Virus record (IMG/VR): IMGVR_UViG_3300008110_000030
Location: 62,001-126,000 of that record
DNA length: 64,000 nucleotides
Reading direction: 5' to 3' (one strand)
In this document: positions 1 to 64,000 of the stretch, in pieces
How the letters are laid out: each line of letters opens with the position of its first letter
How positions within the stretch are numbered: the stretch's first letter is position 1
Program-made: the position numbers and the translations under genes
The notes under the pieces: generated by a model
Databases searched by the model: none
What the model saw: the letters and a program-made list of their open reading frames with translations, nothing else
What the model was told of the DNA's origin: nothing

Positions 1-67
1 GAAATGGAAGACGCTATTCAAAGAGCCTTGAAGGGCGAAGTTAAAGGTCATCATAAGAAGGAAGAAA

Positions 68-532
68 ATGCCTAAGTGTTATCAATTAATTGGTGTTCCA
101 GCTTCAGGAAAAAGTACCTGGGTTAAAAATCAAGATTGGGCAGTTGACTGTGTAGTAGTTTCTACAGATGAATTTGTTGAAGATTATGCCAAAGAGTGTG
201 GCTTAACTTATAGTGAAGTATTTGACGACTACATGCCAACTGCTGTTGATTTGATGGCTGAGAAAGTTATTCGTGCTCGAGAAGCAGGCAAAGATATTAT
301 TTGGGACCAAACTAGTACATCGTGGACCAGTCGTCGACGTAAATTTAATATGTTGCCTGACTATGAACATATTGCTGTAGTGTTTCAAACTCCTGATGAA
401 GAAGAACATCTACGTCGGTTAAAAACACGTCCAGGAAAAGTTATTCCAGAAGCAGTATTGTTTGACATGGTTTGGAATTTTGAAATGCCTACTGAGGAAG
501 AAGGCTTTAAAGAAATTTGGAGAGTATCATGA
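68..532 (+). CDS. P-loop kinase, AAA_33/polynucleotide-kinase-like
   Basis: Walker A GVPASGKST, then VSTD, IIWDQTS and an RxxR-like lid (RLKTR); 154-aa single domain. Confidence 0.75.
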   Translation: MPKCYQLIGVPASGKSTWVKNQDWAVDCVVVSTDEFVEDYAKECGLTYSEVFDDYMPTAVDLMAEKVIRAREAGKDIIWDQTSTSWTSRRRKFNMLPDYEHIAVVFQTPDEEEHLRRLKTRPGKVIPEAVLFDMVWNFEMPTEEEGFKEIWRVS

Positions 533-969
533 AAGAAGAATTTGATAAAAATCTAGTAGAAAAATATCCTAAGATATTTGCTAATCGTAATGGTGATCCT
601 AAAGAAACATTAATGTGTTGGGGTTTTGAATGTGGTGATGGTTGGTATCCTATCATTAATACTCTTTGTAGTGAAATACAATCTCGAATTGATTGGAATA
701 ATAAAAACGTAGATAACGGATATGGAAACTACAAAGAGATCAAACAGGTAGTAGCTGTACAGATTAAAGAAAAGTTTGGTGGACTTCGTTTTTATTACGA
801 AGGCGGTGATGATCATATTCACGGCATGGTCCGTATGGCAGAAAATTGGGCAAGCACTACCTGTGAAATATGTGGGAATCCTGGACAAACAAGACATGGG
901 TTTTGGATTAAAACATTGTGTGACGAACATGAAGCAGAACGACAAGAGAGATATAAGGACAGGTCATAA
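529..969 (+). CDS. conserved phage hypothetical protein (QIKEKFGGLRFY motif, C-terminal CxxC..C)
   Basis: ATG at 529 overlaps the upstream TGA (ATGA); motifs ECGDGW, KEKFGGLRFY, CEICG. Confidence 0.7.
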   Translation: MKEEFDKNLVEKYPKIFANRNGDPKETLMCWGFECGDGWYPIINTLCSEIQSRIDWNNKNVDNGYGNYKEIKQVVAVQIKEKFGGLRFYYEGGDDHIHGMVRMAENWASTTCEICGNPGQTRHGFWIKTLCDEHEAERQERYKDRS

Positions 970-1160
970 TGAAAGACGAAAGTCAACTACCAGTGTCTGC
1001 GCAAAGTCTAGTATATCGTTTACGTAAGCGGGCAGAGATTCGGCGACAAATCAAAGACCGAAAGAGTGTTCAAGAAGGTGCGCCAGATCGTATTGCAGAT
1101 CTCTTAGAAGAGGCGGCTGACGAGATTGAACGCCTTCAAATTGGTAAAATCAGTGGTTGA
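969..1160 (+). CDS. small hypothetical protein
   Basis: TAATG overlap with the upstream gene; DRIADLLEEAADEIERL helix. Confidence 0.65.
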   Translation: MKDESQLPVSAQSLVYRLRKRAEIRRQIKDRKSVQEGAPDRIADLLEEAADEIERLQIGKISG

Positions 1161-1185
1161 CTGCCACTGGTTTTTCCTATATAAT
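1145..1185 (+). promoter_or_regulatory. sigma70-type early promoter for rIIA, with its -35 in a hairpin loop
   Basis: TTGACT (1157-1162), 17 bp, TATAAT (1180-1185); inverted repeat AAAATCAGTGG/CCACTGGTTTT flanks the -35. Confidence 0.8.
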
Positions 1186-1220
1186 TTACACATACACTAA
1201 CAAACACAGAAAGGTTTTCT

Positions 1221-3392
1221 ATGCTTCTTAATCTTGCTCCTAACAACGAAGCTATTTTGAGCAATGTTGGCCAAATTGGCGAATTCCGTATTCGCAACAG
1301 TGCTAAAGCATTTAACATTTTGAGCTCAGGCTTGTATGCTAACAAGATCCGTGCTATTGTACGTGAGCTGTCATGTAACGCAGTGGATAGTCATGTAGCG
1401 GCAGGTCGTAGTGAAACTCCTTTTGATATCCATCTTCCAAATCAATTAGAGCCTTGGTTTGCTATTCGCGACTACGGTACTGGCTTGTCACATGATCAAG
1501 TGACTAACATCTACACCACTTACTTTGAGTCTACTAAAACTAATAGTAACGACTTTATTGGTGCGTTGGGTTTGGGTTCTAAGAGCCCATTCAGCTACAC
1601 TGATAACTTTACCGTAACTGCTATCAAAGATGGCATTAAAGGTATCTACAGTGCTTTCATTAATGCTGAAGGTGTTCCTTCTATTGCTAAGATGGGCGAG
1701 GAAGAAACTACAGAACCTTCAGGTGTTGAAGTTAAATTTAGTGTTAATGACCGTTGGGACTTTTCAAAGTTCCACGACGAAGCACGTCAAGTTTTTACTT
1801 ACTTTAAACTTCGTCCTGTTATTGGCGGTGTGAGTGATTTTAAGTTTCGTGATGTTGAATACGAAACTGAAAACATCATTCCTGGTGTACATTCAACAAC
1901 AAATCGCCATAGTGTTGCTATCATGGGTAATATTGCCTACCCTGTGCAAGTTCCAGAAGCTAACCAAAAGGACTTGGGCGATGTTGCAGTATTGTTGAAC
2001 TGTGGTTTGGAAATGCACTTTGCTATTGGTGAATTGGACTTCCAAGCATCACGTGAAGGCTTGTCATACATTCCGCAAACAATTGACAGCATTAAGCGTA
2101 AGTTGGAAGCTGTGAATGCGCAATTGGCTATACACATTACTGAAGAAGCTAACAAGATTAAAAACTTGTGGGAACGTGCTTTCTTTCTGTTGAAGAAGAA
2201 AGAAAATACATTGTGGCAAGCGGCTGTTCGCAAGTACGTTATTGACTCTAAGTTTGATTTGGTTGATGCAACTAACTCTAGTTATTACTACATGCGTGGT
2301 AAGGAATTTGAATTCCCTGTCATGCAGTTGGCTAAAAAGTACAACATTGAAATTTTGGCATTCCAAAAGAATGTTGGTTCAAAGGGTACTAGCAATTTGA
2401 ATAGCTATACTGTTCATCCAAAGAACTCAACTGATGTTGCTTACAAGGCTTGGCAAATTCGTGTTAGCGAAGGCGTGAACTTTATCAAGAACGATACCAA
2501 AATTGGTGCGTTGTCTCGTGCTAAGTTCCACTTCAATAACACGCAGTTTCCTAAAGGTACTCACCACTATCAAACTGTGTATGTGATGAGTGCCGCTGAT
2601 AAGGCTAAGCCTGCTCGTTTTGATGCATTTTTGAAAGCATTGTCTAATCCTCCAACTGTAGTGAACGCAAGTGACTTGATGGTGAAGGAACGTGCATCTA
2701 ACTCTGCAACTGGCAAGAACGTGACCATTATGCGTTTGGAAGAACGTGGTCGTGGTGGATACTATGCTAGTAAAGAAATGGTTTGGCGTGATGCTGGCAA
2801 GGCTGATAGTTTTGACAGCAAGGACACTTACTATTACTTGCCGTTGAGTGGCTTTGCTATTGTTAGTGATTTTGGATTGAACAGCACTAAAGAGTTTGCA
2901 GAAGACTTGAAGCGTTGTGGTTTTGGTATGTTGAATGTTGAAGTTTACGGTGTACGTAAAACAGATATCGAATTTATCAAAACTCAAAAGAACTGGGTTA
3001 ATATTGAACAACATTTGAAACAATACTTGTCCAATGTTAAAGAAGATGATTTGAAACGTTTGGTAGTTTCCGCTCTTGACAAAAAGGCAATTTTGCAGTA
3101 TCATAACACTATTGCAGACAACGTCGAAAACAAAGCTAGTCCCTATTTGAAGGTGGCTACAATGTTTAAAGGCGTAACTAAAGTTGATGGTTATAGTCAA
3201 GCTTCGTTACAACGTCTTTGCCGACGCTATGCTACAGAGCTTGAATTTTCCAAACTTGAACAAACGATTGAGAACGAATGTGCCGCAGTTCTTAACCGTT
3301 ACCCACTGTTGAGCGGCCTTGAAACTTACCGTATGAATAATCTTGCGGTAGCTGAATATATTAATTTGATCGACACAAAGAAAGGTGTTTAA
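1221..3392 (+). CDS. rIIA: RIIA-like protein (N-terminal GHKL/Hsp90-type ATPase)
   Basis: VRELSCNAVDSH, IRDYGTGL, GALGLGSKSPFSY, SREGL; 723 aa; directly upstream of an rIIB-like gene. Confidence 0.85.
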   Translation: MLLNLAPNNEAILSNVGQIGEFRIRNSAKAFNILSSGLYANKIRAIVRELSCNAVDSHVAAGRSETPFDIHLPNQLEPWFAIRDYGTGLSHDQVTNIYTTYFESTKTNSNDFIGALGLGSKSPFSYTDNFTVTAIKDGIKGIYSAFINAEGVPSIAKMGEEETTEPSGVEVKFSVNDRWDFSKFHDEARQVFTYFKLRPVIGGVSDFKFRDVEYETENIIPGVHSTTNRHSVAIMGNIAYPVQVPEANQKDLGDVAVLLNCGLEMHFAIGELDFQASREGLSYIPQTIDSIKRKLEAVNAQLAIHITEEANKIKNLWERAFFLLKKKENTLWQAAVRKYVIDSKFDLVDATNSSYYYMRGKEFEFPVMQLAKKYNIEILAFQKNVGSKGTSNLNSYTVHPKNSTDVAYKAWQIRVSEGVNFIKNDTKIGALSRAKFHFNNTQFPKGTHHYQTVYVMSAADKAKPARFDAFLKALSNPPTVVNASDLMVKERASNSATGKNVTIMRLEERGRGGYYASKEMVWRDAGKADSFDSKDTYYYLPLSGFAIVSDFGLNSTKEFAEDLKRCGFGMLNVEVYGVRKTDIEFIKTQKNWVNIEQHLKQYLSNVKEDDLKRLVVSALDKKAILQYHNTIADNVENKASPYLKVATMFKGVTKVDGYSQASLQRLCRRYATELEFSKLEQTIENECAAVLNRYPLLSGLETYRMNNLAVAEYINLIDTKKGV

Positions 3393-3393
3393 G

Positions 3394-4194
3394 ATGTCAT
3401 ATCCATTTTTGGTCCAAGGTTCAAACATTGTTGTAGTAATTGACAACAAACCGCATACTATTTCTAAGACTCACATTACCTATGAAAAGGTATTGGAAGC
3501 AATTAAAGCGGGTGATTGGGAAACTGTTAAGGATACTATTGATCCTAAGAAAGTCGTTATCAATTACGGTAAGGGCAATGTTGAAGTACAGGGCGACAAG
3601 TTGTTCTGGAAAGGTAAAGAATTCCACAATGCTCTGTCAAGTCGTATGATTGGCATGTTGCAAGAAGGCTTACCAGTTGAACCGCTTATCCTGTTTATGG
3701 AAAACTTGATGGCAAATCCATCAATGCGTTCTGTTACAGAACTGTACGGTTTCTTGGAAAAGAACAACTTGCCAATTACCAGCGACGGTCACTTCTTGGC
3801 CTACAAGAAAGTTCGTAAAGACTTTAAAGACTGTCATACTGGTACAATGGATAACGGCATTGGTCAAGTGGTTGAGATGGTCCGCAACGAAGTTGACGAT
3901 GACCAAAACCGTACTTGCAGTACTGGCTTGCACTTCTGTAGCCAAAACTACTTGAGTCACTTTAGTGGCGAACGTACAGTGATTGTCAAAATCAATCCTC
4001 GTGATGTCGTTAGTATTCCTACAGACTATGACTTCAGTAAGGGTCGTGCTTGCCGTTATGAAGTCATTGGTGAGTTGGGTGTACATCCAGATGACGCATT
4101 CAAGGAAACAGTTCAAGACGAAGCATACACTCAAGAGCAGTTGGATGCCGCAGTTAAGGCTGCTGTTGAAGCCGCACTCAAGGTCACACAATGA
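3394..4194 (+). CDS. rIIB: RIIB-like protein
   Basis: NLMANPS, LPITSDGHFLAYKKV, CSTGLHFCS, VKINPRDVVSIPTDY, GRACRYEV; ATG at 3394 follows an AAAGGTG RBS. Confidence 0.85.
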   Translation: MSYPFLVQGSNIVVVIDNKPHTISKTHITYEKVLEAIKAGDWETVKDTIDPKKVVINYGKGNVEVQGDKLFWKGKEFHNALSSRMIGMLQEGLPVEPLILFMENLMANPSMRSVTELYGFLEKNNLPITSDGHFLAYKKVRKDFKDCHTGTMDNGIGQVVEMVRNEVDDDQNRTCSTGLHFCSQNYLSHFSGERTVIVKINPRDVVSIPTDYDFSKGRACRYEVIGELGVHPDDAFKETVQDEAYTQEQLDAAVKAAVEAALKVTQ

Positions 4195-4328
4195 TTAGAC
4201 TTTGGTTAGCATTTGCTATCCTTGCCTTCCTAATTCATCTGGGTATCATGACTAAGTCCGTAACGTATAGTATAATTGTCGCATTACTAGCGTTGCTGGT
4301 AATGACTGTGATTGTAATTCTTTTTTAA
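4191..4328 (+). CDS. 45-aa hydrophobic membrane peptide (not in ORF track)
   Basis: ATGA overlap with the rIIB stop; translates MIRLWLAFAILAFLIHLGIMTKSVTYSIIVALLALLVMTVIVILF; fills the gap before the SPFH gene. Confidence 0.65.
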   Translation: MIRLWLAFAILAFLIHLGIMTKSVTYSIIVALLALLVMTVIVILF

Positions 4329-4336
4329 GGTATCAA

Positions 4337-5146
4337 ATGACACGTATTTTTACTCTCTCTATTCTTGCCGCGGCAGTTCTTGCTACAGGTTGCACTCGTA
4401 TCGAAACTGGTGAAGTTGGTGTTCGAGTTGGCTTTGACAAACAAGTCCAGCAAGGCGAACTACTTCCCGGCTCGTTCAATCAAGTGTTGATTGGCGATGT
4501 GCTTACATTCCCAATTAAGGACGTTAATGTTAAGTTAGATGACATGACTCCTGTGGCTAAAGATAATAGCACAATGAAAGACTTTGATGCTGTGGTTATC
4601 TATAACATCAATCAAGCACAAGTAGCTGAACTTTACAGCCAAAAGAGTCAAGCATTCCACGCTCGACATAACGGCGACATTTACTTGATGTACAATTATA
4701 TTGTTCAAACTACTCGTAATGCTATCTACAAAGAAGCACGTAAGTACGAAGCATTGGACATGGCAGATGCACGTCAGTCAATGGAACAGGCAATTAAAGA
4801 ACAAATCCAAAAATCACTTGCTGAAGAAAAACTTGACGGCAGTTTGGTTATTGGTCAAGTGTTGATTCGTAATATTGTACCTGCTGACTCAGTTGTGGCA
4901 AGTGCTAACGAGTTGGTCAAGGCTAAGAATGAGCTCAAGCAAAAGGAAGTTGAAGTTAAGACTGCTGAAGCAGAAGCTCGTCGTATTGCGGCACTTAATA
5001 CAAATGCTGGCGCTATCCAGTACATGGATGCACAAGCTCGTATGAAGCAAGCTGATGCGGCACTTAAGATGGCAGAAGCAGTATCTAGTTTTAAGGGTAA
5101 TACCCTTGTAATTGGTGCAGGTGCAAATGTTAACGTTGGCAAGTAA
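4337..5146 (+). CDS. SPFH/Band-7/prohibitin-family lipoprotein
   Basis: Signal peptide ending LATGC, RIETGEVGVRV start of the SPFH domain, C-terminal coiled coil (AEAEARR). Confidence 0.8.
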   Translation: MTRIFTLSILAAAVLATGCTRIETGEVGVRVGFDKQVQQGELLPGSFNQVLIGDVLTFPIKDVNVKLDDMTPVAKDNSTMKDFDAVVIYNINQAQVAELYSQKSQAFHARHNGDIYLMYNYIVQTTRNAIYKEARKYEALDMADARQSMEQAIKEQIQKSLAEEKLDGSLVIGQVLIRNIVPADSVVASANELVKAKNELKQKEVEVKTAEAEARRIAALNTNAGAIQYMDAQARMKQADAALKMAEAVSSFKGNTLVIGAGANVNVGK

Positions 5147-5164
5147 TTAGATAAAAAGAAGAAC

Positions 5165-5200
5165 AAGGGCCTTGACGGCCCTTTTCTTTTATGTTATACT
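5165..5200 (+). terminator. intrinsic terminator fused to a sigma70-type promoter
   Basis: AAGGGCC-TTGAC-GGCCCTT followed by TTCTTTT; TTGACG (5172-5177), 17 bp, TATACT (5195-5200). Confidence 0.75.
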
Positions 5201-5214
5201 GAGCATAATATAAA

Positions 5215-5487
5215 ATGATAAATTTTAATTTTTCTCTTTCAAATCCTTGGAGTAATCGATGGAAAACTCTTTGGACTAAACATCGACTATTGTACACAAA
5301 CAAAGTTGTAGAGTTTAATGGCTATAAAACAAATTCATTGATCACTGTGAATTTTGATCTCAGTTTTCAAACTGATCACGCAGGTCTTAGATTGATGCTG
5401 GGCTTGTTTGGGTACGAAGTGGAAGTTCACTTTTATGATACAAGACATTGGGATAGCGAAAAAGATACTTGGGAAGTATATGATTAG
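5215..5487 (+). CDS. hypothetical protein
   Basis: 90-aa ORF directly downstream of a promoter. Confidence 0.6.
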   Translation: MINFNFSLSNPWSNRWKTLWTKHRLLYTNKVVEFNGYKTNSLITVNFDLSFQTDHAGLRLMLGLFGYEVEVHFYDTRHWDSEKDTWEVYD

Positions 5488-5498
5488 GGGAGTAAATC

Positions 5499-5669
5499 AT
5501 GCTTAAATTTTCACCATTTAGAAATTGGGTTCGAGAAACATGGATGGAAAATTGTGAAGAACACTTGACATATTCTGAAGATCCTTATACAATAAAGCAG
5601 TATTGGGATAGATACAAGTGGTGGCTTAAACGTGAATTTAAATATCAAAAGGCAAAAAATGACAGATAA
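5499..5669 (+). CDS. 56-aa Trp-rich hypothetical protein (not in ORF track)
   Basis: GGGGAG RBS, ATG at 5499; translates MLKFSPFRNWVRETWMENCEEH...YKWWLKREFKYQKAKNDR. Confidence 0.65.
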   Translation: MLKFSPFRNWVRETWMENCEEHLTYSEDPYTIKQYWDRYKWWLKREFKYQKAKNDR

Positions 5670-5925
5670 GAAATTTGAAGAACTTAACGAAGATGAATTT
5701 AAAAATTTGAAAGTTGAGTTTGCTCCTGGATGCTTTGACAATTTCGAAGGCACACAAGAAGAATTGGATGAATTGATTTCTTCAATCAAAGATATGTTTG
5801 CTTCTGGTGAAGCACAGAAGAAATCACGCCCAATTGATTTTGAAGAGCTTGATGAGGAAGACCTTGAATTAATTGAAAAACTTGAAGCATTTGAAGAAAA
5901 TACCAATAATAGAAAATTACAATGA
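5659..5925 (+). CDS. acidic hypothetical protein
   Basis: ATG at 5659 after AAGG; VEFAPGCFDNFEGTQEELDEL motif. Confidence 0.65.
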   Translation: MTDKKFEELNEDEFKNLKVEFAPGCFDNFEGTQEELDELISSIKDMFASGEAQKKSRPIDFEELDEEDLELIEKLEAFEENTNNRKLQ

Positions 5926-6143
5926 AAAATGACAGACTAGACGAACTGTACCAAAAGCAATGGTCTGTGACCAGCGTCATGTTAGAGGACAATCGTCCTA
6001 TGGAAGTAGCAGGGGTTATGCTTGCCCAAGCTCTTAGAATTTACAAAACACTTTTGTCAGAAAAAGAATTTGATCAAATGATGGATAATATTTCTAATAG
6101 TAGAGATAAAATAGAAAAATTTCAAGGACCTATTATACAATGA
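5922..6143 (+). CDS. hypothetical protein
   Basis: ATGA overlaps at both ends. Confidence 0.65.
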   Translation: MKNDRLDELYQKQWSVTSVMLEDNRPMEVAGVMLAQALRIYKTLLSEKEFDQMMDNISNSRDKIEKFQGPIIQ

Positions 6144-6577
6144 AAGCAGAAAAACCCGCAGAAGGAATTTTAAAAACAAACGACTATGGTAACTCAAAAT
6201 GGTATCAGGTAGTATGCGGGTGTGGGCAACCAGATCATGCTCTGACTGTAGAAGTGGAAGCAGACGAAACAGGAGTTAGCGTAAACACCTACGCCACAGT
6301 TAAAACTGACTACTGGAATGAAACAGTTAAAAAGCGTTACGATATCGACAATCCTTGGTTGCAGGAGTGGGATTGGTTTTGGAAAGATCTAGTAAATGGA
6401 CTTGTTGCTAGATTACGACTCACTCGAGATATTTGGTTTAAAGGGTATGTTCAATGCGAAACTACCACGCTTATGAGTAAACAGCAAGCTCTTAATTTTT
6501 CTGAAACACTAAAGTTGTCTATTAAAGATGTTGAAGATTTCGAATTACAAAGAACAAAAATTTCAAAAGAAAGTTAA
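6140..6577 (+). CDS. hypothetical protein (CxC..H motif)
   Basis: ATGA overlap; VVCGCGQPDH. Confidence 0.65.
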   Translation: MKAEKPAEGILKTNDYGNSKWYQVVCGCGQPDHALTVEVEADETGVSVNTYATVKTDYWNETVKKRYDIDNPWLQEWDWFWKDLVNGLVARLRLTRDIWFKGYVQCETTTLMSKQQALNFSETLKLSIKDVEDFELQRTKISKES

Positions 6578-6585
6578 ATGTTTCA

Positions 6586-6783
6586 ATGTCCACATTAGAG
6601 AGGCTGATAACAGCTACCATACTAGTTAGTTTTTTATATATGGTACTTTTCTATAATTTCATTGATTATTCTAATATAGTCATTTATGATTGCGAACATA
6701 TAGAATATTATCATAATGTTCCTAGCGAAGTTAAAAAAGAATGTAATTCTTTAAAGAAACCTATACCCCAATTAATAATATGA
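6586..6783 (+). CDS. small membrane-anchored protein
   Basis: N-terminal hydrophobic helix and two Cys; ATGA overlap with the next gene. Confidence 0.55.
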   Translation: MSTLERLITATILVSFLYMVLFYNFIDYSNIVIYDCEHIEYYHNVPSEVKKECNSLKKPIPQLII

Positions 6784-7325
6784 TCAGCAAAAGCCCCAAG
6801 CGCCATACCTTCCAAGCAGAAGGATACGTCAAACGTTGCGAAGAAAAAGGTGAAGAACCACGAGAAGATTACCTAAATTTGTTTAAAACCTTTCGTGAAC
6901 AAGACGATGAAAACATGGTTGATCCAGAATGGCAAAAGAACAATTTGGAGTACGACTTGCGTTCCACTGAATGGATTTTGGAAAAAGCTCGGACTCGAGA
7001 TGAGTATGCTCAAAACATCTATGCCGCCATGTGCAATATGCGCTGGCAACGACTAGATGTCTTCCCAATACTAAAAGACGAGTTTTGGTCATGCAGTTGG
7101 CGCAGTGCTGGTGGCATTGTTGCAGATATGCTACAACAAGGTGACTATATTGATTGGTACTGTTCCGGAATGGGCGGACTAACTGGAGATTGGGATAAGG
7201 ATAGTGAAACTTTTGAACAATGGCAAACCCGTACTAAGTACGTTCCAGAAGGCGTTGTCACTGAAGAAATTCGAATAGATTTCCAAAAGTTAGGATGGGT
7301 GCCAAGTGAATGGCCAGACGAATAA
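6780..7325 (+). CDS. conserved phage hypothetical protein
   Basis: YAQNIYAAMCN, WSCSWRSAGGIVA, DYIDWYCSG. Confidence 0.7.
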   Translation: MISKSPKRHTFQAEGYVKRCEEKGEEPREDYLNLFKTFREQDDENMVDPEWQKNNLEYDLRSTEWILEKARTRDEYAQNIYAAMCNMRWQRLDVFPILKDEFWSCSWRSAGGIVADMLQQGDYIDWYCSGMGGLTGDWDKDSETFEQWQTRTKYVPEGVVTEEIRIDFQKLGWVPSEWPDE

Positions 7326-7329
7326 TCGG

Positions 7330-7370
7330 TAAAATCAGTTGTTGACAACCAACAATTCTGAATGTATAAT
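7330..7370 (+). promoter_or_regulatory. sigma70-type early promoter
   Basis: TTGACA (7342-7347), 17 bp, TATAAT (7365-7370) preceded by TG; upstream GGTAAAATCAGT is identical to that of the rIIA promoter. Confidence 0.85.
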
Positions 7371-7401
7371 ATATACATATTGTTAATTAGAGGAGCGCCA
7401 A

Positions 7402-8616
7402 ATGGCCACTAAAGCACCAGTTAAAAAATCCCGTGTTACTAAAAAGCAAGTAATCGCACACCGTCAGAATGCCAAAAAAGATCACAGCCCAATTTGGGAT
7501 GGTTTCGAAACTATGACTGCGGATCAATTCAATTTACATTTTAGACGTAGTATGGAATACTATCGTTTGGAATTTAGTGGTAAGGATCTTAAACCCAAAG
7601 TCATTGACTGGATGAGTAAGACTGGTTACGACAAAGATACTATTAAGGCATTTAAAGAAACTAAAGATCACCGTTGCAATAGTACAATGGGTGGCTTGGC
7701 TGCTTGTCTGTTGCGTGGCATGCCAGAAGTTCGTGCAGACTGGAACAGTGGCCGAAACAGTGCTGATTGGCTGAGAGCTTCTATAAAGAACGCGATTGAA
7801 GAAGGCGGACTTGATAAGACTGAAGCTGAGGCTTTAGAAGCTAAACTTGCTCCAAAAGTAGAAGTATACGTTCCAACTATTCAAGAGCGGTTGCGTGATA
7901 CTGCTGGTGCAATGAGCGAAGAACTTGATATTGCAATTGATGACTTTAGCAGAGATCCAGATGCGTTTGATCCTAAGGCATTTAAGATTCCAAACTTGTT
8001 GCGTGGTAAAGGTGCGAAAGCCGCACATGCACGTTTGATTAAGCAATACTATATTCCAGCTCATACTGAGTTGTTGGAACTTGCAAGTGGTCAAGCTGAC
8101 GAGCAATTGAAAGAAGGCTACAGCCATTTGCCACGTAAGAACGTTAAAAAACTTATTGAGTTCTACGAAGCAATTATGACTGCATGTGATCAATTGGCAG
8201 TGGAAGCAAAGGCTCTTAAAAAGCCACGTGCTAAGAAAATCGTCCCTGCTGAGAAAATTGTTGCTAAACTAAAATATTTGAAAGCTGATGACAGCTTGGG
8301 CATTAGTTCAGTCTCACCAACTACTATTATTGGCGCACAATATATGTTTATATACAATGCCAAAGCTCGTAAGATTGGTATGTATATTGCTGGTAATAGT
8401 GAAGGATTTGGTGTTAAAGGTACAACAATTACTAACTTTACTGACAAGAGTACACAAAAGACTGTGCGTAAACCTGCAGAGCAACTTAAAGCATTCAAAG
8501 ATTTGAACACGCAAAAACGTTGCCAAACTTGGTTTGAAAAAGATGTTAAGACCACTGAAGTTAAACTTAATGGTCGCTTCAATGAAGATACAGTAATTTT
8601 GAAAGTGTACAAATGA
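7402..8616 (+). CDS. hypothetical protein, 404 aa, basic
   Basis: Strong GAGGAG RBS, long ORF directly after a consensus promoter. Confidence 0.75.
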   Translation: MATKAPVKKSRVTKKQVIAHRQNAKKDHSPIWDGFETMTADQFNLHFRRSMEYYRLEFSGKDLKPKVIDWMSKTGYDKDTIKAFKETKDHRCNSTMGGLAACLLRGMPEVRADWNSGRNSADWLRASIKNAIEEGGLDKTEAEALEAKLAPKVEVYVPTIQERLRDTAGAMSEELDIAIDDFSRDPDAFDPKAFKIPNLLRGKGAKAAHARLIKQYYIPAHTELLELASGQADEQLKEGYSHLPRKNVKKLIEFYEAIMTACDQLAVEAKALKKPRAKKIVPAEKIVAKLKYLKADDSLGISSVSPTTIIGAQYMFIYNAKARKIGMYIAGNSEGFGVKGTTITNFTDKSTQKTVRKPAEQLKAFKDLNTQKRCQTWFEKDVKTTEVKLNGRFNEDTVILKVYK

Positions 8617-8870
8617 GCAAGGCAAGACACAAACCTCATCAATGGATTGATGGTGAAACAGCGGATCGTATTACCGCACTCAATCTTCGAGACTACCGTT
8701 CTTACCTTAAAAAGGAACTAGCACAATGGAAAAAGAATCCTAAAACAGAGGATAATCCAAAAGGCTTTTGGTTACATCCAGAAGATGTAAGCGGCAACAT
8801 TCTTCGAATTGAAGCGTTGAATTTGATCATCAATGATTTTATTGAGGTTCCTGATGACATTACCCGATGA
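8613..8870 (+). CDS. hypothetical protein
   Basis: ATGA overlap; WLHPED motif. Confidence 0.65.
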   Translation: MSKARHKPHQWIDGETADRITALNLRDYRSYLKKELAQWKKNPKTEDNPKGFWLHPEDVSGNILRIEALNLIINDFIEVPDDITR

Positions 8871-9468
8871 ACGATATCGAGCCGTAGTACAGACTCAGAG
8901 ATTTTTATTGAGAATCTTAACTACACCTAGAGTTCCAAAAGCTGTTAAAGATGAAGCTAGATATTGTTTGCGTCATTATCCTAGCAATTGGGATATGCAA
9001 CGTGCGGCAGAAGGTTCTCCGGATGTTTTCCAAGAACGTATGGATGACCTACATAAATTTTTACTTAAAGGTTCAGAAATGAAAGCAAAAGAATTGTTTG
9101 AAAATATTGAAGAGCTGGCAGCTGTCAGTGACGAGGCATTGGATAATGCATACCATTATGGGCGCAGTACTCCAGGTGCTAACTTTGGATGGCTTGCCAA
9201 TATTGAAAGTGCCAAGGCAGCATCAAATCTTATTAATAGTGGTGAAACAAATATTGAAGTAATTGCAGACGCAATCCACGATGGTTGGAATATTACTGCA
9301 ATGAAAGATTATAATGGTGAACTAAAATTAGACACGCCTACTCCACAAGAGAAAAAAGAAAAGAGAGCCGCACTTGCTCGGCAGTCGTATGCTCAACTTC
9401 CTGAAGTTGAGAAAGAGAAAGATAGAGTAGTGGCACGTGCCCTGCTTAAATTTATTAAAGGTGTATAA
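8854..9468 (+). CDS. two-module protein: small N-terminal domain plus a leader-tagged RyR-domain-like C-terminal module
   Basis: GAGG RBS before ATG 8854; internal in-frame ATG 9079 (MKAKELFE) after AAAGGT; C-terminal IHDGW...YAQLPEVEKEKDR resembles the RyR repeat consensus. Confidence 0.6.
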   Translation: MTLPDERYRAVVQTQRFLLRILTTPRVPKAVKDEARYCLRHYPSNWDMQRAAEGSPDVFQERMDDLHKFLLKGSEMKAKELFENIEELAAVSDEALDNAYHYGRSTPGANFGWLANIESAKAASNLINSGETNIEVIADAIHDGWNITAMKDYNGELKLDTPTPQEKKEKRAALARQSYAQLPEVEKEKDRVVARALLKFIKGV

Positions 9469-9914
9469 TGAAAATTGGACTTAGTTATAGTCGCTGTGTT
9501 AGAGATATCGTTGACGGTGTGGTAGACCTAGACGATGTGCTAGTATTAATTACACGCACAGACTTTGATCCACACAATGACGAACAATGGGCAAGCATTT
9601 GGTTGGGGTACGGGGGCGGAACTGAAAATGCGTACACACGTGGATTCTTTAGTCACAGTAATCCTGAGTGGGCTGGATATCCTCCTGAAGAAGAAGCCAA
9701 ATTTCGTTTGATTAGTACTGAACTGTATGATCAAGGTAAATTGCATCAGCCTCGTAAGTTTGGAGCTCATCCAAAACGACGTCCTGAAATTTGGCTAGAA
9801 GCAGTATTACCAAACAGCGAGTTGGACAAAAACCCAGCAGCCAAAGCCGCTTGGAATAGATTCCAGATGATTGCTGGATTAACAAATGTAGAATTAGATG
9901 ACAAATATCAATAA
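9468..9914 (+). CDS. conserved phage hypothetical protein
   Basis: TAATG overlap; [14 protein letters not shown]...GKLHQPR. Confidence 0.7.
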
Positions 9915-9924
9915 AGGAAACAAA

Positions 9925-10545
9925 ATGAGTTTAGTGCCAATGGTGGTTGAGAAAAGCAATCAAGGCGAACGTGCCTATGACATTTATAGTCGATTGCTCA
10001 AAGATCGTGTGATCTTTTTGAACGGTGAAGTGGAAGACTATATGGCCAATGTAATTATTGCGCAACTACTATTTTTAGAAAGTGAGAATAGCGAGTTGGA
10101 TATTCACTTGTACATTAATAGTCCAGGCGGTAGCGTGAGTGCCGGTCTTGCAATTTACGACACTATGCAGTTCATTAAACCTGATGTATGTACCTATGTA
10201 ATGGGACAAGCGTGTAGTATGGGCAGTTTCCTTGCACAAGCAGGGGCTCCTGGTAAACGAGTAGTACTACCAGAATCACGCACAATGATTCATCGTGTGA
10301 GTTCAGGTACTCGTGGTACAAGCGGTAGTATTCACGTACAAGACTTGCAATTTGAAGATGCTAAACGTAGCTTTGAAGAAGCACAGCGTATTAACAAACG
10401 TTTGACTGAACTGTATGTACGTCACAATACTGTAGGCAAAACTTATGAAGAGCTGTTTGAGACTATGAAGTTTGATACGTTCTTGAGTGCCTCCGAAGCA
10501 GTATCTAATGGTCTTGCTGACCAAGTGATTGCAAAACGTCCTTGA
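9925..10545 (+). CDS. clpP: ATP-dependent Clp protease proteolytic subunit
   Basis: [24 protein letters not shown], catalytic Ser in GQACSMGS, His in MIHR, Asp in DTFLSA; AAGGA RBS before ATG 9925. Confidence 0.95.
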
Positions 10546-10552
10546 TCCATCT

Positions 10553-10576
10553 AGTACGCTAATAAATATGCGTACT
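10553..10576 (+). promoter_or_regulatory. T4-like late promoter box (TAAATA) in the loop of a perfect 7-bp inverted repeat
   Basis: AGTACGC-TAATAAATAT-GCGTACT; TAAATA at 10563-10568, upstream of a probable virion gene. Confidence 0.55.
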
Positions 10577-10586
10577 CGAGGGAACT

Positions 10587-11666
10587 ATGGCAGGACCTGC
10601 ATTTAACAGCAATCAGCTAATCAAAAACATACGTCCAGATCAACTGGACATACGTAAAGGGGAACTATCTGGAGATTTGATTTCAGGTGGTTCCATTTCT
10701 ACGTTTGCTTCTACTGGTATTAAAGATGAAGCAAGTCAAACTTCTCTCATTGTCAAAGATAATGAAATAATTGTTGACAACATTACTACCAAGCAATTAA
10801 CAGGAAATATACTAGTTGAAGGTAATTTACAAGTATCTGGTCAAATAACTGCTGACCGAATACATGTTCGAGAATTAACTTCAGATAGAACATATGATAA
10901 AATGTATCTAGAGTTTCAACCTGTAGATACAGCAAAAAATCCAAACGGTAGTGGACTCATTTGGAAAGGTACTGACTATACCAAATTATTTGTTCTTAAA
11001 ACAGACAAGTTTTTTAGTAGCGAACATATTGATTTACATGCTGATAAAAGTTTCAAAATTGACAATGTTGATGTACTAACAAAAAATTCTTTAGGTTCAA
11101 CTATAAGAAAAAGTAGTCTTAGAGAAATTGGAACACTACATCATTTAACAGTAAGTGGCGATGTAAGTTTAGCTGACTTTGTAACATTTAGCAGTGACCA
11201 ACAAAGAATATCAATTAACGTTGAACAACCTGTGGGCACTATTACCATAGGCGATGTTATGCAAGACGTAATCATGAACATTGATGTTGACAATGGTCGT
11301 GCTAAAATTGGAACCTATAATAATAGACCTTTTGATCTAACTGCTGGTGATCAAACGCTAGTAACATTAGATCCAAAAGGAATAGTTAGTGTTGGTCATG
11401 AATATAAAACAGACACTGAAATTCGTTTGTACGGCAAAGTAGGAATTAATGTTAAGCATCCTGAAGCAGATTTAGATGTTAAGGGCGGTATAAGATTTGG
11501 TAATAAACTTTTCATGGTATATAATTCTCCTCCAGAAAAAGGTAATTACAAGAGAGGGGACATAGTTTGGAACGAATCCCCTGCTATTAATTCACCTTTA
11601 GGCTGGGTATGTATTGTATCAGGTTCGCCTGGTAAATGGGCATCATTTGGGGACATTCATGAATAG
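10587..11666 (+). CDS. probable virion structural protein (tail-fiber-like)
   Basis: Beta-rich fiber-like repeats (GNLQVSG, GKVGIN...LDVKG), C-terminal GDIVWN...GWVC..G.PG.W; late-type promoter upstream. Confidence 0.6.
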   Translation: MAGPAFNSNQLIKNIRPDQLDIRKGELSGDLISGGSISTFASTGIKDEASQTSLIVKDNEIIVDNITTKQLTGNILVEGNLQVSGQITADRIHVRELTSDRTYDKMYLEFQPVDTAKNPNGSGLIWKGTDYTKLFVLKTDKFFSSEHIDLHADKSFKIDNVDVLTKNSLGSTIRKSSLREIGTLHHLTVSGDVSLADFVTFSSDQQRISINVEQPVGTITIGDVMQDVIMNIDVDNGRAKIGTYNNRPFDLTAGDQTLVTLDPKGIVSVGHEYKTDTEIRLYGKVGINVKHPEADLDVKGGIRFGNKLFMVYNSPPEKGNYKRGDIVWNESPAINSPLGWVCIVSGSPGKWASFGDIHE

Positions 11667-12006
11667 GCATATTAAAACAGACAAAATTAAAAAACAAACT
11701 ACTTATTGGCTTTGGTTTGGTAGGGTAAGTCCACTACTATTCCTTATTGGATCTTTTTCGTTATTTGAAATTTTCAATACACAAATACCATTCATTTTCT
11801 ATTCCAGTTGGATAATTTTTGTTACAATATCTTTAATTTGGTGGGCTTGGGTTCTTAGGACTATTTTAGAATTTATTAAATTTTTTCAAGAAGTCAGTCA
11901 CTCTGTTGAAGACATAAAAGACAATATAATTGAAGTTCAACAGAGTATAACAATTTTGAAAGATTTAGAGTCAAACATAAACAAAAAGATTGACAATCCT
12001 AAATAA
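11659..12006 (+). CDS. membrane protein (2 TM plus coiled coil)
   Basis: Two hydrophobic segments; ATG at 11659 after GGGGA overlaps the upstream stop. Confidence 0.6.
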   Translation: MNRHIKTDKIKKQTTYWLWFGRVSPLLFLIGSFSLFEIFNTQIPFIFYSSWIIFVTISLIWWAWVLRTILEFIKFFQEVSHSVEDIKDNIIEVQQSITILKDLESNINKKIDNPK

Positions 12007-12017
12007 TAATGTATAAT
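11990..12017 (+). promoter_or_regulatory. sigma70-type promoter for the queD-like gene
   Basis: TTGACA (11990-11995), 16 bp, TATAAT (12012-12017). Confidence 0.7.
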
Positions 12018-12024
12018 TACTATA

Positions 12025-12067
12025 TGCGGCCTTAGGCATTCATCCCGCAATATAAATTCTGCATGTC
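12025..12067 (+). ncRNA. candidate cis-regulatory H-type pseudoknot in the 5' UTR of the queD-like gene
   Basis: P1 TGCGG/CCGCA, P2 GGCAT (12035-12039)/ATGTC (12063-12067), A-rich linker; begins at the predicted transcription start. Confidence 0.4.
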
Positions 12068-12090
12068 ATTGTTCATAAAGGAAAACAACA

Positions 12091-12630
12091 ATGGCAAAAT
12101 ATCTTTCAACAAAAACATACGGTAACGACCGCGGCTTATCATGCTGTTTTAGACAGTGGCGTAGTACACATAGTCACTGCTCATTACTGCACGGATATTC
12201 AATTGGTATTAAACTAGTTTTTGAATCTGAAACACTGGATACTCGAAATTGGGTCATGGACTTTGGCGGACTCAAAGCATTTAAAGAGTGGGCTGACCAC
12301 ATGTTTGATCATACTTTGGTAATTGCTGAAGATGATCCCCATCGTGCCATGTTTGAAAAGATGGCTAGTTTGGGCTTACAAGATAAAGGTGGAGTGTGTG
12401 ACGTCCGTATCGTAGAAGGTGTAGGATGTGAAAAATTCAGCGAATTAGCTTTTAAAACCATGCAAGAAATTTTGGAAACTTTCCAAAGAGGCGAAGGTTG
12501 GGAATTAAAAGACCAAACAGGCAAAACAGTAAAACTGTTTGGTGCTCGATACCCAGTTGGTTCTGATGTTAAATTACGGTCAGTAGAAGTTTTTGAACAT
12601 GCGGGCAATTCAGCAGTTTACGAAGGTTAA
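12091..12630 (+). CDS. queD: 6-pyruvoyl-tetrahydropterin synthase / QueD-like T-fold protein
   Basis: HCSLLHGY, NWVMDFGGLK, FDH, GCEKF, VEVFEH; AAGGA RBS. Confidence 0.75.
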   Translation: MAKYLSTKTYGNDRGLSCCFRQWRSTHSHCSLLHGYSIGIKLVFESETLDTRNWVMDFGGLKAFKEWADHMFDHTLVIAEDDPHRAMFEKMASLGLQDKGGVCDVRIVEGVGCEKFSELAFKTMQEILETFQRGEGWELKDQTGKTVKLFGARYPVGSDVKLRSVEVFEHAGNSAVYEG

Positions 12631-12784
12631 GAAACTTTGGCGTCTTTGGGCTAAGGCTTTGGGTGAAAAATCCGGCAGTTCGGATGAAGAAGCAGATAAA
12701 ATCGCTTGCATTCGGACTGCAATTGTGTTAACATATATTATAACAAACTTTTTTATTGTAGCAGGCGTTATAAGGCATTGGTAA
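12593..12784 (+). CDS. small membrane protein, start uncertain
   Basis: LWRLWAKALGEK...IVAGVIRHW with one TM segment; fills the gap and is TAATG-coupled to the next gene, but no clear ATG. Confidence 0.5.
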   Translation: MNMRAIQQFTKVKKLWRLWAKALGEKSGSSDEEADKIACIRTAIVLTYIITNFFIVAGVIRHW

Positions 12785-13191
12785 TGACTACTGGATTTAC
12801 ATGTTCAACATTTGATTTGTTTCACGCAGGTCACGTAATGATGCTCAAAGAAGCCAAAGAGCATTGTGATTATCTTCTTGTTGGGCTACAAACAGATCCA
12901 ACCATAGATAGACCACACAAAAACAAGCCTATCCAAACAGTATTTGAACGTTTTATACAATTAAAGGCTTGTAAGTATGTTGACGAAGTTGTAGTGTATG
13001 CTACTGAAAAAGAACTTCGAGACATATTGCTTTCTTATCCTATTAGTATTAGAATACTGGGAGAAGAATATGCTGGTAAAGAATTTACTGGCGATGATAT
13101 TGATATGGACTTTTATTTCAATCGACGAGAGCACAGTTTTTCAACAACCGAACTAAGACAGCGTGTAGTAGACGCAGAAAGTAAAAAATGA
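12784..13191 (+). CDS. cytidylyltransferase (TagD/HIGH family)
   Basis: TFDLFHAGH, KYVDEV, R..SFSTTELR; ATG at 12784. Confidence 0.85.
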   Translation: MTTGFTCSTFDLFHAGHVMMLKEAKEHCDYLLVGLQTDPTIDRPHKNKPIQTVFERFIQLKACKYVDEVVVYATEKELRDILLSYPISIRILGEEYAGKEFTGDDIDMDFYFNRREHSFSTTELRQRVVDAESKK

Positions 13192-14204
13192 TTAAGCGCA
13201 TAGGCTTTGCATGTAAGTGGATCGACACTCCTGATCAAGTAGATGGTATCAGGGCTACTGATGATTGTAAGCAATACAACACTGGTGCTACCACCATAAC
13301 TTGGTTAAATAAACAAACAAAAGAAGTTGCTGAACAAAAGCTATGGGATCTAATGGTCCAGAACTTAGAAGCGACTCGTTTGCTTGTTGAAAGGGTAGGT
13401 AAACAACATGAAAGACTCCGCATGGTTCGCCTTAGTAGCGACATTCTTCCTGCTTATACCCAGTCTGATTGGAGTTACTTTTGGAGCAAGCCTGACGTTG
13501 TCCAGTATCTTGAACGCAATTTTATCCTTATTGGGGATAGTGCTCGTGCAAGCAATACCCGTGTTTCTATGCATCCTGGTCAGTTTACTGTTCTTGCTAG
13601 TGATAATCCGGACATTGTTCGGCGAAGCATAGAGGAGTTTGAATATCATGCAGATATGGTCAGGTACATGGGCTACGGTAAACAATTTCAGGACTTTAAG
13701 ATCAACGTCCACATCTCGGGTAGAGCCGGTCCCGAAGGTATTCGAGCTGCCTACAAAAAACTTACCCCCGAAGCAAGAAATTGCATCACCATTGAAAATG
13801 AGGAAATGAGCCATGGTTTATCTACTTGCTTGTCTCTTGGTGACCTTCTTCCTATTGTACTTGATATCCATCATCATTGGATTAAAGAAGGTGAATACAT
13901 CATGCCTAATGACCCAAAAGTACAGCAAGTACTTGACAGTTGGCGTGGTCTTCGCCCTACTATGCACTATAGCGTTAGCAGGGAAGACGTGTTGGTTGGT
14001 CATTGCACACTGACTAAACCTGATCACAAGACTCTGTTAGAGTCTGGACATAAAAAACAAAAACTTAGAGCACACAGTAATTTTTATTGGAATAAAGAAG
14101 TTAATGATTGGGCTTTGACTTTTAATGACCAATTTGATATTATGTGCGAAAGCAAGGCTAAGAACCTAGCCAGCAAGGCATTGTTTGACTACAGCAATAC
14201 TTGA
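13188..14204 (+). CDS. uvsE: UV-damage endonuclease (UVDE)
   Basis: RIGFACK, RLSSD, SMHPGQF, ITIENEE, VLDIHHHW, MHYS, MCESKAK. Confidence 0.9.
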   Translation: MIKRIGFACKWIDTPDQVDGIRATDDCKQYNTGATTITWLNKQTKEVAEQKLWDLMVQNLEATRLLVERVGKQHERLRMVRLSSDILPAYTQSDWSYFWSKPDVVQYLERNFILIGDSARASNTRVSMHPGQFTVLASDNPDIVRRSIEEFEYHADMVRYMGYGKQFQDFKINVHISGRAGPEGIRAAYKKLTPEARNCITIENEEMSHGLSTCLSLGDLLPIVLDIHHHWIKEGEYIMPNDPKVQQVLDSWRGLRPTMHYSVSREDVLVGHCTLTKPDHKTLLESGHKKQKLRAHSNFYWNKEVNDWALTFNDQFDIMCESKAKNLASKALFDYSNT

Positions 14205-14222
14205 GTAAGTAAACACCCAAAT

Positions 14223-14248
14223 AAAAACCCGCACTAGGCGGGTTTTTT
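14223..14248. terminator. bidirectional intrinsic terminator
   Basis: AAAAACCCGC-ACTAG-GCGGGTTTTTT between convergent genes. Confidence 0.9.
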
Positions 14249-14274
14249 GTTGCCAAGAAGATTATAACTTATAG

Positions 14275-14565
14275 TTACGCAGTCTTCTTAGGCGCCCTAG
14301 GCTTAGTACCAACTTTCTTTACAGCTGGTGTCTTTGCTGGGGCTTTTGGTTTTGGAGCTGCCTTAGCTTTTGCAGGTGCCTTTGCAGGTGCCTTTGCAGG
14401 TGCCTTTTTAGTTGCTGGCTTTTTCTTAGCTGGTGCAATTGATTCAACAACTGCTTGACTAGCTTGCTCAACAACTGGTGTTGTCGCAGGTGCTTCCACT
14501 TTATATGGAACTTCTGCTGTTACCGGCTTCTCTGAACCAAATAATGATTTTAGAAATTTAATCAT
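14275..14565 (-). CDS. Lys/Ala/Pro-rich histone-H1-like small basic protein
   Basis: AAGGAG RBS on the minus strand; KKAPAKAPAKAPAK tail. Confidence 0.75.
   Translation of the reverse strand: MIKFLKSLFGSEKPVTAEVPYKVEAPATTPVVEQASQAVVESIAPAKKKPATKKAPAKAPAKAPAKAKAAPKPKAPAKTPAVKKVGTKPRAPKKTA
14369..14404. repeat. 12-bp tandem repeat, 3 copies (TTTGCAGGTGCC)
   Basis: Three exact copies; encodes (APAK)3 on the minus strand. Confidence 0.9.
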
Positions 14566-14637
14566 AATTTAATCTCCTTGTCTTTTAATTATGCCTGTAG
14601 ATTGTTCGATAAATAAAATTGTGAAAGTATTAAAAAG

Positions 14638-14666
14638 TTGACTTAAAGAGATATTGGTGCTACAAT
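14638..14666 (+). promoter_or_regulatory. sigma70-type promoter (extended -10) for the suf-like genes
   Basis: TTGACT (14638-14643), 17 bp, TACAAT (14661-14666) preceded by TGn; a TAAATA box also lies at 14610. Confidence 0.75.
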
Positions 14667-14709
14667 GTTTACTGTGGGCCAAAAACTACAAAAACAATAA
14701 GGTTCAATT

Positions 14710-15435
14710 ATGTTAAAAATTACAAATCTCTCCGTCAATTACGACGTTATTCCAATTTTGGAAGATATCAATTTAGAAATCAATGAAGGCGAAATTCACG
14801 CCATTTTAGGACCAACAGGTTCAGGCAAAAGTTCCTTAGTCAGTGTTATTGCTGGCAAATCAGATCTTAGCGTTGTCAAAGGTAAAATAAACTTTAAGAG
14901 AAAATCTTTAAACAGTTTAGATCCAAATGAAAGAAGTAAATTAGGAATTTTTACAACATTTCAGGAGCCACCTGAAATTAATGGCATTACAAATTTAAAT
15001 TTAACTAGACAAATTTTGAATGCTCGAAATGATAAAAGATCATCAACTGACGTTATTAATGATTATAAAAATTTAATAAAACAATTTGATCTAGGAAGCG
15101 AATGGTCTAATCGAGATTACAACGTAGGAGCAAGCGCAGGCGAAAAAAAGAAAAATGAAATTGTACAGTTATACATGCTCAATCCATCTCTTACAATTTT
15201 AGACGATATTGACAGTGGCTTAGACTTAGACACACTAACTGAAGTATTTAAAAGTTTAAAATCTTTCCTCTCACAAAAAGGAAAGGCAGCTATCATTATC
15301 ACACATCAACCAACGATCCTTGAAGCAATAGAGCCCACACATGTGCATGTTATCATAGATGGAAGAATCGTGGAGTCAGGTGATAAGAAAATAATTAAAA
15401 GGATCATTTCAAATGGCTATCGAGAGTTTTCTTAA
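14710..15435 (+). CDS. sufC: SufC-like ABC ATPase with degenerate signature and Walker B
   Basis: EIHAILGPTGSGKSS, FQEPPEI, SAGEKKKNEIVQ, ILDDIDSGLD, IITH, VHVIIDGRIVESG. Confidence 0.85.
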   Translation: MLKITNLSVNYDVIPILEDINLEINEGEIHAILGPTGSGKSSLVSVIAGKSDLSVVKGKINFKRKSLNSLDPNERSKLGIFTTFQEPPEINGITNLNLTRQILNARNDKRSSTDVINDYKNLIKQFDLGSEWSNRDYNVGASAGEKKKNEIVQLYMLNPSLTILDDIDSGLDLDTLTEVFKSLKSFLSQKGKAAIIITHQPTILEAIEPTHVHVIIDGRIVESGDKKIIKRIISNGYREFS

Positions 15436-16237
15436 AGTTGATTCACAAGACCCAGATTGGTCAAACAGTCCTACACAGTACTTTGGTAAAAAATTTAAGG
15501 TCATTGATGCAAATTGCTTAATGATAAAAGAAAATACTGATGACTTGATGGTTCTACGTATGAATCCAACTGAATCAGATTTGTTATGCAAAAATTTACA
15601 AGTGCTTGGAAGAGACAGTAGTAGGCTAGACTTATTCATTCTATGCGATGGATCTAAAAATACTCAACAGGTTTTTATTTACAATGTAACTGCTGAACCA
15701 AATTCAATTATTAATATTGGGATTTTTGTTAAAGACGGGAAACTTAATAAGCATATATTTGAATGTGAGCTATACGAAAACTCTGTTATTAATATCTTTG
15801 GTCTAGCAGAAAATGGGGTTGGCGGTAGCAGTGAGATTATAAGCAAAGTTTATCACGCTGGTCCTTGTGCAGAGAGCAACACGTTTGTAAACAGTATTGC
15901 TGGAAAAAATAGTCGAACTGTCTTTCAGGGTATTGTTAAAATTGAAGAAGACATGATAGACAGCGTGTCCAGTGTAACTAATACCAGTATTGTCTGTGAC
16001 GAAACTTCACAAGCATTTAGTACTCCACAAATGGTTATTGACTGTGGACAAGTACGGGCGTATCATAGTTGTGAAGTTACTACAATTGACGAACATAGTC
16101 TATGGTATTTAGAAAGCAAGGGCATTGATAAAGTCAGTGCTGAGAACTTGTTAAAAACCCTGCATCAAGATAGTGTGTTGGAACTTATTGAATATCAAGA
16201 CATTAAAGATGAACTCAAAGATTTTTTCCAAAGTTAA
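15413..16237 (+). CDS. sufD: SufD/SufB-family beta-helix protein, most like SufD
   Basis: SRTVFQGIVKI, STPQMVID..V.AYHS, LWYLESKGI; lies between sufC and sufS. Confidence 0.75.
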   Translation: MAIESFLKVDSQDPDWSNSPTQYFGKKFKVIDANCLMIKENTDDLMVLRMNPTESDLLCKNLQVLGRDSSRLDLFILCDGSKNTQQVFIYNVTAEPNSIINIGIFVKDGKLNKHIFECELYENSVINIFGLAENGVGGSSEIISKVYHAGPCAESNTFVNSIAGKNSRTVFQGIVKIEEDMIDSVSSVTNTSIVCDETSQAFSTPQMVIDCGQVRAYHSCEVTTIDEHSLWYLESKGIDKVSAENLLKTLHQDSVLELIEYQDIKDELKDFFQS

Positions 16238-17357
16238 AAGCGATTTTACTTTACCAGACAAAACATACTTAAACAGTGCATCACAAACTATAATTCCTAA
16301 TCAGGTAAAGGATTCCTACCTTGATATTTGTAATAAAATTGATGCAAGGGATGAGTATGAGTTTATTAGACAAAAAGTAAAATTATTAATTAATTCTAAA
16401 AAAGACAACGAAATAATTTTTACTCAAGGAAACAATCATGGCATAAACATGATTGCCAAGAGCATTTGTCACAAATGGCATTCAAATGATTGTGTAATTG
16501 TTCCTGAAAGTGAACACCATGCTAATTTTCTCATTTGGCAATACATGTCCATTGAATATGGTTTTAGATTTGAAACCGTAAATGTTATCAAAGATGGCAG
16601 TATGGATCTTGGTCATCTTGAAGATTTACTCAATGGCTGTGATGGTAAGATATTGTTCAGTATGAGCCATATCTCTAACAGTATTGGTTATGTACAACCT
16701 GTTAAAAGTATATTTGATAAAGTCAAAGAATATGACGGGATAACTTTGCTAGATGCAAGTTTAAGCATTGGCAGAGAAACAATAGACGTGCAAGATTTCA
16801 ATATTGATTTTTTAACATTTACTGGACATAAATTTTATGGTCCAACGGGTGTTGGCATGTTATACGGGAAACAAAAGTATTTAGACAAGTTAGAACCTAC
16901 TATATTAGGTGATAGCAATAGTACACTACTCCCTTGGAAATTAGAAATTGGCAAACCCAACATTGCAGGGGTAGTAATGTTAGGTTCAGCAATTGACTGG
17001 TTCACTTCATATGATTTAGAAAGTTTTAAAGTTCATGACAAACTTATGAATGCAAACTTTCAAATGATGTTGAATGACCTTGACTTCATAGAAATATTCC
17101 ACCCAGGTTACTATAAAGGTGGCTTAATTGGCTTCAACGTACATGGCCACCATCCTGCTTATGTAGGAGAATTTTTACTTAACGAAGGAATTGTATTAAA
17201 ATATGGTCATTTAAATGCAAGACCAATTGTAGAAGAAAAATTCCCAAATGGAATACTTAGATTGAGTTGGGCTTGCTACAATACTAAAGATGATGTTGAA
17301 CATTTAAAACAGGGTCTTGTAAAATTCTACGATAAATACAATTCTAAAAGGACATAA
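16209..17357 (+). CDS. sufS: SufS-like class-V PLP enzyme lacking the catalytic Cys
   Basis: YLNSAS, EIIFT, SEHHAN, SHISN, FTGHKFYGPTGVG (PLP Lys present); KYGHLNA replaces RxGHHCA. Confidence 0.8.
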   Translation: MNSKIFSKVKSDFTLPDKTYLNSASQTIIPNQVKDSYLDICNKIDARDEYEFIRQKVKLLINSKKDNEIIFTQGNNHGINMIAKSICHKWHSNDCVIVPESEHHANFLIWQYMSIEYGFRFETVNVIKDGSMDLGHLEDLLNGCDGKILFSMSHISNSIGYVQPVKSIFDKVKEYDGITLLDASLSIGRETIDVQDFNIDFLTFTGHKFYGPTGVGMLYGKQKYLDKLEPTILGDSNSTLLPWKLEIGKPNIAGVVMLGSAIDWFTSYDLESFKVHDKLMNANFQMMLNDLDFIEIFHPGYYKGGLIGFNVHGHHPAYVGEFLLNEGIVLKYGHLNARPIVEEKFPNGILRLSWACYNTKDDVEHLKQGLVKFYDKYNSKRT

Positions 17358-17360
17358 AAT

Positions 17361-17747
17361 ATGGCATATTCAGACAAAGTAATCGATCATTACGAGAATC
17401 CTCGCAACGTTGGTAGCTTTGACAAGAACGATACCGATGTTGGCACTGGCATGGTTGGTGCACCTGCTTGCGGTGATGTAATGAAACTACAGATAAAGGT
17501 AGACAATGATACAGGTATTATTACAGATGCAAAATTTAAAACGTATGGCTGCGGATCGGCTATCGCGAGCTCGAGTCTCGTTACAGAATGGCTCAAAGGA
17601 AAAACTCTCGACGAAGCAGGAACAATCAAAAACTCCGAAATCGCCACAGAACTAGCATTACCCCCAGTAAAGATACACTGTAGTATTCTAGCAGAAGATG
17701 CTATTAAGGCGGCTGTAAATGATTACCGTAACCGACACAGCACGTAA
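17361..17747 (+). CDS. iscU: Fe-S scaffold IscU
   Basis: MAYSDKVIDHYENPRNVGS, APACGD, YGCGSAIASS, LPPVKIHCS; all three Cys present; TAAATA at 17333. Confidence 0.97.
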   Translation: MAYSDKVIDHYENPRNVGSFDKNDTDVGTGMVGAPACGDVMKLQIKVDNDTGIITDAKFKTYGCGSAIASSSLVTEWLKGKTLDEAGTIKNSEIATELALPPVKIHCSILAEDAIKAAVNDYRNRHST

Positions 17748-18045
17748 GAGAATTAAACAGAATTTAGAAAAACGCGGCAAAGGCGTGGGTATTCGCATAG
17801 GTGTAAAAACCACAGGCTGTAGTGGATTGGCCTATACTATCGAATATGTGGATGAATACACTGCTGAACCTGGAGTCACTAATTTTGGTCAACCAGAATT
17901 TATTGTGCTGGTCGATGCCAAGAGTTTGGCTTATCTAAATGGTTTAACAATGGATTGGGTTCGCAACGGACTTAATGAAGGATTTGATTTTATTAATCCC
18001 AATGAGCGTGACCGCTGTGGATGTGGTGAAAGTTTTAGAGTTTAA
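17719..18045 (+). CDS. iscA: A-type Fe-S carrier IscA
   Basis: TTGCSGLAY, F.NPN...CGCGESF. Confidence 0.95.
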   Translation: MITVTDTARKRIKQNLEKRGKGVGIRIGVKTTGCSGLAYTIEYVDEYTAEPGVTNFGQPEFIVLVDAKSLAYLNGLTMDWVRNGLNEGFDFINPNERDRCGCGESFRV

Positions 18046-18329
18046 ATCTTACCAATTGGCAATGTACTGCTAACTGGCATATCCCAAATTTTTCTTTTAG
18101 TAATGCCCATTCGTTGGGCAAATTTTTTGACGTCACATTCTCCGCAAACATGAAAATATTTGTTGCTGAGTCTTTTGGGGTCTATCTTAGCATGATCCCT
18201 TGTAAAATCCCTGTCACAATTGTCACATCGAAAAACATTAATTGTTTTTGTTCTAGTATAATGATGTTCTTTGCCTAATTTACTGCTTCGAACATAATTA
18301 GAAATTTCTTTAAAGGATCGTATGAACAT
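18042..18329 (-). CDS. small Zn-finger-like protein
   Basis: CDNC and HVCGEC; TAAATA 5 nt before the ATG on the minus strand. Confidence 0.65.
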   Translation of the reverse strand: MFIRSFKEISNYVRSSKLGKEHHYTRTKTINVFRCDNCDRDFTRDHAKIDPKRLSNKYFHVCGECDVKKFAQRMGITKRKIWDMPVSSTLPIGKI

Positions 18330-18334
18330 GCCAT

Positions 18335-18370
18335 TATTTACATTAAGTTTATAAAACTATAAGGTAAATA
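18335..18370. promoter_or_regulatory. divergent pair of late-type TAAATA boxes
   Basis: TATTTA at 18335-18340 (minus) and TAAATA at 18365-18370 (plus). Confidence 0.6.
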
Positions 18371-18410
18371 AAGTGGACAGTTGGTATATCACCCAAATTT
18401 GGAGTTAATA

Positions 18411-21400
18411 ATGGCAAGAAAAGACGTTAATATTGGTTTAACAGGTAACGATGGAACAGGTGACAGCATACGTGATGCGTTTTCCAAAGTTAATGCAAAT
18501 TTCCAAGAACTTTACGCTAGTCAAGGTCTAGAGGCCGGACTAACATTTGATAACTTAGTTGACGTTATCAAACCACTAAGACCTAACACAGTTTTAGGCT
18601 TAGACAGTTTAGGAAAAACGATTGTTAGTAGAGATTTAGAAGCGGCTATTGGTATCAGTATTGATACAGCTACTGATCCATCTAAAATAATCTTTAGTAT
18701 TGCTAACGTTCAAATTCGACAAGACCCAACTCCTACGCTGTCAAACGTATTAGACGGAAGTGGTTTTAAATTAAGTTTTATTGGTGATCCTGAAAATGAC
18801 CAAGATGCTGTTACTAGAAAATGGGTTTATCAGAATTTCTTAAACAGAGACAATATTGACAAGTTGGGCACCTTTGATCTTGCTGCCGGCAGTGTCATGC
18901 GTCAGAACTTCAAAATTAGTCCTACTCCAGATAACGGCAACGTTAATGCTGGTACAAAAATTATTAGCGTTGTTGGATCTGACGGTGTTACTCCAAAGAA
19001 TGATGTTTTCTTAAAATTCCAAGCAACGCACCCTGCTCATGCAACACGTAAAGAATATGTAGATACTAAACTTTCTTTACAGGGAACTAACACACTAGAT
19101 CCAGCAACTGGCTTTGTAAACAAGGGCATGGGCGTGATGACTGGTCCATTAATATTAAATGACCACCCTGGTGACTATGTTGGTATCAATCGTCTTCCAG
19201 ACGGAACACTATTTGTACAAGAAGATTACAGAGCAGTTACTAAAGGATATGTAGATTCTAAGTCATATTCTAGTAGTGGTAATTTGTATGTTAGTACAAA
19301 AGGTAATGATGATATTTGGGATTTTGACAACGATCGTCCAAATCCAATCTATGGTTATCCAGAAGAAGAAATTGGTCGCAGTTGGAGTAAAGCATTTAAA
19401 TCATTGAATGCCGCATGTCGCTATGCAACTCGAATTATAGACACTGTTGAATTACAAAATACACCATACCAAGTTACGCCACAACAAATTACTCGTTGGG
19501 CTCCGCCATTTACAACTCCAATTACAAGCCCAAGAACTCGTGTGCGTGTAAGTTTACAAAATCATGGATTTCAAGATGGAGATTACGTTTTAGTTAGTGG
19601 AGCTATCTTAGGATCACTGGACACAAGAAATTTAAATGGTATCCATAGAGTTAATGCTTTAGATGTTAATAACTTTGAATTAAATTTAAAATCATTAGTA
19701 ACATGGCCAAATCCAGAAGTTGCTCCTGGCGGAACTATTAGCATTTCATTAGCTAACAAAAAGGATGGTCCTTACAGTATAACTTCTAAAGTCGATTTTG
19801 GATTTAGAGGATTCTTTGTACCAAAACCTGAAATTACTATTATGGTTGAGTCAGGTGTATATTTTGAAGAAGCTCCAATTTTTGTCCCACCTAACTGTGC
19901 TATTAAGGGTGACGAATTTAGACGTACATTAGTTAAACCAAAACCAGGTCCAGTTGACCCTGTTAAATCTCAACAGCTCAAGTTTGTTCGAGGCGACCGA
20001 AGCCAAAGTGCTACCTTTTGGTATAACACTCACTACTACCACCAACTTGCTAGATCAGTTGGAACTACTAACGTAGTTGGTAGTACAAAATTAGAAATTA
20101 AAAATAGTCCTTATAGACCAAAGAGTGGTATGAGGTTTATTGTAGGAACCGTTGGTGGAATACCTAATGTCTACAGAGTTGGGCGTGAAGTTAATATTGT
20201 TTACAAAGACCCAAATCCAGATTTAAACATTGCTCCAGGAACATATATTATGGACATTGTTGACGACAACGGTGATCCAAAACCACTAGCAACTGGTATC
20301 CCAGATTCATCAACAATTGAATTCTTGTTAGACAACGAGCACTGCGATGCATTATTGGTTGCTGATGCATTCCAATTGCGTAACCTAACACTTATTGGAT
20401 TCAAAGGCTTTGCTATGTCTTTTGATCCAAATAGACAAATCAAAACACGTTCTCCATATGCACAAGTTGGCGCTGTATTTGCTGGGGAAGGCGGTGGTGG
20501 TCAATTGGTTGACGGTATGTCTGGTAACCAAGTTTGCTACGTTCAAGACACTAGCTATACAGATCCGTTCACTGGTACACAAGGTTCTAGTGGTCTCAAA
20601 ATGACTGTTACTGGTCTTGTGCGTACTCCTGAAACTCCAAACACATTTTTCTTAGCTAAGAAAAAGTATGTCATTATTGATTCAACAACTCCAGATGCTA
20701 ATGGAACTGCTACATTAACATTGAGTACTACTACTCCAATTGAACTTGATGATACTTATTTGCCAGCAGGATTTATTCCAAACGGTTCTCAGATTTTAAT
20801 TGAAACTGCTGGTAATAGATCTATGTTGTCTAATGACTTTACCATGATCAACGATTTAGGTTATGGTCTAGTTTGTGAAAACAACGGTGTTGCAGAAGCA
20901 GTTAGTCAATTTACATACTATTGCCGTGCCAGCTATTTGTCTAGATCAGGCGGTCAAATTCGTTCTGTAACAGGCTCAAGTTGTTATGGTATTGTTGGTT
21001 TACAATCTGAAGGTAGCGATCCTAACGAAGCTATTCAAATTGGTAGAGTTAAAACTGACATTGGTAACATCATGCAAGTGTATATTGATGATCCAGATGC
21101 AGATGGTAACCAAGGTGCTGTAAATTTAGTAATGGGCGGCTTGGCTAGCAAGCCTATAAGAAATGCCACATTCAAACTGACCAAACATGAAGTTATTATT
21201 AAAAATATTGCTAGAGCAAGATTGCCAGGTGGGACATTAACTAATGGTCCTCTAGTAGTAACTACATATTATCCTCACCCTTTCTCAACTGGAGAAAGTG
21301 TACAAATGACCAGTGTTCGAGGATTGCAATTGCCTGCAATTCCTCCAAGTACTACTCCTAGAACAACTGATGTTGACGGCAGAGTTTACACAATTACCTC

Positions 21401-24400
21401 TATCAGTGACCATACCTTTACGTTAGATGGTTCTGAGAGTACTAACTATATCAATGATTTAGGAACTTATAATTTTGCTGACTTGCCGGCTCGCGCTATA
21501 TCCAATTTAGTAATTGGGGCACAAGACGTTGTATTCTCAATTAAAGGTGATCCAAGCCCATCTAATATTACAGGTAGAGCAAGGTTTGATGGAATTCCTG
21601 GTGAAAACCAAGCTGGTCAAAACGTACTAAAACTTCAACGTCTACAACGTCCAGCTGTTGTTGGAATGAAAACAACTATACCTGGCGGTGTACTGACCTA
21701 CACTGTAACTGGTGTTACTGAAAAAACGGTCACATTCAAACCTTCTCCAAGACCAACTCCTACTGGTGATAATGATAATAAAATTGGCGCACAGACCATT
21801 TATATCTATACCACTACAGACATTACAACAGGTGCTATTAGTGGTACTACTCTTACTGCTACTAATCTAGATCAAAATAATGTTGGTCAATTGGTCACAG
21901 GCGACACTGTAGCTGCCAACACTTATATTATTGAAGTTACCAGTCCAACAACTGCAACAGTTTCAATTAGTCAAAGTGTTACTAATAGAACTTTAGAATT
22001 AAGTTGGGTGCCTAAGATAGGTTGGAGTTTCCAACATTTAGACACCAACATGGGTCTACAGTTAACTTATACAAGATATACAATTACTGATACCCCAGTT
22101 TATGATGCAGTGTCAAACAGATGGGCTGTGACATTAGATACTCCTCTAACAGTTAACATGCAAAATCAAGAGGCAACTGGTCAGACTACCATCGTTGATG
22201 GCATATGGGACGTTACTTTAAATTATGATTTAGAAGTGAGTATCGTTAATAGTGTGACTCCTGTGTCATTTACATTTGTTGATTCATATTGGGTTACAAG
22301 TATTGATCCATCGCTGACTAACCCAATACCTACAGTCACTGATGCATATAATAGGACTCGTGCTCGTAAAATAAACTTGTATCAACAAAAGACAATTAGT
22401 GTAAGTCAAATTTTAAACAGACCTGCTATTATTAACAGTTCCGCCTTAAGATTTTCAGCTTCAAATTATGATCCAAGTATATACCGTATTTTAGGTAAGA
22501 CATCTGATGGCGGCATTACTCAAGACAAATACGCTGTTACTACAACAATAAATCCATTAAGTGGTCTCAACACCAATGCTGTACAAAAAGTATCAGATAA
22601 CAAAATTTGGATACAATCTGAAGTTATTGATTATTTGGCCACAATTTATCCTAACTTCCAATATAACATCAACACATGCTTCCGTGACGTTGGGTACATT
22701 ATTGATGCCGTTCTTTATGACTTGACCTATGGTGGTAACGTAAGAAGTCGTGCCGCTGGTATTAGTTATTATCAGCAAGGTAATCCAAGTGCGGCTCTTG
22801 TATTGAGTCAGCAAAAAATAGAAACTATTGATGCAATTAATTTTGCCACCACTGCGGCAATTACTGCACTGAATCAATACAGTGGTGCAACTATACCACA
22901 ACTACAACTACCATATCGTGGAAGCAATTTAAATGGTGTTGCACAAATACAAGCAAATAAATTATTTGTACAAGATGAAGTTATTGCATTTTTAGCACAA
23001 ACATACCCATCTTTACAATTTAATCAAACTACTTGCCGTAGAGACGTTGGTTTAATTCTTGATGCTGTTGCCTATGACTTAGAATATGGTGGTAACGTAG
23101 CAACTAGAACGGCTGCTCTAGCATATTATGACGGTTCAACAAGTTCACAATATGTGTTGTCTAATCAAAAAACACAAACCATTGCTGCCGTTAATAGAGC
23201 ATCAACTGTTGTTCAACAGATTGTTTTAGAAACAACTGTGACTGCAACAGCTGGAAATACATCAACGCAAAACACTGCTGGAACTCCTGGAGTTGCTGGG
23301 GTCGACAACGTACGAGTTCAAGAATTAATGAACATTATAACCAATGTTCTACAGAACGGTACTTCAGTTGCTCCTGTTAGAAATTTAGGTATTAGAAGAA
23401 GTTACCAAGATCCTTTAAGTATAGATTACGTTGCACAAGATATTGACAGTGGCATTGTAGCTGAAGCTGGAGCGGCAACTGCTTTACAAGCCTTAATGGA
23501 TCAAATTGTAGCAATAATTCAATTTGGTGCTACTGGCCCTCATGTTATTGTTCAACCACAAGTGTTGGACACACTACAAGCAATTGACTTCCCACCAACT
23601 GCAACATCACTACAATATGGTGCAGTATTAACTGGTATAGGAATTCCTAGAGCAGGAGTAGGTGGCGTAACTGAAGATACATTTATTAGAACTGTAACGC
23701 AGTTGTTTGACGAAAATCAAAATACAATTGGCTATAGAGCTAGAATTAGTGCTCCAGTCACACAAGCGATTCCTGCTGGTACAGAGATTACTATTACTGG
23801 TCCAGGCAGTGACTTCTTATTTGACCTAAACACCCCACTAGACCTTAGACACTTAGCTGGAGATGTAATTGGTATTACTACTACATTCTCAACAGTACGT
23901 GCAACTGGACATGATTTCTTAAACGTTGGTGCAGGTGGTTATGATGATTCTAACTATCCTAACAACGTTTATGGTCAACCAGTTAATACACCATCTGATA
24001 GTGCAATTGCCACAGAAGTTGGAACAGGTCGTGTGTTCCACGTGTCCACTGATCAAAATGGTAACTTTAGAGTAGGTAGTTTCTTTAACGTTAACCAAGG
24101 CGACGGCTCTGTTAGTATTAGTGCTAAGATTGGTCTAAGTGCTGTTACAAGTTTAAGTTTCTTAACTGGTGCAACTGTTAACCAATTCTCAACTGATTCT
24201 AAATTAGACGACAACAGTGATAACATTGTTTCAACACAGAAAGCAATGAAGACCTACATCAATAACTTGATTGATGGTCGCTTTACAATTGATAACACTG
24301 ATACTCCACAACGAGGTCTATTAAGACTTGACGGTGAGAGCATTATGGTTGGCGATTTAGACATTGGTTTAAACAGTGTTGAACGTATAGTAAACAGTCC

Positions 24401-26942
24401 AAACAATGACGGTGCTGTCAATAGAAAATATGTAGATAATGTATTTGCAGGCGGAACTATTAATTATGATGGTTCTTATGAAATTGAAACAACTGGCAGT
24501 AGAACAAATGTATTAGCATTTACTATGATAACCGACAACACTTCAGTTGGCGGTGTTCCAAATAATAAGGGCGGAATTGATCTTAACAATAATAAGATAG
24601 TAAGTCTGAAAGCTCCAACTGAGTTGACAGATGCTGCCAATAGAGCTTATGTTGATCAGACCATTGCCACAGGCGGTGTAAGAACAGGTTGGACTGGATT
24701 CACACTTTCTAATACTACTATAAGAAATACTGTATCTAGTATCAGTATGGTAAACAACGGTGGCGGTTATCTTGTTCCACCAGTGGTTGTAATTTACTCT
24801 ACTAGTGGTACTGGTGCTGCCGCAAGAGCAGTTCTTACTGCTGGAAGTGGTGCAAGAAGTGTTAACAACATTATTGTTGACAGTGGCGGGTATGGTTACA
24901 CTGAAGCCCCAATGATTATTATTGGCGGCAGTGTGTCAAATGTAAACGTAAACAGTTCTGGATCAGGGTATAGCAGTGCCCCAACATTGACCTTTAGTGC
25001 TCCTCCAACTGGTGGTATTAGAGCTACTGGTTATGCTGTTATGCAAGGAAGCGGATCAAATCAAATTATTAGTAGCATTGTAATTACTAATGCAGGTGCG
25101 GGCTATACACTTGCACCAACTATTGCGCAATCTGGCGGTGGTTCACCTACTGTGACTGCAATTATTACTGCTGTTTTACAACCAGGATCAGGCGCAACAG
25201 CTACCGCAGGTATTACTGCTACTCTAAGAAATATTGATTTAAATGGTAACAAGGTAACTGGCTCTGCTGATCCAACACAAAATACAGATTTAGTAACTTT
25301 AAATTATTTTAATACTAAAAACTTTATTGGCGAAATTGCTGACGTAACTATAACCAATGTTCCTGCAAGTGGTGATTTATTAGTATTCACAGGTACTGTA
25401 CCAGCAGGAAGTAAAGGTGCTATGGTCAACGTGGCAGTTGATTCAAGTAGTGATATTTCGTTTGTAAGAAGTGCTAATACAATTGCTGTTAATATTAAAG
25501 ACAATGCTATTATTGATAGCAACATTGCTCCTAATGCCGCAATTCAACAAACTAAATTATTGTTGAGTCGAGCAAATTCAGTTACTGAAGGCGCTGTACC
25601 TGGTGTTGGTGATTTTGGTATATCGTCATTTAATGCTACTGAATTTATCAGTGATAATGGTTTAATTAAACTACGTCAGTCAGAAAGTAAAAATACTGGT
25701 GTTCGTTTAGATAGAATGCAACAGATCACTAATTATCGAATACTAGGAAGATACAATGTTACTGAAGGTGAAACTTCAGTTGGCCCTATTACTGAAGTCC
25801 CGGTAACAGATTTAAAACAATTACTAGGATTGAGTGCCGCAACTGTTCAAGTTCTTATTAGTGATGACATTTTAGGTGGTAAACAAGTTGATAGTGGCAA
25901 TCCACTAAATCCATTACTTGCTACCAACTGGAATGGTAGTGCATCGTTTGGTGCGCTATTAAGACGTGGCGGATCAATGATTGGTAAAATAGTCATGACT
26001 GATGCTGGGGGATTGCCAGCAGGTGATGCAAATATTACTCCAATTATTGGTGTTGGCGCCGGCCTCACTGACAAGTTAGACATTGGTACAAGCTCATTAA
26101 GATTTAGAAACGTATTCTCTAAGAATCACTATGGTGACGTATTTGAAGGTGCAACATTTGGTAGTGCTAGTGCCCCGACAACACAAGGTAGTGGAGCAAC
26201 ATTTAATGGAACTGCTACATTTGCTGGAAGTTCTGGAGCATTACAATTTGCGTTGGTTGCAGGTGGAGATATTGCTCTTAGAAATGGCGCAAATAATGTA
26301 AACTTTAATGGAAGTCAACAAGTTACTGTCAGTGTGCTAGCAGAAAGTGGTACTGTAAACAACAGTCTTGTAAGAAGAACTAGTGATGGTCAAATTAATG
26401 CAAGTCAGTTTAATGGTCCGTTAAATGGGTTGGCTACAAATGCAACTAACTTGCGTTTAGGAACTACTGATTATCCAGCAAGTGACAGTGCAAGTAGCAC
26501 TTCAGTTCCGTTACGTATTAACGGAGTAATAAAGGCTACTACTTTTGAAGGTAAAGCAACCAGTGCCAACTATGCTGACTTAGCTGAAAATTATCAAGCT
26601 GACTTTGCATATGAGCCTGGTACTGTACTTGAATTTGGTGGCGCTCACGAAGTTACTGTTGCACAAGATGAAACTAGAAAGGTAGCAGGGGTTGTATCAA
26701 CAAGACCAGCACATTTAATGAATACTGAACTACAAGGTGAAAATGTTGTAGCACTTGCACTACAAGGGCGTGTTCCATGTAAAGTACGTGGTAAGATTAG
26801 TAAAGGCGACCTAATGGTTAGTGCCGGAGGTGGTTATGCTCGTCCAACACACGATCCAAAAATTGGAACAATTATTGGAAAAGCGTTAGAAGACTTTGAT
26901 GGTGTTGAAGGTGTCATTGAAGTGGTTGTTGGAAGATTGTAA
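18411..26942 (+). CDS. giant baseplate/tail-fiber protein (~2843 aa)
   Basis: GGAG RBS before ATG 18411; N-terminal NIG..NDGTGD..R.AF.KVN.NF (T4 gp9/gp10-like); DAxxKxYVD fiber repeats; GxGY..aPt repeats; C-terminal ADLAENY...GRVPCKV.G...GD...IGKAL chaperone-like domain. Confidence 0.85.
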   Translation: MARKDVNIGLTGNDGTGDSIRDAFSKVNANFQELYASQGLEAGLTFDNLVDVIKPLRPNTVLGLDSLGKTIVSRDLEAAIGISIDTATDPSKIIFSIANVQIRQDPTPTLSNVLDGSGFKLSFIGDPENDQDAVTRKWVYQNFLNRDNIDKLGTFDLAAGSVMRQNFKISPTPDNGNVNAGTKIISVVGSDGVTPKNDVFLKFQATHPAHATRKEYVDTKLSLQGTNTLDPATGFVNKGMGVMTGPLILNDHPGDYVGINRLPDGTLFVQEDYRAVTKGYVDSKSYSSSGNLYVSTKGNDDIWDFDNDRPNPIYGYPEEEIGRSWSKAFKSLNAACRYATRIIDTVELQNTPYQVTPQQITRWAPPFTTPITSPRTRVRVSLQNHGFQDGDYVLVSGAILGSLDTRNLNGIHRVNALDVNNFELNLKSLVTWPNPEVAPGGTISISLANKKDGPYSITSKVDFGFRGFFVPKPEITIMVESGVYFEEAPIFVPPNCAIKGDEFRRTLVKPKPGPVDPVKSQQLKFVRGDRSQSATFWYNTHYYHQLARSVGTTNVVGSTKLEIKNSPYRPKSGMRFIVGTVGGIPNVYRVGREVNIVYKDPNPDLNIAPGTYIMDIVDDNGDPKPLATGIPDSSTIEFLLDNEHCDALLVADAFQLRNLTLIGFKGFAMSFDPNRQIKTRSPYAQVGAVFAGEGGGGQLVDGMSGNQVCYVQDTSYTDPFTGTQGSSGLKMTVTGLVRTPETPNTFFLAKKKYVIIDSTTPDANGTATLTLSTTTPIELDDTYLPAGFIPNGSQILIETAGNRSMLSNDFTMINDLGYGLVCENNGVAEAVSQFTYYCRASYLSRSGGQIRSVTGSSCYGIVGLQSEGSDPNEAIQIGRVKTDIGNIMQVYIDDPDADGNQGAVNLVMGGLASKPIRNATFKLTKHEVIIKNIARARLPGGTLTNGPLVVTTYYPHPFSTGESVQMTSVRGLQLPAIPPSTTPRTTDVDGRVYTITSISDHTFTLDGSESTNYINDLGTYNFADLPARAISNLVIGAQDVVFSIKGDPSPSNITGRARFDGIPGENQAGQNVLKLQRLQRPAVVGMKTTIPGGVLTYTVTGVTEKTVTFKPSPRPTPTGDNDNKIGAQTIYIYTTTDITTGAISGTTLTATNLDQNNVGQLVTGDTVAANTYIIEVTSPTTATVSISQSVTNRTLELSWVPKIGWSFQHLDTNMGLQLTYTRYTITDTPVYDAVSNRWAVTLDTPLTVNMQNQEATGQTTIVDGIWDVTLNYDLEVSIVNSVTPVSFTFVDSYWVTSIDPSLTNPIPTVTDAYNRTRARKINLYQQKTISVSQILNRPAIINSSALRFSASNYDPSIYRILGKTSDGGITQDKYAVTTTINPLSGLNTNAVQKVSDNKIWIQSEVIDYLATIYPNFQYNINTCFRDVGYIIDAVLYDLTYGGNVRSRAAGISYYQQGNPSAALVLSQQKIETIDAINFATTAAITALNQYSGATIPQLQLPYRGSNLNGVAQIQANKLFVQDEVIAFLAQTYPSLQFNQTTCRRDVGLILDAVAYDLEYGGNVATRTAALAYYDGSTSSQYVLSNQKTQTIAAVNRASTVVQQIVLETTVTATAGNTSTQNTAGTPGVAGVDNVRVQELMNIITNVLQNGTSVAPVRNLGIRRSYQDPLSIDYVAQDIDSGIVAEAGAATALQALMDQIVAIIQFGATGPHVIVQPQVLDTLQAIDFPPTATSLQYGAVLTGIGIPRAGVGGVTEDTFIRTVTQLFDENQNTIGYRARISAPVTQAIPAGTEITITGPGSDFLFDLNTPLDLRHLAGDVIGITTTFSTVRATGHDFLNVGAGGYDDSNYPNNVYGQPVNTPSDSAIATEVGTGRVFHVSTDQNGNFRVGSFFNVNQGDGSVSISAKIGLSAVTSLSFLTGATVNQFSTDSKLDDNSDNIVSTQKAMKTYINNLIDGRFTIDNTDTPQRGLLRLDGESIMVGDLDIGLNSVERIVNSPNNDGAVNRKYVDNVFAGGTINYDGSYEIETTGSRTNVLAFTMITDNTSVGGVPNNKGGIDLNNNKIVSLKAPTELTDAANRAYVDQTIATGGVRTGWTGFTLSNTTIRNTVSSISMVNNGGGYLVPPVVVIYSTSGTGAAARAVLTAGSGARSVNNIIVDSGGYGYTEAPMIIIGGSVSNVNVNSSGSGYSSAPTLTFSAPPTGGIRATGYAVMQGSGSNQIISSIVITNAGAGYTLAPTIAQSGGGSPTVTAIITAVLQPGSGATATAGITATLRNIDLNGNKVTGSADPTQNTDLVTLNYFNTKNFIGEIADVTITNVPASGDLLVFTGTVPAGSKGAMVNVAVDSSSDISFVRSANTIAVNIKDNAIIDSNIAPNAAIQQTKLLLSRANSVTEGAVPGVGDFGISSFNATEFISDNGLIKLRQSESKNTGVRLDRMQQITNYRILGRYNVTEGETSVGPITEVPVTDLKQLLGLSAATVQVLISDDILGGKQVDSGNPLNPLLATNWNGSASFGALLRRGGSMIGKIVMTDAGGLPAGDANITPIIGVGAGLTDKLDIGTSSLRFRNVFSKNHYGDVFEGATFGSASAPTTQGSGATFNGTATFAGSSGALQFALVAGGDIALRNGANNVNFNGSQQVTVSVLAESGTVNNSLVRRTSDGQINASQFNGPLNGLATNATNLRLGTTDYPASDSASSTSVPLRINGVIKATTFEGKATSANYADLAENYQADFAYEPGTVLEFGGAHEVTVAQDETRKVAGVVSTRPAHLMNTELQGENVVALALQGRVPCKVRGKISKGDLMVSAGGGYARPTHDPKIGTIIGKALEDFDGVEGVIEVVVGRL

Positions 26943-26979
26943 GATATCCTAAAATAAATAAGATAAACAGGAACGAAAA

Positions 26980-29900
26980 ATGAGCATTCAATACATAAAC
27001 ATTGGTTCTAACGCAAATGATGGTACTGGCGATGATTTACGCACTGCGTTTTTAAAAGTAAATGATAATTTTCAATTACTTGCAACTATAGGTGGAGAGA
27101 CTAACGTAGGCGCTAATTTAGGTGGTGGCAGTGGGCAGGTTTACGCTGGCAAAACTAATGAGACTCTTAACTTTAGAACAATTGCTGGTGATGTCAGTTC
27201 AGGTATAACTGTAAATCAATCTGGCAATGTTATTACAATCGCTAGTAATTTTAGTGTTCCTGCATCTATTACTACATTAATATCCGACGACAACAGTGGA
27301 CAATTTACTACTACCAGTCCTGGAGCAACGTTTAGATTCAATGGAACTGGCGGTGTGACTACCAGTTTGAATGCTAATATATTAACTATTGATGGTCAAT
27401 TTACTCTGGTACAAGATACACTACCTTTATTAGGTGGTAATTTAGATTTGAACGGAAGCAATGTTGTTGGTTTAGGTAACATTAGTATTATTGGTGATAT
27501 TACCTCTGATTACTTAACTGTTGGAAGAATAGTAACTCCTGGAGTATTTCCAGCATCTGCTACTGTTAATGGTTCATTAACCGTACGTGGATCTTCAAGT
27601 TTACAGGCAGTTACTGCAACTACTATTCTTACTAACAATATTATAACTGCTCCAGGATTTACAGCAACAAGTGGAGCTTTCACTGGTAACCTTACTGGTA
27701 ATAGTACTGGCACACATTACGGCAATGTGGCTTTGAAAGTTGTTGATCCATTAGATCCTAATTATCCTGAAATAGTCATAGTTGATTCTGACACACAAAC
27801 AATAACTGGTACGCATTTTGGTACATTCAGTGGGGGAATGACTGGGTCACTAATTACTGGTGGGCTAGCATTGGATGGTAATGCTATTACTGGTCAAGGT
27901 AGAATAGAAATAACAGGATCACTAATTCCTACTAGCACTATGCCGTTTAAAGTGATTGGTAGATTCCATGGTGGCGATCAAGCTGATGGAGTTGCACCTG
28001 TATTAAGCGATGGTCCCGTTGGCGCAACTTTTTCAATGGAGCAACAACCAAATGGGTTTTCTGAACCAATTCGTTTACAGTCGTACAGTAAAAATGGAAG
28101 TAATTCGTTACCGCTAGGTCCAGGTATTAGATTTGAATCAATTAATGAAATAGATGTAACAGATCCGTTAACATACGATCCTTTAAATCCACCAACACAG
28201 CCAGAATATGTACTACATGGACATATTGGTGTGCTATCTTATAGTGACGGTGTTGAGGGATCAAATCCTGAACATAGTTCATTTGTTGCTAGAGTTAGAC
28301 ATGGCGATGCTGTAGGTGAGATGCGAGATGTAATTATTGCACGTGGTAATGATAGAGTAAGTATTACTGGTATTGACATTGATATTGCTAAAATTGGTAC
28401 AAGAATTATAGAAATTAGTCCTGGGGTCACTGGCCCAAGACCTTATGATTTAATTATTACTAATGAATCTTCAGGAAACTATATCAACTTTTATGGTGAT
28501 TATGATCCTCTCTTAGCTGAAGGCGCCGCAACTGGTCCTGGTTTTACTGGTTATAGTTTTCCAAAGGTGATTGGTGCTCCTGGTGAGGTACTGACTGTTC
28601 AATTAGGAACCAACCTACTGACATGGGCCACCCCAGGTGGCGGTGGAGGTGGAGGTGGTACAACTTTATTAAATTTAACTGACGTTCCAGACAGCTACGC
28701 TACCCATGCTGGTAAACTTTTACGAGTAAAATCAACAAGTGATGGTATTGAATTTACAAACAGTTTTGATGCCACAGTAACTGGTAGTTTAATTGGTAAT
28801 GCTGACACTGCAACTGCATTAGAAACTGCTAGAACAATTAACGGGTTTACGTTTGACGGTACTCAAAATATTACTATTGATACTAGACAAATTGAAGAAT
28901 TAAAACAACTGGCATCAAATGCCAGTCTAGTAGGCAGCAGTGGTTCTGTAGTAACAACAACTACTATTACTATTGCAGAATCTAATCTAACCATTAATGC
29001 TGGTGAGCCCTCTACTAACCAAGGTGCTCGTAAATTCCGTGTAGGAATGATAGTTAAAGGAATAGATATCCTCAATGCTGTTATTACTAATATTGCCTTA
29101 ACTGGTGGTTCAACCCCTGTTCCTAATAACGACAGAACAGTAACTCTAACAATAACATTTGACAGCCAAGTAGTGAATGCACAAACTGGTCTTAGTATCA
29201 CTGGCGAAGTTACAAATCAATGGTTTAATGATACAAAAGTTCGTGAAACCATTAGTGTTAGTCCTGGCAGTGCTCTTTCATATAACGAAACATTAGGTTT
29301 ATTTACATTGTCAGATGCAGTGTCAAGTGTTAATGACACATTGGTAAGAAGAAATAGCACTGGTGAAGTATTTCTTAAAACTGCCTATGTTACTACACTA
29401 ACAAAGAATAGTGCTGATAGTGTAATAACTGTAACAAGCCCAGTTTCTACTAATTCTGAGATAAACTCAACAGCAAACATTACCACAACAGGAACTGTTG
29501 TTGCTGGATTTATAACCTTAAATGGAGTAGGAAATCAAACCATAGCATCTAGTGCTGGTACTAGCATTATTTTACAACCAGGAACAAGTGTTGATGTAAG
29601 TGGCAAAAAGATAACGAATCTTTCAATTGCGGCTCCAACCGCAGACAGTGATGCTTCAACTAAAAAATATGTTGACGATGAAATTACAGGTCTATTTAAT
29701 GAGACGTTTCAAGAATTACCAGTGTCTGGAGATACTGGTGGAACATTAAATGTACAACGTAGTGCAATTTTCACAGTCGCTGGTAGTTCAAATATTGCTA
29801 CGGCAACAACTGGTACTGGTGTTCAGATCAATTTAAAAAGTACAATTTCTGGAATTAGCATTAGTGGAAACTTACCAGTTACAGGAAACGTAACAAGTTC

Positions 29901-30399
29901 GGGTGGATTTATAAAAGGTGGTAATGTTAAGATAGACGGAAATGCTGTTACACAAACTGTAAATGGTAGTGATTTAAATCTAGTTCCTGGAGATTTAGGT
30001 GGGTCAGTTGTAGTAAGTGGGAGCGATTTAAAACTAGTTAATAGTAGACTATTCCTTAACGGTTCTGATACAATGGAGTTTCCTCCTAATACATTAGAAC
30101 AAGATATTACGTTAGTAACAGCAACAACTTTTATTAGAACTGCTAACTGGGTTGACGATTCAGCAGGACTAGCTTATGCATCTTTGGCTAATGGTAGTCC
30201 AGGACAGATAAAAACAATTATTATGGCTAGCCGTGGTACATACGGTAATGCCTTAGATACAAGACCTAGATACTTGTTATTAAGTGGTAACATTAATGGA
30301 TCCACTAGAACAGTAAACATTGCCGCTTCTGATCCTAACGGTTCAACAACGTTCTTGTTCTTGAACAACAGTTGGTGGCGAATTGCTCATGTGGCGTAA
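26980..30399 (+). CDS. baseplate/tail-fiber protein
   Basis: Same NIGSNANDGTGDDLRTAF N-terminus, LETARTING and DASTKKYVD fiber motifs; TAAATA at 26955. Confidence 0.8.
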   Translation: MSIQYINIGSNANDGTGDDLRTAFLKVNDNFQLLATIGGETNVGANLGGGSGQVYAGKTNETLNFRTIAGDVSSGITVNQSGNVITIASNFSVPASITTLISDDNSGQFTTTSPGATFRFNGTGGVTTSLNANILTIDGQFTLVQDTLPLLGGNLDLNGSNVVGLGNISIIGDITSDYLTVGRIVTPGVFPASATVNGSLTVRGSSSLQAVTATTILTNNIITAPGFTATSGAFTGNLTGNSTGTHYGNVALKVVDPLDPNYPEIVIVDSDTQTITGTHFGTFSGGMTGSLITGGLALDGNAITGQGRIEITGSLIPTSTMPFKVIGRFHGGDQADGVAPVLSDGPVGATFSMEQQPNGFSEPIRLQSYSKNGSNSLPLGPGIRFESINEIDVTDPLTYDPLNPPTQPEYVLHGHIGVLSYSDGVEGSNPEHSSFVARVRHGDAVGEMRDVIIARGNDRVSITGIDIDIAKIGTRIIEISPGVTGPRPYDLIITNESSGNYINFYGDYDPLLAEGAATGPGFTGYSFPKVIGAPGEVLTVQLGTNLLTWATPGGGGGGGGTTLLNLTDVPDSYATHAGKLLRVKSTSDGIEFTNSFDATVTGSLIGNADTATALETARTINGFTFDGTQNITIDTRQIEELKQLASNASLVGSSGSVVTTTTITIAESNLTINAGEPSTNQGARKFRVGMIVKGIDILNAVITNIALTGGSTPVPNNDRTVTLTITFDSQVVNAQTGLSITGEVTNQWFNDTKVRETISVSPGSALSYNETLGLFTLSDAVSSVNDTLVRRNSTGEVFLKTAYVTTLTKNSADSVITVTSPVSTNSEINSTANITTTGTVVAGFITLNGVGNQTIASSAGTSIILQPGTSVDVSGKKITNLSIAAPTADSDASTKKYVDDEITGLFNETFQELPVSGDTGGTLNVQRSAIFTVAGSSNIATATTGTGVQINLKSTISGISISGNLPVTGNVTSSGGFIKGGNVKIDGNAVTQTVNGSDLNLVPGDLGGSVVVSGSDLKLVNSRLFLNGSDTMEFPPNTLEQDITLVTATTFIRTANWVDDSAGLAYASLANGSPGQIKTIIMASRGTYGNALDTRPRYLLLSGNINGSTRTVNIAASDPNGSTTFLFLNNSWWRIAHVA

Positions 30400-30402
30400 A
30401 CT

Positions 30403-33400
30403 ATGACCGTAAAACCTATTTGGATTACATCTTCTGGAAGTTTAGGAAGTTTTGAACAAAGTCAATCTATCACTCCAATTGTGTTGGAAGTGGCAAATGC
30501 CAACGAAGTAAAAATTATTTCTAAAACTTTGCCTAATGGATTAAAACTTGATTCAATAACTAAAACTATTACAGGAGTTCCACTTGACAGCGGAATTACA
30601 AAAACTTATGATTTTGTTGTTAGAGCAAGCATTGTAGATGTTGATGGCAAAGTCTATATACAAGATAGAACTTTTAACATTACGATTATTAGTAATGCAC
30701 AGCCAAGACTGTTGACTCTTCCTGGAACTATATCCGTTGGATTGAATAGAGAAAATTTTGTTTTAAATAAATCTATTGTTAATTTTCAATTTGATGCAGT
30801 AGCAAGTAGTGTACCCCCTGGACAAAAATTAAAATTTTATTTAGAAGAAAATAAAGGCGAACTTCCTCCTGGACTTAAATTATCAGAAGAAGGTCTATTA
30901 TACGGAACAATTGATGATGATCTAGAACTAGATTTTAAAGTTGTTCAAGGAACATATGATAGAGATTTTTATGACATCAATCCGTATGACTATGGTACTC
31001 CAATTGAACCAGCTAGAGGCACAACAACAGTTGCAAATGGAAAAATACAATCCGTATCGGTGACCTATGGCGGAAATGGCTATTTGCTAGATCCAAAAAT
31101 TATTGTTGGCGGCAGTGTAGATTTTAGCTCTATTGTTATTACTGATGGAGGTAGTGGTTATACTAGTGCGCCAACTGTAGTGTTTAGTAATAGTTTAACT
31201 ATTGGCGGTATCACTGCAACAGGATATGCTGAAATATCAAACGGTGCTGTTACTAACATTGTTATAACAAATCCAGGAACTGGATATGATGTTGCTCCAA
31301 CAATTATATTCAAAGATCAAAATACAGGTAGTGGAGCCAGTGCAACATGTCAGTTACAGTTAGGTTTAGATGGTGCTCTTATTTCAAGAGTTACTAACGG
31401 AACGGTTGTTGACATTGACATTGCTAATCCTGGTAGTGGATATCAAACAGCTCCTGCAATAAGTTTTGGTGCTCCAACAGCAGGATCTAGAATCATATCT
31501 AAGACTTATAAGTTTTCTTTAACAGTTGCTAATGGTGAGTTGACAGATACTAAAATTTATACTATTTTTGTAAAAAGTGAAAACTCTCTACGTGTTGATA
31601 CTACATTTATATTTTCAGACACAGTTGATTTTGACACAAGTAGAACATACATTCAGCCGCCAATTTGGATTACTCCAAATACACTGCCTATTGTAAAAGG
31701 CAATAACAATTACATATATGATTTAGAAATATTTGATCCAACTCCTACTGTAGGAAAATTATATTTTGGATTACTGGATTTTAATTTTGACGGAACTCCA
31801 AGCGAGTTTGGTCCAAGAAATAATGAGCGCAATCAGATTGCTCACAGTATAACTAATATTGATTTAGATTCCCCTGTTTTATTAACAGTAGCGCAACGAC
31901 ATACTTTTAACGACAGTGACCGAGTTAGAATATCAAATGTTGGTGGAACTACTGAGCTTAACGATGACGTATATTATGTTAAAGTAATTAATGAAACACA
32001 AGTTGCGTTATATTCTGATGTAGTATTAGTAAACCCAATTGTGGGAACATTTTTTAATGCGTATACAAGTGGTGGAACAATTAACCCAGAAGAGAACTAT
32101 TTAAAATTAGATCCTGTTGGTGGAGAAATCAACGGATTTATTCCATACCAACCAAGTGTAACAAAAACTTATACTTTTACTGTACAAATACAAAGAATTT
32201 TAGACGATGTTGAAGTAGCAAATGCGTTCAAACAATTTCAATTGACTGTAGAAGGAAATATACAAGGTGACATTAATTTTATTACTCCAACACTTGTTGG
32301 CAACTTACGACCAAACGAGCAAAGTTTATTAAAAATTGAAGCTGAGTCTACACTACCGTCTGCATCTGTAGTATACGATCTTGTTCCTGGCTATGGTAAA
32401 ACGTCTAGAGTAAATTACACTGAGTTAAACATCAGCGAATATCGTGGAAATATCCTAATTGAAAATTACGGTATCAATCCTATATTAATTTTAGAAAAAG
32501 GTCAAAGCTATAAGATTAACGTAGACCTAGATAATTTTACAGTAGGTTTTAAAAACATTGACGGTACATATTATAATAGTGGTCTTCGACACAGCACAGG
32601 TGTCGTAGGACAGGCGGCACAAGAAAAATCTAATGGATATTATATTTTTATTCCTCCATTTAATGAAACTAGTAAAATTGAGTTAGTTTATACTAACACT
32701 AAAAAAGATGGCTTATTCTTAGCATTAAAAAAATTTAATGCTGACACAAAGGAATGGGATCGTCAAATCATAAACTCTTATTTTACAGAATATGATGCTT
32801 ACACAAATTTGACTAGACAAATTAATGCTGGACAGGATGCATTTGCTGTAATTTTAGACTATACTAAAATTCAGTTTGGTATTGAAAAATACAATGCTGG
32901 CACACTAACTTGGGACCTTGTAAATATCACAACCGTAAAACCAAGTAATCCTACAGGTAGTTCATACTGGCTAGATCTTTCTGAAAGTAGTTTTGGTGTT
33001 TTAGAATTTAGATACTTTGGTCTACAGGGTCGTTGGGTACCAGTTGTTATGTCTGTTGTTACCACAATGCCAAATAACAGTGAAGGTGTCAACGGAAATT
33101 ATAAAGTACTTAACGATGTTGGTACTTATAAAGTGCTTAGAAAAATTAATGGCGTTTGGAAAATAGTACAAAGATTATCTATTGATGTTAAAACTGCGTT
33201 TGATCCAAATGTTTTCTTTAAACCAGCCACTGCTATTGTACCAGTTACAAATTTACAGTATGATGTTTGGTTCAAATATAATGCATTATATAATGGGTTA
33301 GATCAAAAGATCACAGTTAATTTAAAAACATTAGATAATCTTCCTACAGATATTTCAATTGGTCTTAGTGGTGATATTATTGGTAAGATTACTCCAACTA

Positions 33401-34644
33401 CTGGAAACACATTTAAAGGTTATTACAGTCCTAATGTGTTGTACGTGGCTAACGATGTAGTCACTTTTAATAATTCTTTATATATTTGTATAAATCAATA
33501 CAGATCTACTGGCAATTGGTATCAAGAATTAACTAATTGGAACAGTTTTGCTTATAGCAAACGTGTTGCTACAACTATTGACGTTAACAGTTATGGTGTG
33601 GCAAAATTTAGTATTCATGGTATAAATGATGATGGTACTTCTATAGACAAACTTCTAAGATTTAGAATTAGAGCTAGAGATACACAAAATGTTAGTTCTT
33701 TAGAAAAAGATTTTACTATTAATTATGAAAGCAGTACTACAACATCATTAACTAACATATACCTACAACCATTTTTAGGAAAAGAAAGTAGAGATAGATA
33801 TTTTAATTTTATCACCAATACTGACATTTTCTTATCTGATAGTTTATATAGATCAGAAGATCCAAACTTTGGAATTCAACGTGTTCCTAAAATGCTTCTT
33901 CTTGGCGGTATTGAAAATACTAAATCTGATAATTACGTCAGTGCTGTTCAAAGAAACTATTATGACAGACCGTTATACTTTGGTGACATAAAAGTTGCCA
34001 TTGCAAAAAACGAAGACAATTTAGAGTATGAAGTTATATACGTAGAAATCAACGATCCATATGAAATCAATAATGTAAGTGTGTCTGACAAAATTAAACT
34101 GTCATTTGATTATGATCCGCTTACTGTTGATTACAGCAAAATTAGAGTTGACGATACTGGTATAGTTGCAACTGATACAGGATTGGATACTATATACCCA
34201 AGTAGTATTACGCTCATGCAAGATGCGTTGAAAAATGTCATGCTTGAAAAATCTGACAGTGTTTTAGTAACTCCAACTTATGAAGATTGGGGTGGTATCA
34301 TAGGTTCAAGTTCTGATCTTGAAGATTGGGGATTAGTTGCTGAAAGAGTTTCATTAGTTGATGATTTCTTACTTGCTAGAAATAAAATAGGATTTGACGT
34401 TAAATATCGTCCACTATGGATGAATACTAGTCAAGATGGTACAGGAAATCCAGTTGGATTTGTCAAAGCAATACCAATTTGCTATGTCAAACCTGGAGAA
34501 AGTGCAAAAATACTGCGACTAATTGAAAGAAGTAAGTTTGATTTTAAAACGTTGAACTTCAAAATTGACAGGATAGTAATTCAAAATCCTCTAGGTGAAA
34601 CTGGGGATAAATATATAAAGTTTATTAACAGGGAAATTATATGA
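30403..34644 (+). CDS. large virion structural protein (baseplate-wedge-like, Ig-like and GxGY repeats)
   Basis: P.WIT..G.LG repeats, LPxGLxL Ig-like motifs, GSGY..APT repeats. Confidence 0.75.
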   Translation: MTVKPIWITSSGSLGSFEQSQSITPIVLEVANANEVKIISKTLPNGLKLDSITKTITGVPLDSGITKTYDFVVRASIVDVDGKVYIQDRTFNITIISNAQPRLLTLPGTISVGLNRENFVLNKSIVNFQFDAVASSVPPGQKLKFYLEENKGELPPGLKLSEEGLLYGTIDDDLELDFKVVQGTYDRDFYDINPYDYGTPIEPARGTTTVANGKIQSVSVTYGGNGYLLDPKIIVGGSVDFSSIVITDGGSGYTSAPTVVFSNSLTIGGITATGYAEISNGAVTNIVITNPGTGYDVAPTIIFKDQNTGSGASATCQLQLGLDGALISRVTNGTVVDIDIANPGSGYQTAPAISFGAPTAGSRIISKTYKFSLTVANGELTDTKIYTIFVKSENSLRVDTTFIFSDTVDFDTSRTYIQPPIWITPNTLPIVKGNNNYIYDLEIFDPTPTVGKLYFGLLDFNFDGTPSEFGPRNNERNQIAHSITNIDLDSPVLLTVAQRHTFNDSDRVRISNVGGTTELNDDVYYVKVINETQVALYSDVVLVNPIVGTFFNAYTSGGTINPEENYLKLDPVGGEINGFIPYQPSVTKTYTFTVQIQRILDDVEVANAFKQFQLTVEGNIQGDINFITPTLVGNLRPNEQSLLKIEAESTLPSASVVYDLVPGYGKTSRVNYTELNISEYRGNILIENYGINPILILEKGQSYKINVDLDNFTVGFKNIDGTYYNSGLRHSTGVVGQAAQEKSNGYYIFIPPFNETSKIELVYTNTKKDGLFLALKKFNADTKEWDRQIINSYFTEYDAYTNLTRQINAGQDAFAVILDYTKIQFGIEKYNAGTLTWDLVNITTVKPSNPTGSSYWLDLSESSFGVLEFRYFGLQGRWVPVVMSVVTTMPNNSEGVNGNYKVLNDVGTYKVLRKINGVWKIVQRLSIDVKTAFDPNVFFKPATAIVPVTNLQYDVWFKYNALYNGLDQKITVNLKTLDNLPTDISIGLSGDIIGKITPTTGNTFKGYYSPNVLYVANDVVTFNNSLYICINQYRSTGNWYQELTNWNSFAYSKRVATTIDVNSYGVAKFSIHGINDDGTSIDKLLRFRIRARDTQNVSSLEKDFTINYESSTTTSLTNIYLQPFLGKESRDRYFNFITNTDIFLSDSLYRSEDPNFGIQRVPKMLLLGGIENTKSDNYVSAVQRNYYDRPLYFGDIKVAIAKNEDNLEYEVIYVEINDPYEINNVSVSDKIKLSFDYDPLTVDYSKIRVDDTGIVATDTGLDTIYPSSITLMQDALKNVMLEKSDSVLVTPTYEDWGGIIGSSSDLEDWGLVAERVSLVDDFLLARNKIGFDVKYRPLWMNTSQDGTGNPVGFVKAIPICYVKPGESAKILRLIERSKFDFKTLNFKIDRIVIQNPLGETGDKYIKFINREII

Positions 34645-35258
34645 GCTCAAGCGCCATTGTTTACACAACAATTAACGAAAACTTTCCAGCCGCAGGGCAG
34701 GATAATGATTCACAAGGTTTTAGAGATAACTTTGCCAGAGTCAAAACTGCATTAGGTACAGCACAAAGTGAAATCACTTATCTAAACAATAATGCTGTTG
34801 ATAAAACACAGAATAATGACATGGGTAATAACACCCTAAGCAATGTGATTTTAAAAAATTCTGGTATCGTAAGCAACACAGCACTAACGTCTGCTGCCGC
34901 AACCAGTGTTATTTCTTTTAGTGAGTTTCAATACAGACGATACAGCTTAGGTAATAACACAAACATTTTCCAAATTGACAACTGGCCCGTAGGTTGCTAT
35001 TCTGAAATGTTTATTGAAGTTGTTTCTTCAAGCGGTACCAAACAAATTAGATTCCAAACAGGTGTTATTAATAACAGTTTAGGAACTCCAACTAAGATCA
35101 TGCATTTAGGTGCAGGATTTGGGAATAACGAGTATGTAGATTGTACTAGATTAGACGGTTCAAATAGATTACAAACATATCTATTCAAAGTTGCAACACC
35201 TGATGGCGGTGTAAACACTTACGTATCACTAGTTGACATGTTCAAACAGCAGGCTTAA
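34641..35258 (+). CDS. probable virion protein
   Basis: FPAAGQDNDSQGFRDNF N-terminus; ATGA overlap; TAAATA at 34608. Confidence 0.65.
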   Translation: MSSSAIVYTTINENFPAAGQDNDSQGFRDNFARVKTALGTAQSEITYLNNNAVDKTQNNDMGNNTLSNVILKNSGIVSNTALTSAAATSVISFSEFQYRRYSLGNNTNIFQIDNWPVGCYSEMFIEVVSSSGTKQIRFQTGVINNSLGTPTKIMHLGAGFGNNEYVDCTRLDGSNRLQTYLFKVATPDGGVNTYVSLVDMFKQQA

Positions 35259-35491
35259 TGCATCCTTTACAAGTAAACCTTGAAAATCTTACTGACAGTG
35301 AGATTGAAGATAAAATAAAAGAGCTAACCAAAAAGTACTTTGTGGTACTACAGGTTAGCCCTTCAGCGTCAACGCAAGTATTGATGCTGTTAGAAGATTA
35401 CAAAAGCGAACAATCAGCAAGAGAACACAAACGACAAAACCACAAAACAGACCTAGGTGATGAATTTGATGGTTTGATCAATATTGGTTGA
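35258..35491 (+). CDS. hypothetical protein
   Basis: TAATG coupling; 77 aa. Confidence 0.65.
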   Translation: MHPLQVNLENLTDSEIEDKIKELTKKYFVVLQVSPSASTQVLMLLEDYKSEQSAREHKRQNHKTDLGDEFDGLINIG

Positions 35492-35515
35492 CATTTTTGT
35501 AAATTCATATATAAT
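35488..35515 (+). promoter_or_regulatory. sigma70-type promoter, probably giving a leaderless transcript
   Basis: TTGACA (35488-35493), 16 bp, TATAAT (35510-35515); ATG 6 nt later with no SD. Confidence 0.7.
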
Positions 35516-35521
35516 ACTGTA

Positions 35522-36037
35522 ATGCACAGTAATCAATATGGACAAGTTTTTAGGAATGAGCAGGAAGTTCTAGACTTAATGCTACAAAATCCTAATTTAG
35601 ATATTTCCAAAATAAACTTTGAAAGCCTCGATGTCGTTAATCTGTTTAACGAGTCTGCAAATCGCTGTGGCATAAATGTAAACATACAGGCTGGAAAAGA
35701 GATTACTATTGATTTAATCGAGTTTGATAAACAAAATCAAACTGAGTGGTTTATGCCAGAAGAATACTGTCCAAATCTTTTTGAAATGCTGTTTGCCAAG
35801 TGTGATAACGATGAGAAAAGAGCAAGGGTAGATAAAGAGCTTGAACTATATATTAAGCATGGCATGGTAGAACTGCTACATTTCATGAAATACCTAGTAG
35901 ATACATTAAGGTCTAATAATGTAGTTTGGGGTGTTGGTAGAGGTTCTAGTGTAGCAAGTTATATACTATATTTGATAGGTGTTCATAAGGTTGACAGCAT
36001 TAAATATAATTTAGATATTAATGAATTTCTAAAATAA
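35522..36037 (+). CDS. stand-alone DnaE (Pol III alpha)-like fragment
   Basis: RVDKELE, YLVD, WGVGRGSSVASYILYLIGVHKVDSIKYNL..EFL match the DnaE palm segment; the ORF ends before PDxD. Confidence 0.75.
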   Translation: MHSNQYGQVFRNEQEVLDLMLQNPNLDISKINFESLDVVNLFNESANRCGINVNIQAGKEITIDLIEFDKQNQTEWFMPEEYCPNLFEMLFAKCDNDEKRARVDKELELYIKHGMVELLHFMKYLVDTLRSNNVVWGVGRGSSVASYILYLIGVHKVDSIKYNLDINEFLK

Positions 36038-36058
36038 AATTAAAAAGGAGACACTTTT

Positions 36059-36361
36059 ATGAGTGAACGAAAAATTTATAAAACTATGCAGGGAAAAATG
36101 ATTGATTTTGATGCATTACGTTTAGCAAATGAATTGACCCCAGCTATAGGCAATATGAAAGTCAATGCACGTGGGGATCAAATTGACCCTAATGGTACCA
36201 TTGTTAGAACAAGGGACGACATTGTTCAAGAACGAACCATTAAAGAAAATGCTCATATTGAGGAATTTACTGAAGACTTTGGTCCTGAACCAGAAATTAC
36301 TCCTGAAGAAGCACAAAAAATATTGTCCAAAAATAAAAAAAATAAACCTCAGGAGCAGTAA
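36059..36361 (+). CDS. hypothetical protein
   Basis: AAGGAG RBS; GNMKVNARGD motif. Confidence 0.7.
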   Translation: MSERKIYKTMQGKMIDFDALRLANELTPAIGNMKVNARGDQIDPNGTIVRTRDDIVQERTIKENAHIEEFTEDFGPEPEITPEEAQKILSKNKKNKPQEQ

Positions 36362-36724
36362 ATGACTGTTAAAGGTAAATTGCGTCCTTTGCATAACAAG
36401 GTAATGGTCACCAATATGAATTTTGGTGAGGGTAAGACTAAAACTGGTATTGTTTTAACTTCTGATGATGGTAAGAGCAGTGGTCTACATCCAAGATGGT
36501 GTCAAGTCAAGTTTGTAGGGGAAGAACAAAAAGATATCAAAGTAGGTCAGTGGCTATTGATGCAACATGGTCGTTGGACACGCGGTATAAAATATGAAGA
36601 AGAAGATGGCACTGAGATAACTCTACATATGATAGACACGGAAGGCGTCTTAGTAGTGAGCAATGAAGAACCTGAGACTGATGATTATAGAGTCAAAGTT
36701 GGGGCAATGAATTTCCAAACATAA
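36362..36724 (+). CDS. groES: GroES/gp31-like co-chaperonin
   Basis: LRPLHNKVMV, KTKTGIVL mobile loop, VG....IKVGQW. Confidence 0.75.
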   Translation: MTVKGKLRPLHNKVMVTNMNFGEGKTKTGIVLTSDDGKSSGLHPRWCQVKFVGEEQKDIKVGQWLLMQHGRWTRGIKYEEEDGTEITLHMIDTEGVLVVSNEEPETDDYRVKVGAMNFQT

Positions 36725-36725
36725 T

Positions 36726-37160
36726 ATGAATATAGATCTAAACAAATATAAACAATTCGTAGAAGCAGTTACTAGCACAGCCAGTAATGATTTGACCACA
36801 TTTATGAATCGATGTGATGAGCTAGACGGCAATTTTGATTCTAAAACAGATACACACGGTCCTGATATTAATGTGCCGTTGTTAATTACTGCATGTTTTG
36901 GACTGGCAGCTGAAGCTGGAGAATTTATTGAAGTTCCTAAGAAAATTGTCTTTCAAGGTAAACCACTTGGCGATGATGAAGTATTTCATATGAAACGTGA
37001 ACTAGGTGACGTCATGTGGTACTGGATCAATGCTTGCCGAGCATTAAATCTTGATCCTAATGAAGTTATTGCCGAAAACGTTCGAAAATTGGAATCACGC
37101 TATCCAGGCGGTAAGTTTGACGCATACTATTCCGAAAATAGAAAAGACGGAGACCTTTGA
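36726..37160 (+). CDS. MazG-like NTP pyrophosphohydrolase
   Basis: GLAAEAGEF, KRELGDVMWY, NVRKLESRYP. Confidence 0.85.
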   Translation: MNIDLNKYKQFVEAVTSTASNDLTTFMNRCDELDGNFDSKTDTHGPDINVPLLITACFGLAAEAGEFIEVPKKIVFQGKPLGDDEVFHMKRELGDVMWYWINACRALNLDPNEVIAENVRKLESRYPGGKFDAYYSENRKDGDL

Positions 37161-37201
37161 TAAAATTGTGTGTTGACATAACTTGCAATATCATTTAATA
37201 T
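37161..37201 (+). promoter_or_regulatory. sigma70-type promoter
   Basis: TAAAAT-N6-TTGACA (37173-37178), 17 bp, TAATAT (37196-37201). Confidence 0.6.
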
Positions 37202-37233
37202 TATAGTGTATACTTTTAATATGAAAGGTCAGT

Positions 37234-37641
37234 ATGTTAGCACACATTTATCGTGGAATCTTAGACATTCTTCACAATCATTATAGTCAGCTTCGAAAAA
37301 ACTTAACTGAGCATATTCGACGTTTTGATGAAACTAATTTAGAAGAAAAATTAAGTGATGTCAGTGTATACGGTTTCTGGCGTATGCTACTTGAATTAAC
37401 TTTCAACACCTATATCCATATTTGTTTGGGCGTAGGTATTTTATTGGCATTCTTACTTGTATTAGTATCTTGGCCAATTAGGGCAATCTTTGGATTGTAT
37501 TTTCACACAGTGTCTGTTAAAAATCAGATGATGTATGATATGTCTATGCAAGATAATCAAGGGGCACAAGTTAATCTGCCTAAATATAATGTTAGTGAAG
37601 GGAAGAAACAAGTTGCAAGTCCAACCAAAAGATCCAAGTAA
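37234..37641 (+). CDS. membrane protein
   Basis: AAAGGT RBS; long hydrophobic segment. Confidence 0.6.
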   Translation: MLAHIYRGILDILHNHYSQLRKNLTEHIRRFDETNLEEKLSDVSVYGFWRMLLELTFNTYIHICLGVGILLAFLLVLVSWPIRAIFGLYFHTVSVKNQMMYDMSMQDNQGAQVNLPKYNVSEGKKQVASPTKRSK

Positions 37642-37780
37642 GGGACATTTTTATGTCAGTCTTGCTAAAAGTGCTATTCGTATTGTAGCAGGCGTCTGTT
37701 TGATTACAGGCAATTTGCTAATGGCAGGTGTTTGCTTTATAATGGCAGAAGTATTAGGCATAGTTGAGGAATTAGTATGA
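37589..37780 (+). CDS. small membrane protein (start 37589 or 37613)
   Basis: HFYVSLAKSAIRI...AEVLGIVEELV hydrophobic hairpin; ATGA overlap with the next gene. Confidence 0.55.
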   Translation: MLVKGRNKLQVQPKDPSKGHFYVSLAKSAIRIVAGVCLITGNLLMAGVCFIMAEVLGIVEELV

Positions 37781-38049
37781 GTGGAAAATGGCATGGTGGT
37801 AAAGGAAGTAGCCCACGTCCTTATAGCGTGACCCAACAAACATTTGAAAGTAATTGGGAACTGGCTTTTGGTAAAAAGGAAAATAAAATGAGTCCAAAAA
37901 TTGAAGATATGAAAAAAGGAACTTGTGGTTGTGGCAGAAGTCCTACTGGTGACTGTTGCGGTTGGCATGGTCTAACTGAAGAACAGTATCAGGTCAAATT
38001 AGAAGAATACATGACCAATCGAGAAGATATAAAAGGCAATGAAGCATAA
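37777..38049 (+). CDS. small protein with a CDGSH-like Fe-S motif
   Basis: CGCGRSPTGDCCGWH; internal AAGGA RBS and ATG at 37888. Confidence 0.6.
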   Translation: MSGKWHGGKGSSPRPYSVTQQTFESNWELAFGKKENKMSPKIEDMKKGTCGCGRSPTGDCCGWHGLTEEQYQVKLEEYMTNREDIKGNEA

Positions 38050-38209
38050 TCAATTATTAAATGATCTTGTGATACAATTACACGATATTGCTAGGATTAT
38101 AGAACAACAAATAGGCATTGGACAGTTAAGCAACGATGTTCGAAACGTTGCTGATAGACTGCACACATTAACAAATGAATTAGGTAACCAGCAAAAGGCA
38201 AAAGAATGA
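38039..38209 (+). CDS. 56-aa hypothetical protein (not in ORF track)
   Basis: Translates MKHNQLLNDLVIQLHDIARIIEQQIGIGQLSNDVRNVADRL...; ATGA overlap with the clamp loader. Confidence 0.6.
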   Translation: MKHNQLLNDLVIQLHDIARIIEQQIGIGQLSNDVRNVADRLHTLTNELGNQQKAKE

Positions 38210-39129
38210 ATCAATTATGGGTAGAAAAATATCGGCCTAAAAACGTAGACGGATACGTGTTTAGAGATGAGAATCAACGTAAACAAGTTGAAGCATGGAT
38301 TAAGCAAGGCAGTATTCCGCATCTATTGTTAAGCGGCAGTCCTGGAATTGGCAAAACTACCCTAGCTAAACTACTACTTAATGAATTAGAAATCCCACAG
38401 TATGATATCTTAGAAATTAACGCAAGTCGTGAACGAGGTATTGGTGAAGTCCGTGAAAGGATTACTAACTTTATTCAAATGATGCCGTTTGGTCCATTTA
38501 AAGTTGTACTACTTGACGAGGCAGATTATCTAACTCCAGAAGCACAGGCAGCTATGCGAGGTGTTATGGAAGAATATTCTGGGACCAGTAGATTTATTTT
38601 AACTTGTAATCATCCTAATCAAATTATTCCAGCTATACACAGTCGTTGTCAGCAGTTTCACTTTGAAAAAATTGATCAAACTGAATTTACTGCTCGTGCG
38701 GCAACCATCCTAGTTGAAGAAGGTATCGACTTTGATCTAGATAACTTAGACACATTTGTTAAGGCAACATATCCAGACTTGCGCAAATGCATCAACATGG
38801 TACAACAAAACTGTCGTGATGGTAATTTGCTAGCACCTTCTAAATCTGATTCAGGAATGCAAGATTGGAAGATTAAAATGGTTGAGCAGTTTAAAGCTGG
38901 CAAGATCAGTGATGCAAGAAAAACTATCTGTGCAAGTGCTAGACCAGAAGATCTTGACAGTGTGTACAGATGGATGTATGATAATTTAGATGTGTTTAGT
39001 AAAGATGAAGAACTGCAAGACCAAGCAGTGATTATAATTAAACAAGGTCTAGTTGATCATACATTGATTGCTGATCCAGAAATTAATCTATCAGCAACAT
39101 TAATTAAATTAGCCAAATTAGGAAAGTAA
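38206..39129 (+). CDS. sliding-clamp loader AAA+ subunit (T4 gp44/RFC-like)
   Basis: LWVEKYRP, GSPGIGKTT, EINAS, LLDEAD, FILTCN, SRC. Confidence 0.92.
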   Translation: MNQLWVEKYRPKNVDGYVFRDENQRKQVEAWIKQGSIPHLLLSGSPGIGKTTLAKLLLNELEIPQYDILEINASRERGIGEVRERITNFIQMMPFGPFKVVLLDEADYLTPEAQAAMRGVMEEYSGTSRFILTCNHPNQIIPAIHSRCQQFHFEKIDQTEFTARAATILVEEGIDFDLDNLDTFVKATYPDLRKCINMVQQNCRDGNLLAPSKSDSGMQDWKIKMVEQFKAGKISDARKTICASARPEDLDSVYRWMYDNLDVFSKDEELQDQAVIIIKQGLVDHTLIADPEINLSATLIKLAKLGK

Positions 39130-39593
39130 TGGTTAGAAAAAATTCAGCTAAAGGACGTGATAGTTATGATGCTGAGATAGGGGGTAGTGTTATCCCCTTT
39201 TTTAATCGCAATGTGACCCCGTATGCTACAGAAGCGGGCGGACCTAAGTTTGATTTAATTCCAGTTACTAAACAAAAAGACATAATGATTAATCATGCTA
39301 GGATGTATGCCCAGCAAGAATATGATCGCATTATGGAGTTAGTAGCAGTATTAGAAAAACAAGCTCAAGAAATTAAACGTAGGTTAGATGTTACTGATGC
39401 TGTTCATGCGGCAGTATATCAGTTTCAGCCTGTAATGGGAAATTGCTATTGGTTAGCGTGGGATAAAAGAAAACAACACATGTTGTTAACTCAGAATGGT
39501 CCTAATGACTGGTCTTCAGGGCCGCCAGAAGACTATGAATATCAAACCAAGGTAAAGTACATGGGCGACCATACTTGGATGGAAATAGAATAA
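39129..39593 (+). CDS. conserved hypothetical protein
   Basis: TAATG coupling; FQPVMG..Y, DHTW. Confidence 0.65.
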   Translation: MVRKNSAKGRDSYDAEIGGSVIPFFNRNVTPYATEAGGPKFDLIPVTKQKDIMINHARMYAQQEYDRIMELVAVLEKQAQEIKRRLDVTDAVHAAVYQFQPVMGNCYWLAWDKRKQHMLLTQNGPNDWSSGPPEDYEYQTKVKYMGDHTWMEIE

Positions 39594-39614
39594 AAGGGGC
39601 ACAAGGCCCCTTTT

Positions 39615-39616
<2 letters not shown>
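39592..39616. terminator. bidirectional intrinsic terminator
   Basis: AAAAGGGGC-ACAAG-GCCCCTTTTTT between convergent genes. Confidence 0.88.
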
Positions 39617-41701
<2,085 letters not shown>

Positions 41702-41711
41702 AGGATAAAAA

Positions 41712-42347
41712 ATGAGTTTTACATTTAATTTTACAAAACAGCAATTAGAACAAATGATTCCAGGTAATGCTTACCTAACTCATTGGTACGAAGCACTTTC
41801 TGCTATTTTGCCTGAATATGAAATTAATACTCCACAACGAGTAGCGGCATTTATTGCACAATGCGCACACGAGTCAGGTGGATTCAAAGCACTAAAAGAA
41901 AATTTAAATTACAAGGCAGCGACACTGCGTAAAATTTTCCCTAAGTATTTCCCTACAGATGAATTGGCTGCAAAATATGCCGCAATGCCAAACAAGCAAG
42001 AAGCAATTGCCAATTTGGTCTATGCTAATCGTATGGGCAACGGCGGTCCAGAAACTGGTGACGGCTATCGCTACTGCGGTCGTGGACTTATTCAATTGAC
42101 TGGTAAGGAAAACTATTCATGGTTCGCAGCCAGTTTAGAAATGCCAGTTGAAGATGTTCCAGAATATCTAGGCACATTTGAAGGTGCTGTCCAATCAGCT
42201 TGCTGGTTCTGGGAAACAAATAACTTAAACCAATGGGCAGACAAGGGCGACATTCTAACATTGACCAAACGTATTAACGGTGGCACAATTGGCTTAGAAG
42301 ATCGTATCAAACATTTTAATCACGCTGTTCATGTATTAGGACACTAA
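41712..42347 (+). CDS. endolysin, glycoside hydrolase family 19
   Basis: AFIAQCAHESGGF, ENLNY, GDGYRYCGRGLIQLTGKENY, TKRINGG..GLEDR. Confidence 0.92.
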   Translation: MSFTFNFTKQQLEQMIPGNAYLTHWYEALSAILPEYEINTPQRVAAFIAQCAHESGGFKALKENLNYKAATLRKIFPKYFPTDELAAKYAAMPNKQEAIANLVYANRMGNGGPETGDGYRYCGRGLIQLTGKENYSWFAASLEMPVEDVPEYLGTFEGAVQSACWFWETNNLNQWADKGDILTLTKRINGGTIGLEDRIKHFNHAVHVLGH

Positions 42348-42348
42348 T

Positions 42349-42813
42349 ATGTGGCTATTGACATTCTTGCCTGATAGCTTGTTAATGTATATCATTAACG
42401 GCATATTGGTCACTGGAGCTGTAAGTTTCTTTTTAAGTTTTTTTGTTCTACACAAAATTCTAAATAAATTTCCTGCTCTAGCACCATATCACTTGATAAT
42501 ACAAATCGTCAGCGTAGTATTATTAGTATCAGGCATTTATTTCAAAGGCGGATATAGCACTGAAATGATGTGGCGTGAGCGAGTAAAAGAAGCAGAAGCC
42601 AAAGTTGCTGTTGTTGAACAACAAAGTCAATTGCTCAATACACAGCTAGAACAAGAACGCAAGAAAAAACAACAGGTCAAAGTAGAGTACTACAATACTG
42701 TAAAAACTGAAATTAAAGAAGTTGAAAAAGTTATCAATGCCAAATGTGAAGTGGATCCTAACGTAAACGATCTGCATAATAAAGCGGCAACTAATCCGGA
42801 GAAAGCAAAATGA
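42349..42813 (+). CDS. inner-membrane spanin (Rz-like)
   Basis: N-terminal TM segments, coiled coil, C-terminal Cys; follows the endolysin. Confidence 0.7.
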   Translation: MWLLTFLPDSLLMYIINGILVTGAVSFFLSFFVLHKILNKFPALAPYHLIIQIVSVVLLVSGIYFKGGYSTEMMWRERVKEAEAKVAVVEQQSQLLNTQLEQERKKKQQVKVEYYNTVKTEIKEVEKVINAKCEVDPNVNDLHNKAATNPEKAK

Positions 42814-43079
42814 AAAGATTAGTACTGCTACTTCCAACAATTTTATTAACAGGGTGTTTAGCAACGGCTCCAGTTGTTCCTAAATGGCCTGATGTTCCCA
42901 AGGAGCTATTAGTAGAATGTCCTAATTTAAAAACTGTAGAACCTACAAATAATAAAATTAGCACACTAATAGAAACTGTTGCTGATAATTATAAAGAATA
43001 TTATGAGTGCAAGGACAAGGTCGAGGATTGGATCACTTGGTATAACGGGCAACAAAAATTGTGGGAAACACTTAAATAG
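42810..43079 (+). CDS. outer-membrane spanin lipoprotein (Rz1-like)
   Basis: Lipobox LLTGC, Pro-rich stretch, CP.L and YYEC motifs; overlaps the Rz-like gene. Confidence 0.75.
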   Translation: MKRLVLLLPTILLTGCLATAPVVPKWPDVPKELLVECPNLKTVEPTNNKISTLIETVADNYKEYYECKDKVEDWITWYNGQQKLWETLK

Positions 43080-43100
43080 TAGTATATTAAGGAGCGAGTG

Positions 43101-43403
43101 ATGGAAGATAAAAAATTACTCAAGTGGGTGTTCATTATGTTGTTGGCACCGCTTGTGTTAGCATACTTTAGCAATGGCGGAGAAAGTTTCCGATACCCTT
43201 GCCAAAATCCAGCAAACTGGGATAAAGAAATGTGTAAAATGCCAACATGTGATGTAACCCGCACATGTCCAGAGCATATTTTTAAAGGTCAACGAGACCC
43301 AAGACTAGGACCCCCAAAAGATGAACCAAATAAAACAACTACTACACCGACTCCGTCAGCGAGTTTCGGACCTACTACGCAAGGAGCAAACTGTGGAAAA
43401 TAA
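43101..43403 (+). CDS. exported Cys-rich small protein
   Basis: AAGGAG RBS; signal/TM segment, then YPCQNP.NW...CKMPTCDVTRTCP. Confidence 0.65.
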   Translation: MEDKKLLKWVFIMLLAPLVLAYFSNGGESFRYPCQNPANWDKEMCKMPTCDVTRTCPEHIFKGQRDPRLGPPKDEPNKTTTTPTPSASFGPTTQGANCGK

Positions 43404-43929
43404 CACAACCCCAACACACATCTATACTGAAGAGCAGTTAATGGCTCGACTAAAATTCTTTATCGGCATTTGTCTATCATTGACATTGTTTGGTATTGTA
43501 TTTGTTGTGCTTTACTCATTAATTTTTGTAACACAACCTTTAAACGCTATCAGTCCAATTGATCAAAAGTTCTTTGAATTGATTATCCCAATTGCTACAT
43601 TCTTAACAGGTACACTAAGCGGTATTATGTTAGCTGGTGGTGATAAAGATTTAAGAGCAAAAGCATTAGATGCGGCTAACAAGGCGCCAACAGTAAGTCC
43701 AGCACCAACAACTCCTGCTCCAGGCGGTTTTAAGGCAGCTCCTGCATTTGGAGCAACTGCTCCTAGTAGTTTTGGAACTACTGCACCAACAGGATTTGGC
43801 GGAGCACCACTAGGTGGAAACACAATGAGTACACCATTCAATGCTGAGCCAAGTTGGGGTACAACTCCAATTGCAACCACAGCAAGTGGTAAAAAGATTG
43901 TTCCAGAAGAACCACAACCTGAGCTATAA
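43393..43929 (+). CDS. 2-TM membrane protein with low-complexity tail (holin/antiholin candidate)
   Basis: AAGGAG RBS before GTG 43393; two TM helices; ends ...GKKIVPEEPQPEL. Confidence 0.65.
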   Translation: MENNTTPTHIYTEEQLMARLKFFIGICLSLTLFGIVFVVLYSLIFVTQPLNAISPIDQKFFELIIPIATFLTGTLSGIMLAGGDKDLRAKALDAANKAPTVSPAPTTPAPGGFKAAPAFGATAPSSFGTTAPTGFGGAPLGGNTMSTPFNAEPSWGTTPIATTASGKKIVPEEPQPEL

Positions 43930-43935
43930 TATACC

Positions 43936-44343
43936 ATGTCATCGGTGAGCGAACAAAAGAAAGAAGATTGGATGAATACTAAATGGCGTCCAATGATGGG
44001 TTGGATGTACATGGTAGTATGTATTGCTGACTTTGTTATCTTTCCAGTACTATGGAGTTTAGTACAAGCTCTACATGGTGGCAGAGTAGAAACACAATGG
44101 AGCCCAATTACACTTAATGGTGCAGGATTGTTTCATATGGCCATGGGTGCTATATTGGGTATTGCAGTTTATGGTCGTACACAAGAAAAGTTAAATGGTG
44201 TAAACAATGTTGGTACACAACCTACAGCACCTACTACAATTCCTAGTACGACAACAACTTTCAGTGGCGGGTTTTCTCAACAGCCATTGACTTCAAGTAC
44301 AGGAAAGCCAATGCCGGCACAAGCTGTACAACCAGAACTTTAA
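43936..44343 (+). CDS. holin-like protein (GTA 3TM-holin type)
   Basis: WRPMMGWMY, FHMAMGAILG..VYGRTQEK; sits in the lysis cassette. Confidence 0.65.
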   Translation: MSSVSEQKKEDWMNTKWRPMMGWMYMVVCIADFVIFPVLWSLVQALHGGRVETQWSPITLNGAGLFHMAMGAILGIAVYGRTQEKLNGVNNVGTQPTAPTTIPSTTTTFSGGFSQQPLTSSTGKPMPAQAVQPEL

Positions 44344-44353
44344 AGGAAAAATT

Positions 44354-44467
44354 ATGTTAGAAACATTATTTTGGTTAGCATTAGGTGCATTTGTTGGTTG
44401 GAATTTCCCTCAACCAGAATTTGCAAAAACAATACAGGCTAGAGTTTTAGCCATGTTTAAAAAATAA
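44354..44467 (+). CDS. 37-aa membrane peptide (not in ORF track)
   Basis: AAGGA RBS; translates MLETLFWLALGAFVGWNFPQPEFAKTIQARVLAMFKK. Confidence 0.65.
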   Translation: MLETLFWLALGAFVGWNFPQPEFAKTIQARVLAMFKK

Positions 44468-44477
44468 GGAAAATAAA

Positions 44478-44768
44478 ATGAAACTATTAGCAACAGCAAT
44501 TTTTACAAGTATGTTAGCATTTGGTACAGTAGCCTGTGCTAAAGAAGAACCAAAAAAAGAAGTAGCAGAAATTAAGAAAACTTCTGCTCCTGCATCAGCT
44601 CCAGCAGATGCTAAAAAAGACGAAGCTCCAAAAACTAAAAAAGCATGTATCAAAACTACAGACGCCAAAACAGGTAAAGAAGTTGAAAAGTGCAAAGTGG
44701 TTAAAATTCACGAAAAGCATGAAGGTACAAAAGTTGAAGGCGCAACTAAGGAATCTGGCAAGAAATGA
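44478..44768 (+). CDS. exported Lys-rich small protein
   Basis: AAGGA RBS, signal peptide, two Cys in the mature part. Confidence 0.65.
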   Translation: MKLLATAIFTSMLAFGTVACAKEEPKKEVAEIKKTSAPASAPADAKKDEAPKTKKACIKTTDAKTGKEVEKCKVVKIHEKHEGTKVEGATKESGKK

Positions 44769-45157
44769 GAAAATTACTTTTTACTGGTATGGTGGTTATT
44801 TCCTTAACTGGCTGTGCTAGTATTAAGGAAATGGTTCCAAGTTTTTCCGATGTTAATCAATCATCAAAAATTATCGATGTTAGACAAAGTGTGGCGCAGT
44901 TGAATTGTAAAGAAGCACATGCGCCACAAGTTAAAGTTATTAAAGATAATTTACAATGGTTTGTTATGTATAGTGAAAGCAAGGGCTGGCGTCAAAATGA
45001 TGTTATCAAGCTAGTCAAACCAATTCAAGATACAGTTGATGATTTTTATAAGCGTAGTATAGACAAGCAAGGCACAGAAAGTTATTGTGAAATTAAGAAA
45101 AAAATTATGACCACACAGACTGAAAAAGCTGCCAGTGCTATATTAGGGAGATTTTAA
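44765..45157 (+). CDS. lipoprotein
   Basis: Lipobox SLTGC; ATGA overlap. Confidence 0.7.
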   Translation: MRKLLFTGMVVISLTGCASIKEMVPSFSDVNQSSKIIDVRQSVAQLNCKEAHAPQVKVIKDNLQWFVMYSESKGWRQNDVIKLVKPIQDTVDDFYKRSIDKQGTESYCEIKKKIMTTQTEKAASAILGRF

Positions 45158-45387
45158 TGATTGATAATTTGTATAAATTGGCACAAACTGGCGGACCAAT
45201 TGGTGAACGTGCTCAAATGGCTCTTATGCTAACTGAGCAACACAACAAAGGCGATATTACTGATAGTGAATTTCAAGAACTCATGCTAGACCTAACACGT
45301 CTTGATGAAGTAACTGATAATGCCACTTCAATTGAATATAAGACTATGTTTGTGACCGCAGTATACGCTGTTGCACAACTGGCATAA
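45157..45387 (+). CDS. hypothetical protein
   Basis: GGGAG RBS, TAATG coupling. Confidence 0.65.
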   Translation: MIDNLYKLAQTGGPIGERAQMALMLTEQHNKGDITDSEFQELMLDLTRLDEVTDNATSIEYKTMFVTAVYAVAQLA

Positions 45388-45405
45388 CAGGTTAAACAAC
45401 TTTCA

Positions 45406-45443
45406 AAAGGCAGCTTGACAGTTGCCTTTCTTTGTTATATAAT
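45406..45443 (+). terminator. terminator-like hairpin fused to a consensus sigma70 promoter
   Basis: AAAGGCAGC-TTGACA-GTTGCCTTT followed by CTTT; TTGACA (45415-45420), 17 bp, TATAAT (45438-45443). Confidence 0.8.
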
Positions 45444-45449
45444 AGTGTT

Positions 45450-46292
45450 ATGAAAGATTATTATGCAATCCTTGGTGTTCCAAAAACCGCAAGTGCTGAG
45501 GAAATCAAAAAAGCATTTAGAAAAGCCGCAATGAAGCACCATCCTGACCGGGGTGGCGATCAACAACGATTCAAAGAAATTAACGAAGCACACGAAATTC
45601 TCTCAGACAGAGAAAAACGTATGCAGTTAGATCAAGGCATTGATCCACTAAATCCAAATCAAAGAACTTATAGAAGTCAGAATTTTAATCAAGGCTTCAA
45701 TAATATGGAAGATATCTTTCAAAACTTTGGTTTTGATTTTGGATTTACTCCACGCGGTTTTAGACCACAACCCCCTACAAAAAATAAATCCTTTAATGTT
45801 CAAATGACATTGACATTAGAAGAAGCGTTTACTGGGATCAATAAAAATATCACAATCACGCATCCTGGCGGTGTTGGTAAAAATGTAGGAATTAATATTC
45901 CACCTGGCATTGACAATGGCATGGCTATACGTTATGCTGGCATGGGAGATGACAGTATTGGTGGATTACCTGCAGGTGATTTAACAATTATAATTAATAT
46001 CGCTCCTCACCCAGTGTATGCTAGAGAAGGACTAAATTTATTAACTGATGTTACTATTGACTGTTTTGATTCTATACTAGGCACAAGTGCTGAAATTGAC
46101 ACATTAGATGGTAGAAGGTTGCAAGTAGTAGTTCCTGCTGGAACACAACCAGGAACTACACTGGGATTGAAGAATGAAGGAATGCGTGACCAACAGGGCA
46201 ATGTTGGAAAACTATATGTAAGAGTTAATGTTAGCGTTCCTAAAATTACTGATCCTATTAAATTATCTTTAATCAAACAACTTAAAAATTAA
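45450..46292 (+). CDS. dnaJ: DnaJ/CbpA-type J-domain co-chaperone (no Zn finger)
   Basis: [19 protein letters not shown]-rich linker, C-terminal GDL and PAGTQPG; ATG at 45450. Confidence 0.9.
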
Positions 46293-46300
46293 ATATTAAT

Positions 46301-46813
46301 ATGGTAAAACTTGTATTTCATCCAGATCCAATATTAGAAGAACAAATGCCAGCATTTGATTTTGATAATCCTATTATGGATCCAAAAGAATTAGAAAAAG
46401 AATTACTAGCAATTATGTTTGCCAATAATGGAATTGGACTTGCGAGTCCACAAATTGGCATTAAAACTAGAGTATTTGCAATGGGACATTCACTCATGCC
46501 TGAAGCAAGTCTTGCTATGTTTAATCCAACAGTAATTGACGCTAGTAACGAATTTCAAGATATAGAAGAAGGCTGTTTAAGTTTTCCAAATATTTTTGCT
46601 AAAATTAAAAGACCTACTTGGATTGTTGTAAAATACAATACTAGTGATAATGAAGAACGAACTGAACGAATGGAAGGTTACAACTGTAAATGTTTTTTAC
46701 ATGAATTGGACCACTTAGATGGTATCGTAATGAAAGATCGTTTAAGTCAACTTAAATGGGCGTTAGCCGTTAAAAAATCAAAAAAGGTAAAAAATTATGC
46801 TAGAACCAAATGA
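46301..46813 (+). CDS. def: peptide deformylase
   Basis: GIGLASPQ, EGCLS, HELDH. Confidence 0.95.
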   Translation: MVKLVFHPDPILEEQMPAFDFDNPIMDPKELEKELLAIMFANNGIGLASPQIGIKTRVFAMGHSLMPEASLAMFNPTVIDASNEFQDIEEGCLSFPNIFAKIKRPTWIVVKYNTSDNEERTERMEGYNCKCFLHELDHLDGIVMKDRLSQLKWALAVKKSKKVKNYARTK

Positions 46814-49079
46814 AGATCTAGAAAAGATCTTTGAACGTGCAATTCAGTTATCGTTAGATAACCATCATCAATATATCACGCTAGAACATTTCTTATATTG
46901 CATGGTCACTGACGAAACATTCAATAGCGTACTTATGGGCTACGGCACAGATGTTCAAGACTTGACTACAAAGTTAGAAAACTATATTAAAAACGAGCTT
47001 GTTAGTATCGTTGACCAAACATCAAATTCCAGACCAAAAAAGACTAATAGTGTTGAACGTATGCTTAACAGAGCATTTACTCACACATTGTTTTCTGGAA
47101 GAACAACTATTGAACCAATCGATTGTTTTTTAAGCATTTTAAACGAAAAGAAAAGTCATGCGGCATTTTATCTTCGTAGTGCTAATATTGAAAAAGACAA
47201 ATTTATTGAATACGTTAATAAAGAAATTGGCCCTAGTAGTCAAGACGGAGAAGAAAACACTGTGCCAGAAAATAAACTTGAAGCATATATTGGCAACTTC
47301 TGTACGAATTTAAATGCTAAAGTTAAGAATAAAGAAATTGATCCTGTAATTGGCAGAGATAAAGAACTAGAAGAAATGCAATTAGTTCTTGCACGTAGAC
47401 ACAAGTCAAACGTTATGCTAATTGGTGATCCAGGGGTTGGTAAAACAGCTCTTGCTGAAGGACTTGCACGTAAGATTGTTGAAGGCAATGTTCCTAAGTT
47501 TATTCAAGACCACACAGTCTATACTTTAGACATTGGTGCTTTGTTAGCTGGTTCTAAATATCGTGGAGATTTTGAAGAACGTCTTAAAAATGTTCTTACA
47601 GCTATCCAAAAAAAGAAAAAGTGCATTTTGTTTATTGACGAAGCACACATGATGAACGGTGCAGGAACAAGCAGTGGTCAGAGCAATGATATGGCTAATA
47701 TGCTAAAGCCTGCACTTGCTAAAGGTGGGTTAAAAGTCATTGCATCAACTACGTGGGAAGAATTCCGCAAGCACTTTGAAAAGGATCGTGCCTTAATGCG
47801 CAGGTTCCAACGTGTTATGGTTGGCGAGCCTGACGAAGTAACTACTATTAAGATTATTAAAGGTCTTAAAAAGTATTACGAAAAGCATCATGGATGCAAA
47901 ATTACTAATCAAGCAATTATTGATTCTGTAAAATATAGTGTCAAGTATATGAGTGATAAAAAATTGCCTGATAAAGCAATTGATATCATTGACTGTGCCT
48001 GTGCTCGCTTTAAGGTGCGTGATGAAGAAGGTGGTACAGTAGATCACGATGAAGTTGTATTTGAAGTTGCCAAGATGACTGGATTGCCTTTAGAACAAGT
48101 AGCCGCTAAAGACACAACTACGTTACATGATTTAGAAGGTGACATTAAATCTGAAGTATATGGTCAGGATACTGCTGTAGACTCATTGCTTGATAAAATT
48201 TATATAGCACAGGCTGGACTTAAGAGTCATAATAAGCCAATTGGTAGTTTCTTGTTTGTTGGTCCAACTGGTTGTGGCAAAACTGAAACTGCTAAAGTAC
48301 TTGCAAATAAAATGGGCATTAAGATGCTACGTTTTGATATGAGTGAGTTCCAAGAGAAACACTCAGTTGCTAAATTTATTGGTGCCCCTCCAGGATATGT
48401 TGGCTTTGAAGACAATGCTGGGCAACTAATAACTCAGCTTCAAGAAAATCCAAACTGTATATTGTTGCTGGATGAAATTGAAAAAGCGCATCCAGACGTT
48501 AGTAATGTGATGTTGCAACTTATGGACAACGGTTTTGTTACTGGTAGCAATGGTAAGAAAGCAGATGCACGTAATGTTATTATCATTATGACTTCTAACT
48601 TAGGCGCTTCTGATAGTGAGAAATCTAATATTGGTTTTGGCAGTCAAGAAAAACTTGGCGAAATCAACAATGCTGTTAATAGATTCTTTGCTCCTGAGTT
48701 CCGCAATCGTTTAGATGGAATTATTACGTTTAAGAAACTTGAACACAGTGTAATGACAAAAGTTGTTGACAAGTTTATTAAAGAAATGAATTCGTTAATT
48801 ACTGATAAGAATGTGTTTGTACAGTTAACTGAAACTGCTAAAAATCATCTTATTGACAAAGGGTTTGATAGCAAGATGGGTGCTAGACCAATGCAACGTG
48901 TAATTGATGAAGGCATTAAGAAGCCTTTAAGCAGACAAATACTGTTTGGTAAACTAGTAAACGGTGGTTTAGTTAAAGTAGACTTTGTTAATGATCAGCT
49001 AGTATTTGATTACTTTGACCCATTACCAATCGTAAAAGATACTGAGCCAAGTATAGAAGAAAATGCAACACAAGATTAA
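46797..49079 (+). CDS. clpA: ClpA-type Hsp100 unfoldase
   Basis: Two AAA+ modules (GDPGVGKT, GPTGCGKT), RFDMSEF, IGF loop, PEFRNRLD, MGARP; 760 aa with no M-domain. Confidence 0.93.
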   Translation: MLEPNEDLEKIFERAIQLSLDNHHQYITLEHFLYCMVTDETFNSVLMGYGTDVQDLTTKLENYIKNELVSIVDQTSNSRPKKTNSVERMLNRAFTHTLFSGRTTIEPIDCFLSILNEKKSHAAFYLRSANIEKDKFIEYVNKEIGPSSQDGEENTVPENKLEAYIGNFCTNLNAKVKNKEIDPVIGRDKELEEMQLVLARRHKSNVMLIGDPGVGKTALAEGLARKIVEGNVPKFIQDHTVYTLDIGALLAGSKYRGDFEERLKNVLTAIQKKKKCILFIDEAHMMNGAGTSSGQSNDMANMLKPALAKGGLKVIASTTWEEFRKHFEKDRALMRRFQRVMVGEPDEVTTIKIIKGLKKYYEKHHGCKITNQAIIDSVKYSVKYMSDKKLPDKAIDIIDCACARFKVRDEEGGTVDHDEVVFEVAKMTGLPLEQVAAKDTTTLHDLEGDIKSEVYGQDTAVDSLLDKIYIAQAGLKSHNKPIGSFLFVGPTGCGKTETAKVLANKMGIKMLRFDMSEFQEKHSVAKFIGAPPGYVGFEDNAGQLITQLQENPNCILLLDEIEKAHPDVSNVMLQLMDNGFVTGSNGKKADARNVIIIMTSNLGASDSEKSNIGFGSQEKLGEINNAVNRFFAPEFRNRLDGIITFKKLEHSVMTKVVDKFIKEMNSLITDKNVFVQLTETAKNHLIDKGFDSKMGARPMQRVIDEGIKKPLSRQILFGKLVNGGLVKVDFVNDQLVFDYFDPLPIVKDTEPSIEENATQD

Positions 49080-49758
49080 AAATCTTTTTACTAAAAAGTT
49101 ATTTTACAAAAAATGGCTCTACAAAGTTGTCGTCAGTTGCCCTGGAATTGGGCAACTACGTCGACGAGGACTAGAATACATAACCACTGTTCAAACTAAA
49201 AAGACTGGTAATTTTTACTTAAATTCAATTATTGATGACATAAACAATCACAGGAAAGACTTGATATTGATATCATCAATATTAGAGAAAGAATTAAAGT
49301 CAGTTGATCATCAAGTTAGAGTTGAAGGGAGTTCGTGTGCAATTTTTACTAATTCTAAATCCCTAATATCTAATATTGAAAAAGCGTTGCATGGATTTGT
49401 TACAGAAATACATTTGCCTGAATCGTTAGAATCAGAAATGTTTTTATCTGGTAGTAAAAATAAAGTAATATGCTCACAACTACCTCTAGAAGGATATAGA
49501 TATAAAATATATCTTAAAAATGGTGATATTCGTAGTCATGAAAATTTGCAAAAATTTGTATCTTGGGCAGACAATTTCAAAGACAGAATACATATCCCTA
49601 TAGGCACTAGACGAGTTTTAGTTGGGCTTGCACACCCATACATATACGGACAATACTTCTATGCCAAGGATCAAAAAATGGCTAGTATGGCCCTAATGAT
49701 CATGGGTGATCATTTGAATAAAACTGAAGAATACGTATTAAAATCTGAACTAATATAG
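49063..49758 (+). CDS. hypothetical protein
   Basis: 231-aa ORF overlapping the end of clpA. Confidence 0.65.
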   Translation: MQHKIKNLFTKKLFYKKWLYKVVVSCPGIGQLRRRGLEYITTVQTKKTGNFYLNSIIDDINNHRKDLILISSILEKELKSVDHQVRVEGSSCAIFTNSKSLISNIEKALHGFVTEIHLPESLESEMFLSGSKNKVICSQLPLEGYRYKIYLKNGDIRSHENLQKFVSWADNFKDRIHIPIGTRRVLVGLAHPYIYGQYFYAKDQKMASMALMIMGDHLNKTEEYVLKSELI

Positions 49759-49772
49759 GTAAATATAAGACT

Positions 49773-50201
49773 ATGCCAGCACTAAGCGAAACACTACTTT
49801 TTACATCGGGTACGGATTCAAACGGAAACCCAAATAAAACATCGAGTCTAACATATCCATCTGGGGTAAGTGGCGCTCAAACATATTATAGTGACAAAAT
49901 CAAGGGCGAAGGTTATTACGGTGGAAACGGCTTACATACCGGCGGGTACACTCCATGGCCTGAATCTAATCTAGTTAACCCTGGTGAGAACAATAACTTT
50001 AGAGGCGCCATACAGCTTCAAGCAAGTCTAGTAACAAATCCAGCAGAATCTGATTGGTTTGCTATTGTTGGTACAGATGCTACGTTTGATGGCACAGATC
50101 AATCCAATAGATTTCTTAATTTTGTAGGTAATTTTGTTTGGATTCGTGCAAAAGTTGTTATAACACAAGGCGTTTTAACGTCAATTCAAGTCAATCACTA
50201 A
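49773..50201 (+). CDS. probable virion protein
   Basis: TAAATA 7 nt upstream; KGEGYYG, LQASL...P...DWF, NFVGNFVWIRA. Confidence 0.6.
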   Translation: MPALSETLLFTSGTDSNGNPNKTSSLTYPSGVSGAQTYYSDKIKGEGYYGGNGLHTGGYTPWPESNLVNPGENNNFRGAIQLQASLVTNPAESDWFAIVGTDATFDGTDQSNRFLNFVGNFVWIRAKVVITQGVLTSIQVNH

Positions 50202-50284
50202 TATTGGTACTAGCTCAATTCAAATAAATACATGATAGTTAAAATCATGGTACCTTTACCATGGGTGAGTAAGGCACATATATC

Positions 50285-50653
50285 ATGAAATTATTTGAAT
50301 TTTTTAGTCAGAATACAACTGAACCAGAAGAGAAAGAAAATGACGACCAAATACGTAAGGACGTCATGGCCTTTATACTCGATGATAATGACATCTATCG
50401 AGAGAAACTTCTCCCACTGATCCACAAGCACAATAAGAACGTTAAAGATGAAGATTTACGTAAAGATTACGTAAAAGTTATCAACGACTGTTGCATCGAA
50501 TTTTATAAAGAAAAAGAATTAAAAACAGATCCAAACAAACTTTTTCCAAAAGCAATGAGAAATGAGATGATAAAACAACTCATTAAGATCAATAAAGAAA
50601 ATATTACTACAAAGAAGAATAAAAAAGATGAAGATACGAGATCTGTTATTTGA
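50285..50653 (+). CDS. hypothetical protein with MKLFEFF leader
   Basis: First gene of the leader-tagged array; TAAATA at 50225. Confidence 0.65.
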   Translation: MKLFEFFSQNTTEPEEKENDDQIRKDVMAFILDDNDIYREKLLPLIHKHNKNVKDEDLRKDYVKVINDCCIEFYKEKELKTDPNKLFPKAMRNEMIKQLIKINKENITTKKNKKDEDTRSVI

Positions 50654-51014
50654 AGGTAGGATTGATCCTACTCTTTTAAATCATTTTCTTAAACACTGTT
50701 CTGAAGAATTGGGTCTTGAATCGTTACCTAAAATTAATCTCATAGATAACAAAGAATATTCAGTAACACACAAATCATTTGGCGGTTATCAGCCAGGCGA
50801 AAAATCAATAATTTTATCCACTAAGGATAGACACCCAGTTGATGTGTTTAGAACACTAGCACATGAACTAACTCACTATAAACAAGATTTAGACGGACAA
50901 CTTGAAGGGGACGATGTTGGTGCCACAGGTAGTCCAGAAGAAAATGAAGCTAATTCTGTTGCAGGCGTAATAATGCGTAACTTTGGTCAGAAGTTTCCAG
51001 AAGTATTTGAATAA
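50628..51014 (+). CDS. zincin-like metallopeptidase domain with MKIRDLLFE leader
   Basis: RTLAHELTH (HExxH) and downstream ENEAN. Confidence 0.7.
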   Translation: MKIRDLLFEGRIDPTLLNHFLKHCSEELGLESLPKINLIDNKEYSVTHKSFGGYQPGEKSIILSTKDRHPVDVFRTLAHELTHYKQDLDGQLEGDDVGATGSPEENEANSVAGVIMRNFGQKFPEVFE

Positions 51015-51022
51015 GGACCATC

Positions 51023-52036
51023 ATGCGTATTAAAGATCTATTTGAAGGCGGGTGGGATACTACCAAAACACAAAACACTGTACTACATCCTAAAATTGTA
51101 AGTGTTGCCTTATCTGTAGTAGATCGATTTGTTGTTGATTTCAATAACTTTATTAAAAATAAAAACGTTGGTCAAATTAAACGTGGAAGACCAACAGGTA
51201 GCAGTGCATACCATGAACAAGACGCCATTGAAAGACCAGATACAATTTATGGCGATATTGATTTACAAATGATTGCACCGCCAGTTGAAGGATTAACTTA
51301 CGGACAGTTTAGTGGTTATTGGAATAAACTAGCAGATGATTTTGTTAAGACTGCAAATCCTGCGTATGTAGACACAACTGAAAGCAAACCTGGTCATCCA
51401 ATTTTCCAAGTTGGTAAACAAGACTATGTTCAAATTGACTTTATGTGGCATGAGCAAAAAATGGCGGATTGGGGTGCTACTCGTGTAACTCCAGAACGTG
51501 GTATCAAAGGTTTACTGTCAGGTAACATGTACAGTGTATTTGGTGAAATACTTGACATGAGTATTCAACATGCTGGAGTACAACTTAAAGTAATTGATGA
51601 CCAACGTGTGCCGTTTAGTAAACAAAAAGATACACAAATAATCACAGTGACAACAAATCCAAAAACATTTATATTAGATGTGTTTATGTATTTGGCCAAA
51701 CGTATGGGCGTGAACAATCCAAGAATTGATCCCATGCTCAAACAGTTCTCTGGCAACGACATTAACGATGTTAAAATAAGCAAACTAGTTAATGGTATGA
51801 AGGGATTTGCCTCAAGTGCAGAAGCAAGTGGTATGTTTGGTAAAGGTGATTTACAAAATTTTAACTCTGCACAAGATTTTATGAATAAGTTTTGGCAACG
51901 TTACGAAGAAAAAGCACAAATTGACATTGCTGGTAAAAAGCGTGACAAAGCACAAACCCCAGATGCTATTGCACGTGCCAATGCAGACAGAGAAAAGATC
52001 CAAAAAGGTCTAGATATGGTTAAAGGATATTTCTAA
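51023..52036 (+). CDS. Pol-beta-superfamily nucleotidyltransferase with MRIKDLFE leader
   Basis: PTGSS...YGDIDL and third acidic residue in VQIDF. Confidence 0.65.
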   Translation: MRIKDLFEGGWDTTKTQNTVLHPKIVSVALSVVDRFVVDFNNFIKNKNVGQIKRGRPTGSSAYHEQDAIERPDTIYGDIDLQMIAPPVEGLTYGQFSGYWNKLADDFVKTANPAYVDTTESKPGHPIFQVGKQDYVQIDFMWHEQKMADWGATRVTPERGIKGLLSGNMYSVFGEILDMSIQHAGVQLKVIDDQRVPFSKQKDTQIITVTTNPKTFILDVFMYLAKRMGVNNPRIDPMLKQFSGNDINDVKISKLVNGMKGFASSAEASGMFGKGDLQNFNSAQDFMNKFWQRYEEKAQIDIAGKKRDKAQTPDAIARANADREKIQKGLDMVKGYF

Positions 52037-52413
52037 TGAGAGCAAAAGAATTTATAACTGAAATTAAGGCAGGAGCAATATCTAAACGACAAGGCATGTC
52101 AACTACTGGTATAAATTTATATACTGATGCTGAAAGACGAAACAGCGACTATGTGTCATATCGTTTAGGTATGGCAGTTGCTTGTACAGATGGTACAAAC
52201 GATCCTGATATGGATGCTAAAAGTTGGGTTGACAAAAGTAAGACTACTCACCCATATACACCCCAAGAACAAGAAATGCTTAAAAAAGCCTACAAGGCAG
52301 TAGGAGCAAAATGGAAAGATTTAAATCACGGAGATTTAACTAGTCAAGAATTAAAAACAACCAACGTTGTTAGTCCAGTTGCAAAACCTAAACGAAACAA
52401 ATACGGCGTGTAA
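52036..52413 (+). CDS. hypothetical protein with MRAKEFITE leader
   Basis: TAATG coupling; YRLGMAVA, SPVAKPKRNKYGV. Confidence 0.7.
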   Translation: MRAKEFITEIKAGAISKRQGMSTTGINLYTDAERRNSDYVSYRLGMAVACTDGTNDPDMDAKSWVDKSKTTHPYTPQEQEMLKKAYKAVGAKWKDLNHGDLTSQELKTTNVVSPVAKPKRNKYGV

Positions 52414-52425
52414 TGAGAGTTAAAA

Positions 52426-53265
52426 ATGAAAATATTTGAACTGTTAATTGAAAGTGGTAAAAGGCTTGCTAGTCAAGGAGTTGAAGTCTCTAGAGTAAAC
52501 AAAGACGACTTTGTTGCCGCTAAAAATGTTTTAAATCCTATTCTAATCAAAGCAGGAATTAAAGCAGGATGGACTGCTGGCGGTGCTGGTAGTTTTGATC
52601 CTGAACACGACTATGGTGGTGGTGGAAGAGAAGACAGCGGTGATATTGACATTATGATTGACCCTGCAGAACTAGTAGGACGTTTTCCACCCAATGTTGA
52701 AGCATACAATGCCGCAAGTGCAAAACCAATCGGTCCAAAAGCTATGGCCAACGCTATGGCAGATCCAGCTAAAAAAGCCAAGATAGAAATGAGTGCTAGT
52801 AAATGGGCACTGGCTGACTTTATGACAAAAAATGGTTTTAGAACCGACCCAGGAACGCTAACTGTTGAATATACCGCTAGTGGGAAAAGTTTTTCAGTTG
52901 ACTTGATTATACGTCCAAGAAATGCTTGGCCACTACATACTCATGATTTTGCAACTGATCCAAAAATGCGTGGTGGAGATTTATGGATTAACATGTATCC
53001 TGTGTTAGCTAAACTTGCTAGTAAGACAGTTTTTACTGATCCAAAAACTGGTGAAGAAAAAGGCAATATACAATTTAGTCCTGATAAAGGCTTAGTGGAC
53101 AGAGATACTAATAAAGTAATTGCCATTGATAAAAATGACATTGCCAAAATTTTATTAGGTCCACAATTTAGTGCAAAGGATTTGTCAAGTATGACAGGTA
53201 TTAGAAATGCGTTATCTAAACAACCTGAAAAGTTGTCAAAACTACCACAGCCACAAGAGCAATAA
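52426..53265 (+). CDS. Pol-beta-superfamily nucleotidyltransferase with MKIFELLIE leader
   Basis: GGAGS...DSGDIDI and third acidic residue in FSVDL. Confidence 0.65.
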   Translation: MKIFELLIESGKRLASQGVEVSRVNKDDFVAAKNVLNPILIKAGIKAGWTAGGAGSFDPEHDYGGGGREDSGDIDIMIDPAELVGRFPPNVEAYNAASAKPIGPKAMANAMADPAKKAKIEMSASKWALADFMTKNGFRTDPGTLTVEYTASGKSFSVDLIIRPRNAWPLHTHDFATDPKMRGGDLWINMYPVLAKLASKTVFTDPKTGEEKGNIQFSPDKGLVDRDTNKVIAIDKNDIAKILLGPQFSAKDLSSMTGIRNALSKQPEKLSKLPQPQEQ

Positions 53266-53273
53266 ATACAGTT

Positions 53274-55682
53274 ATGAATTTATTTGAACTTTTTTCACCC
53301 ACTAAACAAGCTATTATGGAAGGCATTGACCATCCAGAAGATCTCATTATCTCACAAGGTAGTGCAGGTGCTGACAGGGTATTAAAAGATTTAGCAAGTT
53401 TGGAAAAAGATCCAAACACAGTTACAGTCAAGTGGGACGGATTCCCAGCAGTTGTGTTTGGTAGAGACAAGGGCGGAAACTTAGTGTTTATGGATAAACA
53501 CATGTACGAAAAAGTAGCCTCTGGAAAAATGGACTTTATGTCTATTAAAGATTATGACGAAAGTCGTGGTGCTAATCGTACAAGTTTGATTGATCAAGAA
53601 AGTATTATACGTCCGCTATTAAGTAAAATAGTTCCTAACGTCAAAGATCAATATTGGATGGGTGACTTGATGTGGACTGGTACGCCGCCAGTTAGTAATG
53701 GCGCATTTGTGTTTAAACCAAACACTGTAGAATATCAAGTTGATATAGATCAAACTCCAGGCGTTGGAGATTCATTAAGCGATAACATTGCCAGAAGTGG
53801 GGCAGGAATTGCAGTGCATACTTTTATTCCTGGTTTAGGTCAGCCTGATCAACCACTTGTTGGACTTAAAGGTTTGCCAGAAGATGCTGGTATTACTTTC
53901 CTAGTTGGAGAGATGAAGGACAAGCCACGTGTTGCAATTAATCCTGAACTATTAAATCAAACACAACAAATAATTAATTCTAATAGAAGTGCTGTAGACA
54001 AGTTTTTTGTTGACTTAACTGCAATGAAGGGCAAGAGCGTTATAACTGCTATGGGTCCGTTCATTACACGTATGTTAGAAGACAATGACATCAAAGGTGA
54101 CATTGTTCCTAGATTCTTAGAGTTTTTAGGCGAACGTTTAACTGACAGTGCTAAACAAAAAATGTTAGGCACAAATAAAGATGGTTGGCTTTACCAAGAA
54201 CAGGGCGGTGCTCCTGGACTACTTGGCATTTGGACTATGTGGGCCGCAATTACTGAATTAAAATTAAACGTTAAACAACAAATTGACACACAACAGCAAG
54301 GTAGTAAAATACGTGCTGTTACTGATGGTATCAATGCACATGAAGGTTACGTGTTTGGTGCAGGTAAAGACAAATTAAAACTAGTTGATCGATTAGGATT
54401 CAGCAGAGCAAACTTTGCTAAACACAAAGTTAGTGATGAAGAAGTAGCTGAAAAAAGTAAAATGCCGCTAGCTGTTTTTTGCTTTGGTCGTATGAACCCG
54501 CCAACAATGGGACACGGACTTGTTTTAAATAAAACAGTTGAACTTGGCAAACAAAATGCATTTGTATTTTTAAGCAATAGTGTTGACCCAACAGATAATC
54601 CACTATCGCCAGCAATAAAAGCAAAATTTATTGAACAAATTTATCCTACTACTAAAGGTCATATTGTTACAGATTTTGTACAAAGTCCAATATATGCTGC
54701 CAACTGGCTGTATAGTAAAGGTTATCGTAACATGGCATTTGTTGCTGGTAGTGACCGACTAGGAAAAGAAAAAGGTAGTATTGAAAAACTACTTAGTAGT
54801 TGGAACAGTGGACCAGTTAGAAGTACTGATCCAGCTGGCGCTAGAGACTTTGTAAATATGCAGTACATAAGTGCAGGAGATAGAGATCCTGACGGTGAAG
54901 GAGTTACTGGCTACAGTGGAACTAAAGCTCGTCAAGCAGTGACTGCGAACAATGAACAACAGTTTCAAAATTATACTGGAATTGGTAGCGACATTGTGGT
55001 TAACGGAAAAACGTTATACCAGTCAGTCAAAGAAGGTATGGGCATAAGAGACCAGGCACTAGCGCAACCTGCTGTTGTTAAACAACCTGCAACGCCAAAT
55101 GTACAAGTAACTAAAAAGATTCCAGGAAAAGCACCAGCACAGGAGTTGGACACAATGAATGAAACTACCTTAAAAAATAAGGAAGATTTACAAGCAAAAC
55201 GTAAAGCATTACAAGATATTCAGATGGATAAACATACACATAAGGATCCACAATTGAGTGCTGAATTAGCTAGACGCAAAGCATCTTTAGAGCGTGAAGC
55301 AAAGAAAAAAGGTATTGCTGAATCAATTGTTGAGTCAATTGGTATTTTAGAAGAACAACAAAATTTCTTAAGAAGACAAAAGTTAAATGAGGCACCAATT
55401 GAAATGGATCCACAAAATCCAAATGATCCAATGGTTATGCCTCCTGGACTTAATCCAGGTAAATTAAGTTATCGAAAACAACGAGCTGCCGCACAATTAG
55501 CAGATTTAGCTCGTATGGCTTCGCAGGCAAATGAAAAGAATAGTGCTATAATGTGGGATAGTATTGTTAGACATTTTCCAGAATTGGAAACAAACATTCG
55601 TAGCATACAACATGGTATGCAAGAATTAGAAAAAGTGCGTCGTGCAGGCGGCAAACGAAGCAAGGGAATTGAAAAAATATGA
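53274..55682 (+). CDS. fusion of an RNA-ligase-like (KxDG) domain and a HIGH-superfamily nucleotidyltransferase, with charged C-terminal modules
   Basis: VKWDG, MGDL, HEGYV, KLVDR; then FGRMNPPTMGH, NPLS, VAGSDR, YSGTKAR; MNLFELF leader; TAAATA at 53263. Confidence 0.7.
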   Translation: MNLFELFSPTKQAIMEGIDHPEDLIISQGSAGADRVLKDLASLEKDPNTVTVKWDGFPAVVFGRDKGGNLVFMDKHMYEKVASGKMDFMSIKDYDESRGANRTSLIDQESIIRPLLSKIVPNVKDQYWMGDLMWTGTPPVSNGAFVFKPNTVEYQVDIDQTPGVGDSLSDNIARSGAGIAVHTFIPGLGQPDQPLVGLKGLPEDAGITFLVGEMKDKPRVAINPELLNQTQQIINSNRSAVDKFFVDLTAMKGKSVITAMGPFITRMLEDNDIKGDIVPRFLEFLGERLTDSAKQKMLGTNKDGWLYQEQGGAPGLLGIWTMWAAITELKLNVKQQIDTQQQGSKIRAVTDGINAHEGYVFGAGKDKLKLVDRLGFSRANFAKHKVSDEEVAEKSKMPLAVFCFGRMNPPTMGHGLVLNKTVELGKQNAFVFLSNSVDPTDNPLSPAIKAKFIEQIYPTTKGHIVTDFVQSPIYAANWLYSKGYRNMAFVAGSDRLGKEKGSIEKLLSSWNSGPVRSTDPAGARDFVNMQYISAGDRDPDGEGVTGYSGTKARQAVTANNEQQFQNYTGIGSDIVVNGKTLYQSVKEGMGIRDQALAQPAVVKQPATPNVQVTKKIPGKAPAQELDTMNETTLKNKEDLQAKRKALQDIQMDKHTHKDPQLSAELARRKASLEREAKKKGIAESIVESIGILEEQQNFLRRQKLNEAPIEMDPQNPNDPMVMPPGLNPGKLSYRKQRAAAQLADLARMASQANEKNSAIMWDSIVRHFPELETNIRSIQHGMQELEKVRRAGGKRSKGIEKI

Positions 55683-56740
55683 AAATTACACAACTTTTAG
55701 ACGAAGCAAAAAAAGGTGTTAAGGCACCTAAGCATACTGTCAAACCTAGAAACTTTGTAGCTAAAAACGCTATAGCCACTACTAGTGGTGCTGGCGCACA
55801 CAAGGATAAAAAGAAAGCCGCTAAACAAGGCGATGTTAAGCACAAAGGCAAAGAGCTTGCTGAAGATACTCGTGCCGAGTTAGCTTTTAAAGATTTAGAT
55901 GCAGAAATATCAGGCGACAGTACCAATGTATCTGATCTAGAACAACGAGCATCAGCATTAAGAAAACAAATGCCTGTGCAAAAACCAACTCGAGTAGCTG
56001 ACTTACCAGATGTTGATCAATACGAAAATGCAAAAAGATTTGGAAAATTTAATGGATCATACGGGGATTGGTTAAAAAATAAAGGCATGAAAGAAAATAC
56101 ATTGCAAGGTGTGGAGGAAGAAAAACAAAAAGGTGTTGATGGCAAGGCCTGTTGGAAAGGCTACAAGCGCATGGGCACCAAGAAGAAAGGTGGCAAGACA
56201 GTAGACAACTGTGTGCCTATGAATGAGAGTTTTGATCCCGAGTATGATGACGAAGCTGGTATGGCAGACAATAACCTTGAAACTTTAAAAAGAGCAGTAG
56301 AAGGTTTAGACGACATGATTAACGAAGGCGACAACTTGCCTGAATGGTGTCAAGAAAAAATTGCAGTAGCAAAAAGCATGTTAATCTCAGTTTGGGACTA
56401 TATGCAAAGTGAAGAAAATAGTATGTCTGAAAATCAAAGAAATCCTGATCTAATGAGTCAAACTGATTATGATCGATATCAACAAGGTCAAATGGACCAA
56501 CAAAAGCGTGACTTTAAACGTGACGAACTAGAACATGAACTTGGCCATGAAGAGCAAGGCATGTACTATGTTGTAATTGCAAAGAATGGCAAATGGGAAC
56601 ACACTAAAGCGCAGCCTAGACAAGAAGGAATGAATGCCGCACAAAGAATTATTAATGCGTTACATTCAAAATATCCTAGTATGCACTTGGGCATGGTTGG
56701 TCCAGACGGCAAAGTATATAATTATGGTAAGGGCAAATAA
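55679..56740 (+). CDS. modular charged protein with MKITQLLDE leader (probable internal head protein)
   Basis: Short unrelated modules separated by hydrophobic-x-E motifs. Confidence 0.65.
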   Translation: MKITQLLDEAKKGVKAPKHTVKPRNFVAKNAIATTSGAGAHKDKKKAAKQGDVKHKGKELAEDTRAELAFKDLDAEISGDSTNVSDLEQRASALRKQMPVQKPTRVADLPDVDQYENAKRFGKFNGSYGDWLKNKGMKENTLQGVEEEKQKGVDGKACWKGYKRMGTKKKGGKTVDNCVPMNESFDPEYDDEAGMADNNLETLKRAVEGLDDMINEGDNLPEWCQEKIAVAKSMLISVWDYMQSEENSMSENQRNPDLMSQTDYDRYQQGQMDQQKRDFKRDELEHELGHEEQGMYYVVIAKNGKWEHTKAQPRQEGMNAAQRIINALHSKYPSMHLGMVGPDGKVYNYGKGK

Positions 56741-56742
56741 AA

Positions 56743-57177
56743 ATGGATAAGCTACAACTAGCATTAAAAACAGCATTTGCAAGTGAATATTCATTTGCCT
56801 TAAAAGCACAAAATTTCCATTGGAATGTAGAGGGCATGTTCTTTACACAGTTTCATGATTTGTTTGGTGACATTTATACTGAAGTTTATGGAAACATTGA
56901 TGCGTTTGCAGAAAATATTAGAAAAGCAAGAGCATACACCCCAGCAAGTTTAACACGCTTTAGTATGTTAAGTGTTATTCAAGATGAAACAGAAATATTA
57001 GAAGCACCAGAGATGTGTGCAGAACTTTTATCAGATTCTGATAAGATGGCTGAAATTCATAGATTAACTTTCCAGTTGTCTGAAGAAGCAGGTGAACACG
57101 GTCTTAGTGATTTTTTAGCTGGAAGACAAGATGCCTTCCGCAAACACTCTTGGATGTTAAGAGCCACATTGAAATGA
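56743..57177 (+). CDS. dps: Dps / ferritin-like DNA-protection protein
   Basis: AQNFHWNVEG..F..FH.LF...Y, D..AE.IR, KHSWML. Confidence 0.9.
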   Translation: MDKLQLALKTAFASEYSFALKAQNFHWNVEGMFFTQFHDLFGDIYTEVYGNIDAFAENIRKARAYTPASLTRFSMLSVIQDETEILEAPEMCAELLSDSDKMAEIHRLTFQLSEEAGEHGLSDFLAGRQDAFRKHSWMLRATLK

Positions 57178-57224
57178 AGATCAAAGAATTATTAGAACAT
57201 AAACAAACGCATGAAACAATATAG
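57174..57224 (+). other. orphan 16-codon ORF consisting of the array leader (MKIKELLEHKQTHETI)
   Basis: ATGA overlap with the dps stop; matches the leader consensus. Confidence 0.5.
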
Positions 57225-57504
57225 AATTACTACTGATAATATTGTTAATGACAGTCCTGATGATTGTTATTTAGATCCTACTGACCCTTTGAATGAGATA
57301 AAGGCTCTACAATATCTTGGTGGTATCAATTCGTTAAATAGACTACAAGAGTACAAAGGTATGCAAGGTAGTAATATTAGTGCAACTGGCTCAGAGAAGG
57401 GAAGGCTACAGCGAGAAAACAATATTAAACCAGGAACTCCTGAATGGTTTAAATTGTGGTTTAGTTTACCGTATATGACTGGCGAGAGGCCTATTGAAAA
57501 ATGA
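57211..57504 (+). CDS. hypothetical protein
   Basis: IKPGTPEWFKLWF motif; ATGA overlap with the next gene. Confidence 0.65.
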   Translation: MKQYRITTDNIVNDSPDDCYLDPTDPLNEIKALQYLGGINSLNRLQEYKGMQGSNISATGSEKGRLQRENNIKPGTPEWFKLWFSLPYMTGERPIEK

Positions 57505-58655
57505 AAATAAGAGATTTATTAGAGTTATCAAAATCTAGTCCACTAGGCAAATTCATTGATAAAGTAGATACAGATTATTCTGTAGGGGCAACCACAGATA
57601 AGATTGGCAATGCAATTTCTAACGTTTTTAAAAATTATTCTAATGATAAAACAGATGCACCTACTAAAAGTGAAGTTCCTGTAACAGTAGCAAAACCTGC
57701 ATCAAGTTCAACTGCTGTAAGTTCTGAAGTTGTTGCTCAAGAATTAGATAGACAAGGAATCACTGACCCAAATTTAAGAAAATCAATTATGGGGAAATTT
57801 GGTCAAGAATCAGGCGGAAACACTAGAGTCACTGAAATTCCTTATAAGAATACAAGTAATGATATTATTAGATTAAGATTACCGCAACTTAGAAGTATGA
57901 GTGATAATGAATTAAATGATTTAAAACAAGATACAGAAAAATTTTTTAATAGGGCGTATGGATATAAAGGTAATTCGTTAAACAATACCGAACCAGGTGA
58001 TGGTTACAAATACAGGGGCCGTGGTCTAACTGGTATCACTGGTAAAGTAAATTACCAAAGAGCTGATGATGCATTAGGTTTAAAAGGCGAGCTAGTTAAA
58101 AATCCTGATCTACTATTAGATCCAGAAATTGATAAAAGAGCTTCTGTTTGGTTTTATAAGGCAGCTGGCGCGGATAAAGTAACTTTTGCCAATCAAGAAG
58201 ATGCTAATAAGTGGGCTATACACAAGGCTGGTGGGAACATGTATGCTCCTGGCACTGAGTTAGGAAATATCGCATTAAATGATTTGAATAAAAGAACGGC
58301 CGTAATTGGTGCGGTAGCTGCCACTGGGATTGTGGCAGGTCCAACTTTAGTAAGAAAAGCAGACACTGTAATAGATAGGGTTAAAAATCTCTTAGGCAAA
58401 ACAGCCGACAGTGCTAAATCAGTTGTAGGACAAACAGTAAACACTGCCAGAAATACTGCTATAGCAACTGCATTGGGTTCAGGATCTAGCAGTGGAAGTG
58501 GTGGAGGCTTTTATGGCGGAAGTGGATCAGCTCCAGAAGAACAAGAAGTGACATTAATAATTAATGGCAAACGTAAAAAATTTAAAAATAAAAGAGAAGC
58601 AAAAATTGCAATGGACATTGCAAGATCACAAGGGATAGATGCAAGATATGGGTAA
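57501..58655 (+). CDS. second GH19/lysozyme-like protein with MKIRDLLE leader (probable virion-associated muramidase)
   Basis: GQESGG, GDGYKYRGRGLTGITGKVNY, NPDLL. Confidence 0.75.
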   Translation: MKIRDLLELSKSSPLGKFIDKVDTDYSVGATTDKIGNAISNVFKNYSNDKTDAPTKSEVPVTVAKPASSSTAVSSEVVAQELDRQGITDPNLRKSIMGKFGQESGGNTRVTEIPYKNTSNDIIRLRLPQLRSMSDNELNDLKQDTEKFFNRAYGYKGNSLNNTEPGDGYKYRGRGLTGITGKVNYQRADDALGLKGELVKNPDLLLDPEIDKRASVWFYKAAGADKVTFANQEDANKWAIHKAGGNMYAPGTELGNIALNDLNKRTAVIGAVAATGIVAGPTLVRKADTVIDRVKNLLGKTADSAKSVVGQTVNTARNTAIATALGSGSSSGSGGGFYGGSGSAPEEQEVTLIINGKRKKFKNKREAKIAMDIARSQGIDARYG

Positions 58656-59256
58656 GCCAGAAGTTTATTTAGATATGGACGGAGTTATTGCAGACTTTTT
58701 TACAGAGTATGCTAAACTTGCGGGCATTGAATCAGGGAACTACAGAGATATTCCACCAGCAAAAACAGATCCTACATTAAACAAAATGATAGGTACAGAC
58801 TTCTTTGCACGTCTACCAAAATGCAGAAATGCAGATGCACTAGTAGACTTAATAGTAAAAACATTTGGTACTTATAATATTTGTTCAAGTCCTCTGCGTG
58901 GTGATCATGCAAACAGTGAAAAACAAAAAAAGATTTGGCTTGGCAACAATCTAAAATACCAACCTAAAGATGTTGTAATTACACCAAACAAAGCCAAATG
59001 GGCCAAACAAACAGATGGAACTCCTAACATTTTAATTGATGATAGAGGAAGTAACATTAGTTCATGGGAAGCCGCTGGTGGTATTGGTATCAAATATCAA
59101 GCAGACGAAGACAACTTACAAGTAATTGTACAAGGTATTAAAAGAGCATTTTCTGTTATAAAAGGTGAAGAGAAACACGACCCTCAAAAGTTAAAAAGTT
59201 TAGATCGTAGTAATGGTAATTTAATTGCTACTAGTGGTGATAAAGACGCCCATTAA
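58639..59256 (+). CDS. HAD-superfamily 5'(3')-deoxyribonucleotidase-like phosphatase
   Basis: YLDMDGVIADF, CSSP, K..W, ILIDD, W.AAGG.GI. Confidence 0.85.
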   Translation: MQDMGKPEVYLDMDGVIADFFTEYAKLAGIESGNYRDIPPAKTDPTLNKMIGTDFFARLPKCRNADALVDLIVKTFGTYNICSSPLRGDHANSEKQKKIWLGNNLKYQPKDVVITPNKAKWAKQTDGTPNILIDDRGSNISSWEAAGGIGIKYQADEDNLQVIVQGIKRAFSVIKGEEKHDPQKLKSLDRSNGNLIATSGDKDAH

Positions 59257-59265
59257 GGACATCAT

Positions 59266-59502
59266 ATGAAAATTCAAGAAATTATCACAGAAACTGCTAC
59301 AGCTGGATCAACAAGTGCTAGTAATATTGCTAGTACTGGAAACAGTCCACACGTTGCAGTTGGAAGCCCTGCAGTGATTAAACGATGGGGCGGAAGTCCT
59401 GGTAAAATGGGTAAAAGTCCAGAACCAGCTAAAACTAAGTCTCAAGACGCCGATGATAACCCTGTCACTAACCCAAGTGTCGGTAATAACCTAGTTGCAT
59501 AA
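59266..59502 (+). CDS. small protein with MKIQEIITE leader
   Basis: AAGGA RBS; ETATAGSTSASNIAS. Confidence 0.7.
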   Translation: MKIQEIITETATAGSTSASNIASTGNSPHVAVGSPAVIKRWGGSPGKMGKSPEPAKTKSQDADDNPVTNPSVGNNLVA

Positions 59503-59522
59503 ATATAGTATTGGAGAACAAA

Positions 59523-60866
59523 ATGCCTTTTAAATCAGCTAAACAGAAAAAAACAATAGATGCGGCAGCACATAATCCTGCTTTTGCAAAAAAAGTAGGA
59601 ATTAAGACCGGTGATGCCAAAAAAATGTCTGCACATGGTAAGGGTCAAACTAAGTTTGAAGAAGCCAAAGATACTGTAGAAAAAGATGAAAAAGGCAACG
59701 TTAAATCATGGAAGCACGAAGGCGACTGGAAAAAAGCTGATAACAAACAAGGACGTGGAAAAGTGACTAATTTAAGCGACAAGGCTCGTAGACAAACAGC
59801 AAAGATGAGCAAGGCTGAAACTGAAATGGCTGAAGCATTTGAACAAGCATTAGAAGGTGCTGGATCTCCAACAGTTACGCATGGTCCAAACAAAGGCAAA
59901 AAATGGAGTCCAGAAACTCCAGGGCCAACAAACCCAAGTTATAAAAGTATAGACAAAGGCATCCCTAGTCCACCAGATGGTGCAACTGCTCCTCCTCCTG
60001 GTTACAAGCCTCCAAAGCCTAGCAAACGTGCAGAAGTTACACCTACAAGTGACAGTGACGACACAGCCATGACCGCAGAAAGTTCTTCTAAGAAAGTAAT
60101 GAAGAAGTTACGTGCTAAACACATGATGGAGTCAATTAAAGTGTTAGGAGAATTAATTGCAGAAGCTAAAAAATCTGCAAAAAAGAAAAGTACTAAAGTA
60201 AAAGAAGATCCTAACGAAGGTAATGCATTTGGTAAAGCAGTGCAAGATGCTAAAAAAGACGGCATACAAAAAGGTGAAAAAGTCAAAGTTGGTGGTAAAG
60301 AATATCCAGTAAAAGAAGCTGCCAATGAAAAATGCAATCATACACCAAAAGGTAAAAAGTGCCCAGTACACGGTTTGAAAGAGTGTGGTTCAATGTATGA
60401 AGGCAATGACGGTAACTTGGCCAATAATGCCAAACCATATGACAAAGTCACACGTGGTGATGTTATTGCTGGTCGTTTGGGCAAAGACGAAATGGGCGGT
60501 AAGAAAAAGAAAGATAAAAAGACTACTGAAACATTTATGCCTGTAAACAAGGAAAAGCCACAAGGACCAGTTGATAAGGCAATTGGTAATGTGACCAAGG
60601 CAGTTGGTGGTGCAATTAAAACTGTTGCAGACAAAGTAAAAGGTGCAACTGGAGACACTGACGTAAAAACAGACGAGTCATATACTGTCAATGGTAAGAA
60701 AGTGTCCAAAGCTGCCTATGATAAAGAAATGAAAAAAGCTGGCAAAGGTAAAGAAAAAGTTAAAGAAGGTTGGACACACGATACACTAGCCGCAAGATTA
60801 TTTGAAAGTGGTGACGAGTATATGGTTTCATTACATAACAGATTAAGCCAAAAAATAAAAGGTTAA
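59523..60866 (+). CDS. highly charged modular protein (probable internal head/core protein)
   Basis: TAAATA at 59500, GGAG RBS, ATG at 59523; many hydrophobic-x-E-(G/A/S) motifs. Confidence 0.65.
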   Translation: MPFKSAKQKKTIDAAAHNPAFAKKVGIKTGDAKKMSAHGKGQTKFEEAKDTVEKDEKGNVKSWKHEGDWKKADNKQGRGKVTNLSDKARRQTAKMSKAETEMAEAFEQALEGAGSPTVTHGPNKGKKWSPETPGPTNPSYKSIDKGIPSPPDGATAPPPGYKPPKPSKRAEVTPTSDSDDTAMTAESSSKKVMKKLRAKHMMESIKVLGELIAEAKKSAKKKSTKVKEDPNEGNAFGKAVQDAKKDGIQKGEKVKVGGKEYPVKEAANEKCNHTPKGKKCPVHGLKECGSMYEGNDGNLANNAKPYDKVTRGDVIAGRLGKDEMGGKKKKDKKTTETFMPVNKEKPQGPVDKAIGNVTKAVGGAIKTVADKVKGATGDTDVKTDESYTVNGKKVSKAAYDKEMKKAGKGKEKVKEGWTHDTLAARLFESGDEYMVSLHNRLSQKIKG

Positions 60867-60878
60867 TCCACTAATACT

Positions 60879-60904
60879 AACAGGGCACAAGTTGCCCTGT
60901 TCTT
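60879..60904 (+). terminator. probable terminator ending the array
   Basis: AACAGGGCA-CAAGT-TGCCCTGTT followed by CTT. Confidence 0.7.
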
Positions 60905-60915
60905 ACGACTGACTC

Positions 60916-60943
60916 TTGACTTCTTTATAAATGATAGTATAAT
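60916..60943 (+). promoter_or_regulatory. sigma70-type promoter
   Basis: TTGACT (60916-60921), 16 bp, TATAAT (60938-60943). Confidence 0.7.
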
Positions 60944-60965
60944 TGTATATTATTTAGGAGATAAC

Positions 60966-61301
60966 ATGTCTAAAGTATTTGGTGCGCCAGAACAGGCTAA
61001 ACTAAAACAACTAGTAAAAGATGGTTGGCAAGTAATGGATGAAATTAAAAGTCTACAGGAAGGATTGAACGACACAATCAAAGCCGTAGCTGAAGAACTT
61101 GATGTTAAACCAAGTGTAATTAAAAAAGCTATACGTACAGCAATGAAAGACGATTGGGAACAAACTGCTAAAGACTTCAGTGATTTAGAAGACATTGTTC
61201 ATACAACAGGTCATGCTGGTCCATGGAATCAAAACACAACAACAACACCTAAACCACAAGCGCAAGTAATAGATGATACAGACGATTCTGCACCATTCTA
61301 A
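60966..61301 (+). CDS. small DNA-binding protein (T4 DsbA/GapR-like)
   Basis: AGGAG RBS; LNDTIKAVAEELDVKPSVIKKAIR helical pattern. Confidence 0.55.
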   Translation: MSKVFGAPEQAKLKQLVKDGWQVMDEIKSLQEGLNDTIKAVAEELDVKPSVIKKAIRTAMKDDWEQTAKDFSDLEDIVHTTGHAGPWNQNTTTTPKPQAQVIDDTDDSAPF

Positions 61302-61575
61302 AAACGCCAAAGAGTGGATTAAGGCCGATTGGGATGCCAATCCTTGGCGATTAACAGCAGAAACATATAACGCATTCACAGCGTTAGCTACTGCTATCAT
61401 TTTTGCCTTTTTGGCTCCTGATGTGCCTTACGGTATAACATATCCATTATGGTTAAGCGGAACATTTTTAATGATATTCTGCGGTATAAGCCGAGGAAGT
61501 TTTGGCATGGTAGTAATGAGTGTTGTTATGACAATCATAGACACATTTGGTTACATTCGTTTTTTACTACAATAA
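61273..61575 (+). CDS. membrane protein (about 3 TM)
   Basis: Three hydrophobic segments. Confidence 0.6.
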   Translation: MIQTILHHSKNAKEWIKADWDANPWRLTAETYNAFTALATAIIFAFLAPDVPYGITYPLWLSGTFLMIFCGISRGSFGMVVMSVVMTIIDTFGYIRFLLQ

Positions 61576-61587
61576 ATATATGTAAGA

Positions 61588-61638
61588 TGGTTGATCCAGC
61601 CACAATTGGATATATTGGTTTGCAAGCCGTAAGTTGCA
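61588..61638 (+). promoter_or_regulatory. tandem RNA hairpins abutting the polymerase RBS (candidate translational operator)
   Basis: TGGTT-G-ATCCA-GCCACAAT-TGGAT and TGGTT-TGCAA-GCCGTAAG-TTGCA, immediately followed by GAGGAG. Confidence 0.55.
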
Positions 61639-61650
61639 GAGGAGAAAAAT

Positions 61651-64000
61651 ATGAGTTATGTAGATGCCTTCTGGGATAGAGAGAAGGATGTGATTCACGT
61701 AGTTGAACGTGATAACAAAGGTCAAAGACGTTTCGTTGACTATCCAGCGAAATACACATTTTACTACCCTGATAATAAAGGGAAGTTCCACAGCATATTT
61801 GGTGAATCATTATCCAAAGTCACTGCTAGAAATTTTAAAGAATTTGCAAAAGAACAAAAGATACACAGCAATCATACACTGTATGAAAGCGATATTAATC
61901 CAGTATTTCGTGTTTTAGAAGAACAATATCTAGGACAAGAACCTCCAAAATTACACGTAGCATTTTTTGACATTGAGGTGGACTTTGATCCAGAACGTGG
62001 CTACGCATCGCCAGATGATGCGTTTATGCCAATTACTGCGATTGCTGTTCACCTACAATGGTTAGATACTTTAGTATGTTTAGCTATTCCGCCAAAAACA
62101 TTAACAATGGAACAGGCAAAAGAGCAAATTAAAGAATTTCCAAATACAATACTGTTTGAAACTGAAGCAGAATTATTGGATACCTTTTTAACTTTAATTG
62201 AAGATGCTGATGTTATTACAGGCTGGAACAGTGAAGGCTTTGATATTCCTTATACTGTTAACCGTGTTACTAAAGTTCTAAGCAAAGAGGACACTAAGAG
62301 ATTCTGTCTATTTGATCAGTATCCTAAAAAACGTGAATATGAAAAGTTTGGTAGAACTTCAACTACATATGACTTTGTTGGGCGGGTGCATTTAGATAGT
62401 TTAGAAGTTTATAGAAAATACAAATATGAAGAAATGCACAGTTACAGATTGGATGTAATTGGTGAGCTAGAATTGGGTGAGAAGAAAACTCAATACGAAG
62501 GAACATTAGATCAACTGTATAATCAAGACTTTAAAACATTCATTGAATACAACAGACAAGATACGTCACTGTTAGATAAGATGGATAAGAAATTAAAGTT
62601 TTTAGATCTGGCCAATGTACTAGCACATGGTAATACTGTATTGTTGCAAACAACAATGGGTGCTGTAGCCATGACCGAACAAGCTATTATTAATGAAGCA
62701 CACCAACAAGGATTGATTGTTCCAAGTAGAGCAAGAAAATCTGAACAAGGCGACACTGCGGCAGCAGGTGCGTATGTTGCATATCCTAAAAAAGGATTGC
62801 ATGGTTGGATTGGTGCTATTGACATTAACTCACTGTACCCTAGTGCAATTCGAGCATTAAACATGGCTCCAGAAACTATTGTTGGACAATTACGTCAAAC
62901 AAAAACACAAGAGTTTATTGAAACACAAATGGCTTTACACAAAAAGTCATTTGCTGGCAGCTGGGAAGATAAATTTGGTAGCTTAGAATACGAGTCAGTT
63001 ATCAATCAAGACAAAGCAGAAGAAATTACAATTGATTGGGAAAACGGTGAAGTATCAGTACATAGTGGTGCTGAAATTTATGATATGATTTTCAACAGTC
63101 ACAAACCGTGGATCTTAAGTGCTAATGGTACAATATTCACTTATGAAAAAGAAGGCATTATTCCAGGTCTGTTAAAAAAGTGGTATGCTGAACGTAAGGA
63201 AATGCAAAAGAAATCTAAGGAAGCAGAATCTGCTGGCAACAAAATTGAAGCTGAATATTGGGACAAGCGACAATTAGTGCGTAAAATTAATCTTAACAGT
63301 TTGTATGGTGCGTTGTTAAATCCTGGTTGCAGATTCTTTGATAAGCGAATTGGACAATCAACTACACTGGTTGGCAGATGTGTTGCTAGACATATGGCAG
63401 GAAAGATCAATGAAATCATTTGCGGCACATATGATTACAAAGGTAAAAGTATTATATATGGCGACACTGACTCTTGTTATTTCTCCGCATATTCAACATT
63501 AAAAACTGACATTGATAAAGGTAACATAGCATGGAATAAAGACACTGTGGTTACTTTGTATGATCAAATTGCAGACGAAGTAAATGACAGTTTTCCACAA
63601 TTCATGCTTGACTACTTCCATGTTCCTAAGTCACGTGGAGAAGTGATTAAGGGTGGTAGAGAATTAGTTGCTATCAGCGGATTGTTTATTACCAAAAAGC
63701 GTTATGGTGTTTTAATTTATGACAAAGAAGGCAAACGTTTAGATGTAAACGACAAGCCAGGAAAAATTAAAGCAATGGGCTTGGATCTTAAACGTTCTGA
63801 TACACCTGAATATATGCAGACCTTTTTAGAAGAAATTCTAACAAACGTGCTAGAAGGAAAACAAGAAAAAGAAATTCTTGACAAGATCATTGAATTTAGA
63901 AACGAATGGAAAACCCGTCCTGGCTGGGAAAAAGGAAGTCCAAGACGAGCTAACAATATTTCTCAATATCAAGAAGAAGAACGTAAAAAAGGTAAAGCTA
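61651..64000 (+). CDS. family-B DNA polymerase (T4 gp43-like), truncated by the window end; missing from ORF track
   Basis: GAGGAG RBS, ATG at 61651; in-frame ExoI FFDIE, ExoII GWNSEGFDIPY, ExoIII YNRQD, motif A DINSLYP, motif B KINLNSLYG, motif C YGDTDS, KKRY. Confidence 0.96.
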   Translation, partial: MSYVDAFWDREKDVIHVVERDNKGQRRFVDYPAKYTFYYPDNKGKFHSIFGESLSKVTARNFKEFAKEQKIHSNHTLYESDINPVFRVLEEQYLGQEPPKLHVAFFDIEVDFDPERGYASPDDAFMPITAIAVHLQWLDTLVCLAIPPKTLTMEQAKEQIKEFPNTILFETEAELLDTFLTLIEDADVITGWNSEGFDIPYTVNRVTKVLSKEDTKRFCLFDQYPKKREYEKFGRTSTTYDFVGRVHLDSLEVYRKYKYEEMHSYRLDVIGELELGEKKTQYEGTLDQLYNQDFKTFIEYNRQDTSLLDKMDKKLKFLDLANVLAHGNTVLLQTTMGAVAMTEQAIINEAHQQGLIVPSRARKSEQGDTAAAGAYVAYPKKGLHGWIGAIDINSLYPSAIRALNMAPETIVGQLRQTKTQEFIETQMALHKKSFAGSWEDKFGSLEYESVINQDKAEEITIDWENGEVSVHSGAEIYDMIFNSHKPWILSANGTIFTYEKEGIIPGLLKKWYAERKEMQKKSKEAESAGNKIEAEYWDKRQLVRKINLNSLYGALLNPGCRFFDKRIGQSTTLVGRCVARHMAGKINEIICGTYDYKGKSIIYGDTDSCYFSAYSTLKTDIDKGNIAWNKDTVVTLYDQIADEVNDSFPQFMLDYFHVPKSRGEVIKGGRELVAISGLFITKKRYGVLIYDKEGKRLDVNDKPGKIKAMGLDLKRSDTPEYMQTFLEEILTNVLEGKQEKEILDKIIEFRNEWKTRPGWEKGSPRRANNISQYQEEERKKGKA

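What the first reader, a model, noticed from the sequence alone, without database searches (positions are those of the whole stretch)
50285..60866. Array of genes sharing a capsid-targeting-like N-terminal tag: a candidate head-packaged, co-injected enzyme kit
Seen: ten ORFs in about 9 kb, otherwise unrelated, start with the same 7-9 aa leader. They are MKLFEFF (50285), MKIRDLLFE (50628), MRIKDLFE (51023), MRAKEFITE (52036), MKIFELLIE (52426), MNLFELF (53274), MKITQLLDE (55679), MKIKELLE (57174), MKIRDLLE (57501) and MKIQEIITE (59266). Late-type TAAATA boxes lie at 50225, 53263 and 59500, and a terminator-like hairpin closes the block. Known: T4 internal proteins carry a 10-aa capsid targeting sequence (MKTYQEFIAE) that prohead protease gp21 cleaves after Glu, and these proteins are injected with the DNA. 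Inference: the leader is a portable packaging tag that has been attached to diverse enzymes (zincin, two NTases, ligase/NTase fusion, GH19). They could then act before any phage gene is expressed. The untagged Dps and HAD genes inside the array serve as internal controls.
Basis: partly seen in the sequence, partly recalled or inferred. Interest (0 to 1): 0.88.

Follow-up and report, generated by a model that had tools for sequence, protein, structure and literature searches.

The report
Shared head-targeting tag on phage enzymes
In an uncultured giant T4-related phage, nine otherwise unrelated neighbouring genes (several of them enzymes) begin with the same 8-9-residue peptide, which closely resembles phage T4's capsid-targeting, protease-cleaved leader. 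These proteins are therefore probably loaded into the phage head and delivered into the host with the DNA; this extends a known T4 trick and is not a new principle.

Summary
Nine real ORFs and one 16-codon gene remnant between 50285 and 59502 start with M-[KR]-[IAL]-x-[DE]-[LIF]-[LIF]-x-E. The same motif matches 12 of 2258 ATGs in the window, against 0.67 in shuffles. The protein bodies are unrelated, and conservation is at the amino-acid level only.

The leader ends in [LI]-x-E, the cleavage motif of the T4 gp21 (S77) prohead protease. This is true of 11 of 11 leader ORFs against 2 of 57 other proteins. AlphaFold models it as disordered. It stays at the extreme N-terminus in about 700 homologues, including forms with extra fused domains.

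In the closest cultured relative, Pseudomonas phage PA5oct, three of the four leader-bearing proteins are mass-spectrometry-confirmed virion proteins (p = 0.027). One of them is the small protein encoded between the portal gene and the S77 protease gene. A related contig places four leader genes inside the head module, two of them ADP-ribosyltransferases, which recalls T4 Alt.

The array sits behind an ATAAATA late-promoter-like box and ends at a hairpin.

Verdict: this is a T4-CTS-like head-targeting propeptide on enzyme cargo, a new variant of a known kind. Packaging, cleavage and injection are inferred, not shown. This phage's own protease gene was not reached.

The parts
50224..50230 (+). 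ATAAATA late-promoter-like box, 61 nt upstream of the first array gene. A 7-bp hairpin (50246-50263) lies in the presumed 5' UTR.
   Evidence: The motif is depleted in the window (9 found against 26.8 expected) and occurs only on the + strand. It lies 23-46 nt upstream of the portal gene in 59 of 78 related phages.
50285..50653 (+). Tagged gene 1: 122 aa, starts MKLFEFF (variant leader with L-F-E at residues 3-5). No known domain.
   Evidence: The same MKLFE-type leader is found on PA5oct gp279, a virion protein by MS.
50628..51014 (+). Tagged gene 2: 128 aa, starts MKIRDLLFE|G. Zincin-like, with an HELTH (HExxH) motif.
   Evidence: DUF6782, E = 0.002; phrog_87 metalloprotease, E = 2e-4. The domain support is weak.
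51023..52036 (+). Tagged gene 3: 337 aa, starts MRIKDLFE|GG. Pol-beta-fold nucleotidyltransferase of unknown specificity (GDIDLQ motif).
   Evidence: 707 homologues; the leader sits directly before an invariant EGGWDTT; pLDDT 88, residues 1-11 disordered; Pol beta/lambda/TdT and cGAS at TM about 0.3.
52036..52413 (+). Tagged gene 4: 125 aa, starts MRAKEFITE|I. Basic (pI 9.4), no known domain.
52426..53265 (+). Tagged gene 5: 279 aa, starts MKIFELLIE|S. Possibly a second Pol-beta-type NTase (SGDIDIMI motif).
   Evidence: hhalign against the gene-3 family: probability 17%, E = 0.0014. No Pfam or PDB hit.
53274..55682 (+). Tagged gene 6: 802 aa, starts MNLFELFSPTKQAIME|G. DUF6267 (ligase-like, KWDG motif; residues 18-385), a cytidylyltransferase-like domain (374-596) and a C-terminal tail. 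An ATAAATA box lies at 53262.
   Evidence: E16 is invariant; the cyanophage P-HM2 homologue starts near this point; residues 1-18 disordered. The fold search was not significant; ligases recur among the weak hits.
55679..56740 (+). Tagged gene 7: 353 aa, starts MKITQLLDE|A. Carries a weak DUF7230 match and a C-W-x-G-Y motif shared with a cyanophage protein annotated 'possible cytitidyltransferase'.
56743..57177 (+). Untagged Dps/ferritin-like gene inside the array.
   Evidence: (PF00210, E = 5.5e-16).
57174..57224 (+). Remnant of a tagged gene (MKIKELLE|H..., 16 codons). The body has been deleted.
   Evidence: L007 has the intact 223-aa gene, with a weak M15/VanY-like peptidase match.
57211..57504 (+). 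Untagged 97-aa gene of unknown function.
57501..58655 (+). Tagged gene 8: 384 aa, starts MKIRDLLE|L. A GH19-type muramidase/chitinase-like domain (residues about 66-228) behind a 65-aa N-terminal extension.
   Evidence: 27% identity, E = 1e-9, to the phage's own untagged endolysin at 41712-42347.
58639..59256 (+). Untagged HAD-type 5'-3' deoxyribonucleotidase.
   Evidence: phrog_2643, E = 4.6e-21.
59266..59502 (+). Tagged gene 9: 78 aa, starts MKIQEIITE|T. Low-complexity small protein.
59499..60866 (+). ATAAATA box (59499-59505) and the last, untagged gene of the block. It is listed from TTG 59511 but more likely starts at ATG 59523.
   Evidence: A GGAG lies 7 nt before ATG 59523.
60883..60906 (+). 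Terminator-like hairpin (7-bp G+C-rich stem followed by TTCTT) closing the block. A sigma-70-like promoter follows at 60916-60943.
9079..9468 (+). Possible eleventh leader outside the array (MKAKELFE|N; 129 aa; weak RyR-domain match). The ATG is in frame inside the longer ORF 8833-9468, so the true start is uncertain.

Best explanation
The shared 8-9-residue N-terminus is a capsid-targeting propeptide of the T4 CTS type.

Proposed mechanism:
1. The block 50285-60866 is transcribed late as one tightly packed operon.
2. The leader docks each tagged protein onto the scaffolding core of the assembling prohead.
3. The S77 (gp21-type) prohead protease then removes the leader by cutting after the Glu of [LI]-x-E.
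4. The mature enzymes stay in the head with the DNA and are ejected into the host at infection. They can then act before any phage gene is expressed.

Shown:
- The motif, its positional specificity and its peptide-level conservation.
- Its disorder and its detachability from the fold.
- The fit to the published gp21 cleavage motif.
- Virion presence of leader-bearing proteins in PA5oct.
- S77 proteases and leader genes within the head modules of relatives.
- The late-promoter-like box.

Inferred:
- Docking, cleavage and packaging in this particular phage.
- Ejection into the host.
- What the cargo does. The tagged cargo comprises a GH19 wall hydrolase, a zincin, Pol-beta-type NTases and a ligase-like/cytidylyltransferase protein. 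My guess is local wall digestion plus early action on host or phage nucleic acids or nucleotides.
For: - Motif enrichment and N-terminal specificity; unrelated protein bodies; amino-acid-level conservation only.
- [LI]-x-E within the first 10 residues in 11 of 11 leader ORFs against 2 of 57 other proteins.
- T4 gp21 cuts after L/I-X-E. T4 propeptides are 7-65 aa long. The CTS is the first 10 aa of IPIII, with residues 4 and 7 needed for targeting and 8 and 10 for processing (PMC9026906). The leader has hydrophobic residues and the I/L-x-E at the equivalent places.
- AlphaFold models: residues 1-11 of the NTase and 1-18 of the DUF6267 protein are disordered and the folds start right after them.
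- Of the 120 listed proteins among 707 NTase homologues, 98 carry the leader directly before EGGWDTT. Of the 22 longer forms, most with added domains (for example GNAT), the 15 I inspected nearly all keep a leader at or near the N-terminus.
- The cyanophage P-HM2 homologue of DUF6267 is untagged and starts at the predicted cut. An untagged GH19 endolysin sits in the lysis cassette while the tagged paralogue sits in the array.
- PA5oct: strict leaders on gp333, gp279 and gp246, all ESI-MS/MS virion proteins, and on gp213, which was not detected. Fisher one-sided p = 0.027 against the 93/461 base rate (PMC7318152).
- gp333 lies between the portal gene and the Peptidase_S77 gene. Its counterparts in RaK2, Atu_ph07 and Serratia phage BF have leader-like N-termini.
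- L064: four leader genes lie between the portal gene and the S77 protease gene, two of them with ART-PolyVal domains.
- ATAAATA lies upstream of the array, of the window's tail-fibre genes, and of 59 of 78 related portal genes.
Against: - There are no proteomic, cleavage or injection data for this phage.
- Its own head module and S77 protease were not reached.
- PA5oct gp213 carries the leader but is not among the MS-detected proteins, and the 3-of-4 test is small.
- Two leaders (50285 and 53274) have no Glu at position 8-9; they have only L-F-E at residues 3-5, plus I-M-E at 15-17 in 53274.
- The Glu before GGWDTT is invariant even in internally fused forms, so it may belong to the enzyme fold and not to a cut site.
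- The cargo is unlike classic T4 internal proteins. The NTase is 67-74% identical across hundreds of phages, not hypervariable, and one cargo protein is 88 kDa.
- The same gene set sits in the replication module of cyanophages, where the DUF6267 homologue examined carries no tag. These enzymes therefore do not need packaging to function.
- The ATAAATA boxes at 53262 and 59499 lie only 12 nt from the listed starts.
Confidence: 0.7

Rival explanations
1. The leader targets the proteins to the prohead core, but they are not delivered as effectors. They would act inside the head, for example on packaged DNA ends, or serve as accessory core or scaffold material that is degraded or stays behind.
For: T4 core proteins gp67 and gp68 are cleaved and mostly leave the head. 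The PA5oct protein encoded at that same gene position carries the leader. The cargo includes DNA-related enzymes and sits next to a Dps gene.
Against: In T4, the internal proteins and Alt, which share this kind of tag, are ejected. The ART-PolyVal and GH19 cargo has its likely substrates in the host cell, not in the capsid.
Confidence: 0.12
2. The leader is a recognition tag for the phage's own Clp machinery (ClpA at 46797-49079, ClpP at 9898-10545). It would mark these enzymes for timed unfolding or degradation.
For: The window encodes ClpP (PF00574, E = 1e-64) and a ClpA-type ATPase just upstream of the array. The same genome also carries ClpS, DnaK and HSP20. From general knowledge, Clp unfoldases can read N-terminal signals. 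PA5oct gp213 (leader-bearing, not MS-detected) lies next to its clpP gene.
Against: Three leader-bearing PA5oct proteins are stable virion components. The motif matches the gp21 cleavage logo and marks the head-module protein across the clade. Leader arrays also occur on other T4-like contigs next to the helicase and primase genes, with no Clp gene in view.
Confidence: 0.07
3. The similarity has no protein-level function. It would be a by-product of translation-start constraints (AT-rich early codons, ATGA stop-start overlaps) or of recombination at gene starts that shuffles cassettes.
For: Several genes overlap the preceding stop codon (ATGA), which favours Lys, Arg or Asn as the second residue. 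The array gains and loses genes between close relatives.
Against: Upstream DNA is not conserved, and the Leu, Lys, Arg and Glu codons vary while the residue classes are kept. The pattern extends to residues 5-9 and ends in an invariant Glu. It is kept at the N-terminus through domain fusions. Other overlapping genes in the window lack it.
Confidence: 0.04
4. The leader is another kind of sorting or regulatory signal, for example an inhibitory propeptide, a membrane or periplasm targeting signal, or a docking peptide for a non-capsid complex.
For: Several cargoes are wall-active: GH19 here, and weak M15-like and PG-binding matches in relatives. These must reach the periplasm.
Against: The leader is short, acidic and non-hydrophobic, with no signal-peptide features. 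By contrast, real lipoprotein and signal sequences are seen in genes 42810, 44478 and 44765. It also sits on cytoplasmic-type enzymes and on MS-confirmed virion proteins.
Confidence: 0.05

Closest known systems
T4 capsid targeting sequence (CTS) of internal proteins IPI/IPII/IPIII, and the N-terminal propeptide of Alt
   Same: - A short N-terminal peptide shared by otherwise unrelated proteins.
- It ends in L/I-x-E, the gp21 cleavage motif.
- Hydrophobic residues sit at the positions that matter for targeting.
- Enzyme cargo is precedented: Alt is an ADP-ribosyltransferase, and relatives here tag ART-PolyVal proteins.
- The gene content of the locus varies between strains (PMC9026906, PMC3012670, PMC5694885).
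   Different: - The leader is one residue shorter and has its own consensus.
- The cargo is mostly mid-size to large enzymes, up to 88 kDa.
- Several cargoes are highly conserved across hundreds of uncultured phages and are not hypervariable small basic proteins.
- The host phage belongs to the PA5oct/RaK2-like jumbo clade, not the T-evens.
- The genes form one late operon of nine tagged genes mixed with untagged ones.
Propeptide-bearing ejection and inner-body proteins of phiKZ-like giant phages (phiKZ, 201phi2-1, SPN3US)
   Same: Many head-internal proteins are cut after Glu by a diverged gp21-type protease, and their propeptides are thought to target them to the prohead (PMC5694885).
   Different: Those propeptides are long (often more than 100 aa), are not a shared short motif, and have a different cleavage logo. 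Those phages belong to another lineage.
Phage P1 Dar system (N-terminal capsid targeting signal of DarB)
   Same: An N-terminal signal is sufficient to load a large enzyme and heterologous reporters into the head for delivery and anti-restriction (PMC9024508).
   Different: It is a single 250-kDa cargo that depends on other Dar proteins. There is no shared motif across many genes and no S77-type L/I-x-E processing.
Polyvalent proteins of phages and conjugative elements (Iyer et al. 2017; my own knowledge, except for the Pfam family name)
   Same: A similar domain repertoire (ART-PolyVal, zincin peptidases, wall hydrolases, NTases) that is thought to be delivered with the DNA. The ART-PolyVal domain was found on leader proteins in L064.
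   Different: Here the domains are mostly separate genes, each with its own tag, and are not fused into one giant protein. Some fusions do exist (GNAT plus NTase).
Encapsulin cargo-loading peptides (my own knowledge)
   Same: A short portable peptide loads diverse enzymes into an HK97-fold shell.
   Different: They are usually C-terminal, are not cleaved, and involve no DNA and no delivery to another cell.

Membership tests
T4-type CTS / head-internal protein system | A short N-terminal peptide shared by otherwise unrelated proteins | tested here: met
T4-type CTS / head-internal protein system | The propeptide ends in the gp21 cleavage motif L/I-x-E, 7-20 residues from the start | tested here: met
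   11 of 11 leader ORFs against 2 of 57 controls. The motif definition comes from PMC9026906. Genes 50285 and 53274 fit only through L-F-E at residues 3-5, or I-M-E at 15-17.
T4-type CTS / head-internal protein system | The phage encodes a Peptidase_S77 (gp21-type) prohead protease | tested here: inconclusive
   It is not in the window, and the phage's own head module was not reached. It is present in the relatives examined: PA5oct gp331 (PF03420, E = 5e-24), L064 and L166/L167.
T4-type CTS / head-internal protein system | Tagged proteins are physically present in purified virions | tested here: inconclusive
   There are no data for this phage. In PA5oct, three of four strict-leader proteins are ESI-MS/MS virion proteins (p = 0.027).
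T4-type CTS / head-internal protein system | The leader is removed after Glu during head maturation | not testable with these tools
   This needs a semi-specific MS search or N-terminal sequencing. The PA5oct supplementary tables are not held.
T4-type CTS / head-internal protein system | The leader is sufficient to load a foreign protein, and the cargo is ejected into the host | not testable with these tools
   Requires experiment.
T4-type CTS / head-internal protein system | Sequence homology of the leader or cargo to the T4 internal proteins | tested here: not met
No array protein matches any cultured phage protein except through the DUF6267/cytidylyltransferase and GH19 domains. The conclusion is 'works like', not 'is a member of the IP gene families'.
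T4-type CTS / head-internal protein system | Expression at the time of head assembly | tested here: inconclusive
   An ATAAATA box precedes the array, the window's tail-fibre genes and 59 of 78 related portal genes. There are no transcript data.
Polyvalent proteins | Many effector domains fused into one very large polypeptide | tested here: not met
   The genes are separate, at 78-802 aa. Only the ART-PolyVal domain in L064 and some two-domain fusions are shared.
Pol-beta-superfamily nucleotidyltransferase (gene 51023) | Pol-beta-type NTase fold with a G-[SD]-x-D-x-D-type metal-binding motif | tested here: met
   The model has pLDDT 88. Foldseek matches Pol beta/lambda/TdT, cGAS and CdnC at probability 0.99-1.0 but TM of only about 0.3. 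The YGDIDLQ motif is invariant. Substrate unknown.
ATP-dependent ligase / capping-enzyme type nucleotidyltransferase (DUF6267 part of gene 53274) | KxDG motif I and the ligase adenylyltransferase fold | tested here: inconclusive
   KWDG is invariant. The model has pLDDT 74. No Foldseek match is significant; tRNA, DNA and RNA ligases recur among hits with E > 0.3.

The most novel reading that the evidence does not exclude
The leader is a sequence-readable address label that defines the whole 'ejectome' of a large, mostly uncultured clade of T4-related phages: freshwater and marine jumbo phages, and smaller T4-like phages that keep such arrays next to their helicase and primase genes. On this reading the cargo is not the usual fast-evolving anti-restriction proteins. 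It is a strongly conserved, pre-made enzyme kit: a Pol-beta-type NTase, a ligase-like/cytidylyltransferase protein, a zincin and wall hydrolases, plus ADP-ribosyltransferases and GNAT fusions in relatives. The kit would modify or repair nucleic acids or nucleotides in the first seconds of infection.
Probability: 0.35. Interest if true: 0.75.

Novelty: new variant of a known kind. Interest (0 to 1): 0.6.

Why it matters
If the tag works as in T4, injected proteins of uncultured giant and marine T4-like phages can be read straight from sequence. That would give a catalogue of first-strike effectors. It includes an abundant, highly conserved nucleotidyltransferase family (more than 700 homologues, no Pfam family, no cultured representative) whose function is unknown. 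It would also show that capsid targeting by a short cleavable peptide is an old feature of the T4 superfamily, shared well beyond the T-evens. Finally, it would offer a short portable tag for loading proteins into jumbo-phage heads.

Tried and rejected
1. Nucleotide search of the array against 50,697 phage records: no match. A tblastn search with the NTase also found nothing. The array therefore has no cultured counterpart.

2. I tried to reach this phage's own head module.
   - Two portal-based scans of IMG/VR did not return its contig.
   - A portal contig from a sister sample (L102) is not on the 350-kb JGI record by exact-protein look-up.
   - The L045 phage is a different, 453-kb phage.
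   - Walking about 30 kb leftwards from the window found only chaperone and auxiliary genes.
   I gave this up.

3. PA5oct has no homologue of the array apart from the cytidylyltransferase domain and the 142-aa structural protein. It could therefore only be used to test the leader, not the cargo.

4. Sequence searches of PDB with the NTases and the 802-aa protein gave nothing useful. NCBIfam also gave nothing useful. Foldseek with the DUF6267 model was not significant.

5. The canonical T4 late promoter TATAAATA is absent from the window: 0 found against 6.6 expected. The relevant box is ATAAATA.

6. I considered whether the leader genes are paralogues. This is rejected by all-against-all BLASTP. 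Only genes 51023 and 52426 might be distant relatives.

7. No Rfam or tRNA features occur in the window.

8. The PA5oct supplementary proteomics tables are not held, so N-terminal peptide coverage could not be checked.

Full report
**What the window is.** The 64-kb window is part of an uncultured giant myovirus. It matches IMG/VR contig 3300008110_000030 (214.6 kb), and the same phage lies on a 349,857-bp JGI contig. It encodes RIIA/RIIB, a clamp loader, a GroES-like protein, DnaJ, ClpA, ClpP, Fe-S cluster genes and very large tail-fibre proteins. Its closest cultured relatives are the Pseudomonas PA5oct group (clamp loader 55% identical), followed by Atu_ph07, XacN1 and the RaK2-like phages. 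It has no nucleotide-level match to any sequenced phage.

**The observation.** Nine belong to real ORFs of 78-802 aa. The tenth, at 57174, is a 16-codon stub. In a 96%-identical relative (L007) the same leader opens an intact 223-aa gene with a weak M15/VanY-like peptidase match. The window has lost the body of that gene at an AAACAA microhomology, and a 75% relative (L009) lacks the gene altogether.

The motif M-[KRN]-[ILVA]-x-[DEQ]-[LIF]-[LIFV] matches 12 of 2258 ATGs in six frames, against a mean of 0.67 (maximum 4) in shuffles. It is roughly 280-fold enriched at protein position 2 relative to internal positions. None of about 57 other proteins in the window starts this way. The one possible exception is ATG 9079, which lies in frame inside a longer ORF.

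The protein bodies are unrelated. The DNA upstream of the starts is not conserved and codon choice varies, so selection acts on the peptide. Orthologues at 75% identity keep the pattern while changing individual residues.

**Anatomy of the block.**
- There is no intergenic gap longer than 40 nt between 50285 and 60866, and several genes overlap by ATGA.
- An ATAAATA box lies at 50224, 61 nt before the first gene. Two more lie at 53262 and 59499.
- The canonical T4 late promoter TATAAATA is absent from the window (0 found against 6.6 expected).
- ATAAATA is depleted (9 found against 26.8 expected) and occurs only on the coding strand. Eight of the nine copies lie 12-101 nt before a gene start. 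These genes include the tail-fibre genes at 26980 and 34641 and a virion protein gene at 10587.
- In 59 of 78 related phages the same heptamer lies 23-46 nt upstream of the portal gene, against a background of 3.7%. I take it to be the core of the clade's late promoter.
- A G+C-rich hairpin followed by TTCTT comes after the last gene, and a good sigma-70-like promoter (TTGACT-16-TATAAT) opens the next unit.
- The block therefore looks like one late operon that mixes nine tagged genes with four untagged ones: Dps, a 97-aa ORF, a 5'-3' deoxyribonucleotidase and the last gene.

**What the leader looks like.** Every leader contains [LI]-x-E within the first ten residues, usually ending at residue 8 or 9. 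Only 2 of 57 control proteins have this.

The published facts for T4 are as follows (PMC9026906, PMC5694885, PMC3012670):
- gp21 cuts after L/I-X-E.
- Virion proteins lose N-terminal propeptides of 7 (Alt) to 65 residues.
- The first ten residues of IPIII are the capsid targeting sequence. Residues 4 and 7 matter for targeting, and residues 8 and 10 for processing.
- The T-even internal proteins are a diverse set that share only the CTS.

Aligned with a one-residue gap, the leader has hydrophobic residues at the two targeting positions and I/L and E at the two processing positions.

**The leader is a detachable add-on.**
- AlphaFold models of the 337-aa protein (pLDDT 88) and of the first 400 residues of the 802-aa protein (pLDDT 74) leave residues 1-11 and 1-18 disordered. 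The folds start immediately afterwards.
- The 337-aa protein has 707 homologues at E < 0.001, of which 120 were listed. Of these, 98 carry an 8- or 9-residue leader directly before an invariant EGGWDTT.
- The other 22 are longer, most with extra N-terminal modules such as a GNAT domain or a 45-residue insert. Of the 15 I inspected, nearly all keep a leader at or near the N-terminus, whatever follows it.
- The cyanophage P-HM2 homologue of the DUF6267 domain has no leader and starts about where the cut is predicted. The invariant Glu16 of the tagged forms marks that point.
- The phage has a normal, untagged GH19 endolysin in a lysis cassette at 41712-43079. The tagged 384-aa protein is a 27%-identical paralogue with a 65-residue extension that begins with the leader.

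**Link to heads.** PA5oct has a T4-type head module: portal, a 73-aa protein (gp333), gp332, a Peptidase_S77 protease (PF03420, E = 5e-24), gp330 and a Gp23-family capsid protein.

I scanned 276 of PA5oct's 287 kb on both strands, allowing any start codon. The remainder lies inside one giant gene. The strict leader occurs four times:
- gp333 (MKINDIITE|G)
- gp279 (MKLFEVF, the variant seen at window gene 50285)
- gp246 (GTG start, then KIKDILVE|S)
- gp213

The GenBank record marks the first three as ESI-MS/MS virion proteins. The genome-wide rate is 93 of 461 (PMC7318152), giving Fisher one-sided p = 0.027.

The small protein encoded after the portal gene starts in a leader-like way in RaK2, Atu_ph07 and Serratia phage BF, and in many uncultured relatives.

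In contig L064, four consecutive leader genes lie between the portal gene and the S77 protease gene (phrog_207, E = 3e-54). Two of them are ART-PolyVal ADP-ribosyltransferases, and one has an HExxH motif like window gene 50628. T4 Alt is likewise a head-packaged, gp21-processed ADP-ribosyltransferase that is ejected into the host.

In other T4-like contigs (L010-L021), leader genes cluster next to the gp41-type helicase and the primase. PA5oct has a run of MS-detected 'structural proteins' at the corresponding place.

**Best explanation and its limits.** I conclude, at about 0.7, that the leader is a CTS-like propeptide. It would dock late-made proteins onto the prohead core and be cut off after Glu by an S77 protease, leaving the enzymes in the head for delivery.

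What is shown and what is inferred:
- The motif statistics, the disorder, the N-terminal constancy, the fit to the gp21 logo, the virion location of leader proteins in PA5oct and the head-module location in relatives are shown.
- Docking, cleavage, packaging in this phage and ejection are inferred.

Points against:
- I could not fetch this phage's own head module.
- PA5oct gp213 is tagged but was not detected.
- Two leaders lack Glu at position 8-9.
- The Glu before GGWDTT is also invariant in internally fused forms, so it may belong to the fold.
- The cargo is unusually conserved for internal proteins.
- Cyanophages keep the same gene set, and the DUF6267 homologue examined there carries no tag.

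**Rivals.**
- A core-only role without delivery (0.12).
- A tag for the phage's own ClpA/ClpP system (0.07). This is suggested by the neighbouring clpA gene and the phage clpP gene, but it fits poorly with stable virion proteins.
- A translation-start or recombination by-product (0.04), contradicted.
- Some other sorting signal (0.05).

**What the cargo may do (inference).** The GH19 protein, and the weakly M15-like peptidase of relatives, could open the wall locally at entry. The zincin, the Pol-beta-fold NTase, the possible second NTase and the KxDG ligase-like/cytidylyltransferase protein could act on host or phage nucleic acids or nucleotides before transcription starts. None of this has been tested.

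**Comparison and novelty.** The mechanism proposed is that of the T4 CTS, so this is not a new principle. The following points are new:
- a distinct consensus in the PA5oct/RaK2-related jumbo clade and in other uncultured T4-like phages;
- nine tagged genes in one late operon;
- enzyme cargo that is large and strongly conserved;
- the practical point that the tag may let injected proteins be predicted from metagenomic sequence.

I rate it a new variant of a known kind, with interest 0.6.

Noticed in passing
window 57174-57224; L007 15911-16582: A tagged gene with a weak M15/VanY-like peptidase match has been deleted in the window, leaving only the leader and seven more codons. The junction has the microhomology AAACAA. 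The gene is intact in the 96% relative and absent in the 75% relative, so the array gains and loses cargo genes.
   Followed up: yes
window 8833-9468 (ATG 9079): A leader-like MKAKELFEN lies in frame inside a 211-aa ORF, two genes upstream of clpP. It could be a separate 129-aa tagged gene (weak RyR-domain match) or an internal coincidence. Gene callers on related contigs take the long form.
   Followed up: partly
window 9898-10545, 36362-36724, 45432-49079; L163 and L165 (upstream of the window on JGI record Ga0620986_00424): The phage carries a full proteostasis set: ClpP, ClpA, DnaJ, peptide deformylase and a GroES-like protein in the window, and DnaK/HSP70, HSP20, ClpS and a second Cpn10 upstream of it.
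   Followed up: partly
L151, L163, L165 (10-30 kb upstream of the window): Auxiliary genes include heme oxygenase plus a ferredoxin-dependent bilin reductase (a pair typical of cyanophages), CsgF/CsgG curli-secretion homologues, FecR, a CHASE2-guanylate cyclase, IMPDH and a Gad2-like protein. The host may be a cyanobacterium, but this was not pursued.
   Followed up: no
window 14710-18045: An ABC-type ATPase and Fe-S cluster assembly genes (an unchecked ORF at 16173-17357, read from position only as NifS/IscS-like; NifU/IscU; an unchecked ORF at 17719-18045, read as IscA-like). An ATAAATA box lies 29 nt before the NifU-like gene.
   Followed up: no
whole window: TATAAATA is absent (0 found against 6.6 expected). 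ATAAATA is three-fold depleted, occurs only on the coding strand and almost always lies just upstream of a gene start. This behaviour fits a late-promoter core that is avoided elsewhere.
   Followed up: yes
window 53262-53320: The ATAAATA at 53262 is only 12 nt from ATG 53274, which is too close to serve that start. A transcript from it would first meet Met15 (53316) and give an untagged DUF6267 protein. Tagged and untagged isoforms are therefore possible.
   Followed up: no
window 59499-59525: The ORF listed from TTG 59511 more likely starts at ATG 59523, which has a GGAG 7 nt upstream and an ATAAATA 24 nt upstream.
   Followed up: partly
window 41712-43079: This is the true lysis cassette: an untagged GH19 endolysin (phrog_181, E = 9e-77), followed by ORFs that from their N-terminal sequences look like a membrane protein and a lipoprotein (spanin-like).
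   Followed up: partly
proteins P0061, P0064, P0092, P0118 and others (homologues of 51023): The conserved NTase occurs fused behind GNAT acetyltransferase or other N-terminal modules. The inspected longer forms nearly all keep a leader at or near the N-terminus. The junction before the NTase core always ends in Glu, so these could be polyproteins cut at two sites.
   Followed up: partly
L064 11725-21043: The head module of a 196-kb relative holds four leader genes. Two minus-strand ORFs lie between the scaffold-like gene and the S77 protease gene; from their Cys-rich repeats I read them as homing-endonuclease-like, but ran no search on them.
   Followed up: partly
PA5oct NC_071039 180252 (gp213) and 148394-160138: gp213 carries a perfect leader but is not among the MS-detected proteins, and it lies next to clpP. 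A run of MS-detected 'structural proteins' (gp259-gp243) follows the primase and helicase genes. Marine T4-like phages keep their leader arrays at the corresponding place.
   Followed up: partly
window 61600-64000: The last 2.4 kb has no long coding-strand ORF, no tRNA and no Rfam match. Its nature is unknown.
   Followed up: partly
window 49773-50201: The 142-aa protein just before the array is related to PA5oct gp185, an MS-detected structural protein (tblastn E = 7e-7). It has L-S-E at residues 4-6, but this is not conserved in L009.
   Followed up: partly

What the first reader, a model, noticed from the sequence alone, without database searches (positions are those of the whole stretch)
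51023..55682. Four nucleotide-transfer active sites in three closely clustered tagged genes
Seen: 51023 and 52426 each have the GS...DxD...D signature of Pol-beta-like nucleotidyltransferases but are very divergent from each other. 53274 has covalent-NTase/RNA-ligase-like motifs (KWDG, GDL, EGYV, KLV) fused to a HIGH-type domain (NPPTMGH, GSDR, SGTKAR). Known: these folds cover RNA ligation and tRNA repair, CCA/poly-N addition, protein AMPylation, cyclic oligonucleotide synthesis and NMN/phosphopantetheine adenylylation. Inference: a pre-formed nucleotide-modifying module delivered at infection. It might repair tRNAs cut by anticodon nucleases, rebuild NAD+ against NAD-depleting defences, or nucleotidylate host proteins. 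The substrate cannot be read from the sequence.
Basis: partly seen in the sequence, partly recalled or inferred. Interest (0 to 1): 0.8.

Follow-up and report, generated by a model that had tools for sequence, protein, structure and literature searches.

The report
Leader-tagged ligase and nucleotidyltransferase module, T4-like phage
A freshwater T4-like phage carries three neighbouring genes for four nucleotide-transferring enzyme domains that travel together, and are often fused, across many uncultured phages. They bear head-targeting-like leaders, so they are probably injected with the DNA as a ready-made kit that extends and reseals broken nucleic acid ends.

Summary

- **52426** models confidently (pLDDT 84.6). 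Its best 50 solved-structure matches are all family-X polymerases.
- **51023** is a second Pol-beta-type family, known only from metagenomes and supported indirectly.
- **53274, N-terminal half** is Pfam DUF6267. It has KxDG, D, EG and K motifs conserved in 93-94 of 94 sequences, in ligase order. It gives weak but consistent fold matches to RNA and DNA ligases, with Trl1/Rnl1-type first.
- **53274, C-terminal half** is a HIGH-type cytidylyltransferase-like domain.

New evidence: the four domains are fused in many combinations in other phages, and are syntenic in 33 of 80 viral contigs. All nine tagged ORFs lie within 50285-59502. The tag resembles the leader of T4 Alt. In fused homologs an [LI]-x-E site precedes each domain examined.

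Best reading: a co-functioning module that extends 3' ends and ligates breaks, probably packaged in the head and ejected. The substrate is unresolved; RNA is somewhat more likely than DNA. The role of the HIGH domain is unknown. The literature searches run here found no description of it.

The parts
51023..52036 (+). 337-aa Pol-beta-type nucleotidyltransferase (family 'A3'). The leader is MRIKDLFE followed by GGW. Active-site candidates are G59-S60 (51197-51202), D78-x-D80 (51254-51262) and D139 (51437-51439).
   Evidence: ORF. Motifs invariant in 19 homologs. 707 metagenome homologs, on contigs up to 354 kb. No Pfam, PHROG, NCBIfam, PADLOC or PDB sequence hit. Models of Atlas neighbours align to family-X polymerases at TM 0.40-0.52. 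Fused after DUF6267 in P0339, P0366 and P0367.
52036..52413 (+). 125-aa tagged protein of unknown function, lying between the two Pol-beta-type genes. The leader is MRAKEFITE.
   Evidence: ORF and tag. No family hit. In the closest contigs, a gap of matching size lies between the A3 and A1 genes in L010, and there is none in L005.
52426..53265 (+). 279-aa PolX-like minimal nucleotidyltransferase (family 'A1'). The leader is MKIFELLIE followed by SGKRL. Active-site candidates are G55-S56 (52588-52593), D73-x-D75 (52642-52650) and D159 (52900-52902). H171/H173/D174 are also invariant.
   Evidence: Alignment A1. AF2 model with pLDDT 84.6 and pTM 0.79. In Foldseek against PDB the top 50 are all family-X polymerases, with prob about 1, E 6e-3, TMq 0.42 and about 254 aligned columns. 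No Pfam match in any of 26 members. Fused or adjacent to DUF6267 in 33 of 80 IMG/VR loci.
53274..53321 (+). N-terminal leader of the 802-aa protein, MNLFELFSPTKQAIME, ending in I-M-E just before the folded domain.
   Evidence: pLDDT is below 50 for residues 1-15. An [LI]-x-E lies within 16-18 aa upstream of the HPED core in 47/61 N-terminal and 29/33 internal DUF6267 domains, against 12% background. The same holds for 48/56 unfused genes in IMG/VR loci.
53322..54428 (+). DUF6267 domain, read here as a divergent ligase-type (covalent) nucleotidyltransferase. It has K53-x-D-G (53430-53441), D131, F147/Y154, H182, a helical insert at residues 224-341, E357-G358 (54342-54347) and K369 (54378-54380).
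   Evidence: Pfam PF19782, E 6.6e-29. AF2 pLDDT 91.8. Conservation 93-94 of 94. Foldseek PDB matches are weak, but nearly all that are not helical bundles are ligases: Trl1 adenylyltransferase, a Rhizobium phage ligase, Lig1, the ASFV ligase and archaeal RNA ligases. In BFVD, many matches beyond the family itself are RNA or DNA ligases. The only hhalign segment against T4 RnlA pairs HEGYV with IEGYV, and is not significant. RNA_lig_T4_1 is the only extra Pfam family hit by more than one member, at E 0.15.
54453..55058 (+). HIGH-type (cytidylyltransferase-like) nucleotidyltransferase domain, with NPPTMGH (54495-54515), GSDR and SGTKAR.
   Evidence: PHROG cytidyltransferase families at 3e-37 and 1.5e-22. 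Pfam CTP_transf_like is weak here (E 0.034) but passes in homologs. Invariant motifs in alignment A4. Atlas neighbours are all viral CTP_transf_like clusters. No NCBIfam (NadR/NadM etc.) hit.
55059..55682 (+). Low-complexity linker, with four [LI]-x-E sites at residues 681-706. It is followed by a conserved C-terminal module of about 100 aa.
   Evidence: The module recurs after HIGH domains in P0242, P0268, P0271, P0275, P0279 and P0281, and stands alone as P0274.
50285..59502 (+). Cluster holding all nine leader-tagged ORFs of the window. Their starts are 50285, 50628, 51023, 52036, 52426, 53274, 55679, 57501 and 59266.
   Evidence: Regex scan of all + strand ORFs. Among them are a zincin-like peptidase (50628) and a GH19/endolysin-like protein (57501).
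50224..50230 (+). ATAAATA motif, resembling a T4-type late-promoter core, 55 nt before the first tagged ORF.
   Evidence: There are 9 matches in the window, all on the + strand and each shortly upstream of the start of a listed ORF. 26.8 are expected over both strands. The others precede ORFs with tail-fibre or virion-protein hits, among other genes.

Best explanation
The three genes encode one co-functioning enzyme set. It comprises two unrelated-in-sequence Pol-beta/PolX-like nucleotidyltransferases (51023 and 52426). The third gene (53274) is a bifunctional protein that joins a divergent ligase-type covalent nucleotidyltransferase (DUF6267, closest to Rnl1/Trl1 RNA ligases) to a HIGH-type nucleotidyltransferase.

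Each carries a short N-terminal leader like the capsid-targeting propeptides of T4 internal proteins and Alt. The inferred route is as follows. The proteins are made late and taken into the prohead. They are trimmed after [LI]-x-E by the prohead protease and ejected with the DNA. They therefore act before any phage gene is expressed.

The inferred chemistry has two steps. The Pol-beta-type enzymes add one or a few nucleotides to the 3'-OH of a broken strand. The ligase domain is adenylylated on K53 and seals the break.

The most likely substrate is RNA, meaning tRNA cut by host nucleases. This would parallel the known pairing of RNA ligases with RlaP nucleotidyltransferases. Repair of nicks or gaps in the incoming DNA is the close second. 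The role of the HIGH domain is not known; supplying or re-forming a nucleotide cofactor is a guess.

Shown here: the ORFs, conservation of the motifs, the PolX-like fold of 52426, and the linkage of the domains by fusion and synteny. Inferred: ligase activity, packaging and cleavage, and the substrate.

My rough sub-confidences are: functional coupling 0.85, DUF6267 as a ligase-type enzyme 0.75, virion delivery 0.6, RNA as substrate 0.4.
For: Coupling:
- HMMs of the four domains were run on 150 representatives. They found A2-A4 fusions (36) and A1-A2 fusions (11). They also found A1-A2-A4 (P0248, with a full-length A1, and P0246), A2-A3-A1 (P0366, P0367), A2-A3 (P0339) and A4-A1-A2 (P0289).
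- In 80 IMG/VR loci with DUF6267, 33 have an A1 domain fused in front or encoded just upstream. The order is A1 (A3) A2 (A4) in all but the closest relative, L010.
- A 354-kb contig has A1-like, A3 and DUF6267 as consecutive genes.

Ligase type:
- The KxDG Lys, the acidic, aromatic, EG and K motifs are conserved in 93-94 of 94 sequences.
- They lie on successive strands of a model with pLDDT 91.8.
- Ligase matches appear in two Foldseek libraries.

PolX-like fold of 52426.

Precedent: RNA ligases associate with Pol-beta NTases (RlaP) that add 1-2 nucleotides to damaged RNA 3' ends (PMC7824862; bioRxiv 10.64898/2025.12.29.696909).

Delivery:
- The T4-like setting includes rIIA, a clamp loader and tail fibres.
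- The T4 Alt leader MELITELFDE, read from the T4 genome, resembles the tags.
- T4 gp21 cuts after L/I-x-E, and a 10-residue leader suffices for head targeting (PMC9026906).
- Leaderless homologs start exactly after the tag's Glu.
- [LI]-x-E sits at the junctions of fused homologs.
- The tag occurs only in one cluster, which also holds a peptidase and a lysozyme-like protein.
- A late-promoter-like motif precedes the cluster.
- Homologs are fused to ART-PolyVal and Acb1 domains. ART domains are the commonest protein-modifying enzymes of injected polyvalent proteins (PMC5512222; PMC9503650).

End-healing partners in the wider network:
- An Acb1-like domain, which I take to be a 2H phosphoesterase (P0258).
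- An NT5C-like HAD domain (P0246, and the window gene 58639-59256).
- An AAA_33 kinase together with HIGH and NTP_transf_2 domains.
Against: - No polynucleotide kinase or 2H phosphoesterase was found in the window cluster. No tRNA genes are in the window. Classic healing-and-sealing of 5'-OH/2',3'-cyclic-P breaks is therefore not complete here.
- The Foldseek ligase matches are weak: E 0.16-2, prob at most 0.47, TM at most 0.22. No sequence profile links DUF6267 to ligases.
- The helical domain lies between motifs IIIa and IV, unlike any ligase I know of.
- The fold of 52426 matches DNA polymerases of family X, which points to DNA as much as RNA.
- In cyanophage P-HM2 the DUF6267 and HIGH genes have no leader. 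They sit among replication genes (gp41, mazG, gp61), so the enzymes can work inside the cell without packaging.
- The [LI]-x-E upstream of DUF6267 could be part of the domain rather than a cleavage site.
- Fusions in polyvalent-type proteins may reflect co-delivery rather than a shared pathway.
- The 51023 protein was not modelled.
Confidence: 0.45

Rival explanations
1. It is a DNA break-repair kit. The PolX-like enzymes fill gaps, and DUF6267 seals nicks in the incoming or replicating phage genome. This would resemble the Pol X plus ligase repair pairs of large eukaryotic viruses. The NT5C-like HAD protein would act as a 3'-phosphatase.
For: The top 50 PDB matches of 52426 are all family-X DNA polymerases. 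Atlas neighbours include PolX-ligase fusions of Nucleocytoviricota. DNA ligases are among the fold matches of DUF6267. In P-HM2 the DUF6267 gene lies between gp41 and gp61. T4-like cyanophages have no recognised gp30 ligase (PMC1079782). Synechococcus is not among the ten commonest names in the gp30 tblastn, although at least 366 Synechococcus phage records are in the collection.
Against: The model has no OB domain; it has a helical domain instead, as in RNA ligases. RNA ligases outnumber DNA ligases among the BFVD matches. The 279-aa protein is too short to hold the 8-kDa and helix-hairpin-helix DNA-binding domains of family X, and no member hits a family-X Pfam model. By tblastn, DUF6267 is found in only 40 cultured phage records, so it is not a universal replicative ligase.
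Confidence: 0.22
2. It is a nucleotide or NAD+ metabolism and signalling module. The HIGH domain would be an NMN adenylyltransferase that rebuilds NAD+ against NADase defences. The Pol-beta-type enzymes would make or cap small nucleotides rather than repair polymers.
For: The HIGH superfamily includes the phage NadM/NadR adenylyltransferases (PMC9503650). Homologs are fused to an NAD+-using ART domain (P0327) and to an anti-CBASS Acb1 domain (P0258). One Atlas cluster joins HIGH domains to a P-loop kinase; I note that NadR also pairs a HIGH domain with a kinase.
Against: No NCBIfam NadR/NadM/NadD model matches. No NadV-like partner was seen in the ORFs scanned. No PADLOC CD-NTase similarity was found. 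This reading gives no role for a ligase-type domain with an invariant KxDG.
Confidence: 0.1
3. They are host-takeover enzymes that nucleotidylate host proteins, as proposed for Pol-beta NTases of polyvalent proteins.
For: Iyer et al. class the Pol-beta NTases of injected polyvalent proteins with protein-modifying domains (PMC5512222). The cluster is leader-tagged like T4 Alt, a protein-modifying enzyme.
Against: The fold of 52426 matches polymerases that extend nucleic acid 3' ends, and no protein-modifying enzyme is among its top 50 matches. The tight linkage with a ligase-type domain is not explained.
Confidence: 0.08
4. The enzymes are not packaged. The conserved N-terminal motif would serve something else, such as translation initiation or assembly of a cytoplasmic complex, and the module would act late inside the cell.
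For: Cyanophage homologs lack the leader and lie among replication genes. No virion proteome is available. The [LI]-x-E motif is short.
Against: The upstream DNA of the tagged genes is not conserved, so the signal is at protein level. The leader is dispensable in homologs and ends where they begin. It resembles the leader of T4 Alt. The cluster holds a lysozyme-like protein and a peptidase, domain types that Iyer et al. list in injected polyvalent proteins.
Confidence: 0.25

Closest known systems
[quoted passage not shown]
   Same: A ligase-type enzyme is genetically tied to a Pol-beta-superfamily nucleotidyltransferase. RlaP adds 1-2 nucleotides to damaged RNA 3' ends before ligation.
   Different: Neither Pol-beta-type protein matches PF10127 or any Pfam model. 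Their fold is closest to family X polymerases. The ligase partner is DUF6267, not Rnl1, Rnl2 or RtcB. A HIGH-type domain is fused on. No kinase or phosphatase of the Pnkp type is in the cluster. The proteins carry head-targeting-like leaders.
T4 internal proteins and Alt (capsid-targeting sequence, gp21 processing)
   Same: A short N-terminal leader ends in [LI]-x-E. The phage background is T4-like. The leader sits on unrelated proteins clustered together. Alt is an enzyme injected with the DNA.
   Different: The cargo here is nucleotidyltransferases and a ligase-like enzyme. Packaging and cleavage are not demonstrated.
Polyvalent proteins of phages and conjugative elements (Iyer et al. 2017)
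   Same: The same kinds of domains occur: Pol-beta NTase, zincin peptidase, lysozyme and ART. Homologs of these very domains are fused into long multidomain proteins with ART-PolyVal, ParB_N and Acb1.
   Different: In this window the domains are mostly separate genes, each with its own leader. None of the terms searched in that paper turned up DUF6267 or HIGH-type domains.
Fungal/plant tRNA ligase Trl1 and T4 Rnl1 (PF09511)
   Same: This is the best fold match of the DUF6267 model (9qw7, 6n67, 9r3w). The EGYV...K-x-K stretch looks like T4 Rnl1 motifs IV-V. A helical domain is present rather than an OB fold.
   Different: Similarity is below significance. The helical domain is inserted before motif IV instead of following motif V. 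There is an extra invariant HPED motif at the N-terminus.
Cyanophage gene pair 'hypothetical protein | cytitidyltransferase' (T4-like gene clusters 71 and 190)
   Same: They are true homologs of the two halves of the 802-aa protein, and are adjacent in P-HM2, S-CAM9 and others. A 591-aa S-PM2 protein named as cytidyltransferase-like matches the DUF6267 model over its length, so S-PM2 probably carries the fusion.
   Different: They have no leader and lie in the replication gene region. No Pol-beta-type partners were detected in cultured phages.

Membership tests
Covalent nucleotidyltransferases (ATP/NAD+ ligases, capping enzymes), for DUF6267 | Motif I KxDG with the nucleotidylated lysine | tested here: met
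   K53, D55 and G56 are present in 94/94 domain sequences.
Covalent nucleotidyltransferases, for DUF6267 | Motifs III, IIIa, IV (EG) and V (K) in that order on beta strands | tested here: met
   D131 lies on strand 126-135, F147/Y154 on strands 144-157, E357-G358 at strand 358-361, and K369 on strand 368-371. Whether they line one pocket could not be checked, because no coordinates were available.
Covalent nucleotidyltransferases, for DUF6267 | Fold similarity to solved ligases | tested here: inconclusive
   Among PDB matches, nearly all that are not helical bundles are ligases, but with E 0.16-2, prob at most 0.47 and TM at most 0.22. BFVD RNA ligases reach prob up to 0.69.
Covalent nucleotidyltransferases, for DUF6267 | Formation of a covalent enzyme-NMP intermediate | not testable with these tools
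   Needs [alpha-32P]NTP or NAD+ labelling of wild type and K53A.
DNA ligases and capping enzymes | OB-fold domain after motif V | tested here: not met
   After K369 the model has only two helices. The extra domain is all-helical, at residues 224-341.
Rnl1/Trl1 RNA ligases (PF09511) | Match to the family profile | tested here: not met
   Only 2 of 39 members match, at E 0.15. hhalign against T4 RnlA gives prob 0.3.
Pol-beta-like nucleotidyltransferase superfamily, for 52426 | G[SG] loop, DxD, and a third acidic residue on the palm sheet | tested here: met
   All are invariant in 26 sequences. They lie in the model around strands 48-51, 73-78 and 154-162. The fold matches Pol beta/mu/lambda/TdT with prob about 1.
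Pol-beta-like nucleotidyltransferase superfamily, for 51023 | The same motifs and fold | tested here: inconclusive
   The motifs are invariant, but only among homologs of at least 67% identity. The fold is inferred only from Atlas neighbours, at TM 0.40-0.52 to PolX. No model was made.
Family X DNA polymerases | Match to the family profiles (palm, thumb, fingers and 8-kDa domain models) | tested here: not met
   No Pfam PolX model matches any member. The 279-aa protein is also too short to hold the fingers and 8-kDa domains.
RlaP (PF10127) | Match to PF10127 | tested here: not met
   No hit for either protein or any alignment member.
RlaP (PF10127) | Gene linkage with an RNA ligase | tested here: inconclusive
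   Linkage with the ligase-like DUF6267 is strong, but DUF6267 is not a proven RNA ligase.
HIGH / cytidylyltransferase-like nucleotidyltransferases (PF01467) | (H/T)xGH and SxxxxR-type motifs, and a profile match | tested here: met
   TxGH and the S..R motif are invariant. PHROG cytidyltransferase families match at 3e-37. Pfam is below its cutoff here (14.8 against 21 bits) but above it in homologs P0369, P0258 and P0332.
NMN adenylyltransferases (NadR/NadM/NadD) | Match to curated family models | tested here: not met
   No NCBIfam hit at E up to 0.01.
T4-type capsid-targeted internal proteins | N-terminal leader of about 10 residues ending in L/I-x-E, in a T4-like phage | tested here: met
   Tags. 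T4-like genes in the window. The T4 Alt leader. The rule for cleavage and targeting.
T4-type capsid-targeted internal proteins | Presence in the virion and removal of the leader | not testable with these tools
   Needs virion proteomics. No cultured host or phage is known for this sequence.
CD-NTases (CBASS-type cyclases) and other defence NTases | Match to PADLOC models | tested here: not met
   No hit for any of the three proteins.

The most novel reading that the evidence does not exclude
Aquatic T4-like phages inject a pre-made repair system for broken RNA. It comprises a new ligase family (DUF6267, with its helical domain inserted inside the nucleotidyltransferase fold), two new PolX-like 3'-end extenders, and a fused HIGH-type enzyme. 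This would let them undo tRNA or mRNA cleavage by host defences before any phage protein can be translated. In some phages the same enzymes would be made as polyproteins that the prohead protease cuts apart at [LI]-x-E junctions.
Probability: 0.25. Interest if true: 0.85.

Novelty: new variant of a known kind. Interest (0 to 1): 0.66.

Why it matters
Defences that cut tRNA or otherwise stop translation also stop the phage from making its counter-measures. Enzymes delivered ready-made with the DNA would escape that trap. No injected repair enzymes came up in the literature searched here.

The work also gives a testable activity to DUF6267, a Pfam family of unknown function. The search found 3254 cluster representatives matching the 802-aa protein, which carry this domain, the HIGH domain or both. 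It defines two unclassified Pol-beta-fold families, links them by fusion to a HIGH-type enzyme long annotated only as 'cytidyltransferase' in marine cyanophages, and points to a leader that could predict head-packaged cargo in uncultured T4-like phages.

Tried and rejected
- **DUF6267 as a third Pol-beta-fold paralog.** The Atlas showed a TM of 0.72 between neighbours of 51023/52426 and a 990-aa 'DUF6267 protein'. I rejected this idea. That architecture (P0367, 990 aa) carries A3 and A1 domains next to DUF6267. My DUF6267 model does not match Pol-beta folds.
- **Sequence links among the three families.** hhalign found none.
- **PDB sequence searches.** Single proteins and the profiles A2 and A4 gave nothing useful.
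- **DNA and protein searches of cultured phages.** The region has no DNA match. The two Pol-beta-type proteins have no tblastn match.
- **A second HIGH-type gene at 59511-60866.** This was suggested by a PHROG hit. I rejected it: the protein is a Lys-rich, low-complexity sequence and does not match the A4 profile.
- **DUF6267 as the missing replicative DNA ligase of cyanophages.** I kept this only as part of the DNA rival, since tblastn finds DUF6267 in only 40 cultured records.
- **Literature.** Searches for DUF6267 and 'cytitidyltransferase' found no paper. Burroughs and Aravind 2016, on RNA repair systems, is not held.
- **tRNA genes.** None are in the window.
- **TATAAATA.** It is absent from the window; the shorter ATAAATA is the informative motif.

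Full report
**Setting**

The window is phage DNA with nearly all genes on the + strand and about 37% G+C. It encodes rIIA, a gp44-like clamp loader, an endonuclease and very large tail-fibre-like proteins, so it is a T4-like myovirus. Lake and other freshwater metagenome runs hold 30-97% of the sampled words of the stretch. Contigs from three DNA runs cover most of it without insertions or deletions, and one contig spans the junction between the two halves of the 802-aa gene. The closest viral contig (96% identity) is 245 kb long. More distant relatives lie on contigs of 320-372 kb.

- *51023 (337 aa):* G59-S60, D78-x-D80 and D139 are invariant in homologs.
- *52426 (279 aa):* G55-S56, D73-x-D75 and D159 are invariant down to 28% identity.
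- The two proteins share no detectable sequence similarity with each other or with DUF6267.
- *802-aa protein, N-terminal half:* this is Pfam DUF6267 (E 6.6e-29). These are conserved in 93-94 of 94 domain sequences drawn from 50%-identity clusters.
- *802-aa protein, C-terminal half:* this matches phage 'cytidyltransferase' families (3e-37). It has invariant NPPTxGH, GSDR and S..R motifs.

**Folds**

The AF2 model of 52426 has pLDDT 84.6 and pTM 0.79. Its 50 best PDB matches are all family-X polymerases (Pol beta, mu, lambda, TdT), with probability near 1 but modest TM (0.42). I read it as a minimal PolX-like enzyme. No Pfam model, including RlaP PF10127 and NTP_transf_2, matches any member of either Pol-beta-type family.

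The DUF6267 model is very confident (pLDDT 91.8). Its matches to solved structures are weak (E 0.16-2). Apart from helical-bundle proteins that match the helical insert, nearly all are ligases. They are the Trl1 tRNA-ligase adenylyltransferase domain, a Rhizobium phage ligase, human Lig1, the ASFV ligase and archaeal RNA ligases. In the viral library, many matches beyond the family itself are RNA ligases, with a few DNA ligases.

The conserved residues fall on successive strands in the order I, III, IIIa, IV, V. A helical domain (residues 224-341) lies between IIIa and IV, and there is no OB fold. The only segment hhalign finds against T4 RnlA pairs HEGYV with IEGYV; it is not significant, but I believe that stretch is motif IV of T4 RnlA. 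I therefore take DUF6267 to be a divergent ligase-type nucleotidyltransferase, at about 0.75 confidence.

An early idea was that DUF6267 is a third Pol-beta paralog. It came from an Atlas match to a 990-aa 'DUF6267 protein'. It fell when proteins of that size proved to be fusions of DUF6267 with the other two families.

**The domains belong together**

I built profiles of the four domains: A1 = 52426, A2 = DUF6267, A3 = 51023, A4 = HIGH. I ran them on the 150 best representatives found with the 802-aa protein. Many fusions appeared:

- A2-A4 in 36 proteins and A1-A2 in 11.
- A1-A2-A4 in P0248 (with a full-length A1) and P0246.
- A2-A3-A1 in P0366 and P0367, A2-A3 in P0339, and A4-A1-A2 in P0289.

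Among 80 IMG/VR loci with DUF6267, 33 have an A1 domain fused in front or encoded immediately upstream. The gene order is A1, (A3), A2, (A4) in all but L010, the 96%-identical relative, where A3 precedes A1 as in the window. A 354-kb contig has A1-like, A3 and DUF6267 as consecutive genes.

Cultured marine T4-like phages (cyanophages, Pelagibacter phage HTVC008M, Methylophilales phage Melnitz) carry DUF6267. Cyanophages carry the HIGH gene next to it. The two Pol-beta-type families have no match in cultured phages.

**The tag**

Nine ORFs start with M-[KRN]-[ILA]-x-[DEQ]-[LFI]-[LFI]. Most have a Glu two residues after a Leu or Ile within the first 8-16 residues. All nine lie between 50285 and 59502. 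The DNA upstream of them is not conserved, so the signal is in the protein.

T4 Alt is an enzyme packed in the head and injected. It begins MELITELFDE in the T4 genome record. Published work shows that about ten N-terminal residues target T4 internal proteins into the prohead, and that the gp21 protease cuts after L/I-x-E.

Four further observations fit a removable leader:

- Divergent homologs of 52426 that lack the tag begin exactly where the tag ends.
- The first 15 residues of the DUF6267 model are disordered.
- In the fused homologs examined, each domain is preceded by [LI]-x-E. Examples are ...LISE|GIEHPED...IVE|GGW and ...LNE|GGN.
- This holds for 29 of 33 internal DUF6267 domains, against a 12% background.

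The cluster also encodes a zincin-like peptidase and a GH19/endolysin-like protein, both tagged.

The motif ATAAATA occurs nine times in the window. Every copy is on the coding strand, shortly upstream of the start of a listed ORF. About 27 are expected on both strands. It precedes ORFs with tail-fibre or virion-protein hits and the first tagged ORF.

Homologs of these domains are also fused to ART-PolyVal plus a sigma-70 region 4, to ParB_N plus Acb1, and to NT5C. Domains of these kinds are described in injected 'polyvalent proteins'.

Against delivery, the cyanophage P-HM2 versions have no leader and lie between gp41 and gp61. No virion data exist. I put delivery at about 0.6.

**Function**

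Pairing of a ligase with a Pol-beta-superfamily nucleotidyltransferase is a known theme of RNA repair. RlaP enzymes sit next to RNA ligases, occur in T4 (NrdC.11), and add one or two nucleotides to damaged RNA 3' ends so that repaired tRNA works again.

The present module has the same logic with different parts. The wider fusion network contains possible end-healing enzymes:

- an Acb1-like domain, which I take to be a 2H phosphoesterase (P0258);
- NT5C-like HAD domains (P0246, and the window gene 58639-59256);
- an AAA_33 kinase.

Pre-made repair enzymes would make sense against defences that block translation.

The PolX-like fold, the replication-gene context in cyanophages, and the lack of a recognised gp30 ligase there keep DNA nick or gap repair alive as the main rival. 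The window cluster has no kinase, no 2H enzyme and no tRNA genes.

The HIGH domain cannot be assigned. It matches no NadR/NadM/NadD model, and all its Atlas neighbours are viral cytidylyltransferase-like clusters. No similarity to CD-NTases or other defence nucleotidyltransferases was found.

**Verdict**

The new points are:

- the fusion and synteny evidence that the four domains work together;
- the assignment of DUF6267 to the ligase type;
- two unclassified PolX-like families;
- processing-site-like junctions that tie leader-tagged single genes to polyprotein versions.

Substrate and delivery remain to be shown at the bench.

Noticed in passing
window 10562, 14609, 17332, 26954, 34607, 50224, 53262, 59499, 61572 (7-nt motif starts): ATAAATA occurs 9 times, always on the + strand and shortly upstream of the start of a listed ORF; about 27 are expected over both strands. 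TATAAATA occurs 0 times against 6.6 expected. This looks like the late-promoter core of this phage, and the motif is avoided elsewhere.
   Followed up: partly
window 50628-51014: Tagged 128-aa protein with a HELTH zincin motif. It gives weak hits to DUF6782, phage metallo-protease phrog_87 and CapP. It is a possible processing peptidase, like those described in polyvalent proteins.
   Followed up: partly
window 57501-58655: Tagged 384-aa protein with a GH19/endolysin-like domain (phrog_181, 9e-28). If the tag means packaging, this is a lysozyme-like enzyme carried in the head rather than the baseplate.
   Followed up: no
window 56743-57177 and 58639-59256: An untagged Dps/ferritin-like protein and an untagged NT5C-like HAD phosphatase sit inside the tagged cluster. 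One homolog (P0246) has an NT5C domain fused to A1-DUF6267-HIGH.
   Followed up: partly
window 45432-49079: DnaJ, peptide deformylase and a full-length ClpA homolog lie just upstream of the tagged cluster. This is an unusual set of protein-folding and turnover genes for a phage.
   Followed up: no
window 55314-55682 (residues 681-802 of the 802-aa protein): Four [LI]-x-E sites within 26 residues precede a conserved C-terminal module of about 100 aa. That module recurs after HIGH domains in other phages and stands alone as a 99-aa protein (P0274). This may be C-terminal processing, as in T4 Alt.
   Followed up: partly
window 59523-60866: Lys-rich, low-complexity protein of about 447 aa, preceded by ATAAATA. 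Its PHROG 'cytidyltransferase' hit is probably spurious.
   Followed up: yes
window 50231-50284: An inverted repeat (CCATGGTA...TACCATGG) lies between the ATAAATA at 50224 and the first tagged ORF.
   Followed up: no
P0327, P0258, P0330 (homologs from the representative search): DUF6267 or HIGH domains are fused to ART-PolyVal plus sigma-70 region 4, to ParB_N plus anti-CBASS Acb1, and to NTP_transf_2 plus Amidoligase_2. These are polyvalent-protein-like architectures.
   Followed up: partly

Follow-up and report, generated by a model that had tools for sequence, protein, structure and literature searches.

Autogenous translational control of a replicative DNA polymerase has so far been documented only in T4-type phages, where gp43 of T4, RB69 and RB49 represses its own translation through a hairpin with a 5-bp stem and an 8-nt loop, plus sequence overlapping the ribosome-binding site (RBS), with loop AA/AC bases important for binding (PMC3014915). 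In the T4 leader this hairpin reads AGCCU-AAUAACUC-GGGCU and is followed 7 nt later by AAGGA; it is single, and no evidence of a pseudoknot is reported for gene 43, although some T4-related polymerases are noted not to autoregulate (PMC3014915). Small H-type pseudoknots in leaders serve autogenous repression by other nucleic-acid-binding proteins, for example at T4 gene 32 and at Escherichia coli rpsO (S15), and the E. coli thrS operator presents two similar, tRNA-mimicking, anticodon-arm-like hairpins just upstream of the Shine-Dalgarno sequence (SD) to dimeric ThrRS. Small H-type pseudoknot riboswitches (preQ1-I) and tandem small-hairpin riboswitches next to an SD (guanidine-II/mini-ykkC) also exist. 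Here, we describe two tandem hairpins, each with a covariation-supported mini-pseudoknot, just ahead of the SD of a family-B DNA polymerase gene (polB) from an uncultured freshwater jumbo phage, an element that is conserved in hundreds of related uncultured phages and is most likely a translational operator, probably autogenous as in T4.

The sequence analysed (the window) is a 64,000-nt stretch at positions 62,001 to 126,000 of the 214,617-bp IMG/VR record IMGVR_UViG_3300008110_000030, which is estimated to be 61% complete. The open reading frame (ORF) starting at window position 61651 matches DNA_pol_B (6.7e-34) and DNA_pol_B_exo1 (2.3e-21), shares 27% identity over 707 aa with T4 gp43 (E 8e-59), and has its nearest cultured relatives, at only 40-50% identity, among jumbo phages including Sinorhizobium phage Phosso, Agrobacterium Atu_ph07, Salicola SCTP-2 and RaK2/121Q-like phages. 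Its 75-nt intergenic leader and surroundings contain the following features:

60916-60943, + strand: sigma-70-like promoter (TTGACT, 16 nt, TATAAT; 11 of 12 consensus matches) upstream of two small ORFs and polB, function inferred from the consensus match only.
61273-61575, + strand: upstream 100-aa ORF with a hydrophobic C-terminal half and no Pfam match, its stop codon 13 nt before unit 1.
61589-61591, + strand: unit 1, pseudoknot 5' strand GGU, pairing with loop bases G61599, C61600 and C61601.
61594-61611, + strand: unit 1 hairpin, after linker UG (61592-61593), with stem AUCCA (61594-61598), loop GCCACAAU (61599-61606) and stem UGGAU (61607-61611), followed by spacer AUAUU.
61617-61619, + strand: unit 2, pseudoknot 5' strand GGU, pairing with loop bases G61626, C61627 and C61628.
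61621-61638, + strand: unit 2 hairpin, after linker U (61620), with stem UGCAA (61621-61625), loop GCCGUAAG (61626-61633) and stem UUGCA (61634-61638).
61639-61644, + strand: SD GAGGAG, directly abutting the 3' strand of unit 2 and followed by AAAAAU.
61651-63999, + strand: family-B (T4 gp43-type) DNA polymerase gene, ATG at 61651, running off the window end (889 aa in identical relatives).

The motif thus lies 13-62 nt before the ATG. The first-pass annotation, made from the sequence alone, had described two copies of TGGTT, a 5-bp stem and a conserved 8-nt loop whose stems differ but pair fully, and this observation is confirmed, with one correction: copy 1 has one extra base (G) between TGGTT and its stem. 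The literal pattern therefore matches only copy 2 exactly, and the loose pattern, allowing up to 2 mismatches, was not enriched in the window (11 found, 8.4 expected) and was uninformative. Folding energy alone would not flag the motif either, with z-scores from −0.1 to −1.4 (−1.1 for the leader) and only −4.8 to −5.7 kcal/mol per hairpin. Upstream of the polymerase cluster (57501-59256) lie a glycoside hydrolase 19-like gene (lysozyme/chitinase class I; weak, 1.9e-5) and an NT5C-like 5'-deoxynucleotidase gene (weak, 7.5e-4).

Within this one sequence the case is weak, and the decisive evidence comes from relatives. Polymerase-based retrieval gave 28 IMG/VR loci and 80 metagenome loci with polymerases 69-100% identical to the window's (sequencing runs that hold the sequence are labelled river and lake water), and almost every leader has the same two hairpins. 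On 16 leaders, 92.9% of cells pair and 9 of 11 pairs show compensatory changes, compared with 24-42% pairing in slid controls, and RNAalifold independently predicts the same two hairpins. A covariance model of a single unit (R1) scored the window's two copies at 20.7 (unit 1) and 32.7 bits (unit 2), and found 149 hits in 570 kb, all on the polB strand; on their 125 distinct sequences, 96% of cells pair and all five stem pairs show compensatory changes (214 double-changed cells; slid controls, 18-57%). The 130 distinct units use 46 stem combinations, and in the 125 units with an 8-nt loop, G1, C2, A6 and A7 never change, C3 is U in two units and position 8 is never C, giving a loop consensus of GCC-N-N-A-A-N (GCCNNAAN in the window's units). 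A minority of units have 9-nt loops or a one-base bulge in stem 1, and these also covary.

These data bear on whether the element could instead act at the DNA level (as a repeated protein-binding site, origin or promoter element) or as a transcription terminator or attenuator. There are two direct repeats of GGT-N7-GCC-N2-AA, and an A/T-rich TAAATA-like box lies about 10 nt upstream in many relatives. However, stems covary while their sequence is free, G-U pairs occur in the stems and would be A-C mismatches on the other strand (so that the folded species is the + strand RNA), and the orientation relative to polB is always the same. As a dedicated promoter, the TAAATA(T) box was rejected: ATAAATAT is not enriched in the window (4 found, 7 expected), it overlaps upstream stop codons and it has no −35 partner. 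No promoter-like site lies directly before the hairpins, and the features of an intrinsic terminator were not found, with no + strand terminator call in 60800-61800 and unit 2 followed by GAGGAGAAAAAU rather than a U-tract. We consider this reading very unlikely. Instead, the near-consensus promoter 700 nt upstream is the likely source of a polycistronic transcript, and the motif is therefore probably intercistronic in this phage; this is an inference, as metatranscriptomes yielded only a few short, low-depth contigs that define no 5' end. The small ORF preceding the motif (61273-61575, and loci L110 to L118 in our collection of relatives) has a counterpart of about 90-100 aa in synteny from this phage to RaK2, 121Q, CBB, XaC1, PA5oct and Phosso; its function is unknown (it is annotated as a structural protein by MS in PA5oct), and in some uncultured clades it runs directly into the polB start with no leader.

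The first-pass annotation had also proposed that the 5' UGGU pairs with the loop to form a small pseudoknot, and repeated compensatory changes support this for 3 bp, whereas the fourth pair (U with loop position 4) is not kept in relatives. A GGY triplet precedes every stem, by 2 nt in unit 1 and by 1-3 nt in unit 2, and can pair with loop G1-C2-C3. Among 291 distinct units, all 286 with a GCC loop have GGY, all four with a GCU loop have AGU at the same offset, and no unit carries only one of the two changes. In 60 unit-1 sequences chosen without regard to the triplet, the three-pair helix is 97.8% paired (first pair G-C in 55 and A-U in 3; third pair U-G in 47 and C-G in 11), and a sister clade shows AGU with GCU in unit 2. 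On a FastTree phylogeny of 234 polymerases, the double change needs at least five events (four in unit 1 and one in unit 2), with each positive sequence surrounded by GGY/GCC neighbours; recombination of leaders could lower that count but, even so, the strict association is strong. Each unit of about 27 nt is therefore an H-type mini-pseudoknot, with a 3-bp helix 1, a 1-3-nt linker, a 4-6-bp helix 2, and 5-6 nt of remaining loop (N-N-A-A-N). We infer, from general pseudoknot geometry rather than from modelling, that these connecting lengths are sterically plausible and that the invariant adenines dock in the minor groove of the short helix.

The position of the element ties it to control of initiation at the first cistron of the polB translational unit. 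Across about 185 distinct tandem leaders, the two loops lie 27-30 nt apart (mode 29), the SD core begins −1 to +4 nt after unit 2 (mode +1, one outlier at +6), and the start codon lies 22-31 nt after the start of loop 2 (of 199 leaders, ATG in 155, TTG in 42 and GTG in 2; the TTG starts mark a large subclade including loci L145, L188, L239 and L240, consistent with selection for low polymerase translation). Unit 2 is the constant part, kept even where unit 1 is missing or replaced: in loci L020 and L268, unit 1 is replaced by an unrelated hairpin or a terminator-like hairpin, and in sister clades with polymerases 60-66% identical to the window's it is replaced by a different covarying hairpin flanked by conserved GAGUCG and CAUG, about 60-90 nt before polB (for example, in L412, L399, L432, L419, L383 and L362, with stems such as GCCC/GGGC, GCUC/GAGC and GUUGG/CCAAC), a second and unexplained leader module. 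In many of these sister leaders, the 3' strand of unit 2 is CGGAG or UGGAG (for example, stem UUCCG/CGGAG), so that the SD is base-paired inside the unit, whereas in the window's own clade the SD is adjacent to the structure and unpaired.

Where a small ORF has been inserted, the motif and SD head that ORF. In L076 (1202-1504; an unrelated 100-aa ORF), L079 (1352-1504) and L137 (minus strand, about 3008-2868), the latter two encoding a Cys-rich peptide of about 46-50 aa (C-x2-C-x5-C-x2-3-C), the ORF overlaps the polB start by ATGA, which suggests translational coupling under the same operator (L076 and L079 have no Pfam match); in L244 a 53-aa ORF follows the motif but was not traced through to polB. 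The control is nonetheless dispensable: polymerase relatives at 60-64% identity often have no leader at all, with polB directly abutting the upstream ORF, and in L088 a reverse-oriented 247-aa gene (204-947, minus strand; DUF723, 7e-9, plus a treble-clef zinc-finger hit), probably a mobile or homing-type insertion, has split the motif from polB, which there has its own SD.

The motif is specific to polB in the sequences searched. R1 found no other credible hit in the 64-kb window with filters off, the 214.6-kb genome record, a 245.6-kb relative, or five further records totalling 385 kb (about 0.85 Mb together). The next best window hit (14665-14692; 14.8 bits, E 0.27 in the window and 0.9 genome-wide) was judged chance; it precedes adjacent genes (14710-16237) for a SufC-like ABC ATPase (ABC_tran, 1.7e-18) and a SufB/D-core protein (SUFBD_core, 6.5e-27) that look like a virus-encoded Fe-S cluster assembly module, itself preceded by a near-consensus sigma-70-type promoter (TTGACT, 17 nt, TACAAT) at about 14639-14667. 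A hit in one of the five further records (G004, 2165-2192) was rejected because it is A/T-rich, has no GGY or AGU and no downstream ORF, and lies next to a tRNA-like sequence. All but 2 of the 149 hits in 570 kb, both weak, belong to the leader of polB or of an ORF inserted just before it. A first, loose collection-wide DNA pattern returned mostly chance matches (only 5 of 80 loci had both stems), but a second pattern, blind to polB, returned at least 120 stretches; of the 80 examined, 78 are followed by the polymerase N-terminus (MSYVD, LSYVD or MYVD), one by a small ORF (L244) and one is a chance match without a stem. The motif is absent from the leaders of the nine cultured jumbo-phage relatives examined (Phosso, Atu_ph07, SCTP-2, XaC1, CBB, RaK2, 121Q, Vibrio 2.275.O and PA5oct), which mostly carry terminator-like hairpins, and from some uncultured clades at 60-64% identity.

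Together, the structure, the pseudoknot, the position relative to the SD and the exclusive linkage to polB are established by these comparisons, whereas repression and the identity of any binding factor are our inferences. That the element is a genuine cis-regulatory RNA structure acting on polB initiation we consider highly likely. Our preferred reading, to which we assign a probability of about 0.5, is that the 50 nt before the polymerase SD form a translational operator on the sense mRNA, in which the remaining loop bases of each unit cross the short helix stacked on the stem, and stabilization of unit 2 at or over the SD would prevent 30S engagement and reduce polB translation. The stabilizing factor would most plausibly be the polymerase itself when not engaged on DNA, because polB is the only gene always linked to the motif, the protein is a gp43 homologue and gp43 proteins repress their own translation; unit 1 would probably add a second, cooperative binding site. 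The interpretation offered in the first-pass annotation (a tandem autogenous operator with a different loop sequence, or a new structured RNA motif) is thus partly supported: the motif is a genuine, conserved, covarying structured RNA abutting the SD, and the T4 precedent was described correctly, but that the polymerase binds or represses rests on analogy and linkage, as neither was assayed. Also against this reading, some T4-related polymerases do not autoregulate, the control is dispensable in some relatives, and in the window's own clade the SD is adjacent to the structure, not inside it. If the polymerase does bind, self-limitation of polymerase synthesis by RNA binding would be a recurrent solution among family-B polymerases, possibly reinvented more than once, and the natural compensatory variants (AGU with GCU, and many stem swaps) would provide a ready-made mutational series for dissecting how a DNA polymerase recognizes RNA; if not, the element is a new minimal regulatory RNA class. 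Either way, it yields a compact RNA of about 50 nt that is easily tested, and a covariance model for annotating polB starts in viromes.

Other effectors are possible but less likely. A different trans-acting protein, either phage-encoded (a RegA-like general repressor or another replication protein) or from the host, could read the conserved GGY, GCC and AA bases, and the tandem units would suit a dimer, whereas T4-type polymerases are monomers. We consider this unlikely, as the motif occurs only at polB in about 0.85 Mb of clade genomes, whereas a general regulator should have several targets, and the only gene invariably linked in cis is polB; a search of the 61%-complete genome for RegA (PF01818) also gave no match, although this is weak evidence because the control genomes gave none either. 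Similarly unlikely is an effector-free element that tunes translation constitutively, protects the mRNA from decay or senses temperature: the hairpins are marginally stable, as in RNA thermometers, the SD is inside the stem in sister clades and the TTG starts suggest selection for low polymerase output, but the invariant loop bases, conserved pseudoknot and tightly constrained spacing between units go well beyond what simple occlusion or a protective hairpin needs, and in the window's clade the SD itself is unpaired.

Least expected among these, a tandem minimal riboswitch, in which a small molecule such as a nucleotide stabilizes each pseudoknot, is compatible with the architecture, which resembles preQ1-I and guanidine-II/mini-ykkC in size, in its H-type fold or tandem hairpins with invariant loop bases, and in its place next to the SD. 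If each unit were a self-contained switch sensing something other than the polymerase, this would be the smallest natural tandem riboswitch-like element and the first known to gate a replicative DNA polymerase. However, almost all conserved bases are used in Watson-Crick pairs, leaving only A6 and A7 for a ligand pocket, a unit of about 27 nt is smaller than any known natural aptamer, a single gene rather than a pathway is regulated, unit 1 can be replaced by an unrelated hairpin, and the loops are not complementary to each other, so that no kissing interaction is possible; we regard this reading as improbable. Rfam 15 gave no hits in the whole window and, with permissive settings on 61540-61700, only preQ1-II at 14.6 bits (E 5.5), far below its gathering score of 47. 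A 2023 catalogue of 10,006 candidate structured RNAs from IMG/VR, 879 of them just upstream of genes, does not mention polymerase leaders in its main text (PMC10690425), although an anonymous prior listing in its supplementary tables, which we did not examine, cannot be excluded; a 2026 preprint on non-coding element mining does not mention the motif.

Compared with its closest described counterpart, the gene 43 operator of T4, RB69 and RB49, the element lies in the leader of a gp43-type family-B polymerase gene, has hairpins of about 5 bp with 8-nt loops immediately 5' of the RBS, is specific to that gene, and conserves adenines in the 3' half of the loop (UAAC in T4/RB69, UAAA in RB49 and here most often UAAA at loop positions 5-8). 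Only the AA, often within UAAA, is shared, and it sits at a different loop position; the loop otherwise has no sequence relation to AAUAACUC of T4, so that homology of the operators is not supported and the analogy could mislead. The element further differs in comprising two tandem units rather than one, in the pseudoknot of each unit, and in abutting the SD (mode +1 nt) rather than lying 7 nt away. With the T4 gene 32 and E. coli rpsO operators it shares a small H-type pseudoknot in a leader, but the genes and proteins differ, there is no tandem duplication in those operators and no sequence similarity, and the gene 32 pseudoknot lies far upstream and nucleates cooperative binding along unstructured RNA. 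With the thrS operator it shares two similar hairpins with conserved loops just upstream of the SD (in thrS, of the regulator's own gene), but the loops here have 8 nt rather than 7, and no mimicry target is evident.
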